Numbered from the stretch's first letter, positions 1 through 64,000 are shown. The stretch is DNA of 64,000 bases from an uncultured Pseudomonadota bacterium (GCA_963836235.1 CAWIIP010000002.1:1-64000); one strand, 5' to 3'. Notes: generated by a model from the letters alone, not told the origin. Translations and numbers: made by a program.

Positions 1-1406
1 ATCAGCACGCCCGGATGTTGGGCATAAACCACTTCATTGAGTTTTTTGAGAAAGCTGATGGCTTCCATGTTCTCGTTGCCCCCAAACTGGTTTGGTACCC
101 ACTCCCCTTCCTTACGGCTATAGTCCAGGTAAAGCATGGAAGCAACCGCGTCCAACCGCAGCCCGTCCACGTGGTACTCGGAAAGCCAAAAGAGAGCGTT
201 GGACAGGAGAAAGTTCCTTACTTCATTGCGGCCGAAGTTGAAAACATAAGTACCCCAGTCCGGATGCTCCCCCTGCCGGGGATCAAGATGTTCATAAAGG
301 GCCGTTCCGTCGAATCGTCCCAGGGCGAATTCATCCTTCGGAAAATGGGCGGGGACCCAGTCCAGGATGACGCCAATTCCATTTCGATGGAGGGTATCCA
401 CCAGGTATTTGAAGTCGTCCGGCGTGCCAAACCGGGAAGTTGGGGCGAAGTAGGAAGACACTTGATAACCCCAAGATCCCCCAAAGGGATGCTCCATCAC
501 CGGCATAAATTCCACATGGGTAAATCCCATTTCCAAAACGTAATCCGTCAATTGAACCGCCATTTCCCGGTAGGTCAAGGGACGGTTACCCTCTTCTGGA
601 ACCTTACGCCAGGATTCCAGGTGTATCTCATATATGGAAAGGGGTTTACGAAGAGCATCGACTTTTTCCCGACTCTCTATCCAGTCCAAGTCGTTGAATT
701 GGTATCTCGATTTGAAAACAACCGAGGCGGTCAAGGGCGGTTTTTCCGTCGCGAAAGCGTAAGGATCGGCTTTTAAAAGCCGCCGGCCATCGTGAGTTCG
801 TATCTCGAATTTGTAATTCATACCTTCCATGATTTCAGGAATGAAAATTTCCCAAATACCGGAAGCGCCCATGCATCGCATAGGATGCAGCCGCCCATCC
901 CATCCATTGAAGTCTCCCACCACGCTGATACCCTTGGCGCCCGGGGCCCAGACCGCGAAAGAAACACCCTCAACCCCTTGATGGCGGATAAAGTGGGCTC
1001 CCATTTTTTCATGAAGTTTCTCATGGTTTCCCTCGCCTAAAAGGTAGACATCCACTTCCCCCAAAGTCGGCCAAAAGGCATAAGGGTCCCAGTAGCTGAA
1101 TTCCTTTTTGCCCGGATATTCAACCTTGACCCGATAGGGGTTTGCCGCTTTTTCCCCTTCCAACAAGACTTCGAAAAAGCCCGATGGCTGACAGACCACC
1201 AAGGGGACTTCCTCACCCTTGCCTTCCAGTAAGACAGAAACTCCAAGGGCGTCGGGCCGATAAACCCGAATCCTTACCCCTTTTTTCTCGGAACGGATTC
1301 CCAGAATCGAATGGGGGTCCCCGTGGCAAAGGGAAAGTAAATTTTCAAGTTCTTGTTCGGAAATAGAAACTTTCGGGTGGGCGCTTTTTTTCTTCTTCGG
1401 CGGCAT
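1..1406 (-). CDS. glgB: 1,4-alpha-glucan branching enzyme, 5' portion (continues past the left edge)
   Basis: Manual minus-strand translation from ATG 1406: [36 protein letters not shown]...; near 80-180 it reads [27 protein letters not shown], the GH13 GlgB catalytic region. Missing from the ORF track because there is no stop in the window; + ORFs 15..776 and 792..1040 are its antisense shadow. Confidence 0.93.
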   Translation of the reverse strand, partial: [468 protein letters not shown]

Positions 1407-1461
1407 GGTTTTTATCCTAACTAAGGGTTTGAGGTAACACCACCGGATGTAAATGACTTAT

Positions 1462-3931
1462 TTAAGCGACTTCAATATCGTCCGTGTGAAGCGATTTCCG
1501 TAGCTTATCGTTCTCGTCCAACAGAAGGTCCGTTTTCAGGTCCAACATCTCCGAAAGCTCGACCATCTTATCGAACTGCAGTGACTTCCCAGCCGCCTCG
1601 AATACCGCCTCCTGGGACAGGTAAAGGTTATATTCCAACCCCAATTTTTTGGTGAGCTGAACAACCGCGATGGCCGAACGGATGTTTTCGTCGGTTGGTT
1701 TTGCCACGGCGATCTCAACGATCTCGGTGATCAAGTTCCGGAAGGTATGCTCGGCCACGAAGCGGTCGATGCGGTATCCATGCTTGGTAACTTCGTCGGC
1801 GAGGGAAATCAGGTTCCGGTAGGCGTCCGGATCCTTGAACCATTCCCTCTTTTGGATTTCTTCCTCGAAAAGCTTGCCAAAGGTGAATTCCGCAGCGGCA
1901 CGGATTTCCCGCGGCAACTCGAAACCAACGGATTGGAGCATTTCCAGGTTACGACGGTTGTCCTCATAAAGGCGCACATACTGTTCTGAAAAGCGTTCGA
2001 CGAGTGTCCCAAAGACTTCCTTGAAAATTTTCTGGCGGCTTTCGGGAAGCAGTTGCTCGACTCCGAATTCTTCGGGCCCGAATTCTTCCTGCATCAGGCG
2101 AAGAAGCTTAGGAAGCGAAACCAGGTAAAATTGGCCCCAAAGATGCTTGGCGGATTTTTCAAAATTTTCCTGCCGCAAATAGGGGCGAATAGCCCCATAG
2201 AAGTCGATTCCGCCTAGATGCAATCCCGCGAAAGCAAATTGGAAATGCTGGCGGGTCATGGCTTCGCGGAGGGAGACGTGGCCCGTCATGAGGGTAAAAC
2301 GCCCATGCTCCTCTTTGCGTTCATTCTTCATTTCATACAGGAATCCTCCGGCCTCACCCTTTTCGCTTACATGATTGACGAGAGAAGCAATGGCCAAATG
2401 GGCTACGACGCCTTGGGGCGTCACCCGGGTGGGCTCGGCGAAACGGCGGTAAACATCGGCGCCATTGCCATACTCGGGAATATTGCTTTTTGCCTCGGAA
2501 AGAATTTCTAAAAAAGCCGTTTCGGAGGATGCGTGCCCTAACGTTTCCATTAAATCAAAGATGCGGGCAGCGTATTTCAATACCTGGACGGTCTCAATGC
2601 CGGAAATTTCCGTAAAAAACCATCCGCAACTTGTGTACATCAGCATGGCGTTACGCTGGATTTCCAGGAGCGTGAGAGCCTTTACTTGTTCTGGTTCAGA
2701 CAGTTCCCTTCCGGCTTGCTTGTCGAGAAACCTCTTCCTGGGACGCCGCCGGGTCCAGCACCAGTTCAATATATTCATTTCGGGCCGCCCAGGGGTCGAT
2801 GAAAAGTTTTCCCCTTTCCTGCTCAAAATAACCCTGCACCTGGTCCCTCAGGAAATCAAAAGCCTTCCGCAAGGGCCCGCGCCAGGCCTGGTTCCAGCCT
2901 TCTTTTCCGCCGGTTTGGCAGCCGCAATCCCGGTACCAACGGCCCACCCCGTGGGCGCAGCTCCAGGAAGTGCCGTTCCCGTCCGGCCCCGCCTTGATCT
3001 CCGCTTCCCAAGTCGGCGGGATGTTTCTCCAGAAAAGCCGCGTAGTTGGTGACCCAATAGCCGCCTTGGGCCGCTTCGACCTTCAGGGCATAGGCCAGGC
3101 TCCGGTCCCCAAATTTGGTGTGGTGTCCATAACTTTCTCCGTCCGTGGCGGTTTGAACAATCCGTGCCTTCGCCCTTACCCGACCCGCCCGATGCGGTCA
3201 ATGATGGCCTGGCTTGAAATCAGGGCGCCCTCAAAGGCAATCCCCCGGGCGATGCCCATATCATAGAAAAAAACATCGATGAACCTCTTAGAACCGTCCC
3301 GATGGAAATAACGGTAAGCCATGCCCGGATCGATCCGATTATCCGAAACATTCGTCCAGTCCCCCCCGTCCAAGGGCCGAACCCTTTCGGCCTGTTCAGG
3401 TGAAAGGATGACATACCGAAGCTCCTCATCGATCAAAACGGACATGGTCGCGTCATTACAGGCGGTTTCAGGCAGCCATAAGGACTCAGGTTGCCTTTTG
3501 AAGCGATACTTGAAATCGGCGATGCCCCATTTGACCTGGGTCACTCGATCCGCGTCATTGCAAAGCGGAAGAATAGTATGGTTATAGCCTTGCGCGATGG
3601 CGTTTCCATGGCCGCTGTTCTTCTTCATGCTTTTTTTGTCGGCTTCAAGAACTTTCTCGTAGGTCCCCGGATGGTACTTTTCCATCCAGGAAAGAAGGGT
3701 GGCCCCAAAATTAAAACTCATGGATTCGTAATTATTGATAATGCTTTCGATACGGCCGCTTTTCAGGTCAAAAACCCGGGCAAAGGCGTTGGGGCGGTAG
3801 GATTCGTAATAAACTCGGTCGTTCCAATTGGGAAAGGGCTGGGCGCTGGGCTGGTCGTCAATAACCCCGGTCCAGGGATTTTCCCGGGGAGGTTGATAGA
3901 AATGTCCATGGATAACAAGTGCGGTTGACAT
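1462..3931 (-). pseudogene. GH57-family / DUF3536 glycoside hydrolase, split by several +1 frameshifts (likely sequence errors)
   Basis: Motifs IHGHFYQPPRENPW, YNHTILPL, WLPETA (3176..3949 ORF), ATDGESYGHH (a third frame near 3120-3150), WSCAHGVGRW..DCGC, WNQAWRGPLR and MYTSCGWFF (1462..2826 ORF) are collinear but lie in different frames; shifts near 3180-3165, 3015 and 2731. Confidence 0.85.
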
Positions 3932-4003
3932 AAAACCTCGGCGTTTCAACGACTTCTTGAAAAGGCAGCTAGATTTTAATGTAAAAAGGCCGTCGAAGGT
4001 AAC

Positions 4004-5518
4004 TTAACTTTGAGCCCTGTTCGGAACCAGCCATAGGCGTCCAAATCTTCGGATACTGACGTGGTAGTTCTTCAATATTTCCTCTACGACTAAATCCGGT
4101 AAAAGATATTGGCGTGGGATATCGTATAGTTCGATAGTGGAGTATTTTTTCGCCCTGATTTCTTCCAAAAGCGGTTCGGCGCTCCAAAGTCCTTTGGCCA
4201 CCATCGCTGTATATTCCCCAGGTTGGACCCAAATCCGTTTCCCAGCCATGAGGGGCAAATCCAAATCGAGGGCTAAATGTTCCCCGGGTTTAGCGTAAAT
4301 TTCAACGGCGGCGTCATATTTCATATTAATTTCGGGGCCCGAAGGAAGATTAGGCCATCTCATATGGGACAAAGAAGCGTAAAGAGCCCCTAAAAGTAAA
4401 TAACAAAACAATGTTATCGGGATGGATGTCCTGAAACTCCTAAACCCTTTCGAATCTTCCCGGGCAGGAGCGACAAGCCCCTCGCCAATGAAAAAAATGC
4501 CGTAAAGCAGGAACTCCATGAAATAGTTTTCTGCGCTCATGGCCCGGGCCAGGAGCAAAAGGGACAAAAACGAAAAAAACACCTGCAATAGGAGCAACCG
4601 GACGGGACGCTTAAAGCACAAAAGCAGGGCCGCAATCGCCAAAAGCACACCCCCCTCCTTCAAAAAAAGATGAAAAAGGTAATAACCCAAGTTTTCCCCG
4701 TTGATCCCTGTGTCAAGCCAAAGGAATATGTGCTTTAAAAAGGCTCCCCCACTTTTCCAATCCTCGAAATAAAACACGGCCCCCGTGGGCAGAAGGCTAA
4801 AAAAAAGGAATATGAAAATTTTTTTCCATTGCCGCTTTGATAGGCAATAAATCCCATAAACCAAAGGTAAGGTGAGAGCGTTTTGTTTTGTCAAAATGGC
4901 AAAAGCCGCCAAAATTCCCGCCAGTGGGATAAGCCATGCCCTCCGATAATTCCCTGACCCATCCTTGGCATCCTGAAGATCATCCCCATAAAGCAATAAG
5001 AAGGCGGAGAAATGTAGCAGAAGGTAAAAAGCATCGCACCTGTCCATGGTTCCCCAAAGGGCCCATGTGGGAAAAAGGCCAAAGAGGCTTGATAGAAGCA
5101 GGGCCAAAGGCCAGCCCCAACGCCCTTTACCCCAAAAGAAAATCAACGACCCGCATCCTAAATAGCCCGTGAAAGCCAAAAGCCTTCCTGGTAGCCAGAT
5201 GTTTTGGGTGAACTTCATCAATAAGGATTGAAGCCAGGGGTAAAGGGGAGGATAAGCGGAATAAAGGTAGGGGGCTTGGGAAGGGTCGTGGTAAAGACTT
5301 TGGCCTCGCAGTAACGTCAACGCGAATTCGACATTGATCGCTTCGCCCTGGCCGACTTGGAGTGGAAATTTCACCCTCATCAGGAGAAGCGGAAGTCCCA
5401 GAAGAAAGGAAGCAAAGGCGAAACCGGCCAGAATTTTGAAGGAGATCCCGTTCAAATTAAAAAACTTGTCCAAGCCTGAGAATCGACTGGGAAGGGTATT
5501 TGGCTGGTTAGCCAACAA
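4004..5518 (-). CDS. Multi-pass membrane protein, GT-C (ArnT/PMT-like) glycosyltransferase family
   Basis: About 11-12 hydrophobic segments; G-E near TM1, G..LY..P...PY..S.YPPLY, GRLL, and LTKQ motifs typical of GT-C proteins; TTG start overlaps the cysN stop. Confidence 0.6.
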   Translation of the reverse strand: MLANQPNTLPSRFSGLDKFFNLNGISFKILAGFAFASFLLGLPLLLMRVKFPLQVGQGEAINVEFALTLLRGQSLYHDPSQAPYLYSAYPPLYPWLQSLLMKFTQNIWLPGRLLAFTGYLGCGSLIFFWGKGRWGWPLALLLSSLFGLFPTWALWGTMDRCDAFYLLLHFSAFLLLYGDDLQDAKDGSGNYRRAWLIPLAGILAAFAILTKQNALTLPLVYGIYCLSKRQWKKIFIFLFFSLLPTGAVFYFEDWKSGGAFLKHIFLWLDTGINGENLGYYLFHLFLKEGGVLLAIAALLLCFKRPVRLLLLQVFFSFLSLLLLARAMSAENYFMEFLLYGIFFIGEGLVAPAREDSKGFRSFRTSIPITLFCYLLLGALYASLSHMRWPNLPSGPEINMKYDAAVEIYAKPGEHLALDLDLPLMAGKRIWVQPGEYTAMVAKGLWSAEPLLEEIRAKKYSTIELYDIPRQYLLPDLVVEEILKNYHVSIRRFGRLWLVPNRAQS

Positions 5519-6800
5519 TCATTCCCGCGGCGACCGTATTGTTGTTGAGTTCGTCGATCAGAATAAAGCTTCCAGTCGTCCGATTTTGCGCGTAGAAATC
5601 GAAACAAATAGGCTTGAGCGTTTGGATTTCCACCCGCGCGATATCGTTCAAATTCAATTGCTGGGCGGAATTTTTATCCAGCGTCTTCATGTCCCTAACC
5701 CACAGAATATTGGACACCACGGCTTTGACTTCCCCCGTTGCCAGTTTCAGGACGTATTTCTTCTTCAAAACCAATGGCTCCTTTACCATCCAGCAAAGAT
5801 GGGCATGAAACTGCTTATCGCATTTAGGTTCGTTATCAGGAATCGCTAGCATATCGCCCCGGGAAATGTCGATTTCATCGTTGAGCCGCAGGGTAACGCT
5901 CATGGGCGGATAGGCTTCATCCAATTCGCCTTCAAAAGAATCAATAGACCTAATCGTGGAAGTGGCCCCCGAAGGCAATGAGATTACCTTTTGGCCCTTC
6001 CGAACGATGCCCGAGGCGATTTTCCCTGAAAATCCTCGGTAATCCAGATTAGGCCGCAGTACCAATTGGACGGGAAACCTAAAATCATCGAAGTTCCTGT
6101 CTTTGGCGATTTCGACCGTTTCCAGGTGTTCTAATAACGAAGGTCCCTTGTACCAGGGCATAGCCGGGCTTTTCACGGTGACGTTGTCGCCCTTGAGGGC
6201 CGACATGGGAATAAAAACGACGTCCTTTAAGACAGGCCGCGAGGGATGCTCATCCGAAAGCTTTTGGAAGAAAGCCTCGTAATCCTTTTTTATTTTTTCA
6301 TAAACGTCTTCTTTAAAATCCATCAGGTCCATTTTATTGACGGCTACGACGATGTGGGGAATGCCCAATAGCTTCGCGATATAGCCATGCCGCTTGGACT
6401 GGACCATAACCCCATTGCGGGCGTCGATAAGAATGATGGCTAGGTCCGCCGTGGAAGCCCCGGTGACCATATTTCGGGTGTACTGTTCGTGACCCGGCGT
6501 GTCGGCGATGATGAACTTGCGCTTGGAGGTGGCGAAGTAGCGATAGGCAACGTCAATGGTGATGCCCTGTTCCCGTTCGGCGGATAGCCCGTCAGTGATC
6601 AGGGCGAAATCAATGTCTTCCCCACCCTTCTTTTGGGTGGTTTTGCGGATGGCTTCCAACTGGTCTTCAAAGACGCCCTTAGAGTCGAAAAGAAGGCGGC
6701 CGATCAGGGTGGACTTACCGTCATCCACGCTCCCAGCGGTCGAAAAGCGGAGCATGTCCATTTTTTCGTAATTGAGAAGGGTTTTGGCGTCCAGGCTCAA
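5508..6800 (-). CDS. cysN: Sulfate adenylyltransferase subunit 1 (GTPase), no fused APS kinase
   Basis: TAGSVDDGKSTLIGRLL, AEREQGITIDVAYRYF, DTPGHEQYTRNM, NKMD; ends TVAAGMI. Confidence 0.97.
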   Translation of the reverse strand: MSLDAKTLLNYEKMDMLRFSTAGSVDDGKSTLIGRLLFDSKGVFEDQLEAIRKTTQKKGGEDIDFALITDGLSAEREQGITIDVAYRYFATSKRKFIIADTPGHEQYTRNMVTGASTADLAIILIDARNGVMVQSKRHGYIAKLLGIPHIVVAVNKMDLMDFKEDVYEKIKKDYEAFFQKLSDEHPSRPVLKDVVFIPMSALKGDNVTVKSPAMPWYKGPSLLEHLETVEIAKDRNFDDFRFPVQLVLRPNLDYRGFSGKIASGIVRKGQKVISLPSGATSTIRSIDSFEGELDEAYPPMSVTLRLNDEIDISRGDMLAIPDNEPKCDKQFHAHLCWMVKEPLVLKKKYVLKLATGEVKAVVSNILWVRDMKTLDKNSAQQLNLNDIARVEIQTLKPICFDFYAQNRTTGSFILIDELNNNTVAAGMIVG

Positions 6801-7721
6801 AAGTAGCCTTCCTTCTTTTTTTGTTCCATTGAGCTGTCCGACCCGTGGTCGATGATGCGGTTTTCCCTCTCGCTTTTGCGGGTGGTGATCAAGTCTTCGA
6901 TGATGCCCCTCAAGTCATGCACCTCTTTCGTCGACTCGATAGCGCCCGTACAGGACATACAGCCTAGTGAACGGAACCGGACCCTCATATCCTTTACCTC
7001 GTCCTCGGGCAAAACGGGGATATGGGAAACCCAGGGGATAAGAAGGTTCTTGCGCTTGATGATCTTGCGGGTATGGGTGAAATAAATAGGAACAACTGGG
7101 ATTTTTTCCATTTCGATGTAAAGCCAGATATCCAATTCCGTCCAGTTGGAAAGGGGAAAAACCCGGATGGATTCGCCCTCGTTCACTTTGGAGTTATAGA
7201 GGTCCCACAACTCAGGCCGCTGGTTCTTGGGGTCCCACTGCCCGAAGGAATCCCGGAAGGAATAAACCCTCTCCTTCGCCCGGGATTTCTCCTCCTCCCG
7301 CCGCGCTCCGCCGAAGGCCGCGTCATAGCCGTATTTGTTAAGTGCGTCCAAGAGCCCCTGGGTCTTCAGCAAACCACAGCATTTCTGTACCCCATACTTG
7401 AAGGGGCTGGAACCATCCGCGATGGCCGCTTCATTGCGCTCGACCAAAAGCTTAGCTCCGATATCCTGGATAAACTTGTCCCGGAACTCGTACATTTCAG
7501 GGAATTTATAGCCGGTATCCACATGCAAGAGGGGGAAAGGGAATTTTGCCGGGGTGAAAGGCCTTTTGGGCTAGGCGGACCATACAGCTGGAATCCTTGC
7601 CCACGGAATAAAGCATCACCGGGTTTTTAAACTCCGCCGCCACTTCCCGGATAATAAAGATACTTTCGGCTTCAAGTTGCTTGAGGTGGGATAGGGTTTT
7701 AGGTTCGGTTGTGGTCGCCAT
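6797..7721 (-). CDS. cysD: Sulfate adenylyltransferase subunit 2, with a single +1 frameshift in a homopolymer near 7531-7535
   Basis: N-part [29 protein letters not shown] (7506..7721) and C-part HVDTGYKF...[15 protein letters not shown]...KKKEGYF (6797..7528); removing one base from the G5 run restores [12 protein letters not shown]. Confidence 0.93.
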
Positions 7722-7838
7722 GGGTTCTCGCTTTTTACATTCAGGGCATTATTCGGGCTTTAAGCGGCCAAAATCCAGGCTGGCGCGCGAAAGCTAAACA
7801 AAATTACACTTTTTCGGGTTTTTACTCAATCCAAAAGG

Positions 7839-8879
7839 CTAAAGCGGAAACACGTGGAAAGCCGTGATGGCCGCGTAAACATCCTGCCCTTCCTTGAACC
7901 CGCTGGCCAATGCGACCCCCTTAGGAACTTGGGCGGATATTTTTTTGTCTTCACCAATATCAAGCTGATATTCAAGCACCGTCCCCTTGAACCGGGTTTT
8001 AGCGATCTTAGCCCTTACCTGCAGAGTCTCGAACTGGGCGGTCATGTAGACATCGTTGGGACGGAAGTAGATCCTGATCTTTTGCTTCACCGCCAGGGCG
8101 GGACTAACGGGAAAGCGGAAAGGCCCCCATATGGCCAAGCCCTTTTCGGCCACTTCGGTATCGATAAAATTAGTCTCCCCCACAAACTGGGCGATGAAAT
8201 GGGTCGCGGGCTTGTCGAATATCTCAATCGGCGTCCCGTCCTGCTCGATTTCTCCGTGGTTCATGATAAGGATCCGGCTGGCGACTTCCATGGCTTCCTG
8301 CTGGTCATGGGTCACGAAGAGGGTGGTCACGTTGGTTTCTTCGTGAAGCTTCAATATCCATTCCCTTAATTCTTCCCTAACCTTGGCGTCCAAGGCCCCG
8401 AAAGGCTCGTCTAATAAAAGAACTTCGGGCCGGGGTGCCAGGGACCGGGCCACCGCCACCCGCTGGCGTTGCCCTCCCGAAAGCTGGGAGGGATAGCGCT
8501 TTTCATAACCGTTCAACTGGATCAAGCTCAAAAGCTCATAAACCCGGTCTTTGATTTCTTTCTCGCCCTGTTTTCTCACCCTAAGTCCGAAGGCGATATT
8601 CTCGAAAACCGTCATGTGCTTGAAAAGGGCGTAATGTTGGAAAACAAACCCGACATTGCGTTCTTTGGCAGAGGCGTAGGTGGCTTCCCTCCCGGTCAGG
8701 TGAATCTCGCCCGAGTCCGGGATTTCCAACCCGGCGATCATCCGAAGCAGGGTGCTCTTGCCTGAGCCCGATGGGCCCAGAAGCGCCGTCAGCGAACCTG
8801 TTTCCAACTTGGCATTCACCTTCTGGACGGCCTTGAATCCGTTGAAGGTCTTACTGAGGTCGCGGACTTCGATACTCAT
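7839..8879 (-). CDS. cysA: Sulfate ABC transporter ATP-binding protein
   Basis: GPSGSGKST, FVFQHYALFKHMTV, LSGGQRQR, LLLDEPFGALDAKVR; operon context. Confidence 0.95.
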   Translation of the reverse strand: MSIEVRDLSKTFNGFKAVQKVNAKLETGSLTALLGPSGSGKSTLLRMIAGLEIPDSGEIHLTGREATYASAKERNVGFVFQHYALFKHMTVFENIAFGLRVRKQGEKEIKDRVYELLSLIQLNGYEKRYPSQLSGGQRQRVAVARSLAPRPEVLLLDEPFGALDAKVREELREWILKLHEETNVTTLFVTHDQQEAMEVASRILIMNHGEIEQDGTPIEIFDKPATHFIAQFVGETNFIDTEVAEKGLAIWGPFRFPVSPALAVKQKIRIYFRPNDVYMTAQFETLQVRAKIAKTRFKGTVLEYQLDIGEDKKISAQVPKGVALASGFKEGQDVYAAITAFHVFPL

Positions 8880-9784
8880 GCGGGCTCGCTTTCCAAGGTG
8901 GTGTGCACCACATCCTTCTCCCGTTCATACCTGGCGCTTATGATGCTTTTGGCGATCAAGGTCAATATCGCCAGGAAAGTCAAAAGGGACGCCACGGCAA
9001 AAGCGGCGGTGAAATTATAGTCGTTGTAGAGAATCTCCACATGAAGGGGCAGGGTGTTGGTCAGGCCCCGGATATGCCCCGAAACCACGGATACGGCCCC
9101 GAATTCCCCCATCGCCCGGGCGTTGCAAAGGATGATCCCGTAAAGAAGCCCCCACTGGATGTTCGGCAGGGTGACCCGCCAGAACATCTGCGTGGCCGAT
9201 GCTCCCAGCACCATGGCCGCCTCCTCTTCCTCCGAACCCTGTTCCTGCATGAGGGGAATCAGCTCCCGTGAGACAAAAGGAAAGGTCACAAAAAGCGTGG
9301 CTAAGATGATGCCCGGAGTGGCGAAAATAATTTGGAGGTTGTGGTCCCTCAGCCAATGGCCCCAAAGCCCCTGAAGCCCGAACAGAAGGACGTAAATCAA
9401 ACCCGACACCACGGGTGAAACCGTAAAGGGCAGATCAATGAGGGTAATGAGAAGGTTCTTCCCAGGAAAACGGAATTTGGTGATGGCCCAGGCCGAAGCT
9501 AGTCCGAAGATGGAATTGAAAAGCACCGAAAAGAAAGCGGTCAGAAGCGTAAGCCGGATGGCCGATAAGGCCTCGGGATCCCGGATAGCATCGAAATAAT
9601 AAGCGGTTCCCTTATCCAGAGCCGAAGTGAATACCTCGGCCAGAGGTATTAATAAGAACAAGGCAATGAAAAGAAGGGCAATGGCCATAAGGCCCCAGCG
9701 GACCCAACGGGGCTCGGTCAGATTGCGCGCCTGCCCTCCCAAGTCGGCGGCTTTCAGGCTGATAATAAGGGTTTCTTTGGCCAT
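8876..9784 (-). CDS. cysW: Sulfate ABC transporter permease CysW
   Basis: LIDLPFTVSPVVSGL, EEEEAAMVLGA, LCNARAMGEFGAVSVVSGHIRGLTNTLPLHVEILYN. Confidence 0.96.
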   Translation of the reverse strand: MAKETLIISLKAADLGGQARNLTEPRWVRWGLMAIALLFIALFLLIPLAEVFTSALDKGTAYYFDAIRDPEALSAIRLTLLTAFFSVLFNSIFGLASAWAITKFRFPGKNLLITLIDLPFTVSPVVSGLIYVLLFGLQGLWGHWLRDHNLQIIFATPGIILATLFVTFPFVSRELIPLMQEQGSEEEEAAMVLGASATQMFWRVTLPNIQWGLLYGIILCNARAMGEFGAVSVVSGHIRGLTNTLPLHVEILYNDYNFTAAFAVASLLTFLAILTLIAKSIISARYEREKDVVHTTLESEPA

Positions 9785-9791
9785 TATTTCC

Positions 9792-10619
9792 TCAATGAAT
9801 CCGGTGCATTCCCGTGCGGGACTGCAGCCAGTTAATGGTTAAAAGAAGGACGAAGGAAATCACCAGCATCACCACCCCCAGGGAAGTGGCACCGGGGTAA
9901 TCATATTGTTCCAATTTGGTGATGATGAGCAGGGGCGTAATTTCGGTATGCATCGGCATATTGCCGGCGATAAAAACAACCGACCCGTATTCGCCGACCG
10001 CCCGGGCAAAAGCCAGCGAAAAGCCCGTGATCCAAGCGGGTATTAGGGTAGGAAGAACAACCCGGGTGACGGTATACCAGCGGCCCGCGCCGAGGCTCAC
10101 CGCCGCCTTTTCCAATTCAGGATCAAGCGATTCTAAGACCGGCTGAAGAGTCCGCACCACAAAAGGCAATCCGATGAAGGTCAGGGCCACCACGATACCC
10201 AGGGGCGTATAGGCCACCTTGATCCCTAGGGGCTCTAACCGGCTCCCAATCCATCCGTTTGGCGCATAGAGGGCCGTCAGGGTAATGCCCGCCACGGCCG
10301 TCGGCAGGGCAAAAGGAAGGTCCACCATGGCATCAATTATTTTTTTTCCGGGAAACTCGTAACGTACCAAAACCCAAGCCACAATGACCCCGAAAACGGA
10401 ATTGATAGCCGCCGCAATCAAGGAAGCACCAAAGGTCAGCTTATAGGAAGCAACAACCCTCGGTTGGGTCACGCCTTGGATAAATTCAGCCCAGGTAAGC
10501 GAAGTCGTCTTGAGAATGAGGGCCGCTAGGGGAATCAGGACGATCAGGCTCAAATAGGTCAGGGTGAAGCCCATGGTCAGGCCAAAGCCCGGCAAGACGC
10601 CTACCGACTTAATCCTCAT
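9792..10619 (-). CDS. cysT: Sulfate ABC transporter permease CysT
   Basis: VLPGFGLTMGFT, DLPFALPTAVAGI, ARAVGEYGSVVFIAGNMP, KLEQYDY. Confidence 0.96.
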   Translation of the reverse strand: MRIKSVGVLPGFGLTMGFTLTYLSLIVLIPLAALILKTTSLTWAEFIQGVTQPRVVASYKLTFGASLIAAAINSVFGVIVAWVLVRYEFPGKKIIDAMVDLPFALPTAVAGITLTALYAPNGWIGSRLEPLGIKVAYTPLGIVVALTFIGLPFVVRTLQPVLESLDPELEKAAVSLGAGRWYTVTRVVLPTLIPAWITGFSLAFARAVGEYGSVVFIAGNMPMHTEITPLLIITKLEQYDYPGATSLGVVMLVISFVLLLTINWLQSRTGMHRIH

Positions 10620-10649
10620 ACCCTTCCCCCTGTTTTTGGTGGCAACAGT

Positions 10650-11681
10650 TTACTGCCCGGGTTGGTAAATCTGGTCAAAAATTCCACCGTCCCCAAAAAA
10701 TTCAGGCTGAACTTTTTTCCAACCGCCGAAAGACTTACCAATGGTTAAAAATTTAATCTTCGGAAATTGCTTGGCGTACTTAGCCGCTACCTTCTTGTCC
10801 CGCGGCCGGTAATAATTGCGGGCCACGACTTCCTGGCCTTCTTTCGTATAGAGATACTTCAAGTAAGCGATGGCCAAATCCGTTGTTCCGTGTCTCTCGG
10901 TGTTTTTGTCCACCCAGGCCACCGGCGGCTCGGCCAGGATGCTAACCGAAGGATTCACGATCTCGAACTGGCCCTTGCCCAGTTCATTGACCGCCAAATA
11001 GGCCTCATTTTCCCAGGCGATCAGGACATCCCCGATTCCCCGCTCCACGAAGGTCGTGGTCGAGCCCCGGGCGCCCGAATCCAAAACCGCCACGTTCTTG
11101 TAGAGCTTGCCCACGAATTCCCGGGCCTTATCCTCGGTGCCGTATTTTTTAAGGGCATAACCCCAGGCCGCCAGGAAATTCCAACGGGCCCCGCCCGAAG
11201 TCTTGGGATTTGGCGTGATCACCGATACGTCCGGCCTCACCAAGTCGTCCCAATCCTTGATGTTCTTGGGGTTTCCCGCCCTCACCAAAAGCACGATGGT
11301 GGAGGTATAGGGGGCGCTATTATCCGGCAACCGGGTCTGCCAATCCGCCGGCAGAAGTTGTGCCTTGGAAGCGATGGCGTCGATATCCCCGCCCAGCCCC
11401 AAGGTGGCCACATCGGCCTCCAGCCCGTCGATGATGGCTCGGGCCTGCTTGCCCGAACCGCCGTTGGAGACATTGACCGTCAAATCCTGTCCCGTCTCTT
11501 TTTTCCAATGTTCCGCGAAGACTTTATCGTAATCCTCGTAAAGCTCCCGGGTAGGGTCATAGGACACGTTCAAAAGCTGTACCGCCCCCCCCGCCTTGGC
11601 CGCCGGGGCATCCTGGGCGTGAACCCAGGAGCCGGCTAAGAGGCCGATCAACAAACTCAGGATAAAATTATTTTTTTTCAT
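10650..11681 (-). CDS. sbp: Periplasmic sulfate-binding protein (Sbp/CysP)
   Basis: Signal peptide; [51 protein letters not shown]. Confidence 0.96.
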
Positions 11682-11696
11682 GGCATTCTCCTTGGA

Positions 11697-13238
11697 TTAA
11701 AAGTTGGCTTGCGCGCGAACCGTGAAGACATCTTCCGGATGAAGGGTGGTGACCGTTCCCGCCACAACCGGCGTCACCTGAGTTCCTTCGACGAACGTCG
11801 TTTGTTCCCAATCGAAGACCAGCTTGAAGTGCGGGTCAAAAATCCAGTTGAGGCCCGCGCCGAAGGCGGTGGCCTGCTGGGCCGAATTCGTGGCCGCCAA
11901 ATTCTTCGTCCCGGTCGCGTTAAAAGCGTTCGGATCGATGGTCAACTGGTGGGTCCGAACCGCCACTTCCAGGGCGCCCCAATGCCCCTTACGCAAGTCC
12001 AGGGGGGTATCGGCGGTCGCGCCCAAAAAAGAAGCCTTACCACCGATAACCCAGGAAGCCTCCAAAAGGTAGGCCTGGTTGTCCAGGTTCACCGCTGTCG
12101 CGGTGCCGGTTCCCACGTCCTGGGTCGACTTGACATACTCACCCAGGAACCCGAAGGGCCCGTTGTAGTAATAGGCCTGCGGGGACAGATGGTAGAAATT
12201 GCCCTGGGGCCCCACGCCCGAGCGGTAGGCGAAGAACTGCTGTTGTCCCAGCGAGGTGATGAAATAATTGGGTTCGGCGTTGCTGTTCCAATTGACGTTC
12301 CAGGCCAGGCCGCCCGAAATGCCCACTCCCAAACCCTTGAGGAAAGAATCCGTGGTCGTCAAAGGCGTGAGGAAAAGCCGGCCCGTCAATTCCCTTCCGT
12401 CGGTCAGGCTCGAGTCGTCGGTGTTGTTGGGCGTGAAATTGTCCGGCGTGCCGTTGGTCAAGGCGACGGCATAATTGACGCCAGTCAAAGGGGTTCCGTT
12501 CAATTCGGCTCCCAGGTCCCGGTTCGGCGCCAGGTCGGTCGCCAGGGAACGCTCCACGAACAGGTTATCCGTGTCGTTTTGCAGCCTTTCCAGGCCGATG
12601 GGCACCTTGAATTTACCCAACTGGAATTGAAGCGCCGGGTCCGCCTTCACAAAGGCGTAGGCGTCTTGGATGGCATAACCCGTGGACCCGAATTCCGCCT
12701 GATAGCGCAACCCCACCAAATGGTCGAAAATCGCGATCACATCCAACCGAACCTTCCGATCCAGGAAGGTGCTGGTGGACTTGTTGACCGCTGCGCCCGT
12801 GGCGCCTTCTTCCGGGTAAGTCCCGCTTCCGATGGGCAAATAGTCGTCATAACTGGTGGCCGGGGTAAAATAAGTCCGGTAATCCCCCTGAACGACTCCG
12901 CCGAACTTAAGAATTACGTCCCCATCCGGGTCGGACAGGTCCAAATAATTGTGTTCGACCGTGATTAACACGGTTTTCTTTTCCAATAGGTTCAGCCGGT
13001 TGTTGAGCCCTTCCAACCCCGTCACACCCGTCACACCCGTCAAAGCAGGAACATGCGTCGCGTCCCCAACCGTCGCGGCGGCGTCTTTCTCATTGCCGGT
13101 CGAATCCTGGGTAGTGGCGGCTACCGGTGTAGCGTCCGTCCCCTTGTCCGTCTTATCCTGGGCATAGGACCGGCCCACTCCCAAAACCCCCGCTGAAATC
13201 AAAGCTAATACCGCGAATAACCTCTTTCGACTTTTCAT
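11697..13238 (-). CDS. OprO/OprP-family anion-selective porin, probably a sulfate porin
   Basis: Signal peptide, short coiled coil, QDAY, GKFKVPIGLERLQ, FVERSL...LAPNRDLG, WGALEVAVR, GLNW and C-terminal F; directly upstream of sbp. Start chosen at ATG 13238 (RBS AAGGGG); ORF extends to 13265. Confidence 0.85.
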   Translation of the reverse strand: MKSRKRLFAVLALISAGVLGVGRSYAQDKTDKGTDATPVAATTQDSTGNEKDAAATVGDATHVPALTGVTGVTGLEGLNNRLNLLEKKTVLITVEHNYLDLSDPDGDVILKFGGVVQGDYRTYFTPATSYDDYLPIGSGTYPEEGATGAAVNKSTSTFLDRKVRLDVIAIFDHLVGLRYQAEFGSTGYAIQDAYAFVKADPALQFQLGKFKVPIGLERLQNDTDNLFVERSLATDLAPNRDLGAELNGTPLTGVNYAVALTNGTPDNFTPNNTDDSSLTDGRELTGRLFLTPLTTTDSFLKGLGVGISGGLAWNVNWNSNAEPNYFITSLGQQQFFAYRSGVGPQGNFYHLSPQAYYYNGPFGFLGEYVKSTQDVGTGTATAVNLDNQAYLLEASWVIGGKASFLGATADTPLDLRKGHWGALEVAVRTHQLTIDPNAFNATGTKNLAATNSAQQATAFGAGLNWIFDPHFKLVFDWEQTTFVEGTQVTPVVAGTVTTLHPEDVFTVRAQANF

Positions 13239-13355
13239 GACTAACCCCTTTTTATTTTTTCCCATTTTGTATCGCGGCGGGTACCGCTCGGGGTCTTCGA
13301 AAACTTCCCTGACCCCGCTTGAATCAGCGGGTCGGGATACGAACTATCTCGAAGA

Positions 13356-13424
13356 CCGCTTTAGCGCCCTGTTTGGTCTCTTGCGAAACACCGGTCGGGG
13401 CAAGTTGGCATTAAATCCCACCGT
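13356..13424 (-). ncRNA. SAM-II-like riboswitch aptamer (copy 3), upstream of the porin
   Basis: RNA: CGGUGG-GAUUUAA-UG-CCAAC-UUGC-CCCGACCG-[hairpin]-GGGC-GCUAAAGCGG; it has the SAM-II core UUU loop, UUGC and GCUAAA with CC/GG spacing as in the canonical SAM-II aptamer. Followed by a hairpin at 13307-13336 whose 5' arm contains CCGCU. Confidence 0.72.
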
Positions 13425-13471
13425 AAAACTCTTAAACTTCGAACCTTTTAATCACCTCCTTAAAACAAATT

Positions 13472-13578
13472 TTGAACCACGAAAGCACAAAGGGCACCAA
13501 GAACGGCTTTAATCTCTTTTTGTTTAACCAAAAACTCATTTCGACTTTCTTTGTGCCCTTCGTGTCTTCGTGGTTCAA
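13472..13578. repeat. 32-bp inverted repeat element (REP/MITE-like)
   Basis: Left arm ttgaaccacgaaagcacaaagggcaccaagaa (13472-13503) versus reverse complement of the right arm (13547-13578) ttgaaccacgaagacacgaagggcacaaagaa: 28/32 identical, 43-bp AT-rich spacer, 9-nt internal periodicity. Confidence 0.75.
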
Positions 13579-13591
13579 CAGCCCTTCGCCC

Positions 13592-14233
13592 TTACTTCTT
13601 GTTCGGCTGGGGCGTTAGCCTCAGGTAAGGCTTCACCACCCGGTAACCCTTCGGGAAACGCTCTTTCAGTTCCTTCTCATCTTGCAAGGACGGAACGATC
13701 ACCACATCTTCTCCGTCTTTCCAATTCACCGGGGTGGCCACCTTGTAGTTGTCGGTCAACTGCAAGGAATCGATCACCCGCAAAATCTCGTTGAAATTGC
13801 GGCCCGTGCTGGCCGGGTAAGTGATGGTAGCGCGGACTTTTTTGTCCCCGTCGATGATGAAAACCGACCGCACCGTCAAATTCGCCAGCGAGTTCGGGTG
13901 GATCATGTCGTAAAGCGTCGCGACTTCCCGGTCTTTATCAGCCAAAATGGGAAAATTGACCTTGGTGTTCTGGGTTTCGTTGATATCCGGAATCCACTTG
14001 GTGTGGGATTCGTTGGTATCAACGGATAGTGCCAATACTTTCACGCCCCTCTTCTCGAATTCCGATTTCAGGTTGGCGGTCGCCCCTAATTCGGTGGTGC
14101 AAACGGGCGTAAAATCAGCCGGATGGGAAAACAGCACTACCCAGGACTTACCGGCCCATTCGTAAAAATGAATCTTCCCTTCGCTGGAATCCTGCGTGAA
14201 ATCCGGCGCTAAATCTCCTAGTCTTAAAGCCAT
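13592..14233 (-). CDS. 1-Cys peroxiredoxin (Prx6/LsfA-like)
   Basis: FSHPADFTPVCTTELG, YPASTGRNFNEILRVIDSLQLT, VATPVNWK; RBS AGGAGG. Confidence 0.95.
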   Translation of the reverse strand: MALRLGDLAPDFTQDSSEGKIHFYEWAGKSWVVLFSHPADFTPVCTTELGATANLKSEFEKRGVKVLALSVDTNESHTKWIPDINETQNTKVNFPILADKDREVATLYDMIHPNSLANLTVRSVFIIDGDKKVRATITYPASTGRNFNEILRVIDSLQLTDNYKVATPVNWKDGEDVVIVPSLQDEKELKERFPKGYRVVKPYLRLTPQPNKK

Positions 14234-14266
14234 GACATTCCTCCTAAATTTAATTTTGGCGGTCCG

Positions 14267-14309
14267 AAAAACAAAAAACCCGAGACCGCTTTTCGGGCGG
14301 CTCGGGTTT
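14267..14309 (-). terminator. Intrinsic terminator (expression platform of riboswitch copy 2)
   Basis: RNA AAACCCGAGCCGCCCGAAAAGCGGUCUCGGGUUUUUUGUUUUU: GC stem plus U tract. Confidence 0.85.
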
Positions 14310-14327
14310 CCGGATGGAAATCAGGTG

Positions 14328-14456
14328 CCGCTTTAGCCCCCAGTTCTTCCTTCCCCGATGACGGGAAAAAAACGGTCGGGGCAAGTTGGTCAATCCCCTC
14401 TCGGGGATCGCCGAAAGCGCCTTGTTCAGGTCTTTCGCCAATTAAAGCCACACCGC
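14328..14456 (-). ncRNA. SAM-II-like riboswitch aptamer (copy 2, long inserted loops)
   Basis: RNA: GCGGUGUG-GCUUUAA-[~55-nt two-hairpin insert]-CCAAC-UUGC-CCCGACCGU-[hairpin]-GGGG-GCUAAAGCGG. Confidence 0.72.
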
Positions 14457-14496
14457 GTTACTGTAAAAAAACCTATAAATTATGGGTTTTTTGCCC

Positions 14497-14538
14497 AAAA
14501 ACAAAAAACCCGGTCCGCTTTTGGAGCGGATCGGGTTT
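14497..14538 (-). terminator. Intrinsic terminator (expression platform of riboswitch copy 1)
   Basis: RNA AAACCCGAUCCGCUCCAAAAGCGGACCGGGUUUUUUGUUUUU. Confidence 0.85.
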
Positions 14539-14560
14539 GGAGAAGTCTCTCAACCTTTCA

Positions 14561-14653
14561 CCGCTTTAGCTCACTGTTCATGCAGAATCCCAGAAACGAC
14601 TTCCGAGTTTGCTGCAAACGCCGGAGCAAGTTGGAAACTTAAAGCCCGCGTTT
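14561..14653 (-). ncRNA. SAM-II-like riboswitch aptamer (copy 1)
   Basis: RNA: AAACGCGG-GCUUUAA-GUUU-CCAAC-UUGC-UCCGGCGUUU-[hairpin]-GUGA-GCUAAAGCGG; P1 AAACGC/GCGUUU differs in sequence from the other copies but still pairs. Confidence 0.75.
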
Positions 14654-14662
14654 AATGTTCGA

Positions 14663-14691
14663 AGGTTATCCATGTCCGAAAAAAATGTCAA
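14663..14691 (-). promoter_or_regulatory. Sigma70-type promoter of the sulfate operon
   Basis: TTGACA-N17-TAACCT on the minus strand, ending about 10 nt before riboswitch copy 1. Confidence 0.7.
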
Positions 14692-14729
14692 GTCCGATTT
14701 GGAAATATTAATCTTATTAAAAAATCCGT

Positions 14730-16115
14730 TTATTTCCTTTTCCGTTTTCCCTGTCTGTTTAACCGGCTTGAACTCTTTGAATGTGTGGTCTGCTTCCGGG
14801 CAGCCCGGACCGCTTGGGCGGCTTGTGTCCTGCCCAGGTCGGGGGCGGTGTATTGGGTAAGGGTGCGCTTTTGGAGGTCCACCGTCACCGAATCGTCCGG
14901 GGTCTTGGCGGCTCCCCCGTCGCTGGCGGGATGGTACTCGATGCGCAATTGGCTGTCCGTCACGATGACCCGCAGATAGCCGTAATCGCCGTCGTCGTAA
15001 TTCTCGAAAACTACCTGGTCGCTCGAGCCGGAGGCGGTTTGGATGATTTGCGGGGTGCGGAGGGGGTTTCCCGCCTTGGACAGGCGCTGAAGGCCGTGCC
15101 CGCCGTTACCGCAGACGATATAGGGAATTTGAGTGTTATTGGACCGGGTGCGGGTGAAGCGCTGGTAATTATGGGCGTGGCCGGCCAAGAAGGCGTGGGG
15201 CCAGAAGCCCACCTTGTTGCAGATGGCGTCGATCTGTGAGGTCATGAGGGTGCTCCATCCGTGTTTGGAAATGGTGTAAGCCGGATGGTGGGAAGCAATC
15301 AAGAGCGCCCCCTGGTACTTTTCGCTCTTCGCCCGGCTGAACGCGGCGGTCAGGAAATCCAACTGAGAAGTTCCCAGGTCGCTATAGGGCCCGCCGTCCG
15401 CGATGACGCCTGGGTCCTCCAGGGTGTTGCTATAAAGCGCCAGGATGCGGACGAAAGGGGCGTCGAAGGTAAAGAAAACCCCGGGCTGGATTTGAGCCGT
15501 GCGGGAAAGGCCACCCGCCTCGGGCGTAATGGCGAAGTTCTCGGAACAGAAATTTCTCAAGAAAGCGTCCAGGGTGTCCGCCCCGGTCTGGGGGGCTACC
15601 ATGCCATCGTGGTTCCCCGCCGCCGCGAGAATGGGGGCCGGATATTCCCGGTAGGGTTCGTAAAATTGGTCGTAATAATATTGGGCTTCCCCGAAGCTAT
15701 AGACCACGTCCCCCAGCAGGAAATTAAATTGCGGCACTTGCGCGGGATCAGTTTCTTGGAAATCCGCCACCATCTTGTCCGCGACCTCGCTTTCGGTCTT
15801 CGGCCCCAGCGTGCTTCCGCAATCGCCCGTGGCATGGAACACAATTTGGTCTTGGGCGGTGATCTTGTTGATCATCGCGATGTTGCCGCCCAGCACGTCC
15901 GCCAGAGTGAGGGCGGGTTCGTCGGGGCTGTCGGCGCTGGTCCGTGGAGCGGGAAAGGGCAGGGGGTTGATCTTGTGTTCGGCGTTCAACTGATCAATGG
16001 TCTTATAGGCCGCCGCGTCGGACGCGTGTTTGACCCGAAAGGTCGTCGGGTCCTCGGTGGGTTCGGGCTGGGCGAATACCGGCTGGTCGAGCTGTCGGCT
16101 GTCTTGGTTCCCCAT
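14730..16115 (-). CDS. Calcineurin-like metallophosphoesterase (purple acid phosphatase-like)
   Basis: GDCG, LGDVVY, GNHDG, SHHP, GHAHNYQR motifs; RBS GAGGAGGA before ATG 16115. Confidence 0.88.
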   Translation of the reverse strand: MGNQDSRQLDQPVFAQPEPTEDPTTFRVKHASDAAAYKTIDQLNAEHKINPLPFPAPRTSADSPDEPALTLADVLGGNIAMINKITAQDQIVFHATGDCGSTLGPKTESEVADKMVADFQETDPAQVPQFNFLLGDVVYSFGEAQYYYDQFYEPYREYPAPILAAAGNHDGMVAPQTGADTLDAFLRNFCSENFAITPEAGGLSRTAQIQPGVFFTFDAPFVRILALYSNTLEDPGVIADGGPYSDLGTSQLDFLTAAFSRAKSEKYQGALLIASHHPAYTISKHGWSTLMTSQIDAICNKVGFWPHAFLAGHAHNYQRFTRTRSNNTQIPYIVCGNGGHGLQRLSKAGNPLRTPQIIQTASGSSDQVVFENYDDGDYGYLRVIVTDSQLRIEYHPASDGGAAKTPDDSVTVDLQKRTLTQYTAPDLGRTQAAQAVRAARKQTTHSKSSSRLNRQGKRKRK

Positions 16116-16261
16116 GGTCTTCCTCCTCGATATTCCTGAAATGAGGATTCGGCCCCGAAATGAGGCCTGAGCCAAATCTTGGGGATAACATGCTTCTGCA
16201 CATTAAATAGGGCAAGTTAATTTCTTGTCACTTTTATGGGATTAAAGATCAATACCTGCCC

Positions 16262-17080
16262 TTAGCGATTGGCCACGGCCACCAGGGCCCTGGCGGGCGC
16301 GTAGATCGCCTGGCCTTTGGTCCATGGGGCCAAATTCTCGGACAGCTTTTTTTCAAACCGGGCCCGTTCTTCGGCGTTCATGGCCCGAACGGCGGACCCT
16401 CCGACGGTACCCACCACTATTTCCATCGCCTGGGGCAAACCCCGCTCCAGCGACACCGTCAGGGTTTCCTCGGAAACGACGGACTTGGTGAACTCCGCGC
16501 CGGCCAGTAAACCCATCAAACGGGAACTATCTAGCCATCCCAAAGCCGCCCTTTGAGGAGATTGGGTCAAGGTCAACTCGAGTGCGTTTCCATAGGCCCT
16601 GAACAAGGTCATGGCCCTTTCGTCGCTCCACAAGGACAAAGCCACACGACCGCCGGGTTTGAGGACCCTTCTCATCTCCTTCAGGGCACCCTGTTGGTCC
16701 GAAAAAAATTGGATTCCTTGCTGGCAGAGTACCGCGTCGAACTGGGCTTCGGGAAAAGGCAGAGCCTCGGCTGGCGCTTCCAGGAAAGTTATCCCGGCGC
16801 CATTTTCGACGGGTGGCGCAGCTTTCGCCTGGGCCAACATCTGGGAACTGCAGTCCACTCCCATGACCCGGCTTTCGGGCCCGAGAGTTTCGGCCACTAA
16901 CCGCGCCAAGGTGCCCGGGCCCGTCGCCACGTCCAGCACATGGTCACCCGGCTTGAGGCCAGCTTTGCCGATAAGCAAGCGTCCCCAAGGGTCGAAGATC
17001 AAGGGAAGCAGGAGTTCCCGGTAAGCCTTGGCGGTGATGTCGTCATTAAACCTAGGTTGAATTATTTCGTTCTTGCCCAA
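16262..17080 (-). CDS. Class I SAM-dependent methyltransferase (UbiE-like)
   Basis: VLDVATGPG, AEALPFPEAQFDAV, EMRRVLKPGG. Confidence 0.9.
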   Translation of the reverse strand: MGKNEIIQPRFNDDITAKAYRELLLPLIFDPWGRLLIGKAGLKPGDHVLDVATGPGTLARLVAETLGPESRVMGVDCSSQMLAQAKAAPPVENGAGITFLEAPAEALPFPEAQFDAVLCQQGIQFFSDQQGALKEMRRVLKPGGRVALSLWSDERAMTLFRAYGNALELTLTQSPQRAALGWLDSSRLMGLLAGAEFTKSVVSEETLTVSLERGLPQAMEIVVGTVGGSAVRAMNAEERARFEKKLSENLAPWTKGQAIYAPARALVAVANR

Positions 17081-17081
17081 T

Positions 17082-17489
17082 TTAATGGTTCACCATGAGA
17101 TAAACGGCCATGACGAGTCCGATGAGGCCCAGGCCCAAGGCCACCACAATACCCAGGTAGGAGGGCTTCAGCTGTGGCGTTTCCCCCCGCTGGAAGATAG
17201 AGATGAACTGAGCATAATCGATAACCACCAGGACTTGGACCAGGACCCCCAATAAAACCAGAAGGGTCCCAAACCACATGGACCAGCCGGTATGGACGGG
17301 AGCCGGAGCGTCCGCCCGGGCTTGGACCATGCGAAGAAACAGGCTGAAGCGGGCCACAACAAAACCCAAACCCATCAGGGCCAAGCCAGTCCTGATCCAG
17401 GCGAGGAATGTGCGTTCCTTCGCCCAAAAAATCCGGGGATCGGGCGGGTTTGATAGCTTTTTTCGATCAAAGGGATTCATATCCGACAT
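17082..17489 (-). CDS. YidH/DUF202 inner membrane protein
   Basis: DPRIFWAKERTFLAWIRTGLALMGLGFVVARF; three TM segments. Confidence 0.88.
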   Translation of the reverse strand: MSDMNPFDRKKLSNPPDPRIFWAKERTFLAWIRTGLALMGLGFVVARFSLFLRMVQARADAPAPVHTGWSMWFGTLLVLLGVLVQVLVVIDYAQFISIFQRGETPQLKPSYLGIVVALGLGLIGLVMAVYLMVNH

Positions 17490-17543
17490 ATTGACCGAAT
17501 CTTTTCCAAAAGGCCACCCCACCCACAAAAAGGGAGTAAGCCA

Positions 17544-19202
17544 TTACTCATGTGGGAAAATCGCAAGGTACGAAAGATAACCCCCGGGAAGATTGCGGGC
17601 CTTGAAGCCCTTCTGCGAAAGCACTCGATTGGCGTAATAGGACCTCTGCCCTACCCGGCAATAGACCCAGATTTCCTTGTCTTTGGGAAGTTCGGTAAGC
17701 CGCCCCCGCAATTCATTAAGGGGCAAGTTAATGGCTCCAGGGATGTGGCCCGATTGGTATTCTGCCGGATCGCGGACGTCCAAAATAACTTTATTTGGGT
17801 CTTTCGTCAAGTCAGTCCATTCGGCCAGTTCCAGGTCGCCCCGCATGATGTTTGAGGCGATCATTCCGGCCACGTTCACGGGATCTTTGGCGGCCCCGAA
17901 TTGGGGAGCGTAACAAAGCTCGGCCTCTTCCAAATCGAATACTGTCCCACCCATTTGAAGCGCCATGGCCACCACGTCCACTCGTTTTTCCACGCCTTCC
18001 TCCCCCACCGCTTGGAACCCCAGCACCTTCCCGTTTCGACGGTCAAAGAGGAGCTTGATGAAAATGGGCTTGGCGTTAGGGTAATAGGCCACATGATGCC
18101 CCGGATGAAGGTAGACCTTGGCATAGTCCCGGTAACCCGCCGCCTTAAGGTATTTTTCACTCTCGCCCGTCACCGCCGCGGTCAGGCCGAATAGGCCACA
18201 GACCGCCGTGCCCTGTACGCCCCGGAAAGGGCGGGGCTTACCCGCGATCACGTCCGCAGCAATGCGGCCCTGCCGGTTGGCGGGACCCGCCAAGGGAATC
18301 AACATCGTGCGGCCCAGGGGAACGGTTTTTATTTCCACCGCGTCCCCTACGGCGAAGATGGCGGAGTCATTCGTGCGCATCTCCTCATCCACATGGATGC
18401 CGCCCGTGGTCCCCAGTTCCAAACCGGCGGCTTTGGCCAAGGCAGTTTCGGGCCTAACCCCGATGGCTAAAATGACGACGCCCACTGTAATGGCCTGCCC
18501 CGATTTGGTTTTGACCGTGATGCCGTCCGCACTGGCCTCAAAGGAAGCGGCTCCGTCGTTCAAGCGCAGGTCCAGGCCCTGGGAGCGCAAGTACACATGG
18601 ATGGGTTCGGCCATTTCGGGGTCCAGGGGAGGCATGACTTGCGGGCTCATTTCGAGAATAGTCACTGAGAGGCCTTTATGGACGAGGTTCTCGGCCATCT
18701 CTAGCCCTACGAAACCACCGCCCACCACCAGGGCGCTGGCGACTTTCTTCTCCTTGATCCATTCGCGGATGCGGCGGGAATCGGGAATGCTTCGAAGTGT
18801 AAATACCCCGGGCAGGTCGATGCCCGGAAGCGGGGGTTTGATAGGATTTGCCCCCGGCGATAGGACCAGAGTGTCATAGGATTCGATATAAGTCCGTCCT
18901 GTGGGTAGGTCTTTCAGGGAAAGTTCTTTCTTGGCCCGGTCGATGGAAAGCACTTCGGCTTCCACCTTCACTTGGATATTGAAGCGCTCTTGGAAAAGGG
19001 CCGGAGTGGCGACTAGTAGTTTCGTTTCGTCCGTGATCACTTCTCCTACGTAATAGGGCAGGCCGCAATTGGCAAAGGAAACATATTTCCCCCGGTCGAT
19101 GAGGAGGATTTCCAAATCCTCCCGCTGGCGACGCAACCGGGCCGCGCAGGAAGCCCCTCCCGCCACACCCCCGACAATCACGACTTTTTTCAGGTTATTC
19201 AT
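17544..19202 (-). CDS. CoA-disulfide reductase-rhodanese fusion (CoA-persulfide/polysulfide reductase)
   Basis: GGVAGGAS, SFANCGLPYY, YAPQFGAAKDPVN, C-terminal rhodanese LDVR...YCRVGQRSY. Confidence 0.92.
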   Translation of the reverse strand: MNNLKKVVIVGGVAGGASCAARLRRQREDLEILLIDRGKYVSFANCGLPYYVGEVITDETKLLVATPALFQERFNIQVKVEAEVLSIDRAKKELSLKDLPTGRTYIESYDTLVLSPGANPIKPPLPGIDLPGVFTLRSIPDSRRIREWIKEKKVASALVVGGGFVGLEMAENLVHKGLSVTILEMSPQVMPPLDPEMAEPIHVYLRSQGLDLRLNDGAASFEASADGITVKTKSGQAITVGVVILAIGVRPETALAKAAGLELGTTGGIHVDEEMRTNDSAIFAVGDAVEIKTVPLGRTMLIPLAGPANRQGRIAADVIAGKPRPFRGVQGTAVCGLFGLTAAVTGESEKYLKAAGYRDYAKVYLHPGHHVAYYPNAKPIFIKLLFDRRNGKVLGFQAVGEEGVEKRVDVVAMALQMGGTVFDLEEAELCYAPQFGAAKDPVNVAGMIASNIMRGDLELAEWTDLTKDPNKVILDVRDPAEYQSGHIPGAINLPLNELRGRLTELPKDKEIWVYCRVGQRSYYANRVLSQKGFKARNLPGGYLSYLAIFPHE

Positions 19203-19217
19203 GACGCCCGCGCTTTC

Positions 19218-19592
19218 TCATTTTTTATTTTTTTCCACTGGCAGGCCGTTGTGGAGCCAGCCCATCATTCCTCCTTGGATATGGGACACGTCCGTAAAAC
19301 CCTTACTCTTCAACAACCTCAAAGCCATGCCGCTACGGTGGCCGCTTCGGCAATAAACGATTATGGGTTTGGTTTTATCCAGCTTTCCCAGTTGGTTTTC
19401 CAAATCATGCAGGGGGATCAAACGGGATTTGTCTATAAAACCGCTCTGCCTTTCCCCCTCGGTCCGAACATCAATGAGCTGGGGGGCTTTGGCCCCTTGC
19501 ATCCTTTGATAGGCTTCCCGTGGGGTGATTTGGCTGGAGACAGTTTCCCCGGGGCTGAATAAATGCTTCACGAAAGACATCAGGCTTCCCAT
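19218..19592 (-). CDS. Single-domain rhodanese sulfurtransferase
   Basis: LIDVRT..E, VYCRSGHRS, GGMMGW; RBS AAGGAG. Confidence 0.92.
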   Translation of the reverse strand: MGSLMSFVKHLFSPGETVSSQITPREAYQRMQGAKAPQLIDVRTEGERQSGFIDKSRLIPLHDLENQLGKLDKTKPIIVYCRSGHRSGMALRLLKSKGFTDVSHIQGGMMGWLHNGLPVEKNKK

Positions 19593-19678
19593 AAGAACTC
19601 CTTTTATGATTTCAATGTTAACCCCCACGCTTGGCGAACCCTATGACAGGCGTCATCCCAGTTGGTTCGGCTTTTATT

Positions 19679-19834
19679 TCACGAATGGCTCATCAAAAAA
19701 CCCATGGCGGCCCCGTAAAAGGTGCTGATCCAGGGGTTAGAGGTGATCGGACAGGTACCCGTCGAACAACCGACCAGCCGGTACCAGCCGTAGCCCAGCA
19801 GACCTCCGATGGCGATTCCCACGAATTGATGCAT
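19679..19834 (-). CDS. Small membrane protein, DUF6132-like (not in the ORF track)
   Basis: Manual translation MHQFVGIAIGGLLGYGWYRLVGCSTGTCPITSNPWISTFYGAAMGFLMSHS*; GCxxGxCPITSNP motif; RBS GGAGG. Confidence 0.85.
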   Translation of the reverse strand: MHQFVGIAIGGLLGYGWYRLVGCSTGTCPITSNPWISTFYGAAMGFLMSHS

Positions 19835-19851
19835 AACAGCCTCCGCTCTAA

Positions 19852-19875
19852 CAGTATTAACGTTTACTAATATAG
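19852..19875. promoter_or_regulatory. Putative ArsR operator (degenerate copy)
   Basis: cagtattaa-N6-CTAATATAG; the right half is identical to the perfect palindrome at 20190-20213. Confidence 0.55.
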
Positions 19876-19892
19876 ATTTCCAAAAAAAGGGA

Positions 19893-20177
19893 TTACTCCC
19901 CGCAGAAAACCTCTTTCATCAGGGCCATCAATTTCAGCATCTTGGGATTGGTTATGGAGTAATAGATCATGTTCCCTTCCCGGCGGGTGGCGACCAGGTT
20001 GCGGGAGCGCATCTGGAGAAGGTGTTGGGAGACGTTGGATTGGCTGGTGCCCAGGGCCTCGGTGAGTTCCTGCACGTTCTTTTCACCCTCCGCCAGGAGG
20101 GCCAAGACGGTCAACCGGAAGGGATGGGCGATGGCCTTGATGCAATCGGCTGATTTTTCGATGTGGGCTGTTTTCAT
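19893..20177 (-). CDS. ArsR/SmtB repressor, BigR/SqrR-like persulfide sensor
   Basis: KAIAHPFRL, SQSNVSQHL, RREGNMIYYS; Cys in helix 1 (ADC) and C-terminal FC. Confidence 0.88.
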   Translation of the reverse strand: MKTAHIEKSADCIKAIAHPFRLTVLALLAEGEKNVQELTEALGTSQSNVSQHLLQMRSRNLVATRREGNMIYYSITNPKMLKLMALMKEVFCGE

Positions 20178-20189
20178 TTCCCGGCCTTT

Positions 20190-20213
20190 CTATATTAGAT
20201 AATACTAATATAG
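20190..20213. promoter_or_regulatory. Putative ArsR operator, perfect 9-6-9 palindrome
   Basis: CTATATTAG-ATAATA-CTAATATAG, 12 bp upstream of the arsR start. Confidence 0.72.
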
Positions 20214-20268
20214 TAAATTATTTCAAGTCTTTTCTTCAGGACGTAATATGAAGCCGTTGGAGGAATAG

Positions 20269-20889
20269 GTGAAAAATTATTTATTCATTTGGGGGCTGGC
20301 CCTAGGACTGGTCACCGGCCTGTCCCTGGGGGCCACTGTGGGCGAAAAAGCCCCGCTCTTCACCGGCAAGGACACCTTCGGGAAAATCCACAAACTTTCG
20401 GACCTCAAAGGAAAATTCGTGGTACTGGAATGGCACAACCACGACTGCCCCTTCACGATGAGCCAATACAAGGGCAAGATACAAAAACTGCAACAGGAAT
20501 GGACGGCCAGGGGCGTGGTTTGGCTGAGGGTGATCTCCTCGGCCCCCGGCAAGGAAGGCTGTGTGACCACTAAGCGGGCCAATGAGGACGCCGAAAGCAA
20601 CGGGGCCCTTCCCACCGCCACCCTATTGGACCCCACCGGGAGCATTGGCCACTCTTATGGAGCCAAAACCACTCCCCATATGTTCATCATCAACCCCCGG
20701 GGAATCCTCATTTATGACGGCGCCATCGACAACGCGCCCTTGCAGGATGATTTTTCCAACATGACCCCGGACGGCAAACCCTACGTGAATTACGTGGAAC
20801 AGGCCCTCAGCCAGGCCATGGCCGGGCAGGAAGTTACTATCAAGTCGACGGTGCCTTACGGATGCGCCGTCAAATACAAGGAGCCTTAG
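20269..20889 (+). CDS. Exported thioredoxin-fold redoxin (AhpC/TSA family)
   Basis: Signal peptide, VVLEWHNHDCPF, YGAKTTPHMFII, YDGAIDN, PYGCAVKY. Confidence 0.88.
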   Translation: MKNYLFIWGLALGLVTGLSLGATVGEKAPLFTGKDTFGKIHKLSDLKGKFVVLEWHNHDCPFTMSQYKGKIQKLQQEWTARGVVWLRVISSAPGKEGCVTTKRANEDAESNGALPTATLLDPTGSIGHSYGAKTTPHMFIINPRGILIYDGAIDNAPLQDDFSNMTPDGKPYVNYVEQALSQAMAGQEVTIKSTVPYGCAVKYKEP

Positions 20890-20972
20890 CTGATTTTCCT
20901 TTAATCATTATTACGCTGTTTACCCCCCATTCAGTCGGGCTACTTCAGGCCGGACCATGCCTTGGAATCCTT

Positions 20973-21725
20973 TTAATGTTCTATGCCGCGTTTCAAGCTT
21001 TGGAGATAGTCCATTTGAGTTCCCGGAATGGCGAGATTTTTCTTATCCTCCAACCAGTCGCTATAGGCGTTATCCCGCTGAAGGTAACTTTTCGAAATAT
21101 GGATCACAAAAACCTTCATCAACTCGCCCATGCTCGAGGCGATCGTGTCGTAACTCCGGTCGTAATAGAGCTGGTTTTCGTAATAGCCGGTGAGCCGGAC
21201 CAGTTCAACGAGGGTGGAGGAGCTTTCGTTGTAAGCCTCGAAATGATAGAAGCCCCGGATCATTCCATAGGAATCGCTGAAATCGTCCCCGATGCAATGG
21301 TATTCTTTTTTCGGCGGCCCATACTTCGACCGCAGGTCCCGCCGGGCGCCTTCCAATTCCTTCAACGTGAGTTCGGTCGCTTCCAGGCATAAATTCCCGC
21401 GATAAAAAACGTATGTCTTAGGATCACCTTCCGCGATTTGCGCCGAAAAACCAGGAAAGCGCGCCGGATCGTCCTTGTTCACCTCGTGGCAATCCATTAA
21501 AAGATAATCCAATAGCCGGGCTTCCATTGGATCGACATAAAAGGTCACTTTGGAATGTTTCAAGGCGCGAAATTGCGGCAATGTCGTGTTCCATTCCGTA
21601 TCCGGGGAGCCTGCAGGGACATTCAGGCCCTTGCTATCGGGTGTGTCACAATACCCCAGTCGGGCCAAGGCAACGAGAACAGTAGCCACGGCCCACAGCC
21701 GCCACTTTTTTATTTTTTTATCCAT
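20973..21725 (-). CDS. Exported hypothetical protein
   Basis: 251-codon ORF with RBS AAGGAGG and an N-terminal signal-like segment; no family recognised. Confidence 0.7.
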   Translation of the reverse strand: MDKKIKKWRLWAVATVLVALARLGYCDTPDSKGLNVPAGSPDTEWNTTLPQFRALKHSKVTFYVDPMEARLLDYLLMDCHEVNKDDPARFPGFSAQIAEGDPKTYVFYRGNLCLEATELTLKELEGARRDLRSKYGPPKKEYHCIGDDFSDSYGMIRGFYHFEAYNESSSTLVELVRLTGYYENQLYYDRSYDTIASSMGELMKVFVIHISKSYLQRDNAYSDWLEDKKNLAIPGTQMDYLQSLKRGIEH

Positions 21726-21769
21726 CCATGCCTCCTTTGAAAGGCTTTTAACAATTAAGTGATCAACCT

Positions 21770-22444
21770 TTAAAGGTCCCCGGAAATCGCGTCCTTGGCC
21801 GCTCCCCATAGCATTTGCGGATCGGCCAAGAACCGATAATCCCGGTTAAAGAAAACGAACTGGACGATCCCCTTACGGTCGATTCCATAGACCGCAGGCA
21901 CTGGAAGCGTTTCATCGGAATTACCCGTATATTCCCTTAAGTGAACTCCCATTTTTTTCAGGACATCCTCGTCCGCACGATAGGCTAAGCCAAACCGCCG
22001 GGCGATATCCATGTTCTTATCGGTAAAGAGGGTAAAATCGACGTTATCTTTTTTATAAGTTTCTAAAATTTTTGACGGCTGATCCGGCGTGACCGCCGCC
22101 ACTTGGTACCCCAATTCCGCCAAACGGGGCTCCAGTTTGGCTAAATCGCCCAATTGGGAATTCGAGTAGGGGGACCATCCTCCTTGGTAAAAAACAAGGA
22201 TGGTCGGCTTTTGGTGGATGAAAGTTTCAAAATCGACGGTTTTTCCATCCATCGTCACGAGCGCGCCATAAGCCGCTTCATCGCCCGCCGAACGGGGCTG
22301 GGTGCGTCCAGCCTTCTCCGCTACCCTTTCTTGATCCTCCCGCCACCACCACCCATCACCGTCCCGGGCGAAAGCCGTAAAGCCCGCTCCCTCCAAAATA
22401 AACAGCAATAAAAAATGGAATAAAAAAAAATTTTTCCGAATCAT
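21770..22444 (-). CDS. Exported peroxiredoxin-like (AhpC/TSA) protein with CxxC replaced by SxxS
   Basis: LVFYQGGWSPYSN in place of FYRGGWCPYCN; also A..FGLAY, LPVPAVY.ID..G.V, DYR. ATG overlaps the upstream TGA. Confidence 0.8.
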   Translation of the reverse strand: MIRKNFFLFHFLLLFILEGAGFTAFARDGDGWWWREDQERVAEKAGRTQPRSAGDEAAYGALVTMDGKTVDFETFIHQKPTILVFYQGGWSPYSNSQLGDLAKLEPRLAELGYQVAAVTPDQPSKILETYKKDNVDFTLFTDKNMDIARRFGLAYRADEDVLKKMGVHLREYTGNSDETLPVPAVYGIDRKGIVQFVFFNRDYRFLADPQMLWGAAKDAISGDL

Positions 22445-22680
22445 CGACGCCCCCGCTTCAACTTCCTTTTTCCTCTCCATTTCATGGGTCCGCAGGCCAC
22501 GGGCTTGGCCTCCAAACCTTTCATCCCCTCTTCCCGGTAGGCAGCTTTCCACCGCCGGACACTTCTTCTTTTCGCGCCAACCTCAAGGGCGACTTGGGTC
22601 AGGTTGAAGCCCTCCAACACCATCTCGATGGCCCGATGGCGGCGGCGTTCCAATTCCTTTTGACTGCCGAAAGGCCTCAT
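22441..22680 (-). mobile_element. IS630-type transposase N-terminal HTH only (remnant or domesticated)
   Basis: MRPFGSQKELERRRHRAIEMV.EG..LTQVA..VG..RRSVRRWK.AY.E.G..GL.AKP matches IS630 N-termini; no DDE domain follows. Confidence 0.7.
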
Positions 22681-22713
22681 GCCGCGACTCCAAACCGGTG
22701 AATTTAACCATCC

Positions 22714-22980
22714 CTATACACCCGAACTCCTTTGAAAAAACCCCCGGACTTCCAGGCAAGCTTCCTCGGCATCGTCGCCCTGGAAGTTGAACAGTAATTC
22801 CATTCCCCTGGCCGCCCCCAGCGAGATCAAGCCGATGATGCTCTTGGCGTTCGCGCTTCGGGGCCCGTTGTGGACAGTGACCTCGCACTTGTACCGGCTG
22901 ACTAATAGGACCAACTGGGCGGCGGACCTCAGGTGAAGGCCCAACGCGTCGGGTACAATAACCTTTTCGGCGATGATCAT
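22714..22980 (-). CDS. ptsH: HPr-family phosphocarrier protein (canonical)
   Basis: GLHLRSAA (His15/Arg17), ANAKSIIGLISLGAARG (Ser46), GDDAEEA; RBS GAGGAG. Confidence 0.88.
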   Translation of the reverse strand: MIIAEKVIVPDALGLHLRSAAQLVLLVSRYKCEVTVHNGPRSANAKSIIGLISLGAARGMELLFNFQGDDAEEACLEVRGFFQRSSGV

Positions 22981-23051
22981 TCGGCTCCTCTCTCTTCGCG
23001 CGTGGTGCGACATGATTTCAACCCGTCCCTTTTTCAGCCCACCGAGGAATG

Positions 23052-23705
23052 TTACGTTTTGGCCTCGTCCAACTTGCGGACGATAAAGAGACTAGCCGTC
23101 CCTTCCACCGCCAGTTTCACCAGCAGCCGCTTCACGTTTTTCCTTGATTCCAGCAAAGCCTTGCGCATAAACACCAATTGGTCGGTCAATTCCCTTTCCT
23201 CGCCGAAAACCTCAATAGCCCTTTCGATCAGTTTTAGCATTTCTTCCTGGAACGCGGCCTCATTTTGGAGGGTTTCCCCGAAACCGCGATCCGGGTTTTC
23301 CCCAGGCAATTCAAGGGCAACCGGGACGCCCATTCTTTCGCCTAAACCAACCCGCAGGTCCCGGTAATCCTTTTTGGCCAGGCACAAAAGACCCCAAAGG
23401 TCATCCACGGAACTTTCGTCGTCAGGCACAGCCGCCCCCGCCAGGTGCAGGACACGCTGATGCGCTATTTCCAGCATCTGGAAAAGAATAGCCGTCCGGC
23501 GAAGCTGGACTTTGCTGATGTGGGCCTTGGTGTTCAGCAATTCCTTGACCACACCGAGCATTTCCCCGCACTGTTCCAAGAGGGCGCGGTTGGTTTGCCC
23601 GTCCCGCGGGCTGGCGCTCAGCGCGTGGGCGGCCAAATCCTTCATGCCCCCCTCAAGGCGTTCGGAAGTTTCGATCATTTGGTAAATTGTGAAATAAAAA
23701 TTCAT
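23052..23705 (-). CDS. Hypothetical all-helical cytoplasmic protein
   Basis: 217 aa from ATG 23705 with RBS GGAGG; amphipathic helices; no family recognised. Confidence 0.7.
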   Translation of the reverse strand: MNFYFTIYQMIETSERLEGGMKDLAAHALSASPRDGQTNRALLEQCGEMLGVVKELLNTKAHISKVQLRRTAILFQMLEIAHQRVLHLAGAAVPDDESSVDDLWGLLCLAKKDYRDLRVGLGERMGVPVALELPGENPDRGFGETLQNEAAFQEEMLKLIERAIEVFGEERELTDQLVFMRKALLESRKNVKRLLVKLAVEGTASLFIVRKLDEAKT

Positions 23706-23757
23706 TTTTTCCTCCAATAGTTTTTTCGAGCAAACACAAAAACGGACCGGGACGGCC

Positions 23758-23940
23758 TTAATTTCGCAGATGCCCTTTGCCACCCGAATGCCGCTCAAGA
23801 CGTAGTCCGTTTTCCTTTTGATCCATTTGGAAACAATCGAAACAGTCCACAATGTGATCGGTGATTCTTTCCCAATCCTCCTCCGGCAATTTCCCGAGCA
23901 TATAATCTTTGTATTTCTTGTTCACTTCATCGCAATTCAT
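23758..23940 (-). CDS. Stand-alone zf-HC2 (ZAS anti-sigma-type zinc finger) protein
   Basis: MNC.E......DY..G.L......I.DHIVDCFDC (HxxxCxxC); RBS AAGGAGG; only 60 aa and no TM. Confidence 0.8.
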   Translation of the reverse strand: MNCDEVNKKYKDYMLGKLPEEDWERITDHIVDCFDCFQMDQKENGLRLERHSGGKGHLRN

Positions 23941-23986
23941 GGAAATCCTCCTTTTGGTGCCGACGGTTTAAAAAATCTTCCGCCCT

Positions 23987-24256
23987 TTAGTTCCCCCGGG
24001 TGATAAACCGGCCCATACTGGAATTCCGGATGGATTCTAAGGCCGCCTTTTCGTCGCTTCCCTTCAGGCTGACGACTACCCTAGATAAATCAGGACGAAT
24101 TAAAGAAACGACCTCCAGCAGTTTTTTCCCGTCGATCGTTATTTCATCGTCACGGATCTTGATATGGCAGTGAAACTTCCGGGCGATGCGCAACAAGTCG
24201 GTCAACGCCCAGGGCGGAAGCCCCGGATTTTTTTGAAGCGTAATTTTTTTGGACAT
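23987..24256 (-). CDS. Divergent HPr-like protein lacking His15 and Ser46
   Basis: MSKKITLQKNPGLPPWALTDLLRIARKFHCHIKI...IDGKKLLEVVSL...LKGSDEKAALESI: HPr pattern with GLH->GLP and KS->KK; RBS AAGGAG. Confidence 0.72.
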   Translation of the reverse strand: MSKKITLQKNPGLPPWALTDLLRIARKFHCHIKIRDDEITIDGKKLLEVVSLIRPDLSRVVVSLKGSDEKAALESIRNSSMGRFITRGN

Positions 24257-24359
24257 TTCGTCTCCTTCTCCATCGGGAATAAATAAAAAAATGGAATTTC
24301 TGGGTTTGGGCGTGCAGAAACAATCATCCAAGGGGATGATCAAAATTTCGGAGAAAATG

Positions 24360-24716
24360 TCAGATGCGTAAGGGAATTGGACCGGCGGAAGAAATATCTG
24401 CTTTCCCGAAAGCGGCAGGGACCGCCATCGCCGTCGTCCTTGAAAAGGAAACGGTTTTTGGGAAATTCGAGGACTTGCAAATATCGGACTTGGGCTTCGA
24501 GGTTTTTTCCTTGGCGTCCTGAGTCAGGCAATTAAACCCACGCAAAACCTTTCCGAACGACAGGTGGCTGTTGCGGTCAATGGACCCGTTTGAATCCGAG
24601 AAAAAAGGATTGGCATGGCCCATCAAATAGACAAACTGCCGACCCACCAAGGGAATCAGCATGGCCACCACTAAAAAAGCCATTAGGTTTTGGCGGAAGC
24701 GATTAATCCGAAACAT
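24360..24716 (-). CDS. Signal-anchored small protein ending in LRI (leader A)
   Basis: 118 aa, basic N-terminus plus hydrophobic segment, ends SSAGPIPLRI*; paralog of 27231..27593. Confidence 0.7.
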   Translation of the reverse strand: MFRINRFRQNLMAFLVVAMLIPLVGRQFVYLMGHANPFFSDSNGSIDRNSHLSFGKVLRGFNCLTQDAKEKTSKPKSDICKSSNFPKTVSFSRTTAMAVPAAFGKADISSAGPIPLRI

Positions 24717-24722
24717 ATTTTT

Positions 24723-24751
24723 AAATTACTCTCCTCATAGGTAAAGTTCAA
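24723..24751 (-). promoter_or_regulatory. Sigma70-type promoter, predicted leaderless transcript
   Basis: TTGAAC-N17-TAATTT-N6-ATG(24716). Confidence 0.55.
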
Positions 24752-24865
24752 GCCTTCCTTTCAGCGTGGGAAAATGCAAAGTAAATAAGCCCAAGAAATG
24801 GGTGGATTAATTCAATTCCAACCCTGCCTTTAATTCACTGGAAGGCCGCAATCGGCGGATCCCGG

Positions 24866-26206
24866 TCAACCCTTCGGCATATCCCTTAGCGGTTTTCCAT
24901 CCGCTTTGAAGGTTTCAACCGATCCATCCCGGAGCGTCAATTGGATTTTTAATCCCTGTCCCGATCCGGTGAACCGCACCCCTTGTACTTCGGTATCGAG
25001 GAAAATGGGCTTGGCCGACTTTTTTTCCCTATCCACTAAAAAGGCGTCACCGCTGTCCCCCACCAGCTTCACGGTGTGGCGGTTGTCATCGTTCTGGAAG
25101 ACAATCGCCCTGTCCATATCCGCTTGGGCCTGGTGATCAGGAGATTCTTGGAAGCCATTGGGCTCTTCTGGTCGACCAGTGGAGACCGACGAAAAGTTGT
25201 CCCCGGTTTGGCCGCTATCCTGGTCTTCGGACAGCCCATTATCGTAATTGGCTTGTGGGTCAGTGCCATTATCCGTTGACTGACTATTGTTGTAACCGCC
25301 GTCTCCATTAGAGGAGACATATTGCTCGTTCTCGTAAATATAGACCATGTTCGTTGCTGGATTGGGCCAATTCCAACATCCATTGTCCCAATAGTCCCAA
25401 CAGCCGTACCAGGGGTCATTCCACCAAAACAAACCGCCATAGTACTGGGTCCAAAAACAACTTCCACCGCCGTACCATCCATACCAATTGCAGCCAAAAC
25501 GGTCGCAGTAATTGCAATAGTTCCATCCACCGTAGTTATGCCAATAATAATGGCCCGGGTTGTTCTGCGCCGCACGGTTGAAACCATTGATCTGGGAACG
25601 GAAATTCCCGTTCCCGGTGATGGAGTTCATTTGGTTCCGCACAAAACCTGAATTCATCTGGTGGGGTGAGAGCGTCGAGGCGGAAAGATGCTGCCCATTG
25701 GCCCCCCGAGTAGGCATCTGCGCCGTGGAATGCCTCATACTTCCGGGAAGTGAGGACGAGCCGTTTAACCGGCCGGAAGAAAAACCCCGGCTGTTGGATG
25801 AAGTGGTGGGATGAACCGAGTCATTGAAATGATGAAGGCCCGTAGAACGGTTCCCATTAGAACGATACCCACCGTTGTTTTGGCGAAAACCGTTGTAGTT
25901 TCCATAAGCTCTGTTAAAAGAATGGTTTTGCCTGTTCCAATACCCGCCGTTGCCTTGGCGGTAATAGCCATAGGCTCGGTTGCCGCCATAATAACGGTTT
26001 CCCCCAAAACTGCGGTTGTTAGACTGGAAAGAAAAATTCCCACGTCCCCCTCCAAAGTTTCCACCCCATCCACCGCCACTACGGTCGCCGCCGCCGAAAC
26101 CGCCCCCTCCTCCGCCACGGGCACCACCGCCTCCGCCACCGTGTGAAGGTAAAGCCGAGGCTGGGAACAACAAAGCCATCGCGAAAACCGCTATTATCTT
26201 TTTCAT
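24866..26206 (-). CDS. Secreted Gly/Asn/Ser/Arg low-complexity protein with Trp/Tyr/Cys-rich domain (paralog 1)
   Basis: Signal peptide, poly-Gly, LHHFN, YYWH.YGGWNYC.Y.DRFGCNWYGW...FWTQYYG..WW, VYIYEN, and a C-terminal VKLVGDSGDAFL..KPIFL domain. Confidence 0.8.
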   Translation of the reverse strand: MKKIIAVFAMALLFPASALPSHGGGGGGARGGGGGGFGGGDRSGGGWGGNFGGGRGNFSFQSNNRSFGGNRYYGGNRAYGYYRQGNGGYWNRQNHSFNRAYGNYNGFRQNNGGYRSNGNRSTGLHHFNDSVHPTTSSNSRGFSSGRLNGSSSLPGSMRHSTAQMPTRGANGQHLSASTLSPHQMNSGFVRNQMNSITGNGNFRSQINGFNRAAQNNPGHYYWHNYGGWNYCNYCDRFGCNWYGWYGGGSCFWTQYYGGLFWWNDPWYGCWDYWDNGCWNWPNPATNMVYIYENEQYVSSNGDGGYNNSQSTDNGTDPQANYDNGLSEDQDSGQTGDNFSSVSTGRPEEPNGFQESPDHQAQADMDRAIVFQNDDNRHTVKLVGDSGDAFLVDREKKSAKPIFLDTEVQGVRFTGSGQGLKIQLTLRDGSVETFKADGKPLRDMPKG

Positions 26207-26261
26207 GTGGCACCACCTTTAAGGATTGGGCCACTCGTACCTTACGGTCTCAATCCCCCTG

Positions 26262-26297
26262 CTATTATTTAGACGTTTCCACCAGTTAAAAAAGGAC
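26262..26297 (-). promoter_or_regulatory. Putative ECF-sigma promoter (copy 1)
   Basis: Minus strand GGTCCTTTTTT...AACGTCTAAATAATAG; shared with 34489-34524. Confidence 0.45.
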
Positions 26298-26427
26298 CGT
26301 TTAAAACCTAACCAAAACTTGCCGGCATTCCAAAAAAATTTCAAACCCCTTGGCAAAGTGGGGGCGCCTAAATACGCCCCCGATTTCGCCCCAGGGACCC
26401 AGGCCCCCGGAAGAACAAATGAAATAA

Positions 26428-26649
26428 TTACTTGGTACCCGAGGCAGTAGGCGTCGCTTCGGTCGATTTATTCATTTTCTTTGTCGACTTTTTCTTTGCG
26501 TGCTTTTTGACCTTTTTGTGCCCCATCTTCTTGGTCGGCGTCGAACTGGCGCTGGCCGGGGTCAAAGAGGCTGCCGTTCCTTGAGCCATCGCCAAACTGG
26601 CGGTGGTCAAGAAAGACAAAGCCATCAATATGGCAAATAACCTTTTCAT
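26428..26649 (-). CDS. Small secreted Lys/His-rich disordered protein (Asr-like composition)
   Basis: Signal peptide with AMA cleavage site, then TPTKKMGHKKVKKHAKKKSTKK; RBS AAGGAG. Confidence 0.8.
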   Translation of the reverse strand: MKRLFAILMALSFLTTASLAMAQGTAASLTPASASSTPTKKMGHKKVKKHAKKKSTKKMNKSTEATPTASGTK

Positions 26650-26800
26650 AACTTTCTCCTTTTTCTTTTTAATATAATTAACGGCGGAGGCCCGCCCTGG
26701 GATCGGGCGGGTTCAACCTTCCTTTTTCAATTCGCCGCTTCCATTTACCCGCTTCATCAACGGGTTTGGATAAGTCTCCAAACCTGCCTTGGTGGGACCT

Positions 26801-27094
26801 TTACGCCCCGGAAACAACTCTGTCTTCCGTCGCTTCGCATTCGAAAACACCTTTGGCGAAATAACGAATAACCATCATGGCTTCATCCTCGTCCCTCCCC
26901 TTGGCGGTTATTTCCAAACGCGCTCCCTTCACCTCGTTTAAAGCAATCAATTCCAAGAATATCTTTGCGTTGGCCACCAACCTTTTCTTTCGAATGCCGA
27001 TTTGACAAACGAATTGGTTGGCGATCCTTGAAAGTTCGGCCATTTCCCACATATGCAATCCAGCCTTGATCGAGATAACAATTTTTTTGGACAT
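26801..27094 (-). CDS. Divergent HPr-like protein (His15 kept, Arg17->Trp, Ser46->Ile)
   Basis: MSKKIVISIKAGLHMWEMAELSRIANQFVCQI...ANAKIFLELIAL...LEITAKGRDEDEAM; RBS GGAGG. Confidence 0.8.
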   Translation of the reverse strand: MSKKIVISIKAGLHMWEMAELSRIANQFVCQIGIRKKRLVANAKIFLELIALNEVKGARLEITAKGRDEDEAMMVIRYFAKGVFECEATEDRVVSGA

Positions 27095-27230
27095 TGGGCT
27101 TCCTCCGGCGCTTAGTTGTTTTCATAAAATGGTTTAATCCATGGATTGAAACGACGAAAATTCTTTGGGGAAAACCCCCAAAAATATAACCGACCCCAAG
27201 GGGATGGTTACGGATGATTTGGATTAAATT

Positions 27231-27593
27231 TTAAATTCTGAGTGAAAGGGGCCAAATGGAAGATGAATCTTTCAAGAACCAGCGCGCAAAAGCATCCAAT
27301 CTCGGGGTTCGCTCCGCGATAACCGATGTTTTTAATTTCGAGATTTGGAAGAAGTTGGAATTGAATTTTCCACCTTTATTGGATATTTCCTGGGCTTGGA
27401 CATTGATTTGATGCATCAGGGTTCTACTGCCGTTGTGATGGGAACCCGAATTATTCGAAATTCCTGATTCGGGATAAAAGGGTAACGCCGCCAGTTTGAC
27501 CGCAAGCAATTGCTTTCCGGCAAAGGAAAAGAGCGTGGCCGCGATCAAACCGATGAACAAGGAGCGGTGAATCGATCTCAATAGTTTTAACAT
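27231..27593 (-). CDS. Signal-anchored small protein ending in LRI (leader B)
   Basis: 120 aa; aligns with leader A (G[RK]Q, A.PF[FY].[DE]S, SH, D.SS..P..LRI*). Confidence 0.7.
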   Translation of the reverse strand: MLKLLRSIHRSLFIGLIAATLFSFAGKQLLAVKLAALPFYPESGISNNSGSHHNGSRTLMHQINVQAQEISNKGGKFNSNFFQISKLKTSVIAERTPRLDAFARWFLKDSSSIWPLSLRI

Positions 27594-27599
27594 GCCTTT

Positions 27600-27628
27600 A
27601 CGCTAGCCCTTTCATCAAGCAACGTCAA
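27600..27628 (-). promoter_or_regulatory. Sigma70-type promoter, predicted leaderless transcript
   Basis: TTGACG-N17-TAGCGT-N6-ATG(27593), the same geometry as at leader A. Confidence 0.6.
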
Positions 27629-27847
27629 GGTCCCTTGAATGAGTACGAAGCCTGGAATTTAATGGAATTTCGTCATAACCCCCGGTTAAAAAAGATGGCT
27701 GTTTTAATTAAACCATAGCCATTCAAAACCCTTTTGGAAATATTCGCAAAAACGAAAAATATCTCCCGTTTTTCTTTTGGGCCCGGAACTCCAATAGGCG
27801 CATCAAGTACCAACCGATATCGGGCCATACCGGGATGGAGTCATATC

Positions 27848-29236
27848 CTAGGGCATAGCCTCCACTGTGCCGCCGTTTAACAAATATTGGCTTCCGGCGG
27901 CTCTCAATAAGCGGGTCTTGGCCTCGGCCGATTGGATATCCAAGTTGACCATATCCTTCAAGGCCTGCTGAAGGTCTGAAAGCGGCCCAAGAAAGGACAA
28001 ATACCTTTGTTTGGCCAGGAGCGCCGCTTTCGCGGTCTTCTCCTGTTCTTCCACCAGCACTTTCAGTTCCTCCGTGGAGGCTTCCACTTCTTCCCCGTAT
28101 TTGATGTTCAAATCATCCACCGTTAATTGGTCCTGCGCGGCTTCCGACGTGCGGGCCAGGGCTTCGGCCCGGGCGCCCTTTTCCTCCGCGTCAATCCGAA
28201 ATCCCTCAAAAAGCGGGAAACTGACGCCGACAAAAACCGAATAATCCTGGGCTTGTTCCAGCCGGGTGTCGCTCAAATAGCCGGCGCTTCCCGCCACTTC
28301 CAAAACCGGCAGGTTTTCAGCTGAGTACGCAGCCGCGGTTTCATTGGCGGATTTGGTTTCGAATTCCGCCTGGGTGACCAGGGGGCTTTTCCCCGGCGCC
28401 GTCAGGCCCAGGCTGGTTTCAGGCAAGTCGGATGGGGCAGTACAGGAAAAGGACCGGGGGTCCATTCCCGTCAAAAGGGCCAATCGTTGAAGGCCCGCCT
28501 GGTATTGGCGGGCGAAGTCATCCGCCCGCAGTGAGGCGTCCGCCAGTTGGTCCTCGATCAAAAGGCCCTGCACTTCCGAATACTGTCCGTTTCTCACGAA
28601 CCGTTTGACGGTGTCCCGGATGCCCGTCAATTCGTCTTCCAATTTTTTCCAGGCGTCCCGGTCACCCCGCAGGCGAGAAGTCTCCAGGTAGGCGTTCAGG
28701 ACCTGCTGGTCCGCCAGTTCGGTCTCGAATTTGGTCCTTTCCCGACTGGCGTCATAAGCGTAATGGGCCGATGAGGATTGATGCCAAACCGACAAATCCA
28801 CCAAATCCCACTTGGCGTAGGCGCCCGCCGCCGGTCCCTTGCGGTAGGGAGAAGCCACCATTCCGGGAAAACTGTCCAAACCGGAAGTCCCAAACCCGGA
28901 GGAAGAGCCCGGAAACCCGCTGCTTTCCACCGCGTCCAAACCCAAGGAGGGATAAAATCCAGAATCCGCCTGCCGGGAAAATTCGCGTGATTCTTCCTCG
29001 CGGGAAGCCGCAGCCTTGACCAGGGGACTGTGTTTTTCCCCTAAACGCAAAGCCTCGCTCAGGGATAGCTCTTTCGGTGGCGTATCCTGGGCGTAAACCG
29101 GCCCCAAGAGGGTGACTAAAAACAAAAACCCCATGAGAAAAATTGTTTTTTTCGGCTTGAAAGGCAGGTTCCCCAGCCCCCACTCGCCATACCGGCCTTT
29201 TTCCGTCCCGAATAATGCCTTTGGAATATTTTTCAT
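27848..29236 (-). CDS. TolC-family outer membrane efflux protein
   Basis: LSLSEALRLG..HSPLVKAA, A.SGFYPSL, VGVSFPLFEGFR, A..RY; translationally coupled to the RND gene. Confidence 0.88.
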   Translation of the reverse strand: MKNIPKALFGTEKGRYGEWGLGNLPFKPKKTIFLMGFLFLVTLLGPVYAQDTPPKELSLSEALRLGEKHSPLVKAAASREEESREFSRQADSGFYPSLGLDAVESSGFPGSSSGFGTSGLDSFPGMVASPYRKGPAAGAYAKWDLVDLSVWHQSSSAHYAYDASRERTKFETELADQQVLNAYLETSRLRGDRDAWKKLEDELTGIRDTVKRFVRNGQYSEVQGLLIEDQLADASLRADDFARQYQAGLQRLALLTGMDPRSFSCTAPSDLPETSLGLTAPGKSPLVTQAEFETKSANETAAAYSAENLPVLEVAGSAGYLSDTRLEQAQDYSVFVGVSFPLFEGFRIDAEEKGARAEALARTSEAAQDQLTVDDLNIKYGEEVEASTEELKVLVEEQEKTAKAALLAKQRYLSFLGPLSDLQQALKDMVNLDIQSAEAKTRLLRAAGSQYLLNGGTVEAMP

Positions 29237-32200
29237 TTTCCCTCCTCCCGATAATAGGCGCTTTGGGGATCCAGTGGATCCAGTGAAGCCGTATAGGTCG
29301 GCTTGTTCCGGTGAACCAGGGCGTAAATGATCGGCATGATCAGCAGGGTTGTCACCGTGGACCCAAAGAGCCCCCCGATCACCGCCCGGGCCAAAGGCGC
29401 CGTCTGCTGGCCGCTATCGCTTAAACCCAAAGCCATGGGGATCATGCCGACGATCATCGCAATGGCCGTCATCAACACGGGCCGCAAACGGCTTTGCGCC
29501 CCGTACACCGCCGATTCCCAGGAATGTTTCCCTGACCGTCTCGTTAAATCCGCAAAGGTCACTAAGAGGATCGAGTTTGCCACCGATACCCCGACCGACA
29601 TGATGGTGCCCATGAAGGATTCAATATTGATGGTGGATCCGCTGAAATAGAGGGCGATCAAGGCCCCCGAAAGAACCGCGGGCACGTTGGAAATAACGAT
29701 CAAGGCGATGGGAAACGACTCGAAGCTTCCCGCCAAAAGCAGCAGGATGACCACGACGGCGAAGCCCAGCCCCGCGGAAAGGCCTGTTGTCATTTCCTGG
29801 AGGGTCGCGATTTGGCCGCGCACCCAAACCCGGACCCCCTTGGGAAGCGTCGCCTGGATGGGCTCCAATATTTTGTCGATTCGTTCCGCGGCGTGGCCCA
29901 GGTCCAGGCCATATAAGTTGGCGGTGACGGTCGCCATGCGGGCCAGGTTGTAACGGTCATACTCGGCCACCTCGGTACCCGGCTGCACTTGGGCGAAAGC
30001 CGAGAGTGGAATGGCCCCCGTATTGACGGGAATCGGCACCTTTTTCAAATCCTCGATGGATTTGATGTCATTGGAGGGAACTTCCACTTGAACCTGGTAA
30101 TTCACGCCGTCCTTGGGGTCTTCCCAATAATTGGGAAGGGTGAAGCGGCTGGAAGAAGTGACCGGAACAAGGGCCCTTCCGACATCGGTGACATGCACGC
30201 CCCTTAACCCGGCTTTTTCCCGGTCGACGTTCACGTTAAGGGTCGGGTAATCCCATGGCTGTCCGTATTGCAGGTCCCGGATGGCCGGTAGTTTCGAGAG
30301 GGCCTCTTTGATTTCTTCCGCCACGGCGCGGTCCTTATTCAGGTTCTGGCCGTTGACGTCCACGTCGATAAGCGTCGGGGACCCGGCGCTCATGACCTTG
30401 TCAATGAGGCCGCTGGCCTCGAAGGAGACCGACACATCGGGCAGTTCTTTTTGAAAAACGGACCTTAGCTTTTCCTTCAACGCGGCCGTCGAAACCTTGG
30501 AATCCTTCTTGAAAGCCACGTCCAAAACGGCTTCCTGCGGCCCGGAACTCCAGAGGAAGATAGTATTGATGGCATATTGGGTGGGCTGGGTACCGACATA
30601 ACCCAGGGTCGTATCCACGCTGTCCGGTCCCGCCGTTTGCTTGATCAGGTCGATCACTTTCAGGAGAATTTGTTCGGTTTTGTCGACATAGGTTCCGGTT
30701 GGGGCGCGGACCCGAAGCTGAAGCTCGTGGCTTTCAACCCTCGGGAAGATTTCCCGCCCGATATGGGTCCCCAGGAACCCGATGATCAGGATCGTTCCTA
30801 AAGCGTAGGCCGAGAGGAAAAACGGACGATGGTTGTAAATGAACTCAAGCATTTTACCGTGGACCTTTTTCATGATATCTAGGGCCGTTTCCCGGCCATG
30901 AACCTGGGGATGTTCCTTTTTCAGCAGCCATGTGGCGAGGATCGGAACCAGGGTCATGGAGAGAAAAAAGGCCCAAATGATGGAGAAGCCAACCGAAAGG
31001 GTGAGGGGCACGAACAGGGCCTTGGACATTCCTCCCATGAAAAAGGCCGGAATGAACACGGCCAAGATACAAAGCATGGTGAGGAAGGCCGGGTTGAATA
31101 TTTCGCTGGTCCCGTTAATGGCCGCGGTGGCAAGCGGTTCCCCCTTGCCCAAGCGCACATGGATGTTCTCGATGGTGATGGTGCTTTCGTCCACCAAAAT
31201 GCCGATGGCCAGGGCCAAACCGCCCAGGGTCATGATGTTAATGGTCTGCCCAGCGACCTTCAAGCTGAGGATGGCGCCCATCAAGGCCAGGGGTATGTTG
31301 ATCACGACGATCAGGGCGCTTCGCCAATCTTGGAGGAACAGAAGCACCATGAGCCCCGTCAAGAGGGCGCCCATGACCCCCTCGAAGGAAAGGGACTTGA
31401 TGGAATCCTTGACCACGCCCGATTGGTCGAATTCAAAACTGACCTTGATGTCGTCCGGCAGGACGTCCTGGAAAAGCTTCATGTTATTTTTGATCTCGTT
31501 GACGACGGTGAGGGTGGAGGAGTCGGAACGCTTGATCACCGGAAGATAAATGGTTCGATGGCCGTTGACGAGGGCGTAGCCCACCTGGATGTCGGTGGAA
31601 TCCTTTACGACACCGATGTCGCCGACAAAAACCGTGGGATAGGTCCCCAGACGGATGGGCACCTTCAATAAATCGTCGATATTTTCGACAATGGAATTTA
31701 GGGGAACCGCGGGATATTGGTCCCCAATCCGAATCTTCCCCGATGGCTCGATCTGGTTGGCCTTGGCCAGGGCTTCCACTACATCCTCGGGCGATAGGTT
31801 GTACTGTTGAAGTTTTTTCGGATCAACTTCGATGACAATGGCCCGTGGACTGGAACCGAAGGAGTCCGAAACCAGGAGCCCAGGCAGGGTGGCCACGAGG
31901 GGGCGCACATAGTTAAGGGCATAATCCTCGATATCCCCCAGGCTCCGGGCGGGGCTGGAAAAAACCAGGTCTCCCACCGGAAGGTTGCCGCTATCAAAGC
32001 GGAGGATGAGGGGCGGAAGGGTTCCCGGCGGCATGTTTTTCAACGCCCGGGTCGAACGAGATACGACTTCCCCCATCGCTGCGGACATGTCCGTGTCCGG
32101 GTGGAACAGAAGCTTCAAAAGGGTGACTTCACCGATACTCTTGGACTCAATATGCTCGATTCCGTTGACGTAGGAAAACTGTTTTTCAAAGTTGTAGGCG

Positions 32201-32460
32201 ATAAAGCTTTCCATTTGTTTCGGATCCATCCCACCATAAGGTTCCACCACAAAAATACTGGGTGTTCCCAGGCTTGGAAAAATATCGAACTGCATATGAA
32301 ACAAAGAGGTGACAGCCCCCAACGCGATGGCGATCGAGAGCACCACCATCGTGATAGGCCTGCGCATGGCTAATTGGACCATTCCCACCCGAAATATCTG
32401 TTGGAGAACGGGGCTTTGAGTTTTAATTTTTTTACTAGTTTTCAGTCGCGGGTAAGTCAT
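29233..32460 (-). CDS. RND efflux permease (AcrB/CusA superfamily)
   Basis: 1075 aa; RRPITMVV, DIFP, LGGLALAIGILVDES, GVSVANSILLV, RLRPVLMT, APLARAVIGGL. Confidence 0.95.
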   Translation of the reverse strand: MTYPRLKTSKKIKTQSPVLQQIFRVGMVQLAMRRPITMVVLSIAIALGAVTSLFHMQFDIFPSLGTPSIFVVEPYGGMDPKQMESFIAYNFEKQFSYVNGIEHIESKSIGEVTLLKLLFHPDTDMSAAMGEVVSRSTRALKNMPPGTLPPLILRFDSGNLPVGDLVFSSPARSLGDIEDYALNYVRPLVATLPGLLVSDSFGSSPRAIVIEVDPKKLQQYNLSPEDVVEALAKANQIEPSGKIRIGDQYPAVPLNSIVENIDDLLKVPIRLGTYPTVFVGDIGVVKDSTDIQVGYALVNGHRTIYLPVIKRSDSSTLTVVNEIKNNMKLFQDVLPDDIKVSFEFDQSGVVKDSIKSLSFEGVMGALLTGLMVLLFLQDWRSALIVVINIPLALMGAILSLKVAGQTINIMTLGGLALAIGILVDESTITIENIHVRLGKGEPLATAAINGTSEIFNPAFLTMLCILAVFIPAFFMGGMSKALFVPLTLSVGFSIIWAFFLSMTLVPILATWLLKKEHPQVHGRETALDIMKKVHGKMLEFIYNHRPFFLSAYALGTILIIGFLGTHIGREIFPRVESHELQLRVRAPTGTYVDKTEQILLKVIDLIKQTAGPDSVDTTLGYVGTQPTQYAINTIFLWSSGPQEAVLDVAFKKDSKVSTAALKEKLRSVFQKELPDVSVSFEASGLIDKVMSAGSPTLIDVDVNGQNLNKDRAVAEEIKEALSKLPAIRDLQYGQPWDYPTLNVNVDREKAGLRGVHVTDVGRALVPVTSSSRFTLPNYWEDPKDGVNYQVQVEVPSNDIKSIEDLKKVPIPVNTGAIPLSAFAQVQPGTEVAEYDRYNLARMATVTANLYGLDLGHAAERIDKILEPIQATLPKGVRVWVRGQIATLQEMTTGLSAGLGFAVVVILLLLAGSFESFPIALIVISNVPAVLSGALIALYFSGSTINIESFMGTIMSVGVSVANSILLVTFADLTRRSGKHSWESAVYGAQSRLRPVLMTAIAMIVGMIPMALGLSDSGQQTAPLARAVIGGLFGSTVTTLLIMPIIYALVHRNKPTYTASLDPLDPQSAYYREEGK

Positions 32461-32606
32461 TGGGATCCTCCGAAATCTCGGCCGCGCCTTGACCGGTCAA
32501 TAGGCGTGATGGCGCACTTTTCCCCATCCGGATGGGTTGGAACCGGTGGCGAAAGGCCAGCGGCACCCCCAACCTTATCAGGGAGAACTATTTTCACGAG
32601 ATTCCT

Positions 32607-32954
32607 TTAAATGCGAAGGACGACCGTACGGAGGGAAGGCACGGCGTAAACAGCTTTGGGGGTTTGGCCCCAAGCCCCAAAAAAGGGCGTTAATTCAGCC
32701 AGATCAATATAAGAACGCAAGGCCATCACCGGCACGGCCTGTTGTTTGTCTTCCCGATTAAAGGAACAGCGAAGGGTAGCGTGGGTGACCGCGAAAGGTG
32801 ACTTTTCTTCCAAGCGGTTAGTGGAAGAGGAGCTGCTTTGGACGGGTTCCCAAGAAGTCGGTACCAGCCGGTTGACCAAGCTGGGCCTCAAGGAAAAAAG
32901 AAGGACGCTCAAAACCAGTAACAGCCTGGTGGATATTTTAAGGACTTCCCGCAT
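32607..32954 (-). CDS. Signal-anchored small protein ending in LRI (leader C)
   Basis: 115 aa, hydrophobic N-terminus, ends PSLRTVVLRI*; directly upstream of the RND gene. Confidence 0.68.
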   Translation of the reverse strand: MREVLKISTRLLLVLSVLLFSLRPSLVNRLVPTSWEPVQSSSSSTNRLEEKSPFAVTHATLRCSFNREDKQQAVPVMALRSYIDLAELTPFFGAWGQTPKAVYAVPSLRTVVLRI

Positions 32955-33089
32955 GTTCTACTTCCCGCATGAGTGGACTTCTAAAATCGAGCGAAATTAT
33001 GGAACCGTCCCGGCCCCTTTTCAACCCCTATCCGAAATATCCCATCCCATTAGAGCGAAAGTGGCCAAAAAGGCTTGCGCCGGGCGCTT

Positions 33090-34433
33090 TTAAGTCTGGT
33101 CCCCTTCCACGTCCACTGATTGCCCGGTTTTCGCGGGGGCCTTTTCATTGAGTTGTTTGCCCTGAGCGTCGAATTTCTCATAGGACCCGTCGTTCAGGAT
33201 TAATTTAATTTCCATGGCCCCTTTGCTGTTCTTAGAAAACTTCACGTCCTTGACGTCGCTTTCCAGGAAAAGAGGCTTAAAGGAGTTTTTCGCCGAATCA
33301 TAAAGAAAGGCGTCGCCCTCTCCCCCGACAATCTTCACCATACGCGTTTTGTCTTGGCTGGGGAATTCGACGATGTCCTTGGACAGGTTTGAATTCTCTT
33401 CCATGTTGGATGACCCGGCCACATTGCCGTTCGTCGGAGGTTGGTTATAACTATTCCCGCCCGCGTTCGCGTCGGCCTGGTCGGTAGGCGCATAGTTGCC
33501 ATTTTCATAAATGTAAACCGTGTTCGTTCCCGGATCCTGCCAATACCACTCGTTACCCCACCAATAGCACCAACGGGCTCCCCAGGAATCGTACCACCAC
33601 CAATTATCTCCATAATATTGGGTCCAAAAGAAAGAATCACCCCAGCACCAGCCAAACCAGTTACAACCCCAGCGATCGAAATAGTGGCAATAGTTCCAGC
33701 CACCCCAAGAATGCCAATAGTAATTGTTCCGGAGGACATCGGAGCGGTTAAGGGATGCGATCCTACCTGAGAAAGCAGTGCCGCGGGAAATGGAGGCCAT
33801 ATGACTTGTCACCAGGGATGAATTCATCCGGCTGGGAGAAACCAGGGAAGCTGAAAAAGCCTTGCCCGACGGTCCCGTGCTTGGAAGCTTTACTACTGAG
33901 TGTTGAAGAGAATGCGGAAGCAAGGAACTATGGCTCAGCGGACGAGGAGAACCAGAAACATAGGAATGGGTAAAAGCTCCCGTTGAAGTGTTGAAGTGAT
34001 GAAGATTTGTTGAATTGGAATGGAAGTTAGCGCCGTTCGAGCCATGCGCGCCATAGGAACGGTTGAAATGACGGACTTGGCCGTATCCGTACGATCCATA
34101 AGTACCCCGTTGGTAATAGCCGTTGCCCCCCGAACGGAAATTTCCCCCGTTGGAACGGGAAGAATTGGAATAAGCGTGGTTATTGTTGTTGGACGAATGA
34201 TCCGAAGAATCGAAAGAACCGGCGTTTGACCCGGAAGAACTGTCGCCCCCACCGCGATCACTCCCGCCACTGCCACCTCGGTCATCACCACCGCTCCAAC
34301 CACCGCCTCCACCTCCACGGTCTCCCCCGCCGCTCCAGCCGCCTCCCCCGCCGCCAGCCCCCGCATCGCGAGCCAAAATTGCTCCGGCCGGAAGGGATAA
34401 TAGGATTGCCAATAACCAGGTTATTTTCTTCAT
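33090..34433 (-). CDS. Secreted Gly/Ser/Asn low-complexity protein with Trp/Tyr/Cys-rich domain (paralog 2)
   Basis: Same architecture and motifs as 24866..26206 (LHHFN, YYWHSWGGWNYCHYFDRWGCNWFGW, FWTQYYG, VYIYEN, VKIVGGEGDAFL..KPLFL). Confidence 0.8.
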   Translation of the reverse strand: MKKITWLLAILLSLPAGAILARDAGAGGGGGGWSGGGDRGGGGGGWSGGDDRGGSGGSDRGGGDSSSGSNAGSFDSSDHSSNNNNHAYSNSSRSNGGNFRSGGNGYYQRGTYGSYGYGQVRHFNRSYGAHGSNGANFHSNSTNLHHFNTSTGAFTHSYVSGSPRPLSHSSLLPHSLQHSVVKLPSTGPSGKAFSASLVSPSRMNSSLVTSHMASISRGTAFSGRIASLNRSDVLRNNYYWHSWGGWNYCHYFDRWGCNWFGWCWGDSFFWTQYYGDNWWWYDSWGARWCYWWGNEWYWQDPGTNTVYIYENGNYAPTDQADANAGGNSYNQPPTNGNVAGSSNMEENSNLSKDIVEFPSQDKTRMVKIVGGEGDAFLYDSAKNSFKPLFLESDVKDVKFSKNSKGAMEIKLILNDGSYEKFDAQGKQLNEKAPAKTGQSVDVEGDQT

Positions 34434-34488
34434 TTCGCACCATCCTTGGGTTTAAACCCATCCGTTTGAAAATGATATTGAAGTGCTT

Positions 34489-34524
34489 CTATTGTTTAGA
34501 CGTTCTAGCCCATTAAAAGGATAC
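34489..34524 (-). promoter_or_regulatory. Putative ECF-sigma promoter (copy 2)
   Basis: Minus strand GTATCCTTTT...AACGTCTAAACAATAG. Confidence 0.45.
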
Positions 34525-34681
34525 TCTCTTTTTCAAACCATATTTGACGCTGATTTCCGGTGGTTTTTTCGTTCAAATTTGAAAAAGATTCGGGATGGCG
34601 GGAGTGAACAGCAGATTCCAGACTTCTTCGACCTATTTCACAACATGTTTCGTGTTATGGACAAAGAGTATCAGAGTATGC

Positions 34682-35287
34682 TTATTCTGAATTTTTAAAA
34701 CAAAGCAAACGCCAATAACCGAAAGGTTGGATAGGAATATCCACCGCTCCCCTCATCCCCGCTCGGTCCAAAAACTCGTCCAAGTAAAAGAGCGGTTCAA
34801 AACCCAATAGGGGGGCGAAGGGACGCAAAGCCCCTTCAATAAGGCTCATGAAGGAGCCCTTTTGGCTGAAATGATTCAGGATGTAAATGTCTCCGCCCCG
34901 GCGGGTCACTCTTTTCATCTCTCGGATCATCGCGACCGGATCGGGCGTGACTGAAGCCACGAACATGGCGATGCTTTTGTCGAAACAATGGTCCGGGAAA
35001 TCCAGCTTTTGGGCGTCCATCAAATGGAGTTGGACGTTGTTCAGTCTCAAAAGATCAACGCGTTGTTGGGCCTGTTCCAGCATTTCAGCGGTTAGGTCGA
35101 TACCGGTGACATCGACATTCGAGGGATAAAGCGGCAAAGACAACCCGGTTCCAATCCCAATTTCCAATACCTGGTGTCCGTCTTTAAGCTCCATTTGCCA
35201 CACGGCCCTGGAACGTCCCGGATTCAGCGCAAAAACATAAACACGCGCAAAACGTTTATAGCTTGATAAAACCGAAGTGTTATCCAT
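34682..35287 (-). CDS. Class I SAM methyltransferase, PmtA-like (phospholipid N-methyltransferase)
   Basis: VLEIGIGTGLSLPLYP, GIDL..EML, MDAQKLDFPD, SVTPDP, ILNHF. Confidence 0.8.
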   Translation of the reverse strand: MDNTSVLSSYKRFARVYVFALNPGRSRAVWQMELKDGHQVLEIGIGTGLSLPLYPSNVDVTGIDLTAEMLEQAQQRVDLLRLNNVQLHLMDAQKLDFPDHCFDKSIAMFVASVTPDPVAMIREMKRVTRRGGDIYILNHFSQKGSFMSLIEGALRPFAPLLGFEPLFYLDEFLDRAGMRGAVDIPIQPFGYWRLLCFKNSE

Positions 35288-35467
35288 CTTTGTCCAGTCT
35301 CTAAGACTTTCAGGATTTAGAATCGCATGTATTTTACAACCAGCCCGTTCAGAAAGCGAAGCCAGAAACAACCCTTTTTGATCTTTCAATTTTACGAATC
35401 TGTAACGCGAATCACTCTCACATTTTAGGACAATTCAACCCATCAGCCCGACGCATTTACTTGTTTT

Positions 35468-35983
35468 TCAACCCATATGCTCCCGAAGCCATTGGATTTG
35501 CCCCGTATGATGCCGTCCGTGCCAGGCATAAATGCAAAGCGCCCGAGAAAGGGGAATAGTACGCCCATCCGGATGGATGAAGGTCCGGGTATATTGTTCA
35601 TCCGTCATTGATCGAAGAAGGCGAACCCATCTTTGATGGACGCCTTCCAGCAAGAGAAGCGATGGTTCTACCGAACCTGTTTTAGCCTCAGTTAAATCCG
35701 ACCAAAGGTTTTCGTCGTAAGCCTTGATCGTGGGCTTTTCCTCGGTCAAAGTCCATTTGAACCGGATATAACTGTGCACATGGCTGTCGGCAAGGTGGTT
35801 GACGATTTGCCGCATATTCCAGTTCTTATAAAGTGTTCCCATTTGCTCGTCGGATAATTCCGAGACCGCCTGCCGCATCAGGGAGGGGGCCCGCTCGATT
35901 TGCGCAATAAGTTCCTCCCTGCGCCGGGCATCGACATCTTCCCCGACTTGAACCGGACCAACTGGAAATTTGGGCGCTTCCAT
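35468..35983 (-). CDS. YfiT/BstA (DinB superfamily) thiol S-transferase
   Basis: WNMRQIVNHLADSH, RFKWTLTEEKPTIKAYDE, YAWHGRHH. Confidence 0.9.
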   Translation of the reverse strand: MEAPKFPVGPVQVGEDVDARRREELIAQIERAPSLMRQAVSELSDEQMGTLYKNWNMRQIVNHLADSHVHSYIRFKWTLTEEKPTIKAYDENLWSDLTEAKTGSVEPSLLLLEGVHQRWVRLLRSMTDEQYTRTFIHPDGRTIPLSRALCIYAWHGRHHTGQIQWLREHMG

Positions 35984-36006
35984 ACTTTTCCTTAATTTCA
36001 GAATGG

Positions 36007-36699
36007 CTAAACCTTGCAACTAGCCTCGGCGACTTGATTTTCAACCCGGCCTTTTGAACATGCCTCACATTGGCTATTTCTTTCGGGAATAATGGAGCGC
36101 ACTTCCCTTTTTTGGATATCCACCTTCCAAAGCCGGTAAGGCCCTTCTTTCCGCGCCAACCGCAGGGCCTCGTGGGCCTGAAGATAACCAATGGCTTGTG
36201 AAAAAGAGCCCAAGACCCCCGCTTCTTGGCAAGTGGGCATGGCAAAAGGAGGAGGGATTTTAGGAATAAGACATCGAAGGCAAGCCGTCACGCCCGGAAG
36301 AACAGGCAAAACCTGGCCCTCAAACTTTACGACCCCCGCGTGGACAAAGGGCTTTCCCAATTTCACGCACCAGTCATTCAGCAAAAACTTTTTTTCTAGC
36401 CGGTCCAAACCATCAATGACCAAATCATAGGGTTCCAGTATCTTTTCCGCGTTCGAGGAGCCAAAAGCTTCGGGCATAAGCAATGTTTTGGTTTGGGGAC
36501 ACTGCTTCTTTAGGTATTCCTCGGCGGTTTCCACTTTGGGGCGTCCCAAGTCCTTTTCGGAATAAAGGATCTGGCGGTGAAGATTCGATAGTTCCACCTT
36601 GTCCGGGTCCATTAGGCCCAGTGTTCCAACACCCGCCTCGGCCAATAAGATGGACGCAGGACAGCCCAATCCCCCCACACCCACAATTAATATTTTCAT
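36007..36699 (-). CDS. moeB: MoeB/ThiF-family adenylyltransferase lacking the N-terminal RYSRQ segment
   Basis: GVGGLG, DPDKVELSNLHRQ, DGLD, CLRC, TCQEAGVLG, CEAC; an in-frame TGA 15 nt upstream excludes an N-terminal extension. Confidence 0.88.
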   Translation of the reverse strand: MKILIVGVGGLGCPASILLAEAGVGTLGLMDPDKVELSNLHRQILYSEKDLGRPKVETAEEYLKKQCPQTKTLLMPEAFGSSNAEKILEPYDLVIDGLDRLEKKFLLNDWCVKLGKPFVHAGVVKFEGQVLPVLPGVTACLRCLIPKIPPPFAMPTCQEAGVLGSFSQAIGYLQAHEALRLARKEGPYRLWKVDIQKREVRSIIPERNSQCEACSKGRVENQVAEASCKV

Positions 36700-36714
36700 T
36701 TTTTTACCGCACCC

Positions 36715-36909
36715 TCAAAAGAAGCCAAAAGCCAAAATGACGGCCCCCGATCCGATCAAGGAATAGCCAAGCGTGAGTAAAAGGAAATAATTCCAGGGGA
36801 TTCCGTTTTCTTTTTTGGCGTTGGCCGAGTAAATGGAAAACATGCCGGATAGTTGAAGCACAATAAATCCCAATATTCCCAAAGCCAACCCACCCATAAA
36901 ATAACCCAA
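36715..36909 (-). CDS. Small two-TM hypothetical protein
   Basis: 64 aa with two hydrophobic segments; fills the gap between the AKR and moeB genes. Confidence 0.55.
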   Translation of the reverse strand: MGYFMGGLALGILGFIVLQLSGMFSIYSANAKKENGIPWNYFLLLTLGYSLIGSGAVILAFGFF

Positions 36910-36928
36910 TATTCACCGCCTCAGAATA

Positions 36929-37912
36929 TCAATAGGGGCCCCGAATATGGGCCGCTACTTCTGTTTGATAAAATTCTTTTAGCTTCCGGTGTAGTTCCCC
37001 GGAAAGAGGCGGCAAGTCGCTGGCTTTCGCGTTTTCAACCGCCTGTTCCGGGTTTTTGGCGCCGGGAATAATCGTGGTCACTGCGTCGAAATCCAGGCAC
37101 CAGCGGTTTGCCATTTGGCTCAAGCTCATTCCCGACGGTACCATGGATTTCAATTTATCCGCCAGTTCAACACCCTTCTCAAAAGGGAGGCCCGCGAAAG
37201 TCTCCCCGACATTAAAAGCCTGACCGTCCCGGTTATAAGTCCGGTGATCCTGGGGAGAGAACTTCGTGTCCTTCTTGTATTTTCCCGCTAAAAGCCCACT
37301 GGCGAGGGATAAACGGATGATGAGGGATACCTTTTTCGCCTTGGCTTTCTCAAAAAGAACATCGATAGGTTTTTGGCGGAAGAGATTGAAAATGATTTGG
37401 AGGGACGCCAAACATTCTTGTTCCATGCAAAAAAGGCCTTCCTCCATGGATTCCACGCTGGCGCCAAAATTTTTGATCTTGCCTTCTTTTTTCAAAAGCC
37501 TCAGCCACTCGAACACTTCCCCGCGCTTCAAAACATCGAAAGGCGCGCAATGGAGTTGGGTCAAATCCAATGCTTCTAGACCCAACCTTTGGAGCGAATT
37601 TTCGGTGTGCTGGCGGAAAGCGTCCCAAGTAAAATTTTGAGGCCATCCGGGCTTTGAAAAACGGATGAGCTTGGTGGCGATAAAGACCTTGGACTTGGAT
37701 TGCTTCAGGAACTTCCCGATGATGCTTTCACTGCGGCCCATCCCATAAACATCCGCCGTATCAAAAAAATGTACCCCGGCCTCGACCGAAGCTTGAAGGG
37801 TCTTTAAAGCCGTGTCTTCCGACACTTCGCCCCAATCTCCCCCAAATTGCCAGGTTCCGACACCTACTTCCGAAACCTTGCTTCCCGTATCAGCGAATAG
37901 CCTTTGTTTCAT
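36929..37912 (-). CDS. Aldo/keto reductase
   Basis: GVGTWQFGGDWG, FFDTADVYGMGRSE, ATK, SLQRL, LQIIFNLFRQ, IIPGAK. Confidence 0.93.
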   Translation of the reverse strand: MKQRLFADTGSKVSEVGVGTWQFGGDWGEVSEDTALKTLQASVEAGVHFFDTADVYGMGRSESIIGKFLKQSKSKVFIATKLIRFSKPGWPQNFTWDAFRQHTENSLQRLGLEALDLTQLHCAPFDVLKRGEVFEWLRLLKKEGKIKNFGASVESMEEGLFCMEQECLASLQIIFNLFRQKPIDVLFEKAKAKKVSLIIRLSLASGLLAGKYKKDTKFSPQDHRTYNRDGQAFNVGETFAGLPFEKGVELADKLKSMVPSGMSLSQMANRWCLDFDAVTTIIPGAKNPEQAVENAKASDLPPLSGELHRKLKEFYQTEVAAHIRGPY

Positions 37913-37954
37913 GTTGATAAGCCTTCTTCCATTCCCCTTCAAGGGAACAGCCTT

Positions 37955-39283
37955 TCATTGGTTTGCGGACCTGACCACTATAATTTTATTTAACTCCCGC
38001 CCATCCTTCGAGTAAATCGCGAAATAAGAGCCCAAGGGTACATCATGCCCTTGGTCATCTTTTCCATCCCACTCGACCCAGGCATCGGCTTGGGCCACGA
38101 CTTTCTTTTCGAACAAGTTCCGCAAGGGATGTAGCGCGCCATCAAAAACCTCCAACCGATAAATCCCTGGCCCATCGGCGAAACTGATGTAAATATTAGC
38201 AGGCGGTTCCCCGAAGACAATGGTTTCGGCCTGTTGGCCCGTTGCTTCCTGGGTAAAAGAAGAGGTCGGAGTGGGTAAAAAGAGGTTTTCTTGCACTGCG
38301 GGAGCATTGACCACAACGGGCTCGGCGACGTCCCTGGGCGCGAATTCAAATGTGGGCGTCGGCTTTGGCCTGGCTTTTTTCCGGCGCGTTGGGGGCTTGG
38401 GTATGGCTGGCCTTGGAAACACCGGTGTCGAAGTGACGATCGGCCAGCTGGGCGGCAACTGGGTCGGCAAGGGTGATGGCCGCCACTGCGGGACGACTTC
38501 GGGTATCTTTGTCGGAACCGGCATCGGAGCCAACCAGGACGAAACCGTCGCGGTCGGTAGGGGTTCCTCCCTTACCACCTTTCGGGCCAGTGGGACCGGA
38601 GCCATCTCGGCCACTGTTTGCGGAGCGCAATAAGGATTAGGCCCGATATCCAAATAAATCTTTCTACGGTAGAGATGTCTCTCTCCGGGATATTGAGACC
38701 TTGAGCTAGTACCCGTGGCCGAAAGAAATTGGGCCGCCAAATTTGTTTCGGGGTCGGTCAATAGGGCCAGATTCGGTATAGATGTTCCAGTGCTTTGCGC
38801 TTCGAGCCAGCCACTGTCGTCAAAAGCCAGCTTCCGCCAGCCCCGTGGCTCGGCCTCCATCCGGTTCGGGATATAGGCCGATCTATGGTCGGCCAGGTCG
38901 TTGCTGGAAAGGGTTAATTCCGCGCCATTCGAAAAACGAAGCCGAAGGATATAGGCAAGTCCAACCCGGTCGTCGACAGGTTGCGGAACCTTGTAGGCGT
39001 CCTGATTCTCTATGGCTAATATGTTTTCCCTTTGGAAATAACATAAGTGTTGGGGGGTACATATAATTTTTTGGAGTCCCGTGGAGTCGGGAGTTCTGCG
39101 GAGGCTATCCACGATTTGAATGTCGTTTAGCCAAATATCGGCCCAATCATCGACGGAAATATATATCGTGGCTCCGGTTAGGTATGGGCGCTGATCTTGC
39201 GAATAGGCCGGTAAGGCAAGGAATATCCCGACAAGTACCCGTGCAAATACGGCATAACTCCGAAGCTTTCTCATCCTCATCAA
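37955..39283 (-). CDS. Exported protein: beta-sandwich/lectin-like domain, Pro/Thr-rich linker, C-terminal FlgD-Ig-like domain
   Basis: Signal peptide; ISVDDWADIWLN, W....FDDSGW; PTPT linkers; EVFDG...RNL...WDGKDDQGHDVPLGSY. Confidence 0.65.
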   Translation of the reverse strand: MMRMRKLRSYAVFARVLVGIFLALPAYSQDQRPYLTGATIYISVDDWADIWLNDIQIVDSLRRTPDSTGLQKIICTPQHLCYFQRENILAIENQDAYKVPQPVDDRVGLAYILRLRFSNGAELTLSSNDLADHRSAYIPNRMEAEPRGWRKLAFDDSGWLEAQSTGTSIPNLALLTDPETNLAAQFLSATGTSSRSQYPGERHLYRRKIYLDIGPNPYCAPQTVAEMAPVPLARKVVREEPLPTATVSSWLAPMPVPTKIPEVVPQWRPSPLPTQLPPSWPIVTSTPVFPRPAIPKPPTRRKKARPKPTPTFEFAPRDVAEPVVVNAPAVQENLFLPTPTSSFTQEATGQQAETIVFGEPPANIYISFADGPGIYRLEVFDGALHPLRNLFEKKVVAQADAWVEWDGKDDQGHDVPLGSYFAIYSKDGRELNKIIVVRSANQ

Positions 39284-40221
39284 GTCAATTCATTGCGGTG
39301 TCTTTGGACGTAAAAAGCCACCTCTGCCCCGAATAAGATGACAGTCCAGGAAAGAAAAAACCAAATCAGGATCACCGGGACCATCCAGAGGGCTCCGTAA
39401 ACGTGGGAACGCTCCAACACTTTCAAGGTATACCAATTCATCGCCCATCGGGCCGTTTGCAAAAGGGCCGCCACCAGCAAGCCTGTCAAGATGGCGGATT
39501 TATGCTCCACTTCGGTATTGGGTATCCAGATATACATCCAAGCGCAGGCCGACCAAAGAAGGACAAAGGGTATCACCGTTGAGAAAAGCCAATGGTGGAC
39601 GGAAGGGTGGAGGATATTCCAACTTCCCACCCATCCTTTCAAGGTCAAAAGAAGAAGGGCCAATAGCGGCATTCCAACGAAAAAAGTGGCGTGACGAATC
39701 ATTTGGTCGATTACAGGCCTTCCTTTTTCAACGCCCCAAAGCAAATTGAAAGAATTTTCAACATCTCTCATCAGGAAAAACACAATGGCCAGGAAGCCCA
39801 TGAAGCCAATAATCCCGGCCTTTTGGGAATAGAGCGCGAATTTTTTGACTGACAGGCGGATCTGCTGCTTCCCCACCTGGTTCAATTCCTCGAGGTTTTT
39901 CGGTTCGTCGGGGTCCAGGAAGGAATTGGTGGTTTCGGTCTGGACGGGATAAATGGCGTCTACAATCTGGTCAAGAAGCTGTTCCCTCTTTTGGCTGAAG
40001 GCGTCGCTGGAGAGGACCGCCATGATAATGGCCAACGCCGGTACCAAGGCCAAGAGAGTCTGAAAGGCAAGCGACCTGGCGTAAAGGCGCTTGTGTCCTC
40101 GGGTGCGATCATTATTTTTCCGCAATACCTGCCCGGTGGCCCAAAGGACGGCTTTAAAGTCCCCCCATATACCCTTAGAGGGTTGTTGCCGAAGCCGGTG
40201 ATGTCCGTAAAAATGGGCCAA
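39280..40221 (-). CDS. YihY/BrkB-family membrane protein
   Basis: SLAFQTLLALVP.LA, E.SFN.LWGV, Y.WIPN, YGAL..VPVIL.W.FLSW..ILFGAE. Confidence 0.9.
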   Translation of the reverse strand: MAHFYGHHRLRQQPSKGIWGDFKAVLWATGQVLRKNNDRTRGHKRLYARSLAFQTLLALVPALAIIMAVLSSDAFSQKREQLLDQIVDAIYPVQTETTNSFLDPDEPKNLEELNQVGKQQIRLSVKKFALYSQKAGIIGFMGFLAIVFFLMRDVENSFNLLWGVEKGRPVIDQMIRHATFFVGMPLLALLLLTLKGWVGSWNILHPSVHHWLFSTVIPFVLLWSACAWMYIWIPNTEVEHKSAILTGLLVAALLQTARWAMNWYTLKVLERSHVYGALWMVPVILIWFFLSWTVILFGAEVAFYVQRHRNELT

Positions 40222-40275
40222 AATCTCTCCCTAGAGATTAGAATATGGCCCATTGTAAGCAAAAAAAGGCGGTCC

Positions 40276-40920
40276 ATGAAGAATATCCCCCATCTCGATT
40301 CACGTCCTCCAAAGACCCTTCCTTTGCGTTATTCGACTCCGCCCAAATGGGCAGACCAAGTCCTGAAGGAACCCCTCGCCCTTCTTTCAGATCAAGCCTA
40401 CCTGGAAAAGAAGGCCGCCAATAATGCCTTGGAGTTCATGAACCTCTGGCCCACAGCCGAAGCCCCTCTCAATTGGCTTTCTTCGATTGCCACCATTGCT
40501 CAGGATGAAACCTCTCATTTAAGAATGGTTTTGAGACTCTTGGAAAAACGGGGCGGAAAGCTGGAACGATCCCACAAAAACCAATATGCCCTGGACTTGC
40601 GGCAATGCATCCGCAAAGGCAAGGGCCAGCAAGACTTGGCCGACCGCCTGCTGGTTTCGGCTTTGATCGAGGCACGATCTTGTGAAAGGTTTGAACGGCT
40701 AGTGGAGGCAGGAACCGACGCTGAATTGTCGAAGTTCTACGCAGGTTTAATCGAATCCGAAAACGGCCACTATCAGTTATTCGTGGATATGGCGAAGAAG
40801 GTCTTGCCCGCCAAGGAAGTTAAAAATCGTTGGGATAAGTTGCTGGATATCGAAGCCGAAATCATCCAGGCCCAACCACCCGGACATCGGATTCACAGCG
40901 GGGTTTCTGGAGCTTGGTAG
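40276..40920 (+). CDS. miaE: tRNA ms2i6A37 hydroxylase (ferritin-like)
   Basis: L.Y.TP..W, LEKKAANNAL, DE..H, DRLLVSALIEARSCERF, FY..L..SE.GH, RIHS. Confidence 0.85.
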   Translation: MKNIPHLDSRPPKTLPLRYSTPPKWADQVLKEPLALLSDQAYLEKKAANNALEFMNLWPTAEAPLNWLSSIATIAQDETSHLRMVLRLLEKRGGKLERSHKNQYALDLRQCIRKGKGQQDLADRLLVSALIEARSCERFERLVEAGTDAELSKFYAGLIESENGHYQLFVDMAKKVLPAKEVKNRWDKLLDIEAEIIQAQPPGHRIHSGVSGAW

Positions 40921-41059
40921 AATAATATACCAATATCAGATACTTACTTAGTTGATCCACATCAGAAATGGAAAAAGACAGGATAAAAATAATTAAAGAT
41001 GATTTCTTAAAAAGGACACTAAGCAGCTCAATCTAAAATTTAGAAAACCAAAGGCACTT

Positions 41060-42262
41060 ATGATTATCAGAAAAGTAATGTTATTGCTTACTGTTTACTT
41101 TTTTTCATCGCTTACATTCGCCGATAACAACGGCTTCAATTTCTTGAGCATTTCTAATAATCCATACACTTATGATGGCGGCACATTGGCTGTCACAATC
41201 AAGGTAAGCAGATTAAAAGAGGACTACGAAGGTTTAGACTTGAACCTAGAGTCTATTTTTGATTTCCAATATTTTGATGTGGTTTCGGATGATTCTTCTA
41301 GCTCCGTTCTAAAAATAGCAGCTCACAACTTTAAAATTCATTTCAACCTAAAAAATAATATAAAAATTATCCAAAACGGGAGCAACGATTCTTCACATTC
41401 AAAAGAAGTTAAATTCACATTTAAAATTCTCCCTCATGCTGGGTTTAGTTATTCGATCAATTGCACCGCAGCTTTATTGGGAAGCAACAAAAAAACCGAA
41501 ACCGTCATTTACGGTCCTTCTCGATTTTCCTTTTACAACCTCGATCCTTCTTTCAAAGGTTTTTTCGAAAAAGCTCTTGTAGATGCCCGTGAAGAAGTTT
41601 GGAACAATATTTTAAAAACCATGTGGTTAGATAAAAAAAACTTAAATCTGGCCTTTATTAAAGAAAACTATCCTCTCAAAAACTTCGATGTTCTTGTTGG
41701 GAACTTAAAAGGAAAGGGCAATGATCAACTCATACTTAACCTCGGTAGTTATTTAGGAATGGGTGGTTCCAAATACGGCGTTTTCGTTTTCGATTTTGAT
41801 AAAACCGGATATAAAAAAATATTTTCAAAACTCGGTTACGAAGTTTCCACACAGGTAATAACGTGGAGCGGTAAAACGGGCTTATTAGTTTGGGATAGTG
41901 AATATGACGGTAAAGATTCTAATGCCCAATTACTTTTATACAAAGATGGCCAAATTGTTCCGGTTCTCGATTACGCTTTTTCGAATTGTATTGTTCACGT
42001 TGGTTGTAGTTTCAGAACATTTCTTGACGACAGAAACAATAAGTTGTACTTGTACAAGATGAACGGCCAGAACGATGGGGATGGCCACATTGGTTGTTAT
42101 TCAATTAAAAAACAACCTCTTCTTTGGGACGAAAAAAATTTCAAATTTGATCCGGGCGCAGAAACAATCGTAAGTAAAGAGGATTTAGATTCGCTTAAGA
42201 AGTCCTATGCTAATTCAGCTAACGATTTGGCCTGGATAGAAATTTGTCCCAATGGCAAATGA
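41060..42262 (+). CDS. AT-rich exported hypothetical protein
   Basis: 400-aa ORF with signal peptide; DNA visibly more AT-rich than the flanks; no family recognised. Confidence 0.75.
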   Translation: MIIRKVMLLLTVYFFSSLTFADNNGFNFLSISNNPYTYDGGTLAVTIKVSRLKEDYEGLDLNLESIFDFQYFDVVSDDSSSSVLKIAAHNFKIHFNLKNNIKIIQNGSNDSSHSKEVKFTFKILPHAGFSYSINCTAALLGSNKKTETVIYGPSRFSFYNLDPSFKGFFEKALVDAREEVWNNILKTMWLDKKNLNLAFIKENYPLKNFDVLVGNLKGKGNDQLILNLGSYLGMGGSKYGVFVFDFDKTGYKKIFSKLGYEVSTQVITWSGKTGLLVWDSEYDGKDSNAQLLLYKDGQIVPVLDYAFSNCIVHVGCSFRTFLDDRNNKLYLYKMNGQNDGDGHIGCYSIKKQPLLWDEKNFKFDPGAETIVSKEDLDSLKKSYANSANDLAWIEICPNGK

Positions 42263-42318
42263 GGAAGTTATCTGTTTTTCCAAATGTAACCCGGATCACT
42301 TGCCAAAAAGACTGGCCC

Positions 42319-42951
42319 TCAGTGATAAGCTTTTTCCAAAGCGTTCACAAAAGTTTTCACATCCTGTGCGCCCGATATTACGAACTTGTCGTTAAAAACA
42401 AAAAATGGGACCCCATTGACACCAATATCATAGGCCTTTTCCTCCGCCCCTCTCACCTCTTCCTCAAATTCATTCCCTTTTAAAAGTTTCTCTACCTTGG
42501 CCTTGTCCAACCCAGCGGAAACAGCCACTTCCACCAGAGTCTTGGTATCCCCCAGGTCCCTACCCTCGGTGAAATAGGCCTTAAAGAAAGCGTTATGGGC
42601 CGCATTACCCTTCCCTTCCTTTTCCGCCAACCAAAGAATCCGGTGGGCGTTAAAGGTGTTGGGGGTTCTTTCAATATCATCAAACCGATAATCAATTCCC
42701 GATTCTTTGCCAAGAGCCGTCAACCGGGCATGGGCTTGGTCCAGCACATGGGTTCCCCCAAACTTTTCGGCCAGGTGCTTTTTGTGGTCCAATCCTTCGG
42801 CTGGAGTAGCCGGATTCAATTCATAGGGTAAAAAGTGGACTTCGGCCTCGGCTTTCTTCCCTGAAGCTTCCAAGGCCTCTTCCAGCCGCTTCTTCCCCAA
42901 ATAGCACCAGGGGCAAATCACATCTGAATAAACGTCGATCTTTAAGCTCAT
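42319..42951 (-). CDS. DsbA-family (FrnE-like) oxidoreductase
   Basis: SDVICPWCYLGK, PYELNP, NTFNAHR, GVPFFVF, ISGAQ. Confidence 0.93.
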   Translation of the reverse strand: MSLKIDVYSDVICPWCYLGKKRLEEALEASGKKAEAEVHFLPYELNPATPAEGLDHKKHLAEKFGGTHVLDQAHARLTALGKESGIDYRFDDIERTPNTFNAHRILWLAEKEGKGNAAHNAFFKAYFTEGRDLGDTKTLVEVAVSAGLDKAKVEKLLKGNEFEEEVRGAEEKAYDIGVNGVPFFVFNDKFVISGAQDVKTFVNALEKAYH

Positions 42952-43044
42952 GGCTTTCTCCTTGCTTGACCCAAGATATGGTTTTTCCCTTGGGGAAATA
43001 AGCCCTTCTCTGATTTTTTGAGTTACCCCGGATATACTGGGGCC

Positions 43045-43449
43045 ATGAAAACATTAAAAATTCAAACCTCCGAGCGGGAACACATTCGGGATATTACTTC
43101 CCACATCCGTGAATGGGTGGCTAAAGGGGGTTACGAATCCGGTCTTTTGGCGGTCTATTGCCCCCATACCACCGCCGCCATAACCATCAATGAAAATGCC
43201 GATCCTGACGTGAAACGGGACATTCTATTTCACCTCAAAAAAACAATTCCTCAATCGCCGGAATTCAAGCATTTCGAGGATAACGCAGATGCCCATATCA
43301 AATCGGTTCTAATCGGATTCTCTTTGGCCCTTATCGTGGAAAAAGGAGAGATTTTACTGGGCCGCTGGCAGGGAATTTACTTTTGTGAGTTCGACGGACC
43401 GAAAGAGCGAGAAGTTTGGCTCAAGTTTATCGGCGGCAAAGACCCCTAA
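43045..43449 (+). CDS. yjbQ: YjbQ/UPF0047 protein (secondary thiamine-phosphate synthase family)
   Basis: PHTTAAITINENADPDV, H.EDNADAHIK, LGRWQGIYFCEFDGP. Confidence 0.93.
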   Translation: MKTLKIQTSEREHIRDITSHIREWVAKGGYESGLLAVYCPHTTAAITINENADPDVKRDILFHLKKTIPQSPEFKHFEDNADAHIKSVLIGFSLALIVEKGEILLGRWQGIYFCEFDGPKEREVWLKFIGGKDP

Positions 43450-44393
43450 CCGCCCTCTTTCTCGAATTCCTCTTCGAGACTGAAGTAGCGCTCGCCCATA
43501 TCACAGCAAATAGTTACGATTCGGGCTTCCGGGCCTAATGTCTTGGAAAGTTTCAAGGCCGCGGCCACATTGGCGCCGGAGGAAATCCCCAAAAGCAAGC
43601 CTTCTTCACGAGCCAAGCGCTTCGTCATTCGGTAGGCTTCCAAGTCTTCAATTTGAATGAGTTCATCTATTACTGACCGGTTCAAAACAGATGGTACAAA
43701 CCCGGCGCCGATGCCTTGGATGCGATGGACCCCCGCTTTTCCACCCGAAAGCACCGCCGAGGAAGCAGGCTCCACCCCGACGATTTTGATTTTCGGGTTC
43801 TTGGCCTTGAAATATTCCCCTACCCCGGTGATGGTCCCGCCGGTACCGATACCCGCCACGAAAGCGTCCAATTTTCCTTCGGTATCCTTTTCGATTTCCG
43901 GCGCCGTAGTCCTTTTGTGGGCTTCAGGGTTAGCCCGGTTGGCGAACTGTTCGGGCATAAAATATTCGGGATGCTGTTTCTTGATTTCCTGGGCCTTGCG
44001 GACCGCTTCCGCCATCAATCCCTTGGCCGGGGTTAAAACCAGTTCCGCCCCATAGGCCTTCAAAAGAACTCGCCGCTCCTGGCTCATATCCTCAGGCATC
44101 ACGAGAATCAGCTTATATCCTCTTTGAGCGCAAACCAGGGCCAAGCCGATTCCAGTATTGCCGCTGGTGGGTTCCACCAAGGTTCCACCGGGCTTCAATA
44201 AACCCCGGTGCTCCGCGTCGTCGATCATGGCCAGGGCGATACGGTCTTTCACACTACCGCCCGGATTATAAAATTCCAATTTGCAAAGGATTTGGGCCCG
44301 GCCCTTTTCCGGAATGGCTTGAAGTTTTAAAAGAGGCGTGTTTCCAATGATTTCGGTAATGTTGGAAGCCAGGGGATACCGGTTATAGGTCAT
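43446..44393 (-). CDS. cysK: Cysteine synthase A
   Basis: IGNTPL, KLEFYNPGGSVKDR, EPTSGNTGIGLA, GIGTGGTITG, HRIQGIGAGF, GISSGAN, D.GERY.S. Confidence 0.95.
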   Translation of the reverse strand: MTYNRYPLASNITEIIGNTPLLKLQAIPEKGRAQILCKLEFYNPGGSVKDRIALAMIDDAEHRGLLKPGGTLVEPTSGNTGIGLALVCAQRGYKLILVMPEDMSQERRVLLKAYGAELVLTPAKGLMAEAVRKAQEIKKQHPEYFMPEQFANRANPEAHKRTTAPEIEKDTEGKLDAFVAGIGTGGTITGVGEYFKAKNPKIKIVGVEPASSAVLSGGKAGVHRIQGIGAGFVPSVLNRSVIDELIQIEDLEAYRMTKRLAREEGLLLGISSGANVAAALKLSKTLGPEARIVTICCDMGERYFSLEEEFEKEGG

Positions 44394-45058
44394 GGAGTGA
44401 CGACCGCACCCTCTTCCAATAGCCGGGCGGGGCATTTATAAGTCGGCTGGACTTCATGATGATAAGACACGCCCGAATCCAAGGAAGTAATCCAAACCTT
44501 GCCTTCCAAAGGCGACTGCCCCTTCAATATCCATTGAAGGGCTTCGGAAGCGGCCATCGCCCCCATCAGGCGTTGCACGGATGGCTGTCCCTTCGTGAAA
44601 GCTTTTGGATTCATGATTTCAAAACATTCCAAACAAGGACATTGGCCGCCTTGATGGCGAATAGCCAAGAGAGCGAATCCGCTTCCGGCCGGCCAAGCAT
44701 ATAGGGCGGGTTTAGCTTGGTGTCTCAGCCAACGGCTCAGACGCCGTCGGGCTTCTTTATTCTCAGTGGAAACCACCGTAAGGGACGCATTTGGTAGATA
44801 CTCAAACTCCTCGGGCAGAACGTCCACTTGCAGGTTTGGAAATTGGGATGTCAGCGCAAAGGATTCGAAATTTCCATAAGAAAGGACAAAAAGTTTGGAG
44901 ATGCCTACCGAGGCCAAGGCGGTGGCGGCAGACTGGAGGGCAATGCCTTCTCCTACCAACAACACGGAAGATTCCAACCATTTTTTCTGGCCTTCCGGCC
45001 CAACCGAGGAAAGGATAACCTGCCGGGAAAACCGGTCTTGGCTATTCGATGTCGGCAT
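44390..45058 (-). CDS. Degenerate ThiF/MoeB-like protein (keeps RFSRQ, lacks the ATP-binding motifs)
   Basis: DRFSRQVIL..VG.EGQKK, then VGEGIA instead of GxGGLG, no DxDxVxxSNLxRQ segment; CLEC and MGAMAASEAL retained. Confidence 0.75.
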   Translation of the reverse strand: MPTSNSQDRFSRQVILSSVGPEGQKKWLESSVLLVGEGIALQSAATALASVGISKLFVLSYGNFESFALTSQFPNLQVDVLPEEFEYLPNASLTVVSTENKEARRRLSRWLRHQAKPALYAWPAGSGFALLAIRHQGGQCPCLECFEIMNPKAFTKGQPSVQRLMGAMAASEALQWILKGQSPLEGKVWITSLDSGVSYHHEVQPTYKCPARLLEEGAVVTP

Positions 45059-45063
45059 CCAGC

Positions 45064-45309
45064 TTACTCGACGATATCTTTGACGATTGGATTGACGTCG
45101 ATACCCTGTTTGGTGAGATCGTCCAATGCTTTTTTGACTTCCGGCTCTTCGCCCTCGATTTCCATTTGAACATAGCCAAAGCCCTTGGTAATGGAGGCCC
45201 GGCGGATGTTCACCGTAATTCCATATTTTTTTATGGTATTGGAAAGAACCGGTTGGGTGACAAGCTCGGTAGGATAATCCAGTTCAACAAGTTTCTTGAT
45301 GGCCGCCAT
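45064..45309 (-). CDS. NIL-domain protein
   Basis: L.YP..LV.QPV...I.K.Y.ITVNIRRASI....G...EIEG, G..V.PI..DIVE. Confidence 0.85.
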   Translation of the reverse strand: MAAIKKLVELDYPTELVTQPVLSNTIKKYGITVNIRRASITKGFGYVQMEIEGEEPEVKKALDDLTKQGIDVNPIVKDIVE

Positions 45310-45346
45310 GAAAATAATCTCCCAAGGAATTTAAAAATAAGACAAA

Positions 45347-45637
45347 TTAAGAATTCGGATGAATCCCACCGGCGATGGCTGGCACAATGGAAACTTGGTC
45401 ACCCGCCTTGACCATCGTGGCTTCCCCTTGCAGGAAACGGATGTCTTCTTCGTTGAGATAGATATTCACGAACCGGCGGATTTTTCCGTTTTCGTCGCAG
45501 AGGCGGTCTTTTAAACCGTTGTAGTTCTTTCCCAAATCGTTGATAAGGTCCGCAATCGTTGCGCCATCGGCGTTAACTTCAGCCTGGTTGTTGGTCAGAT
45601 TCCGTAAGGGAGTCGGGATCAATACTTTCGCTGCCAT
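45347..45637 (-). CDS. MoaD/ThiS/CysO-type ubiquitin-like sulfur carrier with a C-terminal extension
   Basis: VLIPTPLR.LT, RRFVNIYLNEEDIRFL, IVPAIAGG followed by IHPNS*; RBS AGGAGG. Confidence 0.92.
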   Translation of the reverse strand: MAAKVLIPTPLRNLTNNQAEVNADGATIADLINDLGKNYNGLKDRLCDENGKIRRFVNIYLNEEDIRFLQGEATMVKAGDQVSIVPAIAGGIHPNS

Positions 45638-45800
45638 AAAAATTCCTCCTGAAACGAATGGGTAAGCTGGATTATGACTGAAATGACCGTCGGATTTCCA
45701 GCCATTTTTCATTTAACCGGGTGCGGACTCAGCCACCGGTTCTAAGTAAACTCTCTATCGCCTTATCAGCCATGGTTTGAAATCATCGAAAATTTGTTGG

Positions 45801-47843
45801 TCACTTTTGAAGGGGAAATTCGGTCACTCTTAGCCGGGTCGACCCATAAGGAACCAAGGTCAGTTCTTCCATCGGAGCCGAACTCTCTACCGGACTTTGG
45901 GGTGGAGGTTCCGCCGCTCCTTGGACAAAAGACCAGGATTCCAACCGCCGTCCTTGGACCGACACTTTCACCGGGGCACCTTCCAAAGTAAAGGGATCAC
46001 CTTTGAGAACGCCATCTTGGAAAGTCAGGCTCTTTTCGGGTGATTGGGGATCGAGAACCAGGGCATAATTCCAGGGACTCCGGGGCAAAAGCATGTAATC
46101 GCTTTTGCCTCCTCCCTTCGGCTCAAATTGGAAAGGCCGGAACCCCTTCCATAATTCTTTAAGGCCCAAGCTGAAAACAAGGGGTCCCCGTTCAACGCTA
46201 ACGGCGTCCTGGTAACCCCGCCTCACCTTAAAGGCCATGGGTAAATTAAGCTGAAGGGTCTCGTTCCCACTCCACTCGCGAAGTACTTGATGAAAACTTC
46301 CGGATTTCAGGTTTTCTTTGGTTCCATCTGGCAAGGTCAATATGGCCCCTTCCGTCCATTCAGGCACCCGGAAATAAATTGGGAACTTAGCCGGTTGGGC
46401 GGTCGTCACCTTGAATGTTAGATTTTCATTGAAGGGATAATTCGTCACCAATTCCACGCTCACTGGAACACCGGAAACCATGGTCTCAACCCTTGAAGGC
46501 GCGTAAACCACCGCGGCCAATCCCCCGTCCGGAGTTCCCATCCAAAGATGCGAAACAAACTTGGGCCAGCCTTGGTGAAAATTGGCCGTACAACAGCCAA
46601 ACTGGGGTTCCAATCCAAATAAATTGGCGACCCCGCTATTCGTGGAGTAAACCGGATTGGGATCAAAAACACAGGCGATTTGGTTCGCCTGTTCCACATA
46701 TTGGTGGGTCCAATAGTCCGGGGCGATGGCCGCGGGCAGGGCGTTGAAGGCAATCTTTTCCAACCGGTCCGCGAGGGCAACGTCCCCCAGCACCGAAAGC
46801 GAGTTTTCAAGGGAAAACATGGTTTCAACGATGGCGCATAGTTCGGTGCCTTGCGAAGGGCTTTTGCCTGCCAGGCACTCGTCGCCACTGAAAAGGCCAT
46901 TGGCCTCACCATGGTAGCGGTCCAATTCTGGAAGCGCCTTGAGGGCTATTTTTTTGAACCGGTCATCCCCCGTCAACCTGTAAAGCATCGCGGGGGTTTT
47001 GATACCCATAGCGTTGTTCACCACATGTCCCGCCCAATTCCATTGTGGGGACTTCTCCTTGACGGGTAAGTCGGAAAAATGCTTGGGCCAGTTATATCCC
47101 TGGCTAGCCGCTTTATAAGCCAGGTCCAACAGCCAGCTCTCTTTTGTGCGGTCATAAAGCCAATAAAGGCTCACCAATAGGTCGCCCCAACGAAAAAAAT
47201 TCCAGGCGAATAGGGGCCGTGAATCTAATTGGGAATTCAAGGACCCCAGATCCTTGAGCATGGCCGGGATAATCCGCTTATCCCCCGTGGCTTCCTGGTA
47301 CTGGGCCAAACCCTTCAGGATAACGAACTGCGGCCAGGGGTCCCTTGCGGCATTTGGGGGACCCTTAGTGCCAAAAGGCCCCTTCCCCTGCTCCGGACCC
47401 AACCACCCGTCTGATTGCTGATGGGAAAGGATATAGTCGACCCAACGCTTGGCTTTGCCTTCAAGCCTTTCGTCGCCAGTAAGGAAGGCCAGGGGGATCA
47501 TGCCATCCAGCCAATAGGGCGCCCGCTCCCAGCCTTCGGCCTTTCCTCCTATCCACCCACTGTCTTTAATATCCGGCCAAAACTCGTCCAAATGGCCCGA
47601 CTGCCCGCCCGCTTGGAGTTTCAATTGGTCCAACAGCCAGCCTTCGGGTTTGACCGTTCCCAAGGGTAATGGCTGAAAAGCCAGCGGTTCCAAACCCAAA
47701 GGCCTGTTGGCGATCTTTTCCTGTTGATGGCGGTTATAAAGAACCCAAGTCAACAAGGCCAATCCCATGAAAATAAAAATCAAAAGTAGTCTCGTTAAGG
47801 AAAAAAAATTTTTGGGGGGTGCTGGGGGAATCAGTTCTTCCAT
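45801..47843 (-). CDS. Membrane-anchored GH127/GH146-type beta-L-arabinofuranosidase-like hydrolase
   Basis: LPLG.VKPEGWL..QL, WERAPYWLDG, HVVN, TELCAIVE.M, DRLE.IAFNALP, CCTANFHQGWPK, T.YPF, ERGPLVF, LVPYG.T.LR. Confidence 0.88.
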   Translation of the reverse strand: MEELIPPAPPKNFFSLTRLLLIFIFMGLALLTWVLYNRHQQEKIANRPLGLEPLAFQPLPLGTVKPEGWLLDQLKLQAGGQSGHLDEFWPDIKDSGWIGGKAEGWERAPYWLDGMIPLAFLTGDERLEGKAKRWVDYILSHQQSDGWLGPEQGKGPFGTKGPPNAARDPWPQFVILKGLAQYQEATGDKRIIPAMLKDLGSLNSQLDSRPLFAWNFFRWGDLLVSLYWLYDRTKESWLLDLAYKAASQGYNWPKHFSDLPVKEKSPQWNWAGHVVNNAMGIKTPAMLYRLTGDDRFKKIALKALPELDRYHGEANGLFSGDECLAGKSPSQGTELCAIVETMFSLENSLSVLGDVALADRLEKIAFNALPAAIAPDYWTHQYVEQANQIACVFDPNPVYSTNSGVANLFGLEPQFGCCTANFHQGWPKFVSHLWMGTPDGGLAAVVYAPSRVETMVSGVPVSVELVTNYPFNENLTFKVTTAQPAKFPIYFRVPEWTEGAILTLPDGTKENLKSGSFHQVLREWSGNETLQLNLPMAFKVRRGYQDAVSVERGPLVFSLGLKELWKGFRPFQFEPKGGGKSDYMLLPRSPWNYALVLDPQSPEKSLTFQDGVLKGDPFTLEGAPVKVSVQGRRLESWSFVQGAAEPPPQSPVESSAPMEELTLVPYGSTRLRVTEFPLQK

Positions 47844-47868
47844 GAGGTTCTCCTTGGAAGAGAATACA

Positions 47869-48624
47869 TCAGGAAGGCTTGGCCAACAGCCGAGAAAGTG
47901 GCCTCCAAACCTTATCATGCGGTAGTTTTTCTTGAAAATATTTCCTGTCGGACCAATAGACCTTGTAAACGCCGGCTTTGGGCTTGGAAATAGCAACCCG
48001 ATATTTCTCTCCCATCACTTCCAAAGCCGCGCAATTGTCGATGGCGATGGCCACACCGGGGGGTTTTAGCATCATTTCTTTGAGTTCGGGTCTACGGTCT
48101 TTTTCAACATCGTAATGGGGACAGGCTAAGGCATCGATCAATCCTAACCCAGTGACCTTAATGAGTTTAGCCTTGGGATTGTGGAACTTGCGGGAATCCG
48201 AGTTCCCCTGGCGGAACCAACAAATGGCCCCAGCGCTGGGCCCGCAAAGCACTTTCCCCTTTTTTTCGGCTTGTTTTAAGAGTCCCACAACCCCAAGCTT
48301 TTTCCAACGGTTGATCATCAAGAGGGTATTACCACCTCCGACATAAATAATGTCAGCAATCCTTATTTTTTTAGCGATTTCTGAATATTTCGGGGGTTGT
48401 TTCAGGAGAAAAAGCGAGTCCACCCGGCATCCCAATTTGTTTCCAAAATGATTTTGGACCGCTCGGACATAAGCTTTGTCGTCCGAACTGGCAGTAGGAA
48501 TAAAAAGAAGACGGGGGACCTTCTTGCCTGAAAGCCGGATGATTTCCCGGCTAATCGACATCACTTCAGGCTTGGCCGCGCCGAACCCGATGCTTCCCCC
48601 GCCAATGGCAACGATTTTCCGCAT
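47869..48624 (-). CDS. Peptidase E / S51-family (GATase1-like) protein
   Basis: IVAIGGG, FIPTASSD, IYVGGGNT, G.SAGAICWF, CPHYD. Confidence 0.9.
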   Translation of the reverse strand: MRKIVAIGGGSIGFGAAKPEVMSISREIIRLSGKKVPRLLFIPTASSDDKAYVRAVQNHFGNKLGCRVDSLFLLKQPPKYSEIAKKIRIADIIYVGGGNTLLMINRWKKLGVVGLLKQAEKKGKVLCGPSAGAICWFRQGNSDSRKFHNPKAKLIKVTGLGLIDALACPHYDVEKDRRPELKEMMLKPPGVAIAIDNCAALEVMGEKYRVAISKPKAGVYKVYWSDRKYFQEKLPHDKVWRPLSRLLAKPS

Positions 48625-48631
48625 TGGCTTC

Positions 48632-49078
48632 TTAAGTCGGTGTGGATGGTTTTTTCGACTTGGGTAGGTACCGGTAACTCCAATAAGCCATCCAGCCTAA
48701 GGTGATGAGCGAGAGAAGAATGGCGATCATTGAGAGGACATCCGAAAATCTGCCCCGGGAAGCCCATGGGCTTCCGGCCCGAATTCGGGCGATGAACTTA
48801 CGCAGATCCGGGTTGTCCGGGTGCAAGCGAAGGCTTTCCTCCATAGCGACGAGCGCTTCAGTACGATTGGCCGACTGGTAATAAGCCTCCCCCAAAAACT
48901 GGTAGGCCTGCCAGTAATCGGGCCGCTGGTCCACTGCGGCGTGGAAATATTGGACGGCCTTGTCGTAATCGTGGTTTTTAAACAGATCCATGCCGGCGGC
49001 GTAATAGTCTTCCGGAGCGATCGCCCAAACCCACATTGGCACCAGGGCAAAGACCAAGATCAAAAAAACTTTCTTCAT
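48632..49078 (-). CDS. TPR-repeat membrane protein
   Basis: Signal peptide, two TPR-like helix pairs (YYAAGM..F...DY.KA; AY..LG.AYY), C-terminal TM. Confidence 0.8.
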   Translation of the reverse strand: MKKVFLILVFALVPMWVWAIAPEDYYAAGMDLFKNHDYDKAVQYFHAAVDQRPDYWQAYQFLGEAYYQSANRTEALVAMEESLRLHPDNPDLRKFIARIRAGSPWASRGRFSDVLSMIAILLSLITLGWMAYWSYRYLPKSKKPSTPT

Positions 49079-49082
49079 TGTT

Positions 49083-50315
49083 TCAAGCCGGAACCAAATG
49101 CGTCGCCTCGAAAGCGGCTAGGTTGGGTTGGATGATATTCAATGCTTTCAAGTGATCCGTCACCGCCTCCTGGGTTTTCAACCCCGTCCCAGTGATATAG
49201 GCCACCGTAACCGCGTCCGGGTTCAAAGCGCCAGCCTCGGTCAGTTTTTTCAGACAGCCGATAGTAACTCCCCCTGCCGTTTCGGCGAATATTCCTTCGG
49301 TACGAGCCAAGAGTTTTATCCCTTCCACAATTTCCTCATCCGTCACCATTTCGGCTCCGCCGTTGGACTCCGCGATGGTTCTTAAAGCGTAGAACCCATC
49401 CGCCGGATTGCCGATGGCCAGGGATTTGGCGATAGTATTGGGCTTGACAGGTCGGAAAGTATCGGTCTTGGCTTTGTAGGCCGTCGTCACCGGCGAACAA
49501 CCCGTGGCTTGCGCCCCGAAAACCCTCATGTCTTTCTTCTCAATCAAGCCGACCTTGATGAACTCCTGCGTGCCTTTCCAAATCTTAGTCAACAGAGACC
49601 CCGAAGCCACCGGAACCACCACTTGGTCGGGCGCTTTCCATCCTAATTGCTCCGCCACCTCAAAAGCCAAGGTCTTGGATCCTTCGGCATAATAGGGTCG
49701 CATATTGATATTCACGAAGGCCCATTTGTATTTCCCGGCAATTTCGCTGCAAAGCCGGTTAACGTCGTCATAATTGCCGTTCACCCCGATTAAGTTCGGA
49801 TCATAAATAAGGGAAGCCGTGACCTTGCTGGATTCAAGATTTGAAGGAATGAAAACAAACCGTTTCATGCGGCCCCTGGCACCATAGGCCGAAACCGCGT
49901 TGGCCAGGTTGCCCGTGGAGGCGCAGGCTAATGTGTCAAAGCCCAGTTCCAAAGCTCTGGTAGAAGCAACGGCCACAACTCGGTCTTTGAAGGAATGGGT
50001 GGGATTGGCACAATCGTTTTTGATATAAAGATTGGAAAGTCCCAGCTCTTCGCCCAGTCGTTCAGCGCGAATAAGAGGGGTATAACCTTCCTCCAGGGTG
50101 TTATAACGATCCCCTTCGATCGGCAGAAACTCCCTGTAACGCCAAATGTTCAAGGCCCGTGAGGCGATCTTTTCCCGGGAAACATCCTTTTTAATTTTGT
50201 CGTAATCGTAAGCCGCTTCCAAGGGTCCGAAGCAAAACTCACAGACGTATTTGGCCACCTTTTCATACTCTTGGCCACACTCACGGCATTTCAGCGCTTT
50301 CACATAACTCATCAT
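49083..50315 (-). CDS. Threonine-synthase paralog under SAM-I control (candidate sulfur-carrier-dependent homocysteine synthase)
   Basis: CRECG..Y...CEFCFGPLE, NPTHSFKDRVV, ASTGNLA, N.RPYYAEGSKT, SGSLLTKI, KSLAIGNPADG, ETAGGVT. Confidence 0.85.
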   Translation of the reverse strand: MMSYVKALKCRECGQEYEKVAKYVCEFCFGPLEAAYDYDKIKKDVSREKIASRALNIWRYREFLPIEGDRYNTLEEGYTPLIRAERLGEELGLSNLYIKNDCANPTHSFKDRVVAVASTRALELGFDTLACASTGNLANAVSAYGARGRMKRFVFIPSNLESSKVTASLIYDPNLIGVNGNYDDVNRLCSEIAGKYKWAFVNINMRPYYAEGSKTLAFEVAEQLGWKAPDQVVVPVASGSLLTKIWKGTQEFIKVGLIEKKDMRVFGAQATGCSPVTTAYKAKTDTFRPVKPNTIAKSLAIGNPADGFYALRTIAESNGGAEMVTDEEIVEGIKLLARTEGIFAETAGGVTIGCLKKLTEAGALNPDAVTVAYITGTGLKTQEAVTDHLKALNIIQPNLAAFEATHLVPA

Positions 50316-50345
50316 TTTCTCCTGGCTGCTCCCGAAAGGGCCTTC

Positions 50346-50381
50346 AAAACAAAAAGGCCTCCATCTCGAGATGGAAGCCTT
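50346..50381 (-). terminator. Intrinsic terminator of the SAM-I expression platform
   Basis: RNA AAGGCUUCCAUCUCGAGAUGGAGGCCUUUUUGUUUU; its 5' arm (UUCCAUCUC) is complementary to the aptamer 3' end (GAGAUGGAA). Confidence 0.88.
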
Positions 50382-50400
50382 TGGTCATTGGGTTTTCCAT

Positions 50401-50521
50401 CTCTCATCTCACCCCGGTTTTTTTGATTCAACCGAAGCAGGAATTGGCACCTAACAGTTCCTTACGGAACCTGGTTGCCGTGGCATCGCAGGGCCTGTCC
50501 CTCCGCCACTCTGGATAAGAG
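50401..50521 (-). ncRNA. SAM-I (S-box) riboswitch
   Basis: RNA CUCUUAUCCAGAGUGGCGGAGGGACAGGCCCUGCGAUGCCACGGCAACC...GGUGCCAAUUCCUGC...GAGAUGAGAG, matching the S-box consensus. Confidence 0.95.
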
Positions 50522-50538
50522 CGTTAAATTGTTCTGTG

Positions 50539-50568
50539 ATGTTACTAACAGCCGGCGTTCCATGTCAA
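50539..50568 (-). promoter_or_regulatory. Sigma70-type promoter upstream of SAM-I
   Basis: TTGACA-N18-TAACAT on the minus strand. Confidence 0.6.
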
Positions 50569-50574
50569 GCCGCT

Positions 50575-51054
50575 TTAGTCCGCCGCCACCTCGATCTTGA
50601 GTATCTGGTACTGCAAAAGTCCCGCGGGAATTTGGATGTCCACTTTGTCTCCTATCTTTTTACCCATCATTCCCCTGGCGATGGGCGTCCCTAGGGATAT
50701 CTTGTTCTGCGCGAAGTTGGCTTCTTCTTCCCCAACAATCCGGTAAATTTCTTCCTGTTTGGTCTTCAGGTCTTTGACCGTCACCACGCAACCAATGGAA
50801 ACATGCTCCCCGGTGATGTTTTCATCCTCCAATATGCGGGCCCGGGCCAGCTTGTCCTCCAACTCACGGATGCGGGCTTCCAATAAGGCTTGTTCTTGTT
50901 TGGCCGCGTCATATTCTGCGTTTTCCTTCAAATCGCCATGGGCACGAGCCTCTTCCAGCGCCTTGGCCACCTGGGGCCGCCGAACCACCTTTAATTTATT
51001 GAGCTCGTCCTGGAGTTTATCCCGGGTTGCCCTTGAGACTAGGAAGTCCGACAT
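50575..51054 (-). CDS. greA: Transcription elongation factor GreA
   Basis: EARAHGDLKENAEYDAAK, YRIVGEEEA, IS..TPIAR. Confidence 0.96.
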   Translation of the reverse strand: MSDFLVSRATRDKLQDELNKLKVVRRPQVAKALEEARAHGDLKENAEYDAAKQEQALLEARIRELEDKLARARILEDENITGEHVSIGCVVTVKDLKTKQEEIYRIVGEEEANFAQNKISLGTPIARGMMGKKIGDKVDIQIPAGLLQYQILKIEVAAD

Positions 51055-51076
51055 ATTCTTCTCCTCAACTAAAATA

Positions 51077-51535
51077 TTACTTACCGTTCTTCTGACACTT
51101 TTGACACAGCCCATAGAGCTGCATACGATGGGATGTGATCTTAAACCCATGTTTCCGGCTGACTTGTTCCTGAAGCTCCTCAATTTGCGGGTTCAAAAAC
51201 TCAATGTAAGCTCCGCACTGGTTGCAAATCATATGGTCATGATGTTGGTGGTTATATTCAGGTTCATATTTGATTCTTCCGTCCCCGAAATCTAGTTCAC
51301 GGGCCAAACCGCACCGGGTCATATGTTTTAAAGTGCGGTAAACCGTGGCAAAACCCACGTGGGATTGTTTTTCACGGGCCTTTCCGAATAACTCCTCAGC
51401 TGAAATATGGCCCCGATGGTTCAAAAAGACCTCTAAAATCAACTCCCGCTGGGCCGTCAGCTTCAGGTCCTTTTCTTTGAGGTATAGCCTAAAAACTTCA
51501 TACTCATCCCTTTTTGTTTTTAAAACACCCTTCAT
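51077..51535 (-). CDS. fur: Fur-family transcriptional regulator
   Basis: LK.T.QR..IL, H.SAEEL, ATVYRTL, HHDHMICNQCG, YGLCQKC. Confidence 0.93.
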   Translation of the reverse strand: MKGVLKTKRDEYEVFRLYLKEKDLKLTAQRELILEVFLNHRGHISAEELFGKAREKQSHVGFATVYRTLKHMTRCGLARELDFGDGRIKYEPEYNHQHHDHMICNQCGAYIEFLNPQIEELQEQVSRKHGFKITSHRMQLYGLCQKCQKNGK

Positions 51536-51587
51536 AAAAATATCCTTAATTCATTAGCCCACGGGGAAATAAAGTTGTATTGGAAAC

Positions 51588-52022
51588 TCAGTTAAGCATG
51601 ACCGGCATTAAAACATTAGAACGGACGACATGTTGAAAAGCTCCGGCAATATTGTCGGTGACATCGTTTAAGGTTTGCAAGTAATCTTCTTCCACTTCCC
51701 TGCTCTCAATCAAAAAAGAGGTTTTCAAAAGAACGGACAATTGCCCTTTAATCACTTTGGACACTCGAAGCATTTCATTGCGAAAATAGTCTGGATGATC
51801 CTTCCGAAGTCTTTTAAGTATCCTTGGCCGCGTGTATTTTTTTTGGCCAACCGCTATCGAGGCGATCATCTGGGCCAGGTGATTTTCAAGCATAGGCCTG
51901 TCCACATGTTGCCCATGGACTAGGCGTTCAATAATTACTTCAAGGTAAGAAACGTGGGAAAAAAGTTCCCGGTAAAGCTCGAGGAAACTTTCCCGCACAT
52001 CCGAGTCTTGTGATTGACCCAT
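51588..52022 (-). CDS. Hypothetical helical protein
   Basis: 144-aa ORF co-oriented with its neighbours and filling the gap; no family recognised. Confidence 0.6.
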   Translation of the reverse strand: MGQSQDSDVRESFLELYRELFSHVSYLEVIIERLVHGQHVDRPMLENHLAQMIASIAVGQKKYTRPRILKRLRKDHPDYFRNEMLRVSKVIKGQLSVLLKTSFLIESREVEEDYLQTLNDVTDNIAGAFQHVVRSNVLMPVMLN

Positions 52023-52108
52023 GGTATCCCCCGACCGGCTGTTTTAAAAATTATACCCTTTTTAACCTTTTAATCAAAGGGTGGTTCATCATTACCCATG
52101 GGGTTTGT

Positions 52109-52639
52109 TTATTCCGCCAAAAGTTTTTCAATAGCGCCGACAAAATCACCTTCCGGATGAACCCCAACAAAGGACAAAGCGATTTTCCCCGACTTGTCGA
52201 TGAAAAACGTCGTGGGAATAGGATTAATGCCATAGGCTTTCAAGGTCTCCATGCTGGCAAGTCCGATAGGGTATTGGATTTGAAAATCAGAAATAAACTT
52301 GAGGAAATACCCATTGGGTTTGCCATCATTGCCCTCGACTGAAAGACCCCACAACTCCAAACCTTTGGAATGATAGGCATCGTACATTTTCACCAATGTG
52401 GGAATCTCCATTCGACAGGGTCCACACCATGTCGCCCAATAGTCCACCACTAATAATTTTCCCTTCATTTGTGCCAAATTCAGACCATTAGGTGCGTTCA
52501 AAAAAGAAGCTTGGATTTCGGTGGCCGGTTCCCGGTTTCCGGGGGAAATCAACTCAACATTGTTCCCGGAGGTCTCATTTGTTCCACAACCAGAAAGGCT
52601 CGCCATCATTAAAAGAATGGGAATAAAAAAAAATTTCAT
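52109..52639 (-). CDS. TlpA/ResA-family thiol-disulfide oxidoreductase lipoprotein
   Basis: Lipobox LSGC, DYWATWCGPCRMEIP, IPTTFFIDKSG. Confidence 0.92.
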   Translation of the reverse strand: MKFFFIPILLMMASLSGCGTNETSGNNVELISPGNREPATEIQASFLNAPNGLNLAQMKGKLLVVDYWATWCGPCRMEIPTLVKMYDAYHSKGLELWGLSVEGNDGKPNGYFLKFISDFQIQYPIGLASMETLKAYGINPIPTTFFIDKSGKIALSFVGVHPEGDFVGAIEKLLAE

Positions 52640-52686
52640 TTAAGCCTCTCAATCAAAATTTGAGTTATCAAATTTTCATCAACAAA

Positions 52687-53457
52687 TTAGAAAAAGCTGA
52701 TGTATTGAACCCGCAAAATTCGCGAGAATAAATCACTCCGGTTAATATCCCTAAAATCGACGCCTATTCGCAAGGGCGTGTCCACATTGAAGACAACATT
52801 GGCGTTGAATTGCCAATAAGCGCTTAAAAGCTGGTTAAGTTCCAAGTTAAACATCAATGAATGGGCGACCGCAAAGGACGTTCCGAGAAAACCTCCCAAA
52901 TCCTGGCTTGAATCAAAGTTATCAAATTTCACCACGTTCATGCCACCATGGAGCTGAAGCCATCCCAGTTCCTGAAACTCATGGCTCCCGACGACGTAAA
53001 ACCCCTCTTGTGTCCCCGGAAAGAACCGGCCATCTTGTACCGTTCCATAGCCCCGATCGTCCCAGGCAACCGCCAAAGCAAGTGGTGAACTTTTTTGGTC
53101 CAAAATTTTAAACTTTAGGAACAAGCGCGGAGTCTGTATCTGAATGGTTCCCTGTCCAACGACGTTGGTAGCGTTTGCGGAAAAACCGAACATGAAAAAT
53201 TCCTTAAAACCAACATCGGCCCGAACGAACAATCCGCCATTTTCATACAGTTCCGTAACCATGTCATATCCGCCATGCATGAGGATGTAAGCTGTGGGGG
53301 CTTCCACCATTTCATAGTTCGTGGGCGAAGAGGCCACATCCGCCTTGGGCCAAGCACAGGAGAAGCAGAGGAGAAAAAAAGAGGTAAGGAAAAGTTTTAA
53401 AGGTCTGACGAACGGCCTCCATTTTTTCAATTTTACGGCCTGAAACTCCGATGTCAA
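52687..53457 (-). CDS. Putative outer-membrane beta-barrel protein (YjbH-like)
   Basis: Signal-like segment, PTAYIL.HG.Y, alternating amphipathic strands, C-terminal F. Confidence 0.55.
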   Translation of the reverse strand: MTSEFQAVKLKKWRPFVRPLKLFLTSFFLLCFSCAWPKADVASSPTNYEMVEAPTAYILMHGGYDMVTELYENGGLFVRADVGFKEFFMFGFSANATNVVGQGTIQIQTPRLFLKFKILDQKSSPLALAVAWDDRGYGTVQDGRFFPGTQEGFYVVGSHEFQELGWLQLHGGMNVVKFDNFDSSQDLGGFLGTSFAVAHSLMFNLELNQLLSAYWQFNANVVFNVDTPLRIGVDFRDINRSDLFSRILRVQYISFF

Positions 53458-53469
53458 TCAATCGAATTT

Positions 53470-54273
53470 TCAGTATTTTTCAATGAAAATCTTTTCAACC
53501 TTGGGAATATGGCGCCCCAAAAAACGCTGGGCTTGTTCCTTAAATTTACGAGAAAGGTCACTGACGAAATACTTTCCGCCCCCGTGACCGTTCATTTCGA
53601 CCCCGTGCATCTCAAGGTTGCGGTGGAGGCTGCGAGCCGTTTCTTCCGCCGAATCCACGATCTTAACCTTAGGGCCGGCGACTTTGGAAAGGGTTCGTTT
53701 TAAAAGCGGATAATGAGTACAACCCAATACCAGGGTATCGATCTTCGCTTTTAAAAGAGGACTTAGGTACTCACGGGCTACTGCTTCAGTCAAAGGCCCC
53801 GTTAGCTTTCCTTCCTCGACCAATGGAACAAAAAGTGGACAAGCCTTGGAAAAAACTTTTGCATTGGGCATCAAATGATGAATGGCCTTCAAATATGCTC
53901 CGGAAGCGATGGTTCCCTCGGTTCCAATGACGCCGATGCGCCTATTTCGGGTCACCTCTACCGCTGCGTAAGCTCCCGGCTCGATCACTCCCAGGATGGG
54001 AATGGGAAATTCTTTTCGGACGGTCTCCAAGGCCCAGGCCGAGGAAGTATTGCAGGCCACCACCACGCATTTTACTTTTTGCGCCTTGCGGAAAAAACGA
54101 ATAATCTGGCGGGCATAACGGATGATGGTGTCCGGGCTTTTGGTGCCATAAGGAATACGGGCCGTATCCCCAAAATAAACTAGTTTCTCCCTCGGCAGCT
54201 CTTTTTGGATGGCCTTGACGACAGTCAAGCCGCCCAAACCCGAATCGAAAATGCCGATGGGATAACGCTTCAA
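53470..54273 (-). CDS. murI: Glutamate racemase
   Basis: IFDSGLGGLTV, DTARIPYG, ACNT, LGCTHYP. Confidence 0.97.
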   Translation of the reverse strand: MKRYPIGIFDSGLGGLTVVKAIQKELPREKLVYFGDTARIPYGTKSPDTIIRYARQIIRFFRKAQKVKCVVVACNTSSAWALETVRKEFPIPILGVIEPGAYAAVEVTRNRRIGVIGTEGTIASGAYLKAIHHLMPNAKVFSKACPLFVPLVEEGKLTGPLTEAVAREYLSPLLKAKIDTLVLGCTHYPLLKRTLSKVAGPKVKIVDSAEETARSLHRNLEMHGVEMNGHGGGKYFVSDLSRKFKEQAQRFLGRHIPKVEKIFIEKY

Positions 54274-55868
54274 CGAGAAGCTCGTTTGGCACTTTTTTCC
54301 CTGCCGCTGTCCTTTAGAAGTTTATAGTCGATAGAATCGACTAACGCTTCCCAAGAAGCTTCAATGATGTTTTCAGAGACACCGACCGTTCCCCAGCTGT
54401 CCTTTTGGTCCCGGCTTTCGATTAAAACCCGCACCTTGGCCGCCGTACCTTCCTTGGCGTCCAGGACACGCACCTTGAAATCGGTCAAATGGACGTCCTG
54501 AAGGCTGGGATAAAACTTAGTGAGCGCTTTCCGTAACGCCTGGTCCAAGGCATTAATGGGGCCATCTCCTTCGCCCACCGTGTTTTCTAAAACGCCGTTG
54601 ACCCTCAATTTAATGGTCGCTTCACTGACCAATTTCCCGTCACCCCGATTTTCCACGATGACACGGAATCCCACGAGATCGAAAAAGTTGCGGTGTTGGC
54701 CGAGGGCCTTTTTCATGAGAATTTCAAAAGAGGCCTTGGCCCCCTCGAATTGGTACCCTTCGTTTTCCATTTGTTTGACTTTATCGACAACCGACTTGGC
54801 CTCATCCTTGTCTTTCAAATGGATATGGCTGTCCCCCGCCTTGTGGAGAACCACCGCGAGCCCCGCCTGGTCGGACATTAGAAGATTCCGGACATTTCCC
54901 ACCAGTTCGGGATTGATATGCTCATAGGACTTGGAGGCCTTTTTAACCGCCGCGATATGAACCCCCGCCTTATGGGCAAAGGCGCTCTTGCTGACATAAG
55001 GGGCATTTTCCCTCGGATGCATATTGCAGATTTCATCCACCAGCCGGGAAGTCTCCGTCAATTTATCCAGATGAATGGGCTTGATGAAACCATAGCCATA
55101 TTTCAATACGAGGTTGGGGATCAGGGATGTCAGGTTAACATTGCCCGTTCGTTCGCCATACCCGTTGACGCAACCCTGGATTTGGGTGGCTCCAGCCGCA
55201 ACCGCGGCCAGGCTATTGGCAACCGCAAGGTCGCTGTCATTGTGGCAATGGATTCCCAATATCGCTTGAGGAAACCGTTGGCTGACACGAGTGACAACCG
55301 CCTCAATGTCCTCGGGAAGTCCTCCCCCATTGGTATCGCAAAGCACCAGGCAATCCGTGCCACCCGCAATGGCCGCTTCCAGGCATTTCAAGGCATACTC
55401 GGGATTGGATTTATAGCCGTCAAAAAAATGCTCAGCGTCGTAAAACATTTCCTTAAATTTGGATTTGAGAAATTTCACCGAGTCATAAATGAGTTCCAGG
55501 TTCTCCTCGCGAGAAATTTTTAAGGTGTGGTCAACATGAAAATCCCAACTTTTCCCAAAAATCGTCACCGTAGAGGTGCCCGCTTTGACTAGATTCAGGA
55601 GCACCGGGTCTTTCGAAGCCTTGTTTTTAGCGCGGCGGGTCATCCCAAAAACCGACAGCTTGGCGTTTTTCAGTTTGAGCTTTTTGGCTTCCTTGAAGAA
55701 AGCGTCATCCTTGGGGTTGGCCCCGGGCCACCCGCCTTCAATATAGTGTAATCCCAGTTCATCCAGTACCTGGGCCAGGCGCAGCTTGTCCTTGACCGAT
55801 AGGTTGATCCCTTGGGTCTGAGAACCTTCCCGCAAGAGGGCGTCATAAAGAACTAACTTTTTATCCAC
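54270..55868 (-). CDS. cimA: Citramalate synthase
   Basis: IEGGWPGANPKD, FGKSWDFHV, YDAEHFFDGY, LCDTNGG, HCHND, AFAHKAGVH, regulatory domain GDGPINALD. Confidence 0.92.
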   Translation of the reverse strand: MDKKLVLYDALLREGSQTQGINLSVKDKLRLAQVLDELGLHYIEGGWPGANPKDDAFFKEAKKLKLKNAKLSVFGMTRRAKNKASKDPVLLNLVKAGTSTVTIFGKSWDFHVDHTLKISREENLELIYDSVKFLKSKFKEMFYDAEHFFDGYKSNPEYALKCLEAAIAGGTDCLVLCDTNGGGLPEDIEAVVTRVSQRFPQAILGIHCHNDSDLAVANSLAAVAAGATQIQGCVNGYGERTGNVNLTSLIPNLVLKYGYGFIKPIHLDKLTETSRLVDEICNMHPRENAPYVSKSAFAHKAGVHIAAVKKASKSYEHINPELVGNVRNLLMSDQAGLAVVLHKAGDSHIHLKDKDEAKSVVDKVKQMENEGYQFEGAKASFEILMKKALGQHRNFFDLVGFRVIVENRGDGKLVSEATIKLRVNGVLENTVGEGDGPINALDQALRKALTKFYPSLQDVHLTDFKVRVLDAKEGTAAKVRVLIESRDQKDSWGTVGVSENIIEASWEALVDSIDYKLLKDSGREKSAKRASR

Positions 55869-57096
55869 GGACTCCCGCCACTTTCTTTCCTAAGTTAAAT
55901 TTTTGATGAATGGCTGAAACCGCCTTCGCCACATCCTTCTCATTGATGACGACGGATATTCTGATTTCCGATGTGGAAATCATTTGGATATTCACTTCTT
56001 TCTCAGCTAGGGCTTTGAACATTTTTGCCGCAACACCGGAATGAGACCGCATTCCCACACCCACCACCGACACCTTGGCGATATGCTCGTCGGAAATAAT
56101 GCCTGCGGGCTTGAGTATCTTCGATGCCTCATTGACCACTTTCATGGTCTTTTTGAGTTCCGACCGCTCCACGGTGAAGGACACGTCCGAATGGCCTTTC
56201 TCTCCAATGTTTTGGATGATCATGTCAACATTGACGCCGGCAGCTCCCAGCTTTGAAAAAAGGATGGAGGCGACTCCGGGCCGATCCGGCACACCTCTCA
56301 CGGTAACTTTAGCCTCGCTCTTATTATAGGTCACCCCGCTGATGACCACCTTTTCCATAGCTTTTGTTTCCTGCATGACGATCGTCCCTTCTTTTTCATT
56401 GAATGTCGGCCTCACATGAATCTTAATGCCGAAGTTTTTCGCGAATTCCACAGACCTGGCATTCAGCACCTGCGCTCCCGCACTGGCCATTTCCAACATC
56501 TCATCATAACTGACCAAAGAAAGCTTCTTGGCGTCCTTCACGATATGGGGATTGGCCGTGAAAACACCATCGACATCTTTATAAAACTCACAGACATCGG
56601 CTTTCAAGGCCGCAGCAATCGCAACTGCCGTCAAATCGCTCCCGCCCCGGCCCAAAGTGGTAATTTCATTGTCTTTGTTCATCCCCTGGAAACCAGCCAC
56701 CACGACGACTTTGCCCTGAGAAAGGGCCTTCCGGATGGTGGTATCGCCCACCTTCACGATGCGCGCCTTGGTATGGGCATTATCCGTCACGATGCCCACC
56801 TGGTGGCCCGTAAAGGAAATGGCATCACATCCGCAAGACTGTATAGCCAGTGCCAAAAGGGCGATGGCTTGTTGTTCCCCCGTGGCCAAAAGAACGTCCA
56901 TTTCTCTTTCATCAGGACTCTCGGTGATCTTGTGAGCCAGGGTAATCAGGTCGTCCGTGGTGTCCCCAGGCGCCGATACGACGACGACTACCTGGTGTCC
57001 GCTTTTCCGGGCTTTGGCAATACGCCGGGCTACTTCCAACATTTTGGAAGCGTCGGCTACCGACGACCCGCCAAATTTTTGGACAATCAATGCCAT
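55861..57096 (-). CDS. lysC: Aspartate kinase
   Basis: VQKFGGSSV, REMDVLLATGEQ, TTLGRGGSD, two ACT domains, ISTSEI. Confidence 0.96.
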   Translation of the reverse strand: MALIVQKFGGSSVADASKMLEVARRIAKARKSGHQVVVVVSAPGDTTDDLITLAHKITESPDEREMDVLLATGEQQAIALLALAIQSCGCDAISFTGHQVGIVTDNAHTKARIVKVGDTTIRKALSQGKVVVVAGFQGMNKDNEITTLGRGGSDLTAVAIAAALKADVCEFYKDVDGVFTANPHIVKDAKKLSLVSYDEMLEMASAGAQVLNARSVEFAKNFGIKIHVRPTFNEKEGTIVMQETKAMEKVVISGVTYNKSEAKVTVRGVPDRPGVASILFSKLGAAGVNVDMIIQNIGEKGHSDVSFTVERSELKKTMKVVNEASKILKPAGIISDEHIAKVSVVGVGMRSHSGVAAKMFKALAEKEVNIQMISTSEIRISVVINEKDVAKAVSAIHQKFNLGKKVAGVRG

Positions 57097-57146
57097 TCTT
57101 CACCTTTATAAATTTTTAATTCACAATCAAAACTAAAATCCTCAAT

Positions 57147-58208
57147 TTACAACTTGAGGGCCCTGAGGATTTCTCCCATATCAGGCTTGATGACCGTGGG
57201 TTTATTGCTTCTCAAAATCGCCGTATCGGGATCTTTTAAGCCGTGGCCCGTCAAGGTACAAACAATTCTTCTTTTGCCGTCGATGAAATACCCTTCTTTG
57301 TTTTTCTTAATGACTCCGGCTAACGAGGCGGCCGAAGCCGGTTCGCAAAAGATACCTTCCATGGCCGCCAACATCTCGTAAGCCAAAAGAATTTCCTCGT
57401 CTGTTACAGCCTCGATCAAACCGCGGGACTCGTTCCGGGCCGCCTCGGCGGCCTTCCAAGAAAAAGGATTCCCAATTTTAATGGCGGTGGCAATGGTATG
57501 GGGATTCTCAATGACCCTCTGTTCGACGATAGGAGCCGACCCCGCCGCCTGGAACCCACACATGCGGGGCAGTTGGGTGGAAAGGCCCTTCAGTTTATAT
57601 TCCTTATACCCTTTCCAGTAAGCGGTGATATTCCCGGCGTTACCCACGGGGATAGCGTGATATTCGGGAGCGTCCCCGATGGTGTCGACAATCTCGAAAG
57701 CCGCTGTTTTTTGACCTTCCAAACGGTAGGGGTTGTTGGAATTGACCATGGTAATGGGATGTTCCTCCGCCAATTCGCGGGTCAATTTCAGGGCCTGGTC
57801 GAAGCTTCCCTCGACCGCCAAAACCTTCGCCCCGTAAATCATGGACTGGGCCAGTTTGCCCAAGGCGATGGAACCGTGGGGCAAGAGAACCGCACAGGAA
57901 ATGCCCGCGTGGGCCGAATAGGCCGCAGCGGCCGCGGAAGTATTTCCGGTGGAAGCGCAAATGACGGCCTTGGCACCCTCCTCGACCGCTTTGGACATGG
58001 CCATGGTCATGCCCCGGTCCTTAAAGGAACCGGTGGGATTAAGGCCCTCGAACTTCAAATAGATATTAAGGCCATTCCCGAGTTTCTTGGAAATGTTTTT
58101 GGCGTGGATGAGCGGGGTGTCGCCCTCTTTCAAGGTGATGACGGGCGTTTTTTCCGTAACCGGCAAATAGGCCCGGTATTCCTCAATAACACCCTTCCAA
58201 TAAGGCAT
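57147..58208 (-). CDS. thrC: Threonine synthase (housekeeping)
   Basis: NPTGSFKDRGM, CASTGNTS, PVGNAGNI, TIATAIKIGNP, EPASAA, TGHGLKD; adjacent to hom. Confidence 0.95.
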   Translation of the reverse strand: MPYWKGVIEEYRAYLPVTEKTPVITLKEGDTPLIHAKNISKKLGNGLNIYLKFEGLNPTGSFKDRGMTMAMSKAVEEGAKAVICASTGNTSAAAAAYSAHAGISCAVLLPHGSIALGKLAQSMIYGAKVLAVEGSFDQALKLTRELAEEHPITMVNSNNPYRLEGQKTAAFEIVDTIGDAPEYHAIPVGNAGNITAYWKGYKEYKLKGLSTQLPRMCGFQAAGSAPIVEQRVIENPHTIATAIKIGNPFSWKAAEAARNESRGLIEAVTDEEILLAYEMLAAMEGIFCEPASAASLAGVIKKNKEGYFIDGKRRIVCTLTGHGLKDPDTAILRSNKPTVIKPDMGEILRALKL

Positions 58209-58209
58209 A

Positions 58210-59532
58210 TTATTCTCCCCGGTCCATGCGGATAAGGAGGGTCTCTTCCTGGATGAAGGGTAGACCGTTGATCTTCTTCAGTGCGTCTTGCACGTTTTTC
58301 TCAACCGCCTCGTAAGTAACGATGACGACCGGTACTTTATCGCCCTTCTTTTGTTCTTTTTGGATGACGGAAGCGATGGAAATTTGGTGCTCGCCCAGGA
58401 TACGGGAAATCGCCGACAGCACGCCCGCCTGGTCCAAGACGGAAAACTTCAGATAATAACGGGACTTGATATCACCCATTTTCTTGATGCGCTTGATTTG
58501 GGGGTTGTCCGATAGGAACCAGCAATTGGAAATCTCGCCCGCCACGTTGTCATGGACGCTCCGGCAGACGTAAATCAGGTCGCTCATCACCGCCGAGGCC
58601 GTGGGTTTGTTTCCCGCGCCCAGGCCGTAATACATAGTGGACCCCACGAAATCGCCCGTGACGAGGACGCCGTTATACTCGCCGTCGACCTTGGCTAAAA
58701 GATGGTCTTCCGGGATCAGGGTTGGGTTGACCCGGACTTCCAATTCATCTCCATCCACTTCAGCGATGGCGAAAAGTTTTACCACCCGTCCGAACTCCTC
58801 CTTGGCAAACTCAATATCCTGAAGAGTGATCCGTTCGATGCCTTCGACGTAAATGTCCTCCACTTTGACCCTTTTGGAAAAAGCCAAGGAAGCCAAGATC
58901 GCCAGCTTGTGGGCCGCGTCCATGCCGTTGATGTCCAGCGTCGGATCGGCCTCGGCCAAACCCTTCTTTTGGGCCATCTGCAGGGCCTCTTTAAAAGATT
59001 TCTTTTCCTCGGTCATTTTCTGGAGGATGAAGTTAGTGGTTCCGTTCACGATACCGTAAATAGAAGTGATGTTGTTCGGCGCCAATCCATCGTTGATGGC
59101 CTGGATGACGGGGATACCCCCGCAAACCGCCGCCTCAAAGTAAATATCCACTTTATGTTGGCGGGCGGTCTGGATGATCTCATCCCAATGCACGGACAGG
59201 ACCGCCTTGTTCGCGGTTACGATATGCTTGCCCCTGCCCATGGCCTCCAAAAGATAGGACCGTGCGGGTTCATAGCCCCCCATCAGTTCCAGAACCACGT
59301 CGATTTCGGGGTCGTTCAGGATGTCTTCGTAATTGGTCGTCAGCATGCCCTCGGGCACGGTAACTTCCCGCTGCTTCGTCAGGTCCTTGACCATCATCCT
59401 TTTGATGCGGATTTGAGCCCCGATTTTGGCCTCAATGAGTGTTCGGTTTTTCTCCAGCAGGCGGTAAACCCCCTGCCCGACGTTGCCGAAACCGATCATG
59501 CCGATTTGAATGATAGATTTTCCGTCCGCCAT
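58210..59532 (-). CDS. hom: Homoserine dehydrogenase with ACT domain
   Basis: GFGNVG, TANKA, FEAAVCGGIP, NGTTNFIL, AEADPT.D, GAG..PTASAV. Confidence 0.96.
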   Translation of the reverse strand: MADGKSIIQIGMIGFGNVGQGVYRLLEKNRTLIEAKIGAQIRIKRMMVKDLTKQREVTVPEGMLTTNYEDILNDPEIDVVLELMGGYEPARSYLLEAMGRGKHIVTANKAVLSVHWDEIIQTARQHKVDIYFEAAVCGGIPVIQAINDGLAPNNITSIYGIVNGTTNFILQKMTEEKKSFKEALQMAQKKGLAEADPTLDINGMDAAHKLAILASLAFSKRVKVEDIYVEGIERITLQDIEFAKEEFGRVVKLFAIAEVDGDELEVRVNPTLIPEDHLLAKVDGEYNGVLVTGDFVGSTMYYGLGAGNKPTASAVMSDLIYVCRSVHDNVAGEISNCWFLSDNPQIKRIKKMGDIKSRYYLKFSVLDQAGVLSAISRILGEHQISIASVIQKEQKKGDKVPVVIVTYEAVEKNVQDALKKINGLPFIQEETLLIRMDRGE

Positions 59533-59633
59533 AAACTCTCTCTCCATGCTTTTATAAAAAACTTCATCCCCTACGCAAAGGCTTCGGGGATTAGGCAACC
59601 TCTTCACAAAAATATGGACTGTTGCCTAAATAG

Positions 59634-59670
59634 CAAAACGCCCCGTGCTTGCGAAAAGCCGGGGCGTTTG
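59634..59670 (-). terminator. GC-rich hairpin with U-rich tail between aspC and hom
   Basis: RNA CAAACGCCCCGGCUUUUCGCAAGCACGGGGCGUUUUG followed by CUAUUU. Confidence 0.6.
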
Positions 59671-59738
59671 TTGAAAAAGGAGCCTTAGATTATAAGAAAA
59701 CAGGGGTCAATTCAAGGAAAAGCCCGGTAAAGAGGCCT

Positions 59739-60902
59739 TTAAACCGCCTCTTTGATTCGCTTCAACCCTTCCAGGATGACCTTCTCGCTTGTGGCGTAGG
59801 ACATCCGCATGTAACCCTCTGCGCCAAAGGCGATGCCGGGGGTCAGGGCCACCTTAGCCTTGTCCAACAAATACTCGGAAAGCTCCAGGGAATTGGAACG
59901 GCCCGCCTTGAAGAGCCCCTTCATATTTGGAAACACGTAAAAAGCTCCCGCCGGTTTCAGGCACTTCACGCCCAGGATAGCGTTCAGGCCTTCCACGATC
60001 ATGTCCCGCCTTTTGCGGAAAACCTCGACCATTTTTTGAATCTCCGAATCAGGCATGGCCAAGGCCGCAACTCCGGCCTTTTGGACAATGGCGGTGGCAT
60101 TGGAGGTCGATTGGCCTTGTAGATCAGCGATAGCTTTCATCACATTGGCGGGCCCCGCTGCGTAACCCAGGCGCCAACCCGTCATGGCATAGGCCTTGGA
60201 CATGCCATTGACCAAGAGCGTTTGAGCCGCAACTTCTTTAGACAAAGACGGGAAGCAAACATGCTCTTCCCCATAAACCAACTTGGCATAGATTTCATCC
60301 GAAACAACTATGAATTTATGCTTCAAGGCCAACTCGGCGATACCTTCCATGGCCTTACGGCCCACTACTGCGCCGGTAGGATTACTCGGAGAATTAAGGA
60401 TAAGGGCTTTGGTCTTGGGGGTGATCTTGGCTTTGAGAGCTTCCGGCGTCAGTTTGAACTCTTCGACTTCGGAACATTCCACGAAAATGGGGACTCCACC
60501 CGCGAGTTTGATTTGTTCGGGATAGCTGACCCAATAAGGCGATGGAATAAGAACCTCGTCGCCCGGATTGATGATCGCCATGAAAATGTTATAGAGGGAA
60601 TGCTTGGCCCCACAGGAAACCACGATTTCACCGGGCTCGTATTTGACCTTATATTCCCGATCCAGATATTGGCCGATGGCCTTGCGCAGTTCCAACGTGC
60701 CCGGTACAGGAGTGTATTTATGATGGCCTTCGTCAATGGCTTTCTTGGCCGCGTCGCAAATGACTTGGGGTGTGTTGAAGTCCGGTTCCCCTGCCCCAAA
60801 GTTAAGGACGTCCACTCCTTCTTCCTTCAATTTTTTGGCCTTCGCGTCGATAGCCAGTGTCATCGACGGGGCGATTTGTTTCATGCGTTCCGAGATATCC
60901 AT
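59739..60902 (-). CDS. aspC: Aspartate aminotransferase (class I)
   Basis: GAGEPDFNTP, GAKHSLYN, PYWVSY, NSPSNPTG, SDEIY, SKAYAMTGWRLGY. Confidence 0.9.
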   Translation of the reverse strand: MDISERMKQIAPSMTLAIDAKAKKLKEEGVDVLNFGAGEPDFNTPQVICDAAKKAIDEGHHKYTPVPGTLELRKAIGQYLDREYKVKYEPGEIVVSCGAKHSLYNIFMAIINPGDEVLIPSPYWVSYPEQIKLAGGVPIFVECSEVEEFKLTPEALKAKITPKTKALILNSPSNPTGAVVGRKAMEGIAELALKHKFIVVSDEIYAKLVYGEEHVCFPSLSKEVAAQTLLVNGMSKAYAMTGWRLGYAAGPANVMKAIADLQGQSTSNATAIVQKAGVAALAMPDSEIQKMVEVFRKRRDMIVEGLNAILGVKCLKPAGAFYVFPNMKGLFKAGRSNSLELSEYLLDKAKVALTPGIAFGAEGYMRMSYATSEKVILEGLKRIKEAV

Positions 60903-60921
60903 TCTTTTCCTCGCTTAGATT

Positions 60922-62103
60922 TTAAGAAAACAACTTTTTCATGTTTCTCAAAGCCTGACGAATACGGTCCTTGTTCTCCACCAGGGCCATTCGAACGTAT
61001 CCTTCACCCAACTTACCAAAACCCGACCCGGGGGAGATGGCCACGGCGGCCTCTTTCAATAACATCATGGAGAAATCAAGGGAACTCATTTTGGCGTAGC
61101 GTTGGGGTATCTTGGCCCAAAGGTACATGGCGGCCCTGGGTTTTTCAACGGGCCATCCTATCTTGTTCATTCCATCGGCCATGATGTCGCGTCGTTCCTG
61201 ATAAACCGCCGCTAATTTTCTCAAGTTTTCTTCCGGGCTGTCCAAGGCCGTAATCGCCGCCACTTGGATAGGCGTGAAGATGCCATAATCCATATAGCTC
61301 TTAATTTTCGCTAACGAGGCGATGACTTTCGGATTTCCCGCGATAAACCCCACCCGCCATCCCGCCATGTTATAAGACTTGGAAAGGGTAAAGGCTTCTA
61401 CGCCAATATCCTTGGCCCCAGGCGTGGCCAGGAAACTTGGGGATTTGTAACCATCAAACACGATGTCGGCGTAGGCCAGGTCATGCACCACCAGTACCTG
61501 GTTTTTCTTCGCCCACTTGACTATTTCCTTAAAGAACTCGGCCTCGACGCTCACCGTGGTGGGATTATGGGGAAAATTGATGATGAGTAGCTTGGGCTTG
61601 GGCCGGGATTTGGAATAGGCTTTAGCCAAGTTCTTCAAGAATTTTTCTGGGCCCTCCAGAATAGAGATGGGCACCAAATCACCCCCCGCAATAATGACAC
61701 TATAGTGGTGGATAGGGTAGGTAGGGGTAGGGGTTAAAACCTTATCACCCCGATTGATGACGGCTAAACCTAAATGGGCCAAACCTTCCTTGGAACCGAT
61801 GACCGAAACGGCCTCAGTATAGGGATTAATGGAAACCCCATATTTACGGTCATACCACCGGGAAACTGCCTTTAAAAAAGCCGGTATTCCTTTGGAAGTC
61901 GAATAGCGGTGGGATTTCTTGTCTCGCACCACCTCGATCAATTTGTCCACGACCGGTTGAGGTGTGGGATTGTCCGGATTCCCCATTCCGAAATCAATGA
62001 CGTCCTCTCCCTTGTGGCGTGCCGCCAGCTTTTCGGCGTTCAGCCGGGCAAAAAGATAGGGAGGAAATTTTTTAATGAGATTGGCTTCGGTTTGTAGGGG
62101 CAT
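60922..62103 (-). CDS. alaC: Class I aminotransferase, AlaC-like
   Basis: PPYLF, IDFGMGNPD, HRYS.SKGI, IGSKEGLAH, P.YPIH, HDLAYAD, SKSYNMAGWR, KSYMDYG.FTPIQ. Confidence 0.82.
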   Translation of the reverse strand: MPLQTEANLIKKFPPYLFARLNAEKLAARHKGEDVIDFGMGNPDNPTPQPVVDKLIEVVRDKKSHRYSTSKGIPAFLKAVSRWYDRKYGVSINPYTEAVSVIGSKEGLAHLGLAVINRGDKVLTPTPTYPIHHYSVIIAGGDLVPISILEGPEKFLKNLAKAYSKSRPKPKLLIINFPHNPTTVSVEAEFFKEIVKWAKKNQVLVVHDLAYADIVFDGYKSPSFLATPGAKDIGVEAFTLSKSYNMAGWRVGFIAGNPKVIASLAKIKSYMDYGIFTPIQVAAITALDSPEENLRKLAAVYQERRDIMADGMNKIGWPVEKPRAAMYLWAKIPQRYAKMSSLDFSMMLLKEAAVAISPGSGFGKLGEGYVRMALVENKDRIRQALRNMKKLFS

Positions 62104-62118
62104 TTTTAGGCCTTCAAT

Positions 62119-63036
62119 CTAGATTTTCACTTTCGGAATACTAGCGAACCGATGGTATTCCATCGATCGCTTCCTCAACTTGGACTTGTTCAAACCGGCA
62201 ATGGTTTTTGTCCCGAATCCCTGGACCGTAAAAGAAGCCACTAAATTACCGGCAATGACGGCTTGCTTCAGGATGTCCGGGGTCAGTTTACCCGACCTCG
62301 CGACGTAACCGATGAAAGCCCCGGCAAAAGTATCCCCCGCGCCCGTCGGGTCCACCACATAATCCAGGGGCACCGCTGGCGAAAGGAAGGTCCAATCCTG
62401 CCCAAAAAGCATGGCGCCATGTTCTCCTTTTTTCACGATGACCGTCTTGGGTCCCATCTTTTGCAGGGCCCGAGCGCCTTTCATCAAGTGCATTTCACCG
62501 GTCAGCAAACGAATTTCCTGGTCATTGACGACGACCAAGTCCGTTTTCCTTAAAACTTTCAGCAGGGCTGGTTTGGTGATATTGATCCAGAGGTCGCGCG
62601 TATCCAACACCACAAACTTCGGCTTAATCATTTGTTGCAATACCTTCATCTGCAAATCTGGATGAATCGCGGCCAGAAATACGAACGGGATATTGCGGGC
62701 TTGGCCCGTTATATGCGGGTCAAACCGTTCGAAGACGCCCAAGTCAATCTTCACCGTATGGGCCACTGCCATATCATTCTCGTAATAACCCTTCCAATAA
62801 AAGGTTTTTCCCTTTTCCCGGGTGACGAGATCGGTATTAACCCCGTGGCGTTTCAACATTGTCAACTCAGAATCCTTAAAGTCATCTCCTACCACGCCCA
62901 CCATCTTCACAGGGGCGAAAAGCGAGGCCGCGAGGCTGGAGTAGGTGGCTGCCCCACCCAGAACCCTTTCAGCTGAACCATAGGGAGTCTTGAGGCCGTC
63001 ATAAGCGACAGAACCAACAATAAGGACTTCGGACAT
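62119..63036 (-). CDS. PfkB-family carbohydrate/nucleoside kinase
   Basis: VGSVAYD, LGGAATY, KKGEHGA, DPTGAGDTFAG. Confidence 0.92.
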   Translation of the reverse strand: MSEVLIVGSVAYDGLKTPYGSAERVLGGAATYSSLAASLFAPVKMVGVVGDDFKDSELTMLKRHGVNTDLVTREKGKTFYWKGYYENDMAVAHTVKIDLGVFERFDPHITGQARNIPFVFLAAIHPDLQMKVLQQMIKPKFVVLDTRDLWINITKPALLKVLRKTDLVVVNDQEIRLLTGEMHLMKGARALQKMGPKTVIVKKGEHGAMLFGQDWTFLSPAVPLDYVVDPTGAGDTFAGAFIGYVARSGKLTPDILKQAVIAGNLVASFTVQGFGTKTIAGLNKSKLRKRSMEYHRFASIPKVKI

Positions 63037-63070
63037 TTCTTTACTCCTGAAAATTAAATGAACAGGATTT

Positions 63071-63505
63071 TCAGCTCGGATCAAACAAAACGTATTTTCT
63101 CGTCGAACAATAGACAAAAAACACCAACACCGCTAGAAGAGTGTCGCCCGTCAGTTTTAAAACCATGGGGTTATCTTCATGCTTATTGCACTTCACTTTT
63201 AAACCGTGGGCCGTTTCCCCAACGAAGTAATAATGTTTCTCATGATCGTAGGTAAGGGGTTGGAGGAAGCCCGCCTGAACCAAAGCGTTCTCATCAATGT
63301 CTTCGGTGACAGGCTTATCCAGATGGGCTTGATTCCACTGGTTGACAGCCTTTTGGAGGGTGATGACGCGGGAATAGCAATCCAATTCGTCCCGGGGAAT
63401 CAAAAGCTGCCGGAGAGCGTAAACGGCCACAAAGGTAAATAGCCATGATATGCCGAATATGATAAGCCCGGTCTTCCATGTCAATTTTTTGGTCGTGGAT
63501 TCCAT
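63071..63505 (-). CDS. Two-TM hypothetical protein with a pilin-like periplasmic segment
   Basis: TM, then C....I.LQKAV.QW...LVQAGFL...C..H, then a second TM. Confidence 0.6.
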   Translation of the reverse strand: MESTTKKLTWKTGLIIFGISWLFTFVAVYALRQLLIPRDELDCYSRVITLQKAVNQWNQAHLDKPVTEDIDENALVQAGFLQPLTYDHEKHYYFVGETAHGLKVKCNKHEDNPMVLKLTGDTLLAVLVFFVYCSTRKYVLFDPS

Positions 63506-63605
63506 CAAAGCTCCCCGAAAATTTGGACGAGTATAGCAAAAGAGGGCCTTTTTTATTGAAAAATTAGGAAAAAGCCATTGTGTTAGCTGAGGCTTGTTGA
63601 ACCTT

Positions 63606-64000
63606 TCATCCTCTCCCACTCACCAACACTGGCCTTCGAGTAGCGTAGGAAACATTCAAAAGCATTCCCACCGCCGCATAACTGAATACTAGGGAAGATC
63701 CCCCGTAACTGATGAAAGGAAGGGTGAGGCCGGTCACGGGCAAAAGCCCCACAGTCATGCCCACGTTGATAACGATCTGCACGGCGAACATGCTGGCGAT
63801 CCCCAGTGCCAAAAGGGATCCTTCACGGTCCCTGGCTTTGCGGGCGATCTCAAACGATTTCTGAATCAACAGGTAATAAAGGCCCAAAACTATCGCGCAT
63901 CCTACGAAACCCCATTCCTCACCCACCACCGAAAAGATAAAGTCCGTATGATGCTCTGGGATAAAAGAAAGCTGGGTCTGGGTGCCCTGCATATAACCCT
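63606..64000 (-). CDS. rodA: SEDS peptidoglycan polymerase RodA, 3' portion (starts beyond the right edge)
   Basis: GTQTQLSFIPEHHTDFIFSVVGEEWGF, INVGMTVGLLPVTGLTLPFISYGGSS. Confidence 0.92.
   Translation of the reverse strand, partial: GYMQGTQTQLSFIPEHHTDFIFSVVGEEWGFVGCAIVLGLYYLLIQKSFEIARKARDREGSLLALGIASMFAVQIVINVGMTVGLLPVTGLTLPFISYGGSSLVFSYAAVGMLLNVSYATRRPVLVSGRG

Follow-up and report, generated by a model that had tools for sequence, protein, structure and literature searches.

On computational grounds alone, we consider it probable (roughly 0.65) that a 230-aa and a 222-aa protein encoded in the window, i.e., the whole 64,000-nt stretch of DNA analyzed here, are the two subunits of a single E1-like adenylyltransferase, a split enzyme that probably serves cysteine and methionine synthesis. 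Both truncated forms are stable, conserved families, far beyond what would be expected by chance, and not one-off truncations.

Complementary anatomy of two ThiF-like proteins

The proposed active subunit (36007..36699, minus strand; 230 aa) is an arm-less, motif-complete ThiF/MoeB-type adenylyltransferase. Its translation includes VGVGGLG, DPDKVELSNLHRQ, DGLD, CLRC, CEAC, and PTCQEAG, such that the full ATP pocket, both zinc CxxC motifs and the TCQEAG cysteine reported in a preliminary description of this DNA could all be read. The lack of an N-terminal arm, likewise noted there, was confirmed: the PF00899 match obtained by Pfam search covers positions 22–237 of 238 (E 9.4e-64), and reading of the upstream DNA revealed an in-frame TGA 15 nt 5’ of the ATG at 36699. 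Since this TGA terminates a 64-aa membrane ORF (36715–36909), the sequence upstream of 36699 cannot encode such an arm. Within the arm-less family, the G-loop (GVGGLG), D31/D33, S38–Q43, K55, D96/D99, and both CxxC motifs are invariant, with conservation of the zinc motifs C140-x-x-C143 and C211-x-x-C214 and of the crossover-loop cysteine C157 (PTCQEAG). The N-terminal helix with the RYxRQ arginine and GxxGQ is absent from all 30 aligned arm-less relatives, strand 1 being preceded by just 2–7 residues in 30/30; homologues spanning most of the query measure about 216–266 aa, and the best 120 matches listed 143–266 aa. The protein has kept a canonical dimerization helix (residues 160–176) and may therefore homodimerize as well.

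The proposed inactive, arm-donating subunit (44390..45058, minus strand; 222 aa) is a degenerate ThiF-like protein whose translation includes QDRFSRQVILSSVGPEGQKKW and matches PF00899 at positions 1–56 only, i.e., the arm (E 1.3e-10; 41.3 bits versus a cut-off of 28.1). The G-loop is degenerate (GEGIAL), and the translation contains no Asp after strand 2, no SNLxRQ Arg and no DxxD motif, in agreement with the earlier claim that the protein keeps the DRFSRQ..GQ.K arm and has lost its ATP-binding motifs. The 93 related protein clusters of the degenerate family all fall between 155 and 243 aa, with R12, Q13, G20, G23, and Q24 as family invariants. In terms of mean top-residue frequency, residues 11–20 (arm; 0.84) and 141–150 (Cys cluster; 0.89) are the best-conserved blocks, and residues 61–90, the former nucleotide pocket, the least conserved ones (0.33–0.35). 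The dimerization helix and the four-Cys site are retained, and the protein models as a MoeB/ThiF fold despite its degenerate nucleotide pocket: the AF2 model (pLDDT 89.8; low confidence for the first 20 residues) gave MoeB 1jw9_B and ThiF 1zud as best Foldseek matches (TM 0.76, E 1e-14). Our tree did not place the origin of the degenerate family. The complementary anatomy of the two proteins (Pfam positions 22–237 versus 1–56) counts for the two-subunit reading.

Operon linkage, co-occurrence, and recurrence

The operon that harbors the degenerate ThiF gene encodes a ThiS/MoaD-type sulfur-carrier protein of 96 aa (45347..45637, minus strand; PF02597, E 4.8e-18), whose closest NCBIfam models are SAMP1 and moaD_arch and whose start at 45637 is supported by homologues aligning from residue 1. 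It ends in AIAGG followed by a 5-residue tail (IHPNS), and in 20/21 homologous loci the C-terminus consists of AIAGG plus 1–7 variable residues. A stand-alone NIL-domain protein of 81 aa (45064..45309, minus strand; PF09383, E 2.6e-15) is encoded between carrier and degenerate ThiF, as in 19 of 22 related loci, and its gene invariably neighbors that of the degenerate ThiF. The gene for a CysK-type cysteine synthase (43446..44435, minus strand; TIGR01139 cysK, 446.5 bits versus a cut-off of 350.95), the true start of which may be an ATG near 44393, follows the degenerate ThiF gene in 20/22 loci. A threonine-synthase homologue (49083..50315, minus strand; thrC-family models) is a candidate MetM-type, carrier-thiocarboxylate-dependent homocysteine synthase, with a SAM riboswitch upstream of its gene (50401..50521, minus strand; RF00162, 80.9 bits versus a gathering score of 44.4, E 1.8e-17) and a second ThrC paralogue at 57177–58184. 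MetM-like genes were found in 14 of 22 loci (in two cases fragmented or truncated at the end of a contig) and in 2/6 loci of a further set; they directly precede the carrier gene in eight related loci, including the sister family, whereas in L050, L052, and L073 they come after an arm-less ThiF gene. An E2-like gene was not found in the operon, as judged by the window gene list and Pfam.

The host of the window is an uncultured soil bacterium. Across the 32 genomes of its order, both ThiF types are present in 28, the degenerate type alone in two (G055, 63% complete; G058, 97%), neither in two (G051, 96%; G054, 80%), and the arm-less type alone in none (0/32), in line with the co-occurrence on which the preliminary description had staked its pairing; as the genomes are kin and the genes linked, one event can suffice for the genes to be gained or lost together. 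G058, in which no arm-less gene was found, has a degenerate-type remnant that has lost the arm as well, and in G067/L019 the NIL and degenerate genes carry frame breaks. G051 and G054 retain a MoeZ-like gene, and neither NIL nor carrier was found in them; in G052, both ThiF halves are kept, with NIL and carrier not found using our queries. Both ORFs are otherwise intact, and their conservation extends over numerous genomes, at identities as low as 30% and 47%.

In the sister family, genes for the MetM-like protein, carrier, NIL, degenerate ThiF, CysK, and arm-less ThiF form one operon, those from carrier to arm-less ThiF being contiguous in G043. In G060, the ThiF genes neighbor each other, in G056 they are separated by 2.3 kb, and the arm-less gene lies 4–8 kb downstream on the same strand in 9/22 loci. 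The arm is present in each of the 22 ThiF genes that we retrieved from other families in the phylum; in outgroup families, a full-length ThiF gene is located immediately 3’ of CysK, which fits a loss of the arm after the degenerate partner had appeared. The same pair with its accessory genes recurred independently in a second lineage: L073, an unrelated high-GC metagenome contig, encodes an arm-less ThiF, a MetM-like protein, a carrier, CysM, NIL, and a degenerate ThiF-like protein, i.e., the same parts, but arranged differently. Here, the degenerate protein, directly preceded by NIL, has 180 aa, bears the arm and aligns with the degenerate family at an hhalign probability of 95.9%. In P0216, a singleton on a 1.9-kb contig that might have resulted from a frameshift or an erroneous gene call, an arm-less ThiF and TusA are followed by an arm-bearing degenerate segment in one chain (hhalign 94.5%).

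Proposed assembly and alternative explanations

In ThiF/MoeB dimers, an N-terminal helix reaches into the active site of the partner. The 230-aa subunit would provide the ATP/Mg pocket, the zinc site and the crossover-loop cysteine without possessing this helix, and the 222-aa subunit, devoid of nucleotide binding, would contribute the arm helix with the invariant Arg12, its dimerization helix and the four-Cys site. With the pocket on one subunit and the arm on the other, a heterodimer would contain one complete active site, Arg12 being donated in trans. Complex prediction of the pair, as proposed in the preliminary description, yielded scores of 0.93, 0.93, and 0.92 versus 0.44 for the best control, although these values may stem from the model’s memory of solved ThiF/MoeB homodimers and do not tell heterodimer from homodimer; the mark applied is met by 58 of 80 solved complexes and by 2 of 110 mismatched pairs. 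At least 97% of contacts were common to the runs, with a partner pLDDT of at least 87. In the predicted complex, the arm of the degenerate subunit (residues 8–13, including R12) lies against the SNLHRQ segment of the arm-less protein (residues 37–42), the interface comprising residues 5, 8–13, 15–16, and 18–19 of the former and 37–38, 40–42, 44, and 47–48 of the latter. Thus, of the initially postulated obligate active/inactive heterodimer, the pairing is backed by co-occurrence and complex prediction, whereas the attribute ‘obligate’ and a role as the sole activator are unproven, as a full-length MoeZ-like enzyme is encoded as well.

The heterodimer would act on a carrier whose short tail has first been removed, probably by a Mec-like JAMM peptidase encoded elsewhere, namely on another contig next to a CysM-like gene. 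It would then adenylate the C-terminal glycine of the tail-less ThiS-like protein, putatively the operon carrier. Subsequent thiocarboxylation would enable the carrier to donate sulfur to CysK/CysM-type and MetM-type PLP enzymes, with cysteine and homocysteine as end products. Pfam search detected no rhodanese domain in the arm-less protein, so that the sulfur would have to be delivered by another protein.

The strongest alternative, which we nevertheless regard as unlikely, is a self-sufficient homodimer of the arm-less ThiF that needs no Arg in trans and perhaps employs its own Arg100. The degenerate protein would then be a non-catalytic accessory to the NIL protein, the carrier or the PLP enzymes, for example as their scaffold or regulator, without completing the active site. 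Members of the arm-less family all have Arg100 (DGLDR), where arm-bearing relatives have Asn (DGSDN), and this residue could compensate in cis for the missing arm; the canonical dimerization helix would be in line with this possibility as well. However, other arm-less ThiFs carry no Arg at this position (L073, TDS; P0216, TDG; P0220, TDH), and the arm-less type was never encountered on its own in the order. An accessory function of the degenerate protein would be consistent with the adjacency of the NIL and degenerate genes in both lineages and with conservation of R104, R109, R112, and W122, residues beyond the predicted dimer interface, but the invariant arm is hard to explain without an active site to serve.

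It is less probable still that activation and thiocarboxylation of the operon carrier are tasks of the MoeZ-like enzyme, in analogy to MoeZ and its carriers CysO and MetO, leaving the half-ThiFs with another or a redundant role. The 386-aa ThiF+rhodanese protein is full-length, with arm and rhodanese domain present, and is encoded 1.7 Mb from the half-ThiF locus on the same contig; MoeZ is also the activator in the described MetO/MetM pathway, according to a preprint (GapMind 2026), and the need for a separate sulfur donor mentioned above would be met. Yet G051 and G054 have kept MoeZ-like genes in the absence of carrier, NIL, and half-ThiFs, indicating a role independent of the operon, and in two lineages the genes showing linkage to the carrier operon are those of the half-ThiFs, not MoeZ. 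Moreover, a ThiS encoded next to ThiG is available as substrate of the MoeZ-like enzyme. As the genome thus holds two ThiS-family carriers, this ThiS and the operon carrier, and two nucleotide-competent stand-alone ThiF enzymes, a one-to-one assignment is possible. That one or both ORFs are functionless, decaying remnants of a duplicated ThiF is very unlikely, since the missing segments considered necessary in ThiF/MoeB, the lost arm in G058 and the frame breaks in G067/L019 contrast with intact ORFs conserved across many genomes, retained invariant motifs in both families, a confident fold prediction for the 222-aa protein and a conserved operon position.

Returning to the two-subunit enzyme, the split might be regulatory, with the NIL protein sensing methionine, cysteine or a related metabolite and controlling delivery of the Arg arm to an inert arm-less enzyme. 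We consider this proposal doubtful; if true, assembly of the E1 would act as the switch for carrier activation and, with it, cysteine/homocysteine synthesis. As a corollary, asymmetric E1s would have arisen at least twice in bacteria via duplication and complementary loss, providing a living model for the beginnings of eukaryotic E1 heterodimers.

Comparison with known systems

The 230-aa protein shares fold and catalytic motifs with MoeB/ThiF (E. coli MoeB–MoaD and ThiF–ThiS), the putative substrate likewise is a ThiS/MoaD-type carrier with a GG end, and the predicted dimer would rely on the same helix and an identical arm-to-SNLxRQ contact. According to a 2025 JBC review (PMC12355090), MoeB and ThiF form homodimers, each subunit of which binds ATP as well as carrier; here, arm and pocket reside on different polypeptides, which allows for just one active site per dimer.

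The CysO/CysM/Mec/MoeZ (Mycobacterium) and MetO/MetM/Mec/MoeZ (Streptomyces) pathways, the latter reportedly first described by Hasebe et al. in 2024, also involve a carrier with a GG end plus tail, CysK/CysM-type and ThrC-like PLP enzymes and a JAMM peptidase, all of which have counterparts in this genome; the SAM riboswitch ahead of the MetM-like gene is a further point of similarity. Both pathways use one full-length ThiF+rhodanese enzyme, MoeZ, whereas the operon described here has split ThiF halves, and a stand-alone NIL protein together with a split ThiF pair features in neither pathway description.

The eukaryotic E1s for NEDD8 (NAE1(APPBP1)–UBA3) and SUMO (SAE1–UBA2) combine an inactive with an active adenylation subunit, as proposed here, and the key Arg is supplied by the inactive one. 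The present E1-like pair, with its active and inactive halves as separate subunits, is a probable parallel to these enzymes. In contrast to the latter, both halves are single ThiF domains lacking an inserted catalytic-Cys domain and a ubiquitin-fold domain, no E2 is encoded in the neighborhood, the setting is a transfer of sulfur for the synthesis of amino acids and not protein conjugation, and the origin is independent, within one bacterial order. BilD, the bacterial E1 of Bil antiviral operons, likewise joins one inactive and one active adenylation domain: the BilD preprint (PMC10557695) describes a single-chain IAD-AAD-CYS protein in which Arg9 of the inactive domain completes the site, states for eukaryotic E1s and BilD alike that the key Arg comes from the inactive half, and considers all other known bacterial E1-like proteins to be homodimers. 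BilD, however, is one polypeptide with a CYS domain that acts with an E2 in phage defence, whereas the pair in the window is encoded by two separate small genes, without a CYS domain, in the context of a metabolic operon.

Two complementary ThiF forms

As the preliminary description had it, the window encodes two ThiF-family proteins, both on the minus strand, that are truncated in a complementary manner: a 230-aa protein (36007–36699) matches the Pfam family profile at positions 22 to 237 of 238 (E 9.4e-64), and a 222-aa protein (44390–45058) matches the same family at positions 1–56 only (E 1.3e-10, above the cut-off). The translation of the former contains the G-loop GVGGLG, DPDKVELSNLHRQ, DGLD, two CxxC motifs and the PTCQEAG cysteine. 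Absence of its N-terminal segment is borne out by an in-frame TGA 15 bases upstream of the ATG. This TGA terminates a membrane ORF of 64 aa, which leaves no room to encode the N-terminal helix of this arm-less ThiF. Its 120 best hits listed measure 143–266 aa, and all 30 aligned relatives start 2–7 residues ahead of strand 1 with every catalytic residue kept. In the arm-less family, residue 228 is a near-invariant Cys, 2–3 residues short of the C-terminus, and a near-C-terminal Cys is also present in a full-length, CysK-linked ThiF relative (locus L046). As the arm-less ThiF has no rhodanese domain, this Cys could be a candidate persulfide relay site.

The 222-aa protein, termed degenerate ThiF here, retains the arm (QDRFSRQ...GPEGQKK), has GEGIAL in place of the G-loop and is devoid of the Asp, SNLxRQ and DxxD motifs, in line with the loss of ATP-binding motifs claimed before. 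There are 93 related clusters of 155–243 aa; alignment of 27 of them revealed invariant R12, Q13, L16, V19, G20, G23, Q24, G36, G38, R104, R109, R112 and W122 and a nearly invariant four-Cys set, CPCLEC...KCP. Expressed as mean top-residue frequency over 44 sequences, the best-conserved blocks are the arm (residues 11–20, 0.84) and the Cys cluster (141–150, 0.89), and the worst-conserved stretch is the former nucleotide pocket (61–90, 0.33–0.35). The structure model (pLDDT 89.8, with low confidence confined to the first 20 residues) adopts the MoeB/ThiF fold, with 1jw9_B and 1zud as best matches (TM 0.76). Judged from these alignments, both ThiF forms are conserved and neither is accidental. 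An NCBIfam match of the degenerate protein to the TOMM leader-peptide-binding domain (TIGR03882; E 0.0008, 19.7 bits versus a cut-off of 36.9) was discarded because it falls short of the threshold and is out of context. The protein record P0085, which appears as a NIL-degenerate ThiF fusion, was treated as a frame error: its source contig (L019) carries both genes in pieces, and one TGA is found in genome G067.

Proposed pairing of the two forms

The preliminary description read the two proteins as the active and inactive subunits of a ThiF heterodimer. This predicted assembly is the best-supported explanation, to which we assign a probability of about 0.65. When the complex was predicted from family alignments of the two chains, the scores were 0.93, 0.93 and 0.92 (best of three controls, 0.44), passing a mark that, in calibration, 58 of 80 complexes with solved structures and 2 of 110 pairs of mismatched proteins attained; since the predicted geometry is that of ThiF/MoeB dimers, the pass may stem from likeness to solved homodimers, and it does not imply a preference for the hetero- over the homodimer. 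At least 97% of contacts were common to the runs, with a partner pLDDT of at least 87. In the predicted complex, the dimerisation helices meet (arm-less residues 160–176, degenerate residues 159–175), and degenerate residues 5, 8–13, 15–16 and 18–19 lie against arm-less residues 37–38, 40–42, 44 and 47–48, a stretch corresponding to the ATP-site segment SNLHRQ. Conservation at the predicted interface slightly exceeds that of the rest of the protein in the arm-less (0.78 versus 0.74) and the degenerate family (0.70 versus 0.57), which is weak evidence for pairing.

Co-occurrence of the two truncated types, one of the checks put forward earlier, holds within the window's order, where both are found in 28 of 32 genomes, the degenerate form alone in two, neither in two and the arm-less form alone in none, bearing in mind that the genomes are related to one another and the genes linked, so that the counts do not represent independent events. 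The arm-less enzyme might be self-sufficient and its partner non-catalytic; with none of the 32 genomes of the order carrying the arm-less form by itself, we regard this as unlikely. The two degenerate-only genomes are G055 (63% complete) and G058 (97% complete), the copy in the latter lacking the arm as well. A full-length MoeZ-like ThiF+rhodanese enzyme is also encoded in the window's genome and might be the real activator of the sulfur carrier. This appears less likely still: the two genomes with neither ThiF half, G051 (96% complete) and G054 (80%), possess the MoeZ-like gene and are devoid of the NIL and carrier genes, too. In G052, both halves are present; NIL and carrier were not found with the queries used.

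Among the phylum's 99 genomes, only the window's own family and the sister family show matches to the degenerate family over its full length; in the other families, the match covers just the arm of ordinary ThiFs, and the arm was present in all 22 ThiF genes fetched from them. The titles of related records refer to candidate division FCPU426 and, in one case, to Candidatus Firestonebacteria. The order carrier, NIL, degenerate ThiF, CysK recurs in 19 of 22 related loci, one further locus being cut by the contig start, and in nine of the 22 the arm-less gene follows 4–8 kb downstream on the same strand. The two ThiF genes adjoin in G060 and are 2.3 kb apart in G056, and a genome of the sister family (G043) has MetM-like, carrier, NIL, degenerate, CysK and arm-less genes contiguously. 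In the outgroup genomes G037 and G038, the gene immediately after CysK encodes a complete ThiF with the arm, which shares 42–46% identity with the arm-less protein; next to this pair, neither a carrier nor a NIL nor a degenerate gene was detected. The simplest history is that a CysK-linked ThiF lost its arm once a degenerate, arm-keeping copy had appeared. A tree of 49 ThiF-type sequences splits the three classes with support values of 100, 92 and 86 and, owing to long branches, does not place the origin of the degenerate family.

The same parts recur in a distant genome. On a high-G+C metagenome contig (L073), the gene for an arm-less ThiF is accompanied by those for a MetM-like enzyme, a carrier with AIAGGC as its C-terminus, a CysM-like enzyme, a NIL protein and an arm-bearing, degenerate ThiF-like protein of 180 aa that matches the degenerate family over nearly its full length (hhalign 95.9%). 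This reordered set is the strongest comparative argument for the parts working together. The contig comes from a metagenome scan with generic patterns that kept 80 loci, among which three whole ThiF genes are clearly arm-less (L050, L052 and L073); in L050 and L052, the arm-less ThiF is followed by a MetM-like gene. The ThiF genes of L114 and L118 are cut by the contig end, and in L116, L119 and L127 the arm motif is unmatched, although the stretch before the G-loop aligns with the profile of the degenerate family. For most of the 150 best representatives from 1.84 billion proteins, the alignment starts at about residue 30, meaning that these proteins have the arm; a minority starts at the G-loop, several of them being arm-less ThiF-TusA fusions. 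Fusions of an arm-less ThiF to a TusA sulfurtransferase (P0220, P0252 and P0216) belong to other, high-GC lineages. The chain of P0216 runs on into an NRYARQ...GLDGQ segment with a degenerate G-loop that matches the degenerate family (hhalign 94.5%). As a singleton on a short contig, it may be a frame artefact; among searched proteins of 248–790 aa, none but P0216 had this C-terminal segment.

Operon and pathway context

In the window, the operon runs from the ThiS-family carrier (45347–45637, minus strand; AIAGG followed by the tail IHPNS) through a stand-alone NIL-domain protein (45064–45309, minus strand) and the degenerate ThiF to a CysK-type cysteine synthase, the genes being tightly spaced. 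The only other ThiS-family gene in the genome encodes a 67-aa ThiS adjoining ThiG. On another contig of the same genome (L031, 1459–2790), a CysM-like enzyme of 306 aa directly precedes a JAMM peptidase of 136 aa (best NCBIfam model, desampylase), which is likely to be the processing enzyme for the C-terminal tail of the carrier. A further contig (L003, 433–2830) encodes a protein of 602 aa whose C-terminal domain is ThiF-like, then a 198-aa JAB-type peptidase; this pair looks like a Cap2-like E2-E1 fusion and its peptidase, as in anti-phage systems.

A SAM riboswitch (50401–50521, minus strand; 80.9 bits) precedes a ThrC homologue (49083–50315, minus strand) with an N-terminal zinc-ribbon-like CxxC pair. 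Because its gene immediately precedes that of the carrier in many relatives (in eight related loci, the riboswitch-controlled homologue is directly 5' of the carrier gene), the product is probably not ThrC but a homocysteine synthase of the MetM type. The second ThrC paralogue (57177–58184, minus strand; 37% identical to the first) is probably the true threonine synthase. Genes for a GH127-like glycoside hydrolase (45801–47996, minus strand) and a PepE/cyanophycinase-like peptidase (47869–48624, minus strand) separate the MetM-like and carrier genes in the window's genome, as they do in L009, L012 and L019. They look like an insertion into the operon, since the MetM-like and carrier genes adjoin in other relatives. 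Promoter and terminator scans performed no better than shuffles. Elsewhere in the window, 33090–34433 (minus strand) encodes a 447-aa secreted protein of no obvious family; it contains a Trp-rich segment and long low-complexity regions rich in Gly, Ser and Asn.

Relation to known systems

In the textbook view, ubiquitin E1s descend from the homodimeric enzymes that activate sulfur carriers in bacteria, and the asymmetric design with one inactive and one active subunit is held to be a eukaryotic hallmark. If the heterodimer is real, duplication and complementary loss can give rise to an asymmetric E1 in a context that is purely metabolic, and the pair would offer two small soluble proteins for testing the contribution of the trans Arg. 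The thiocarboxylate pathways described of late for cysteine and homocysteine synthesis would gain a dedicated activator and a NIL protein, and pathway annotation for uncultured soil bacteria would improve.

MoeB and ThiF are described as homodimers with two working sites (2025 review, PMC12355090). According to Chambers et al. (PMC10557695), all E1-like proteins known from bacteria, with ThiF, MoeB and Cap2 among them, are homodimers except BilD, a single chain of inactive and active adenylation domains with Arg9 contributed by the inactive one. Operons combining carrier, E1+rhodanese, JAB and cysteine synthase genes are listed by Iyer et al. 2006 (PMC1779556), in the portion available with neither an inactive E1 partner nor a NIL protein. 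The literature, incompletely covered, yielded no two-gene inactive/active ThiF pair and no NIL protein in a sulfur-carrier operon. In Streptomyces, according to the GapMind 2026 preprint, the MetO carrier is matured by Mec, loaded by MoeZ and, as thiocarboxylate, feeds the ThrC-like MetM, which forms homocysteine from O-phosphohomoserine. The system described here resembles that pathway joined to CysO/CysM-type cysteine synthesis, but differs from both in having its own putative split activating enzyme plus a NIL protein; and whereas BilD is a phage-defence E1 in one chain, the proposed subunits are encoded here by two genes in the setting of an amino-acid biosynthesis operon.
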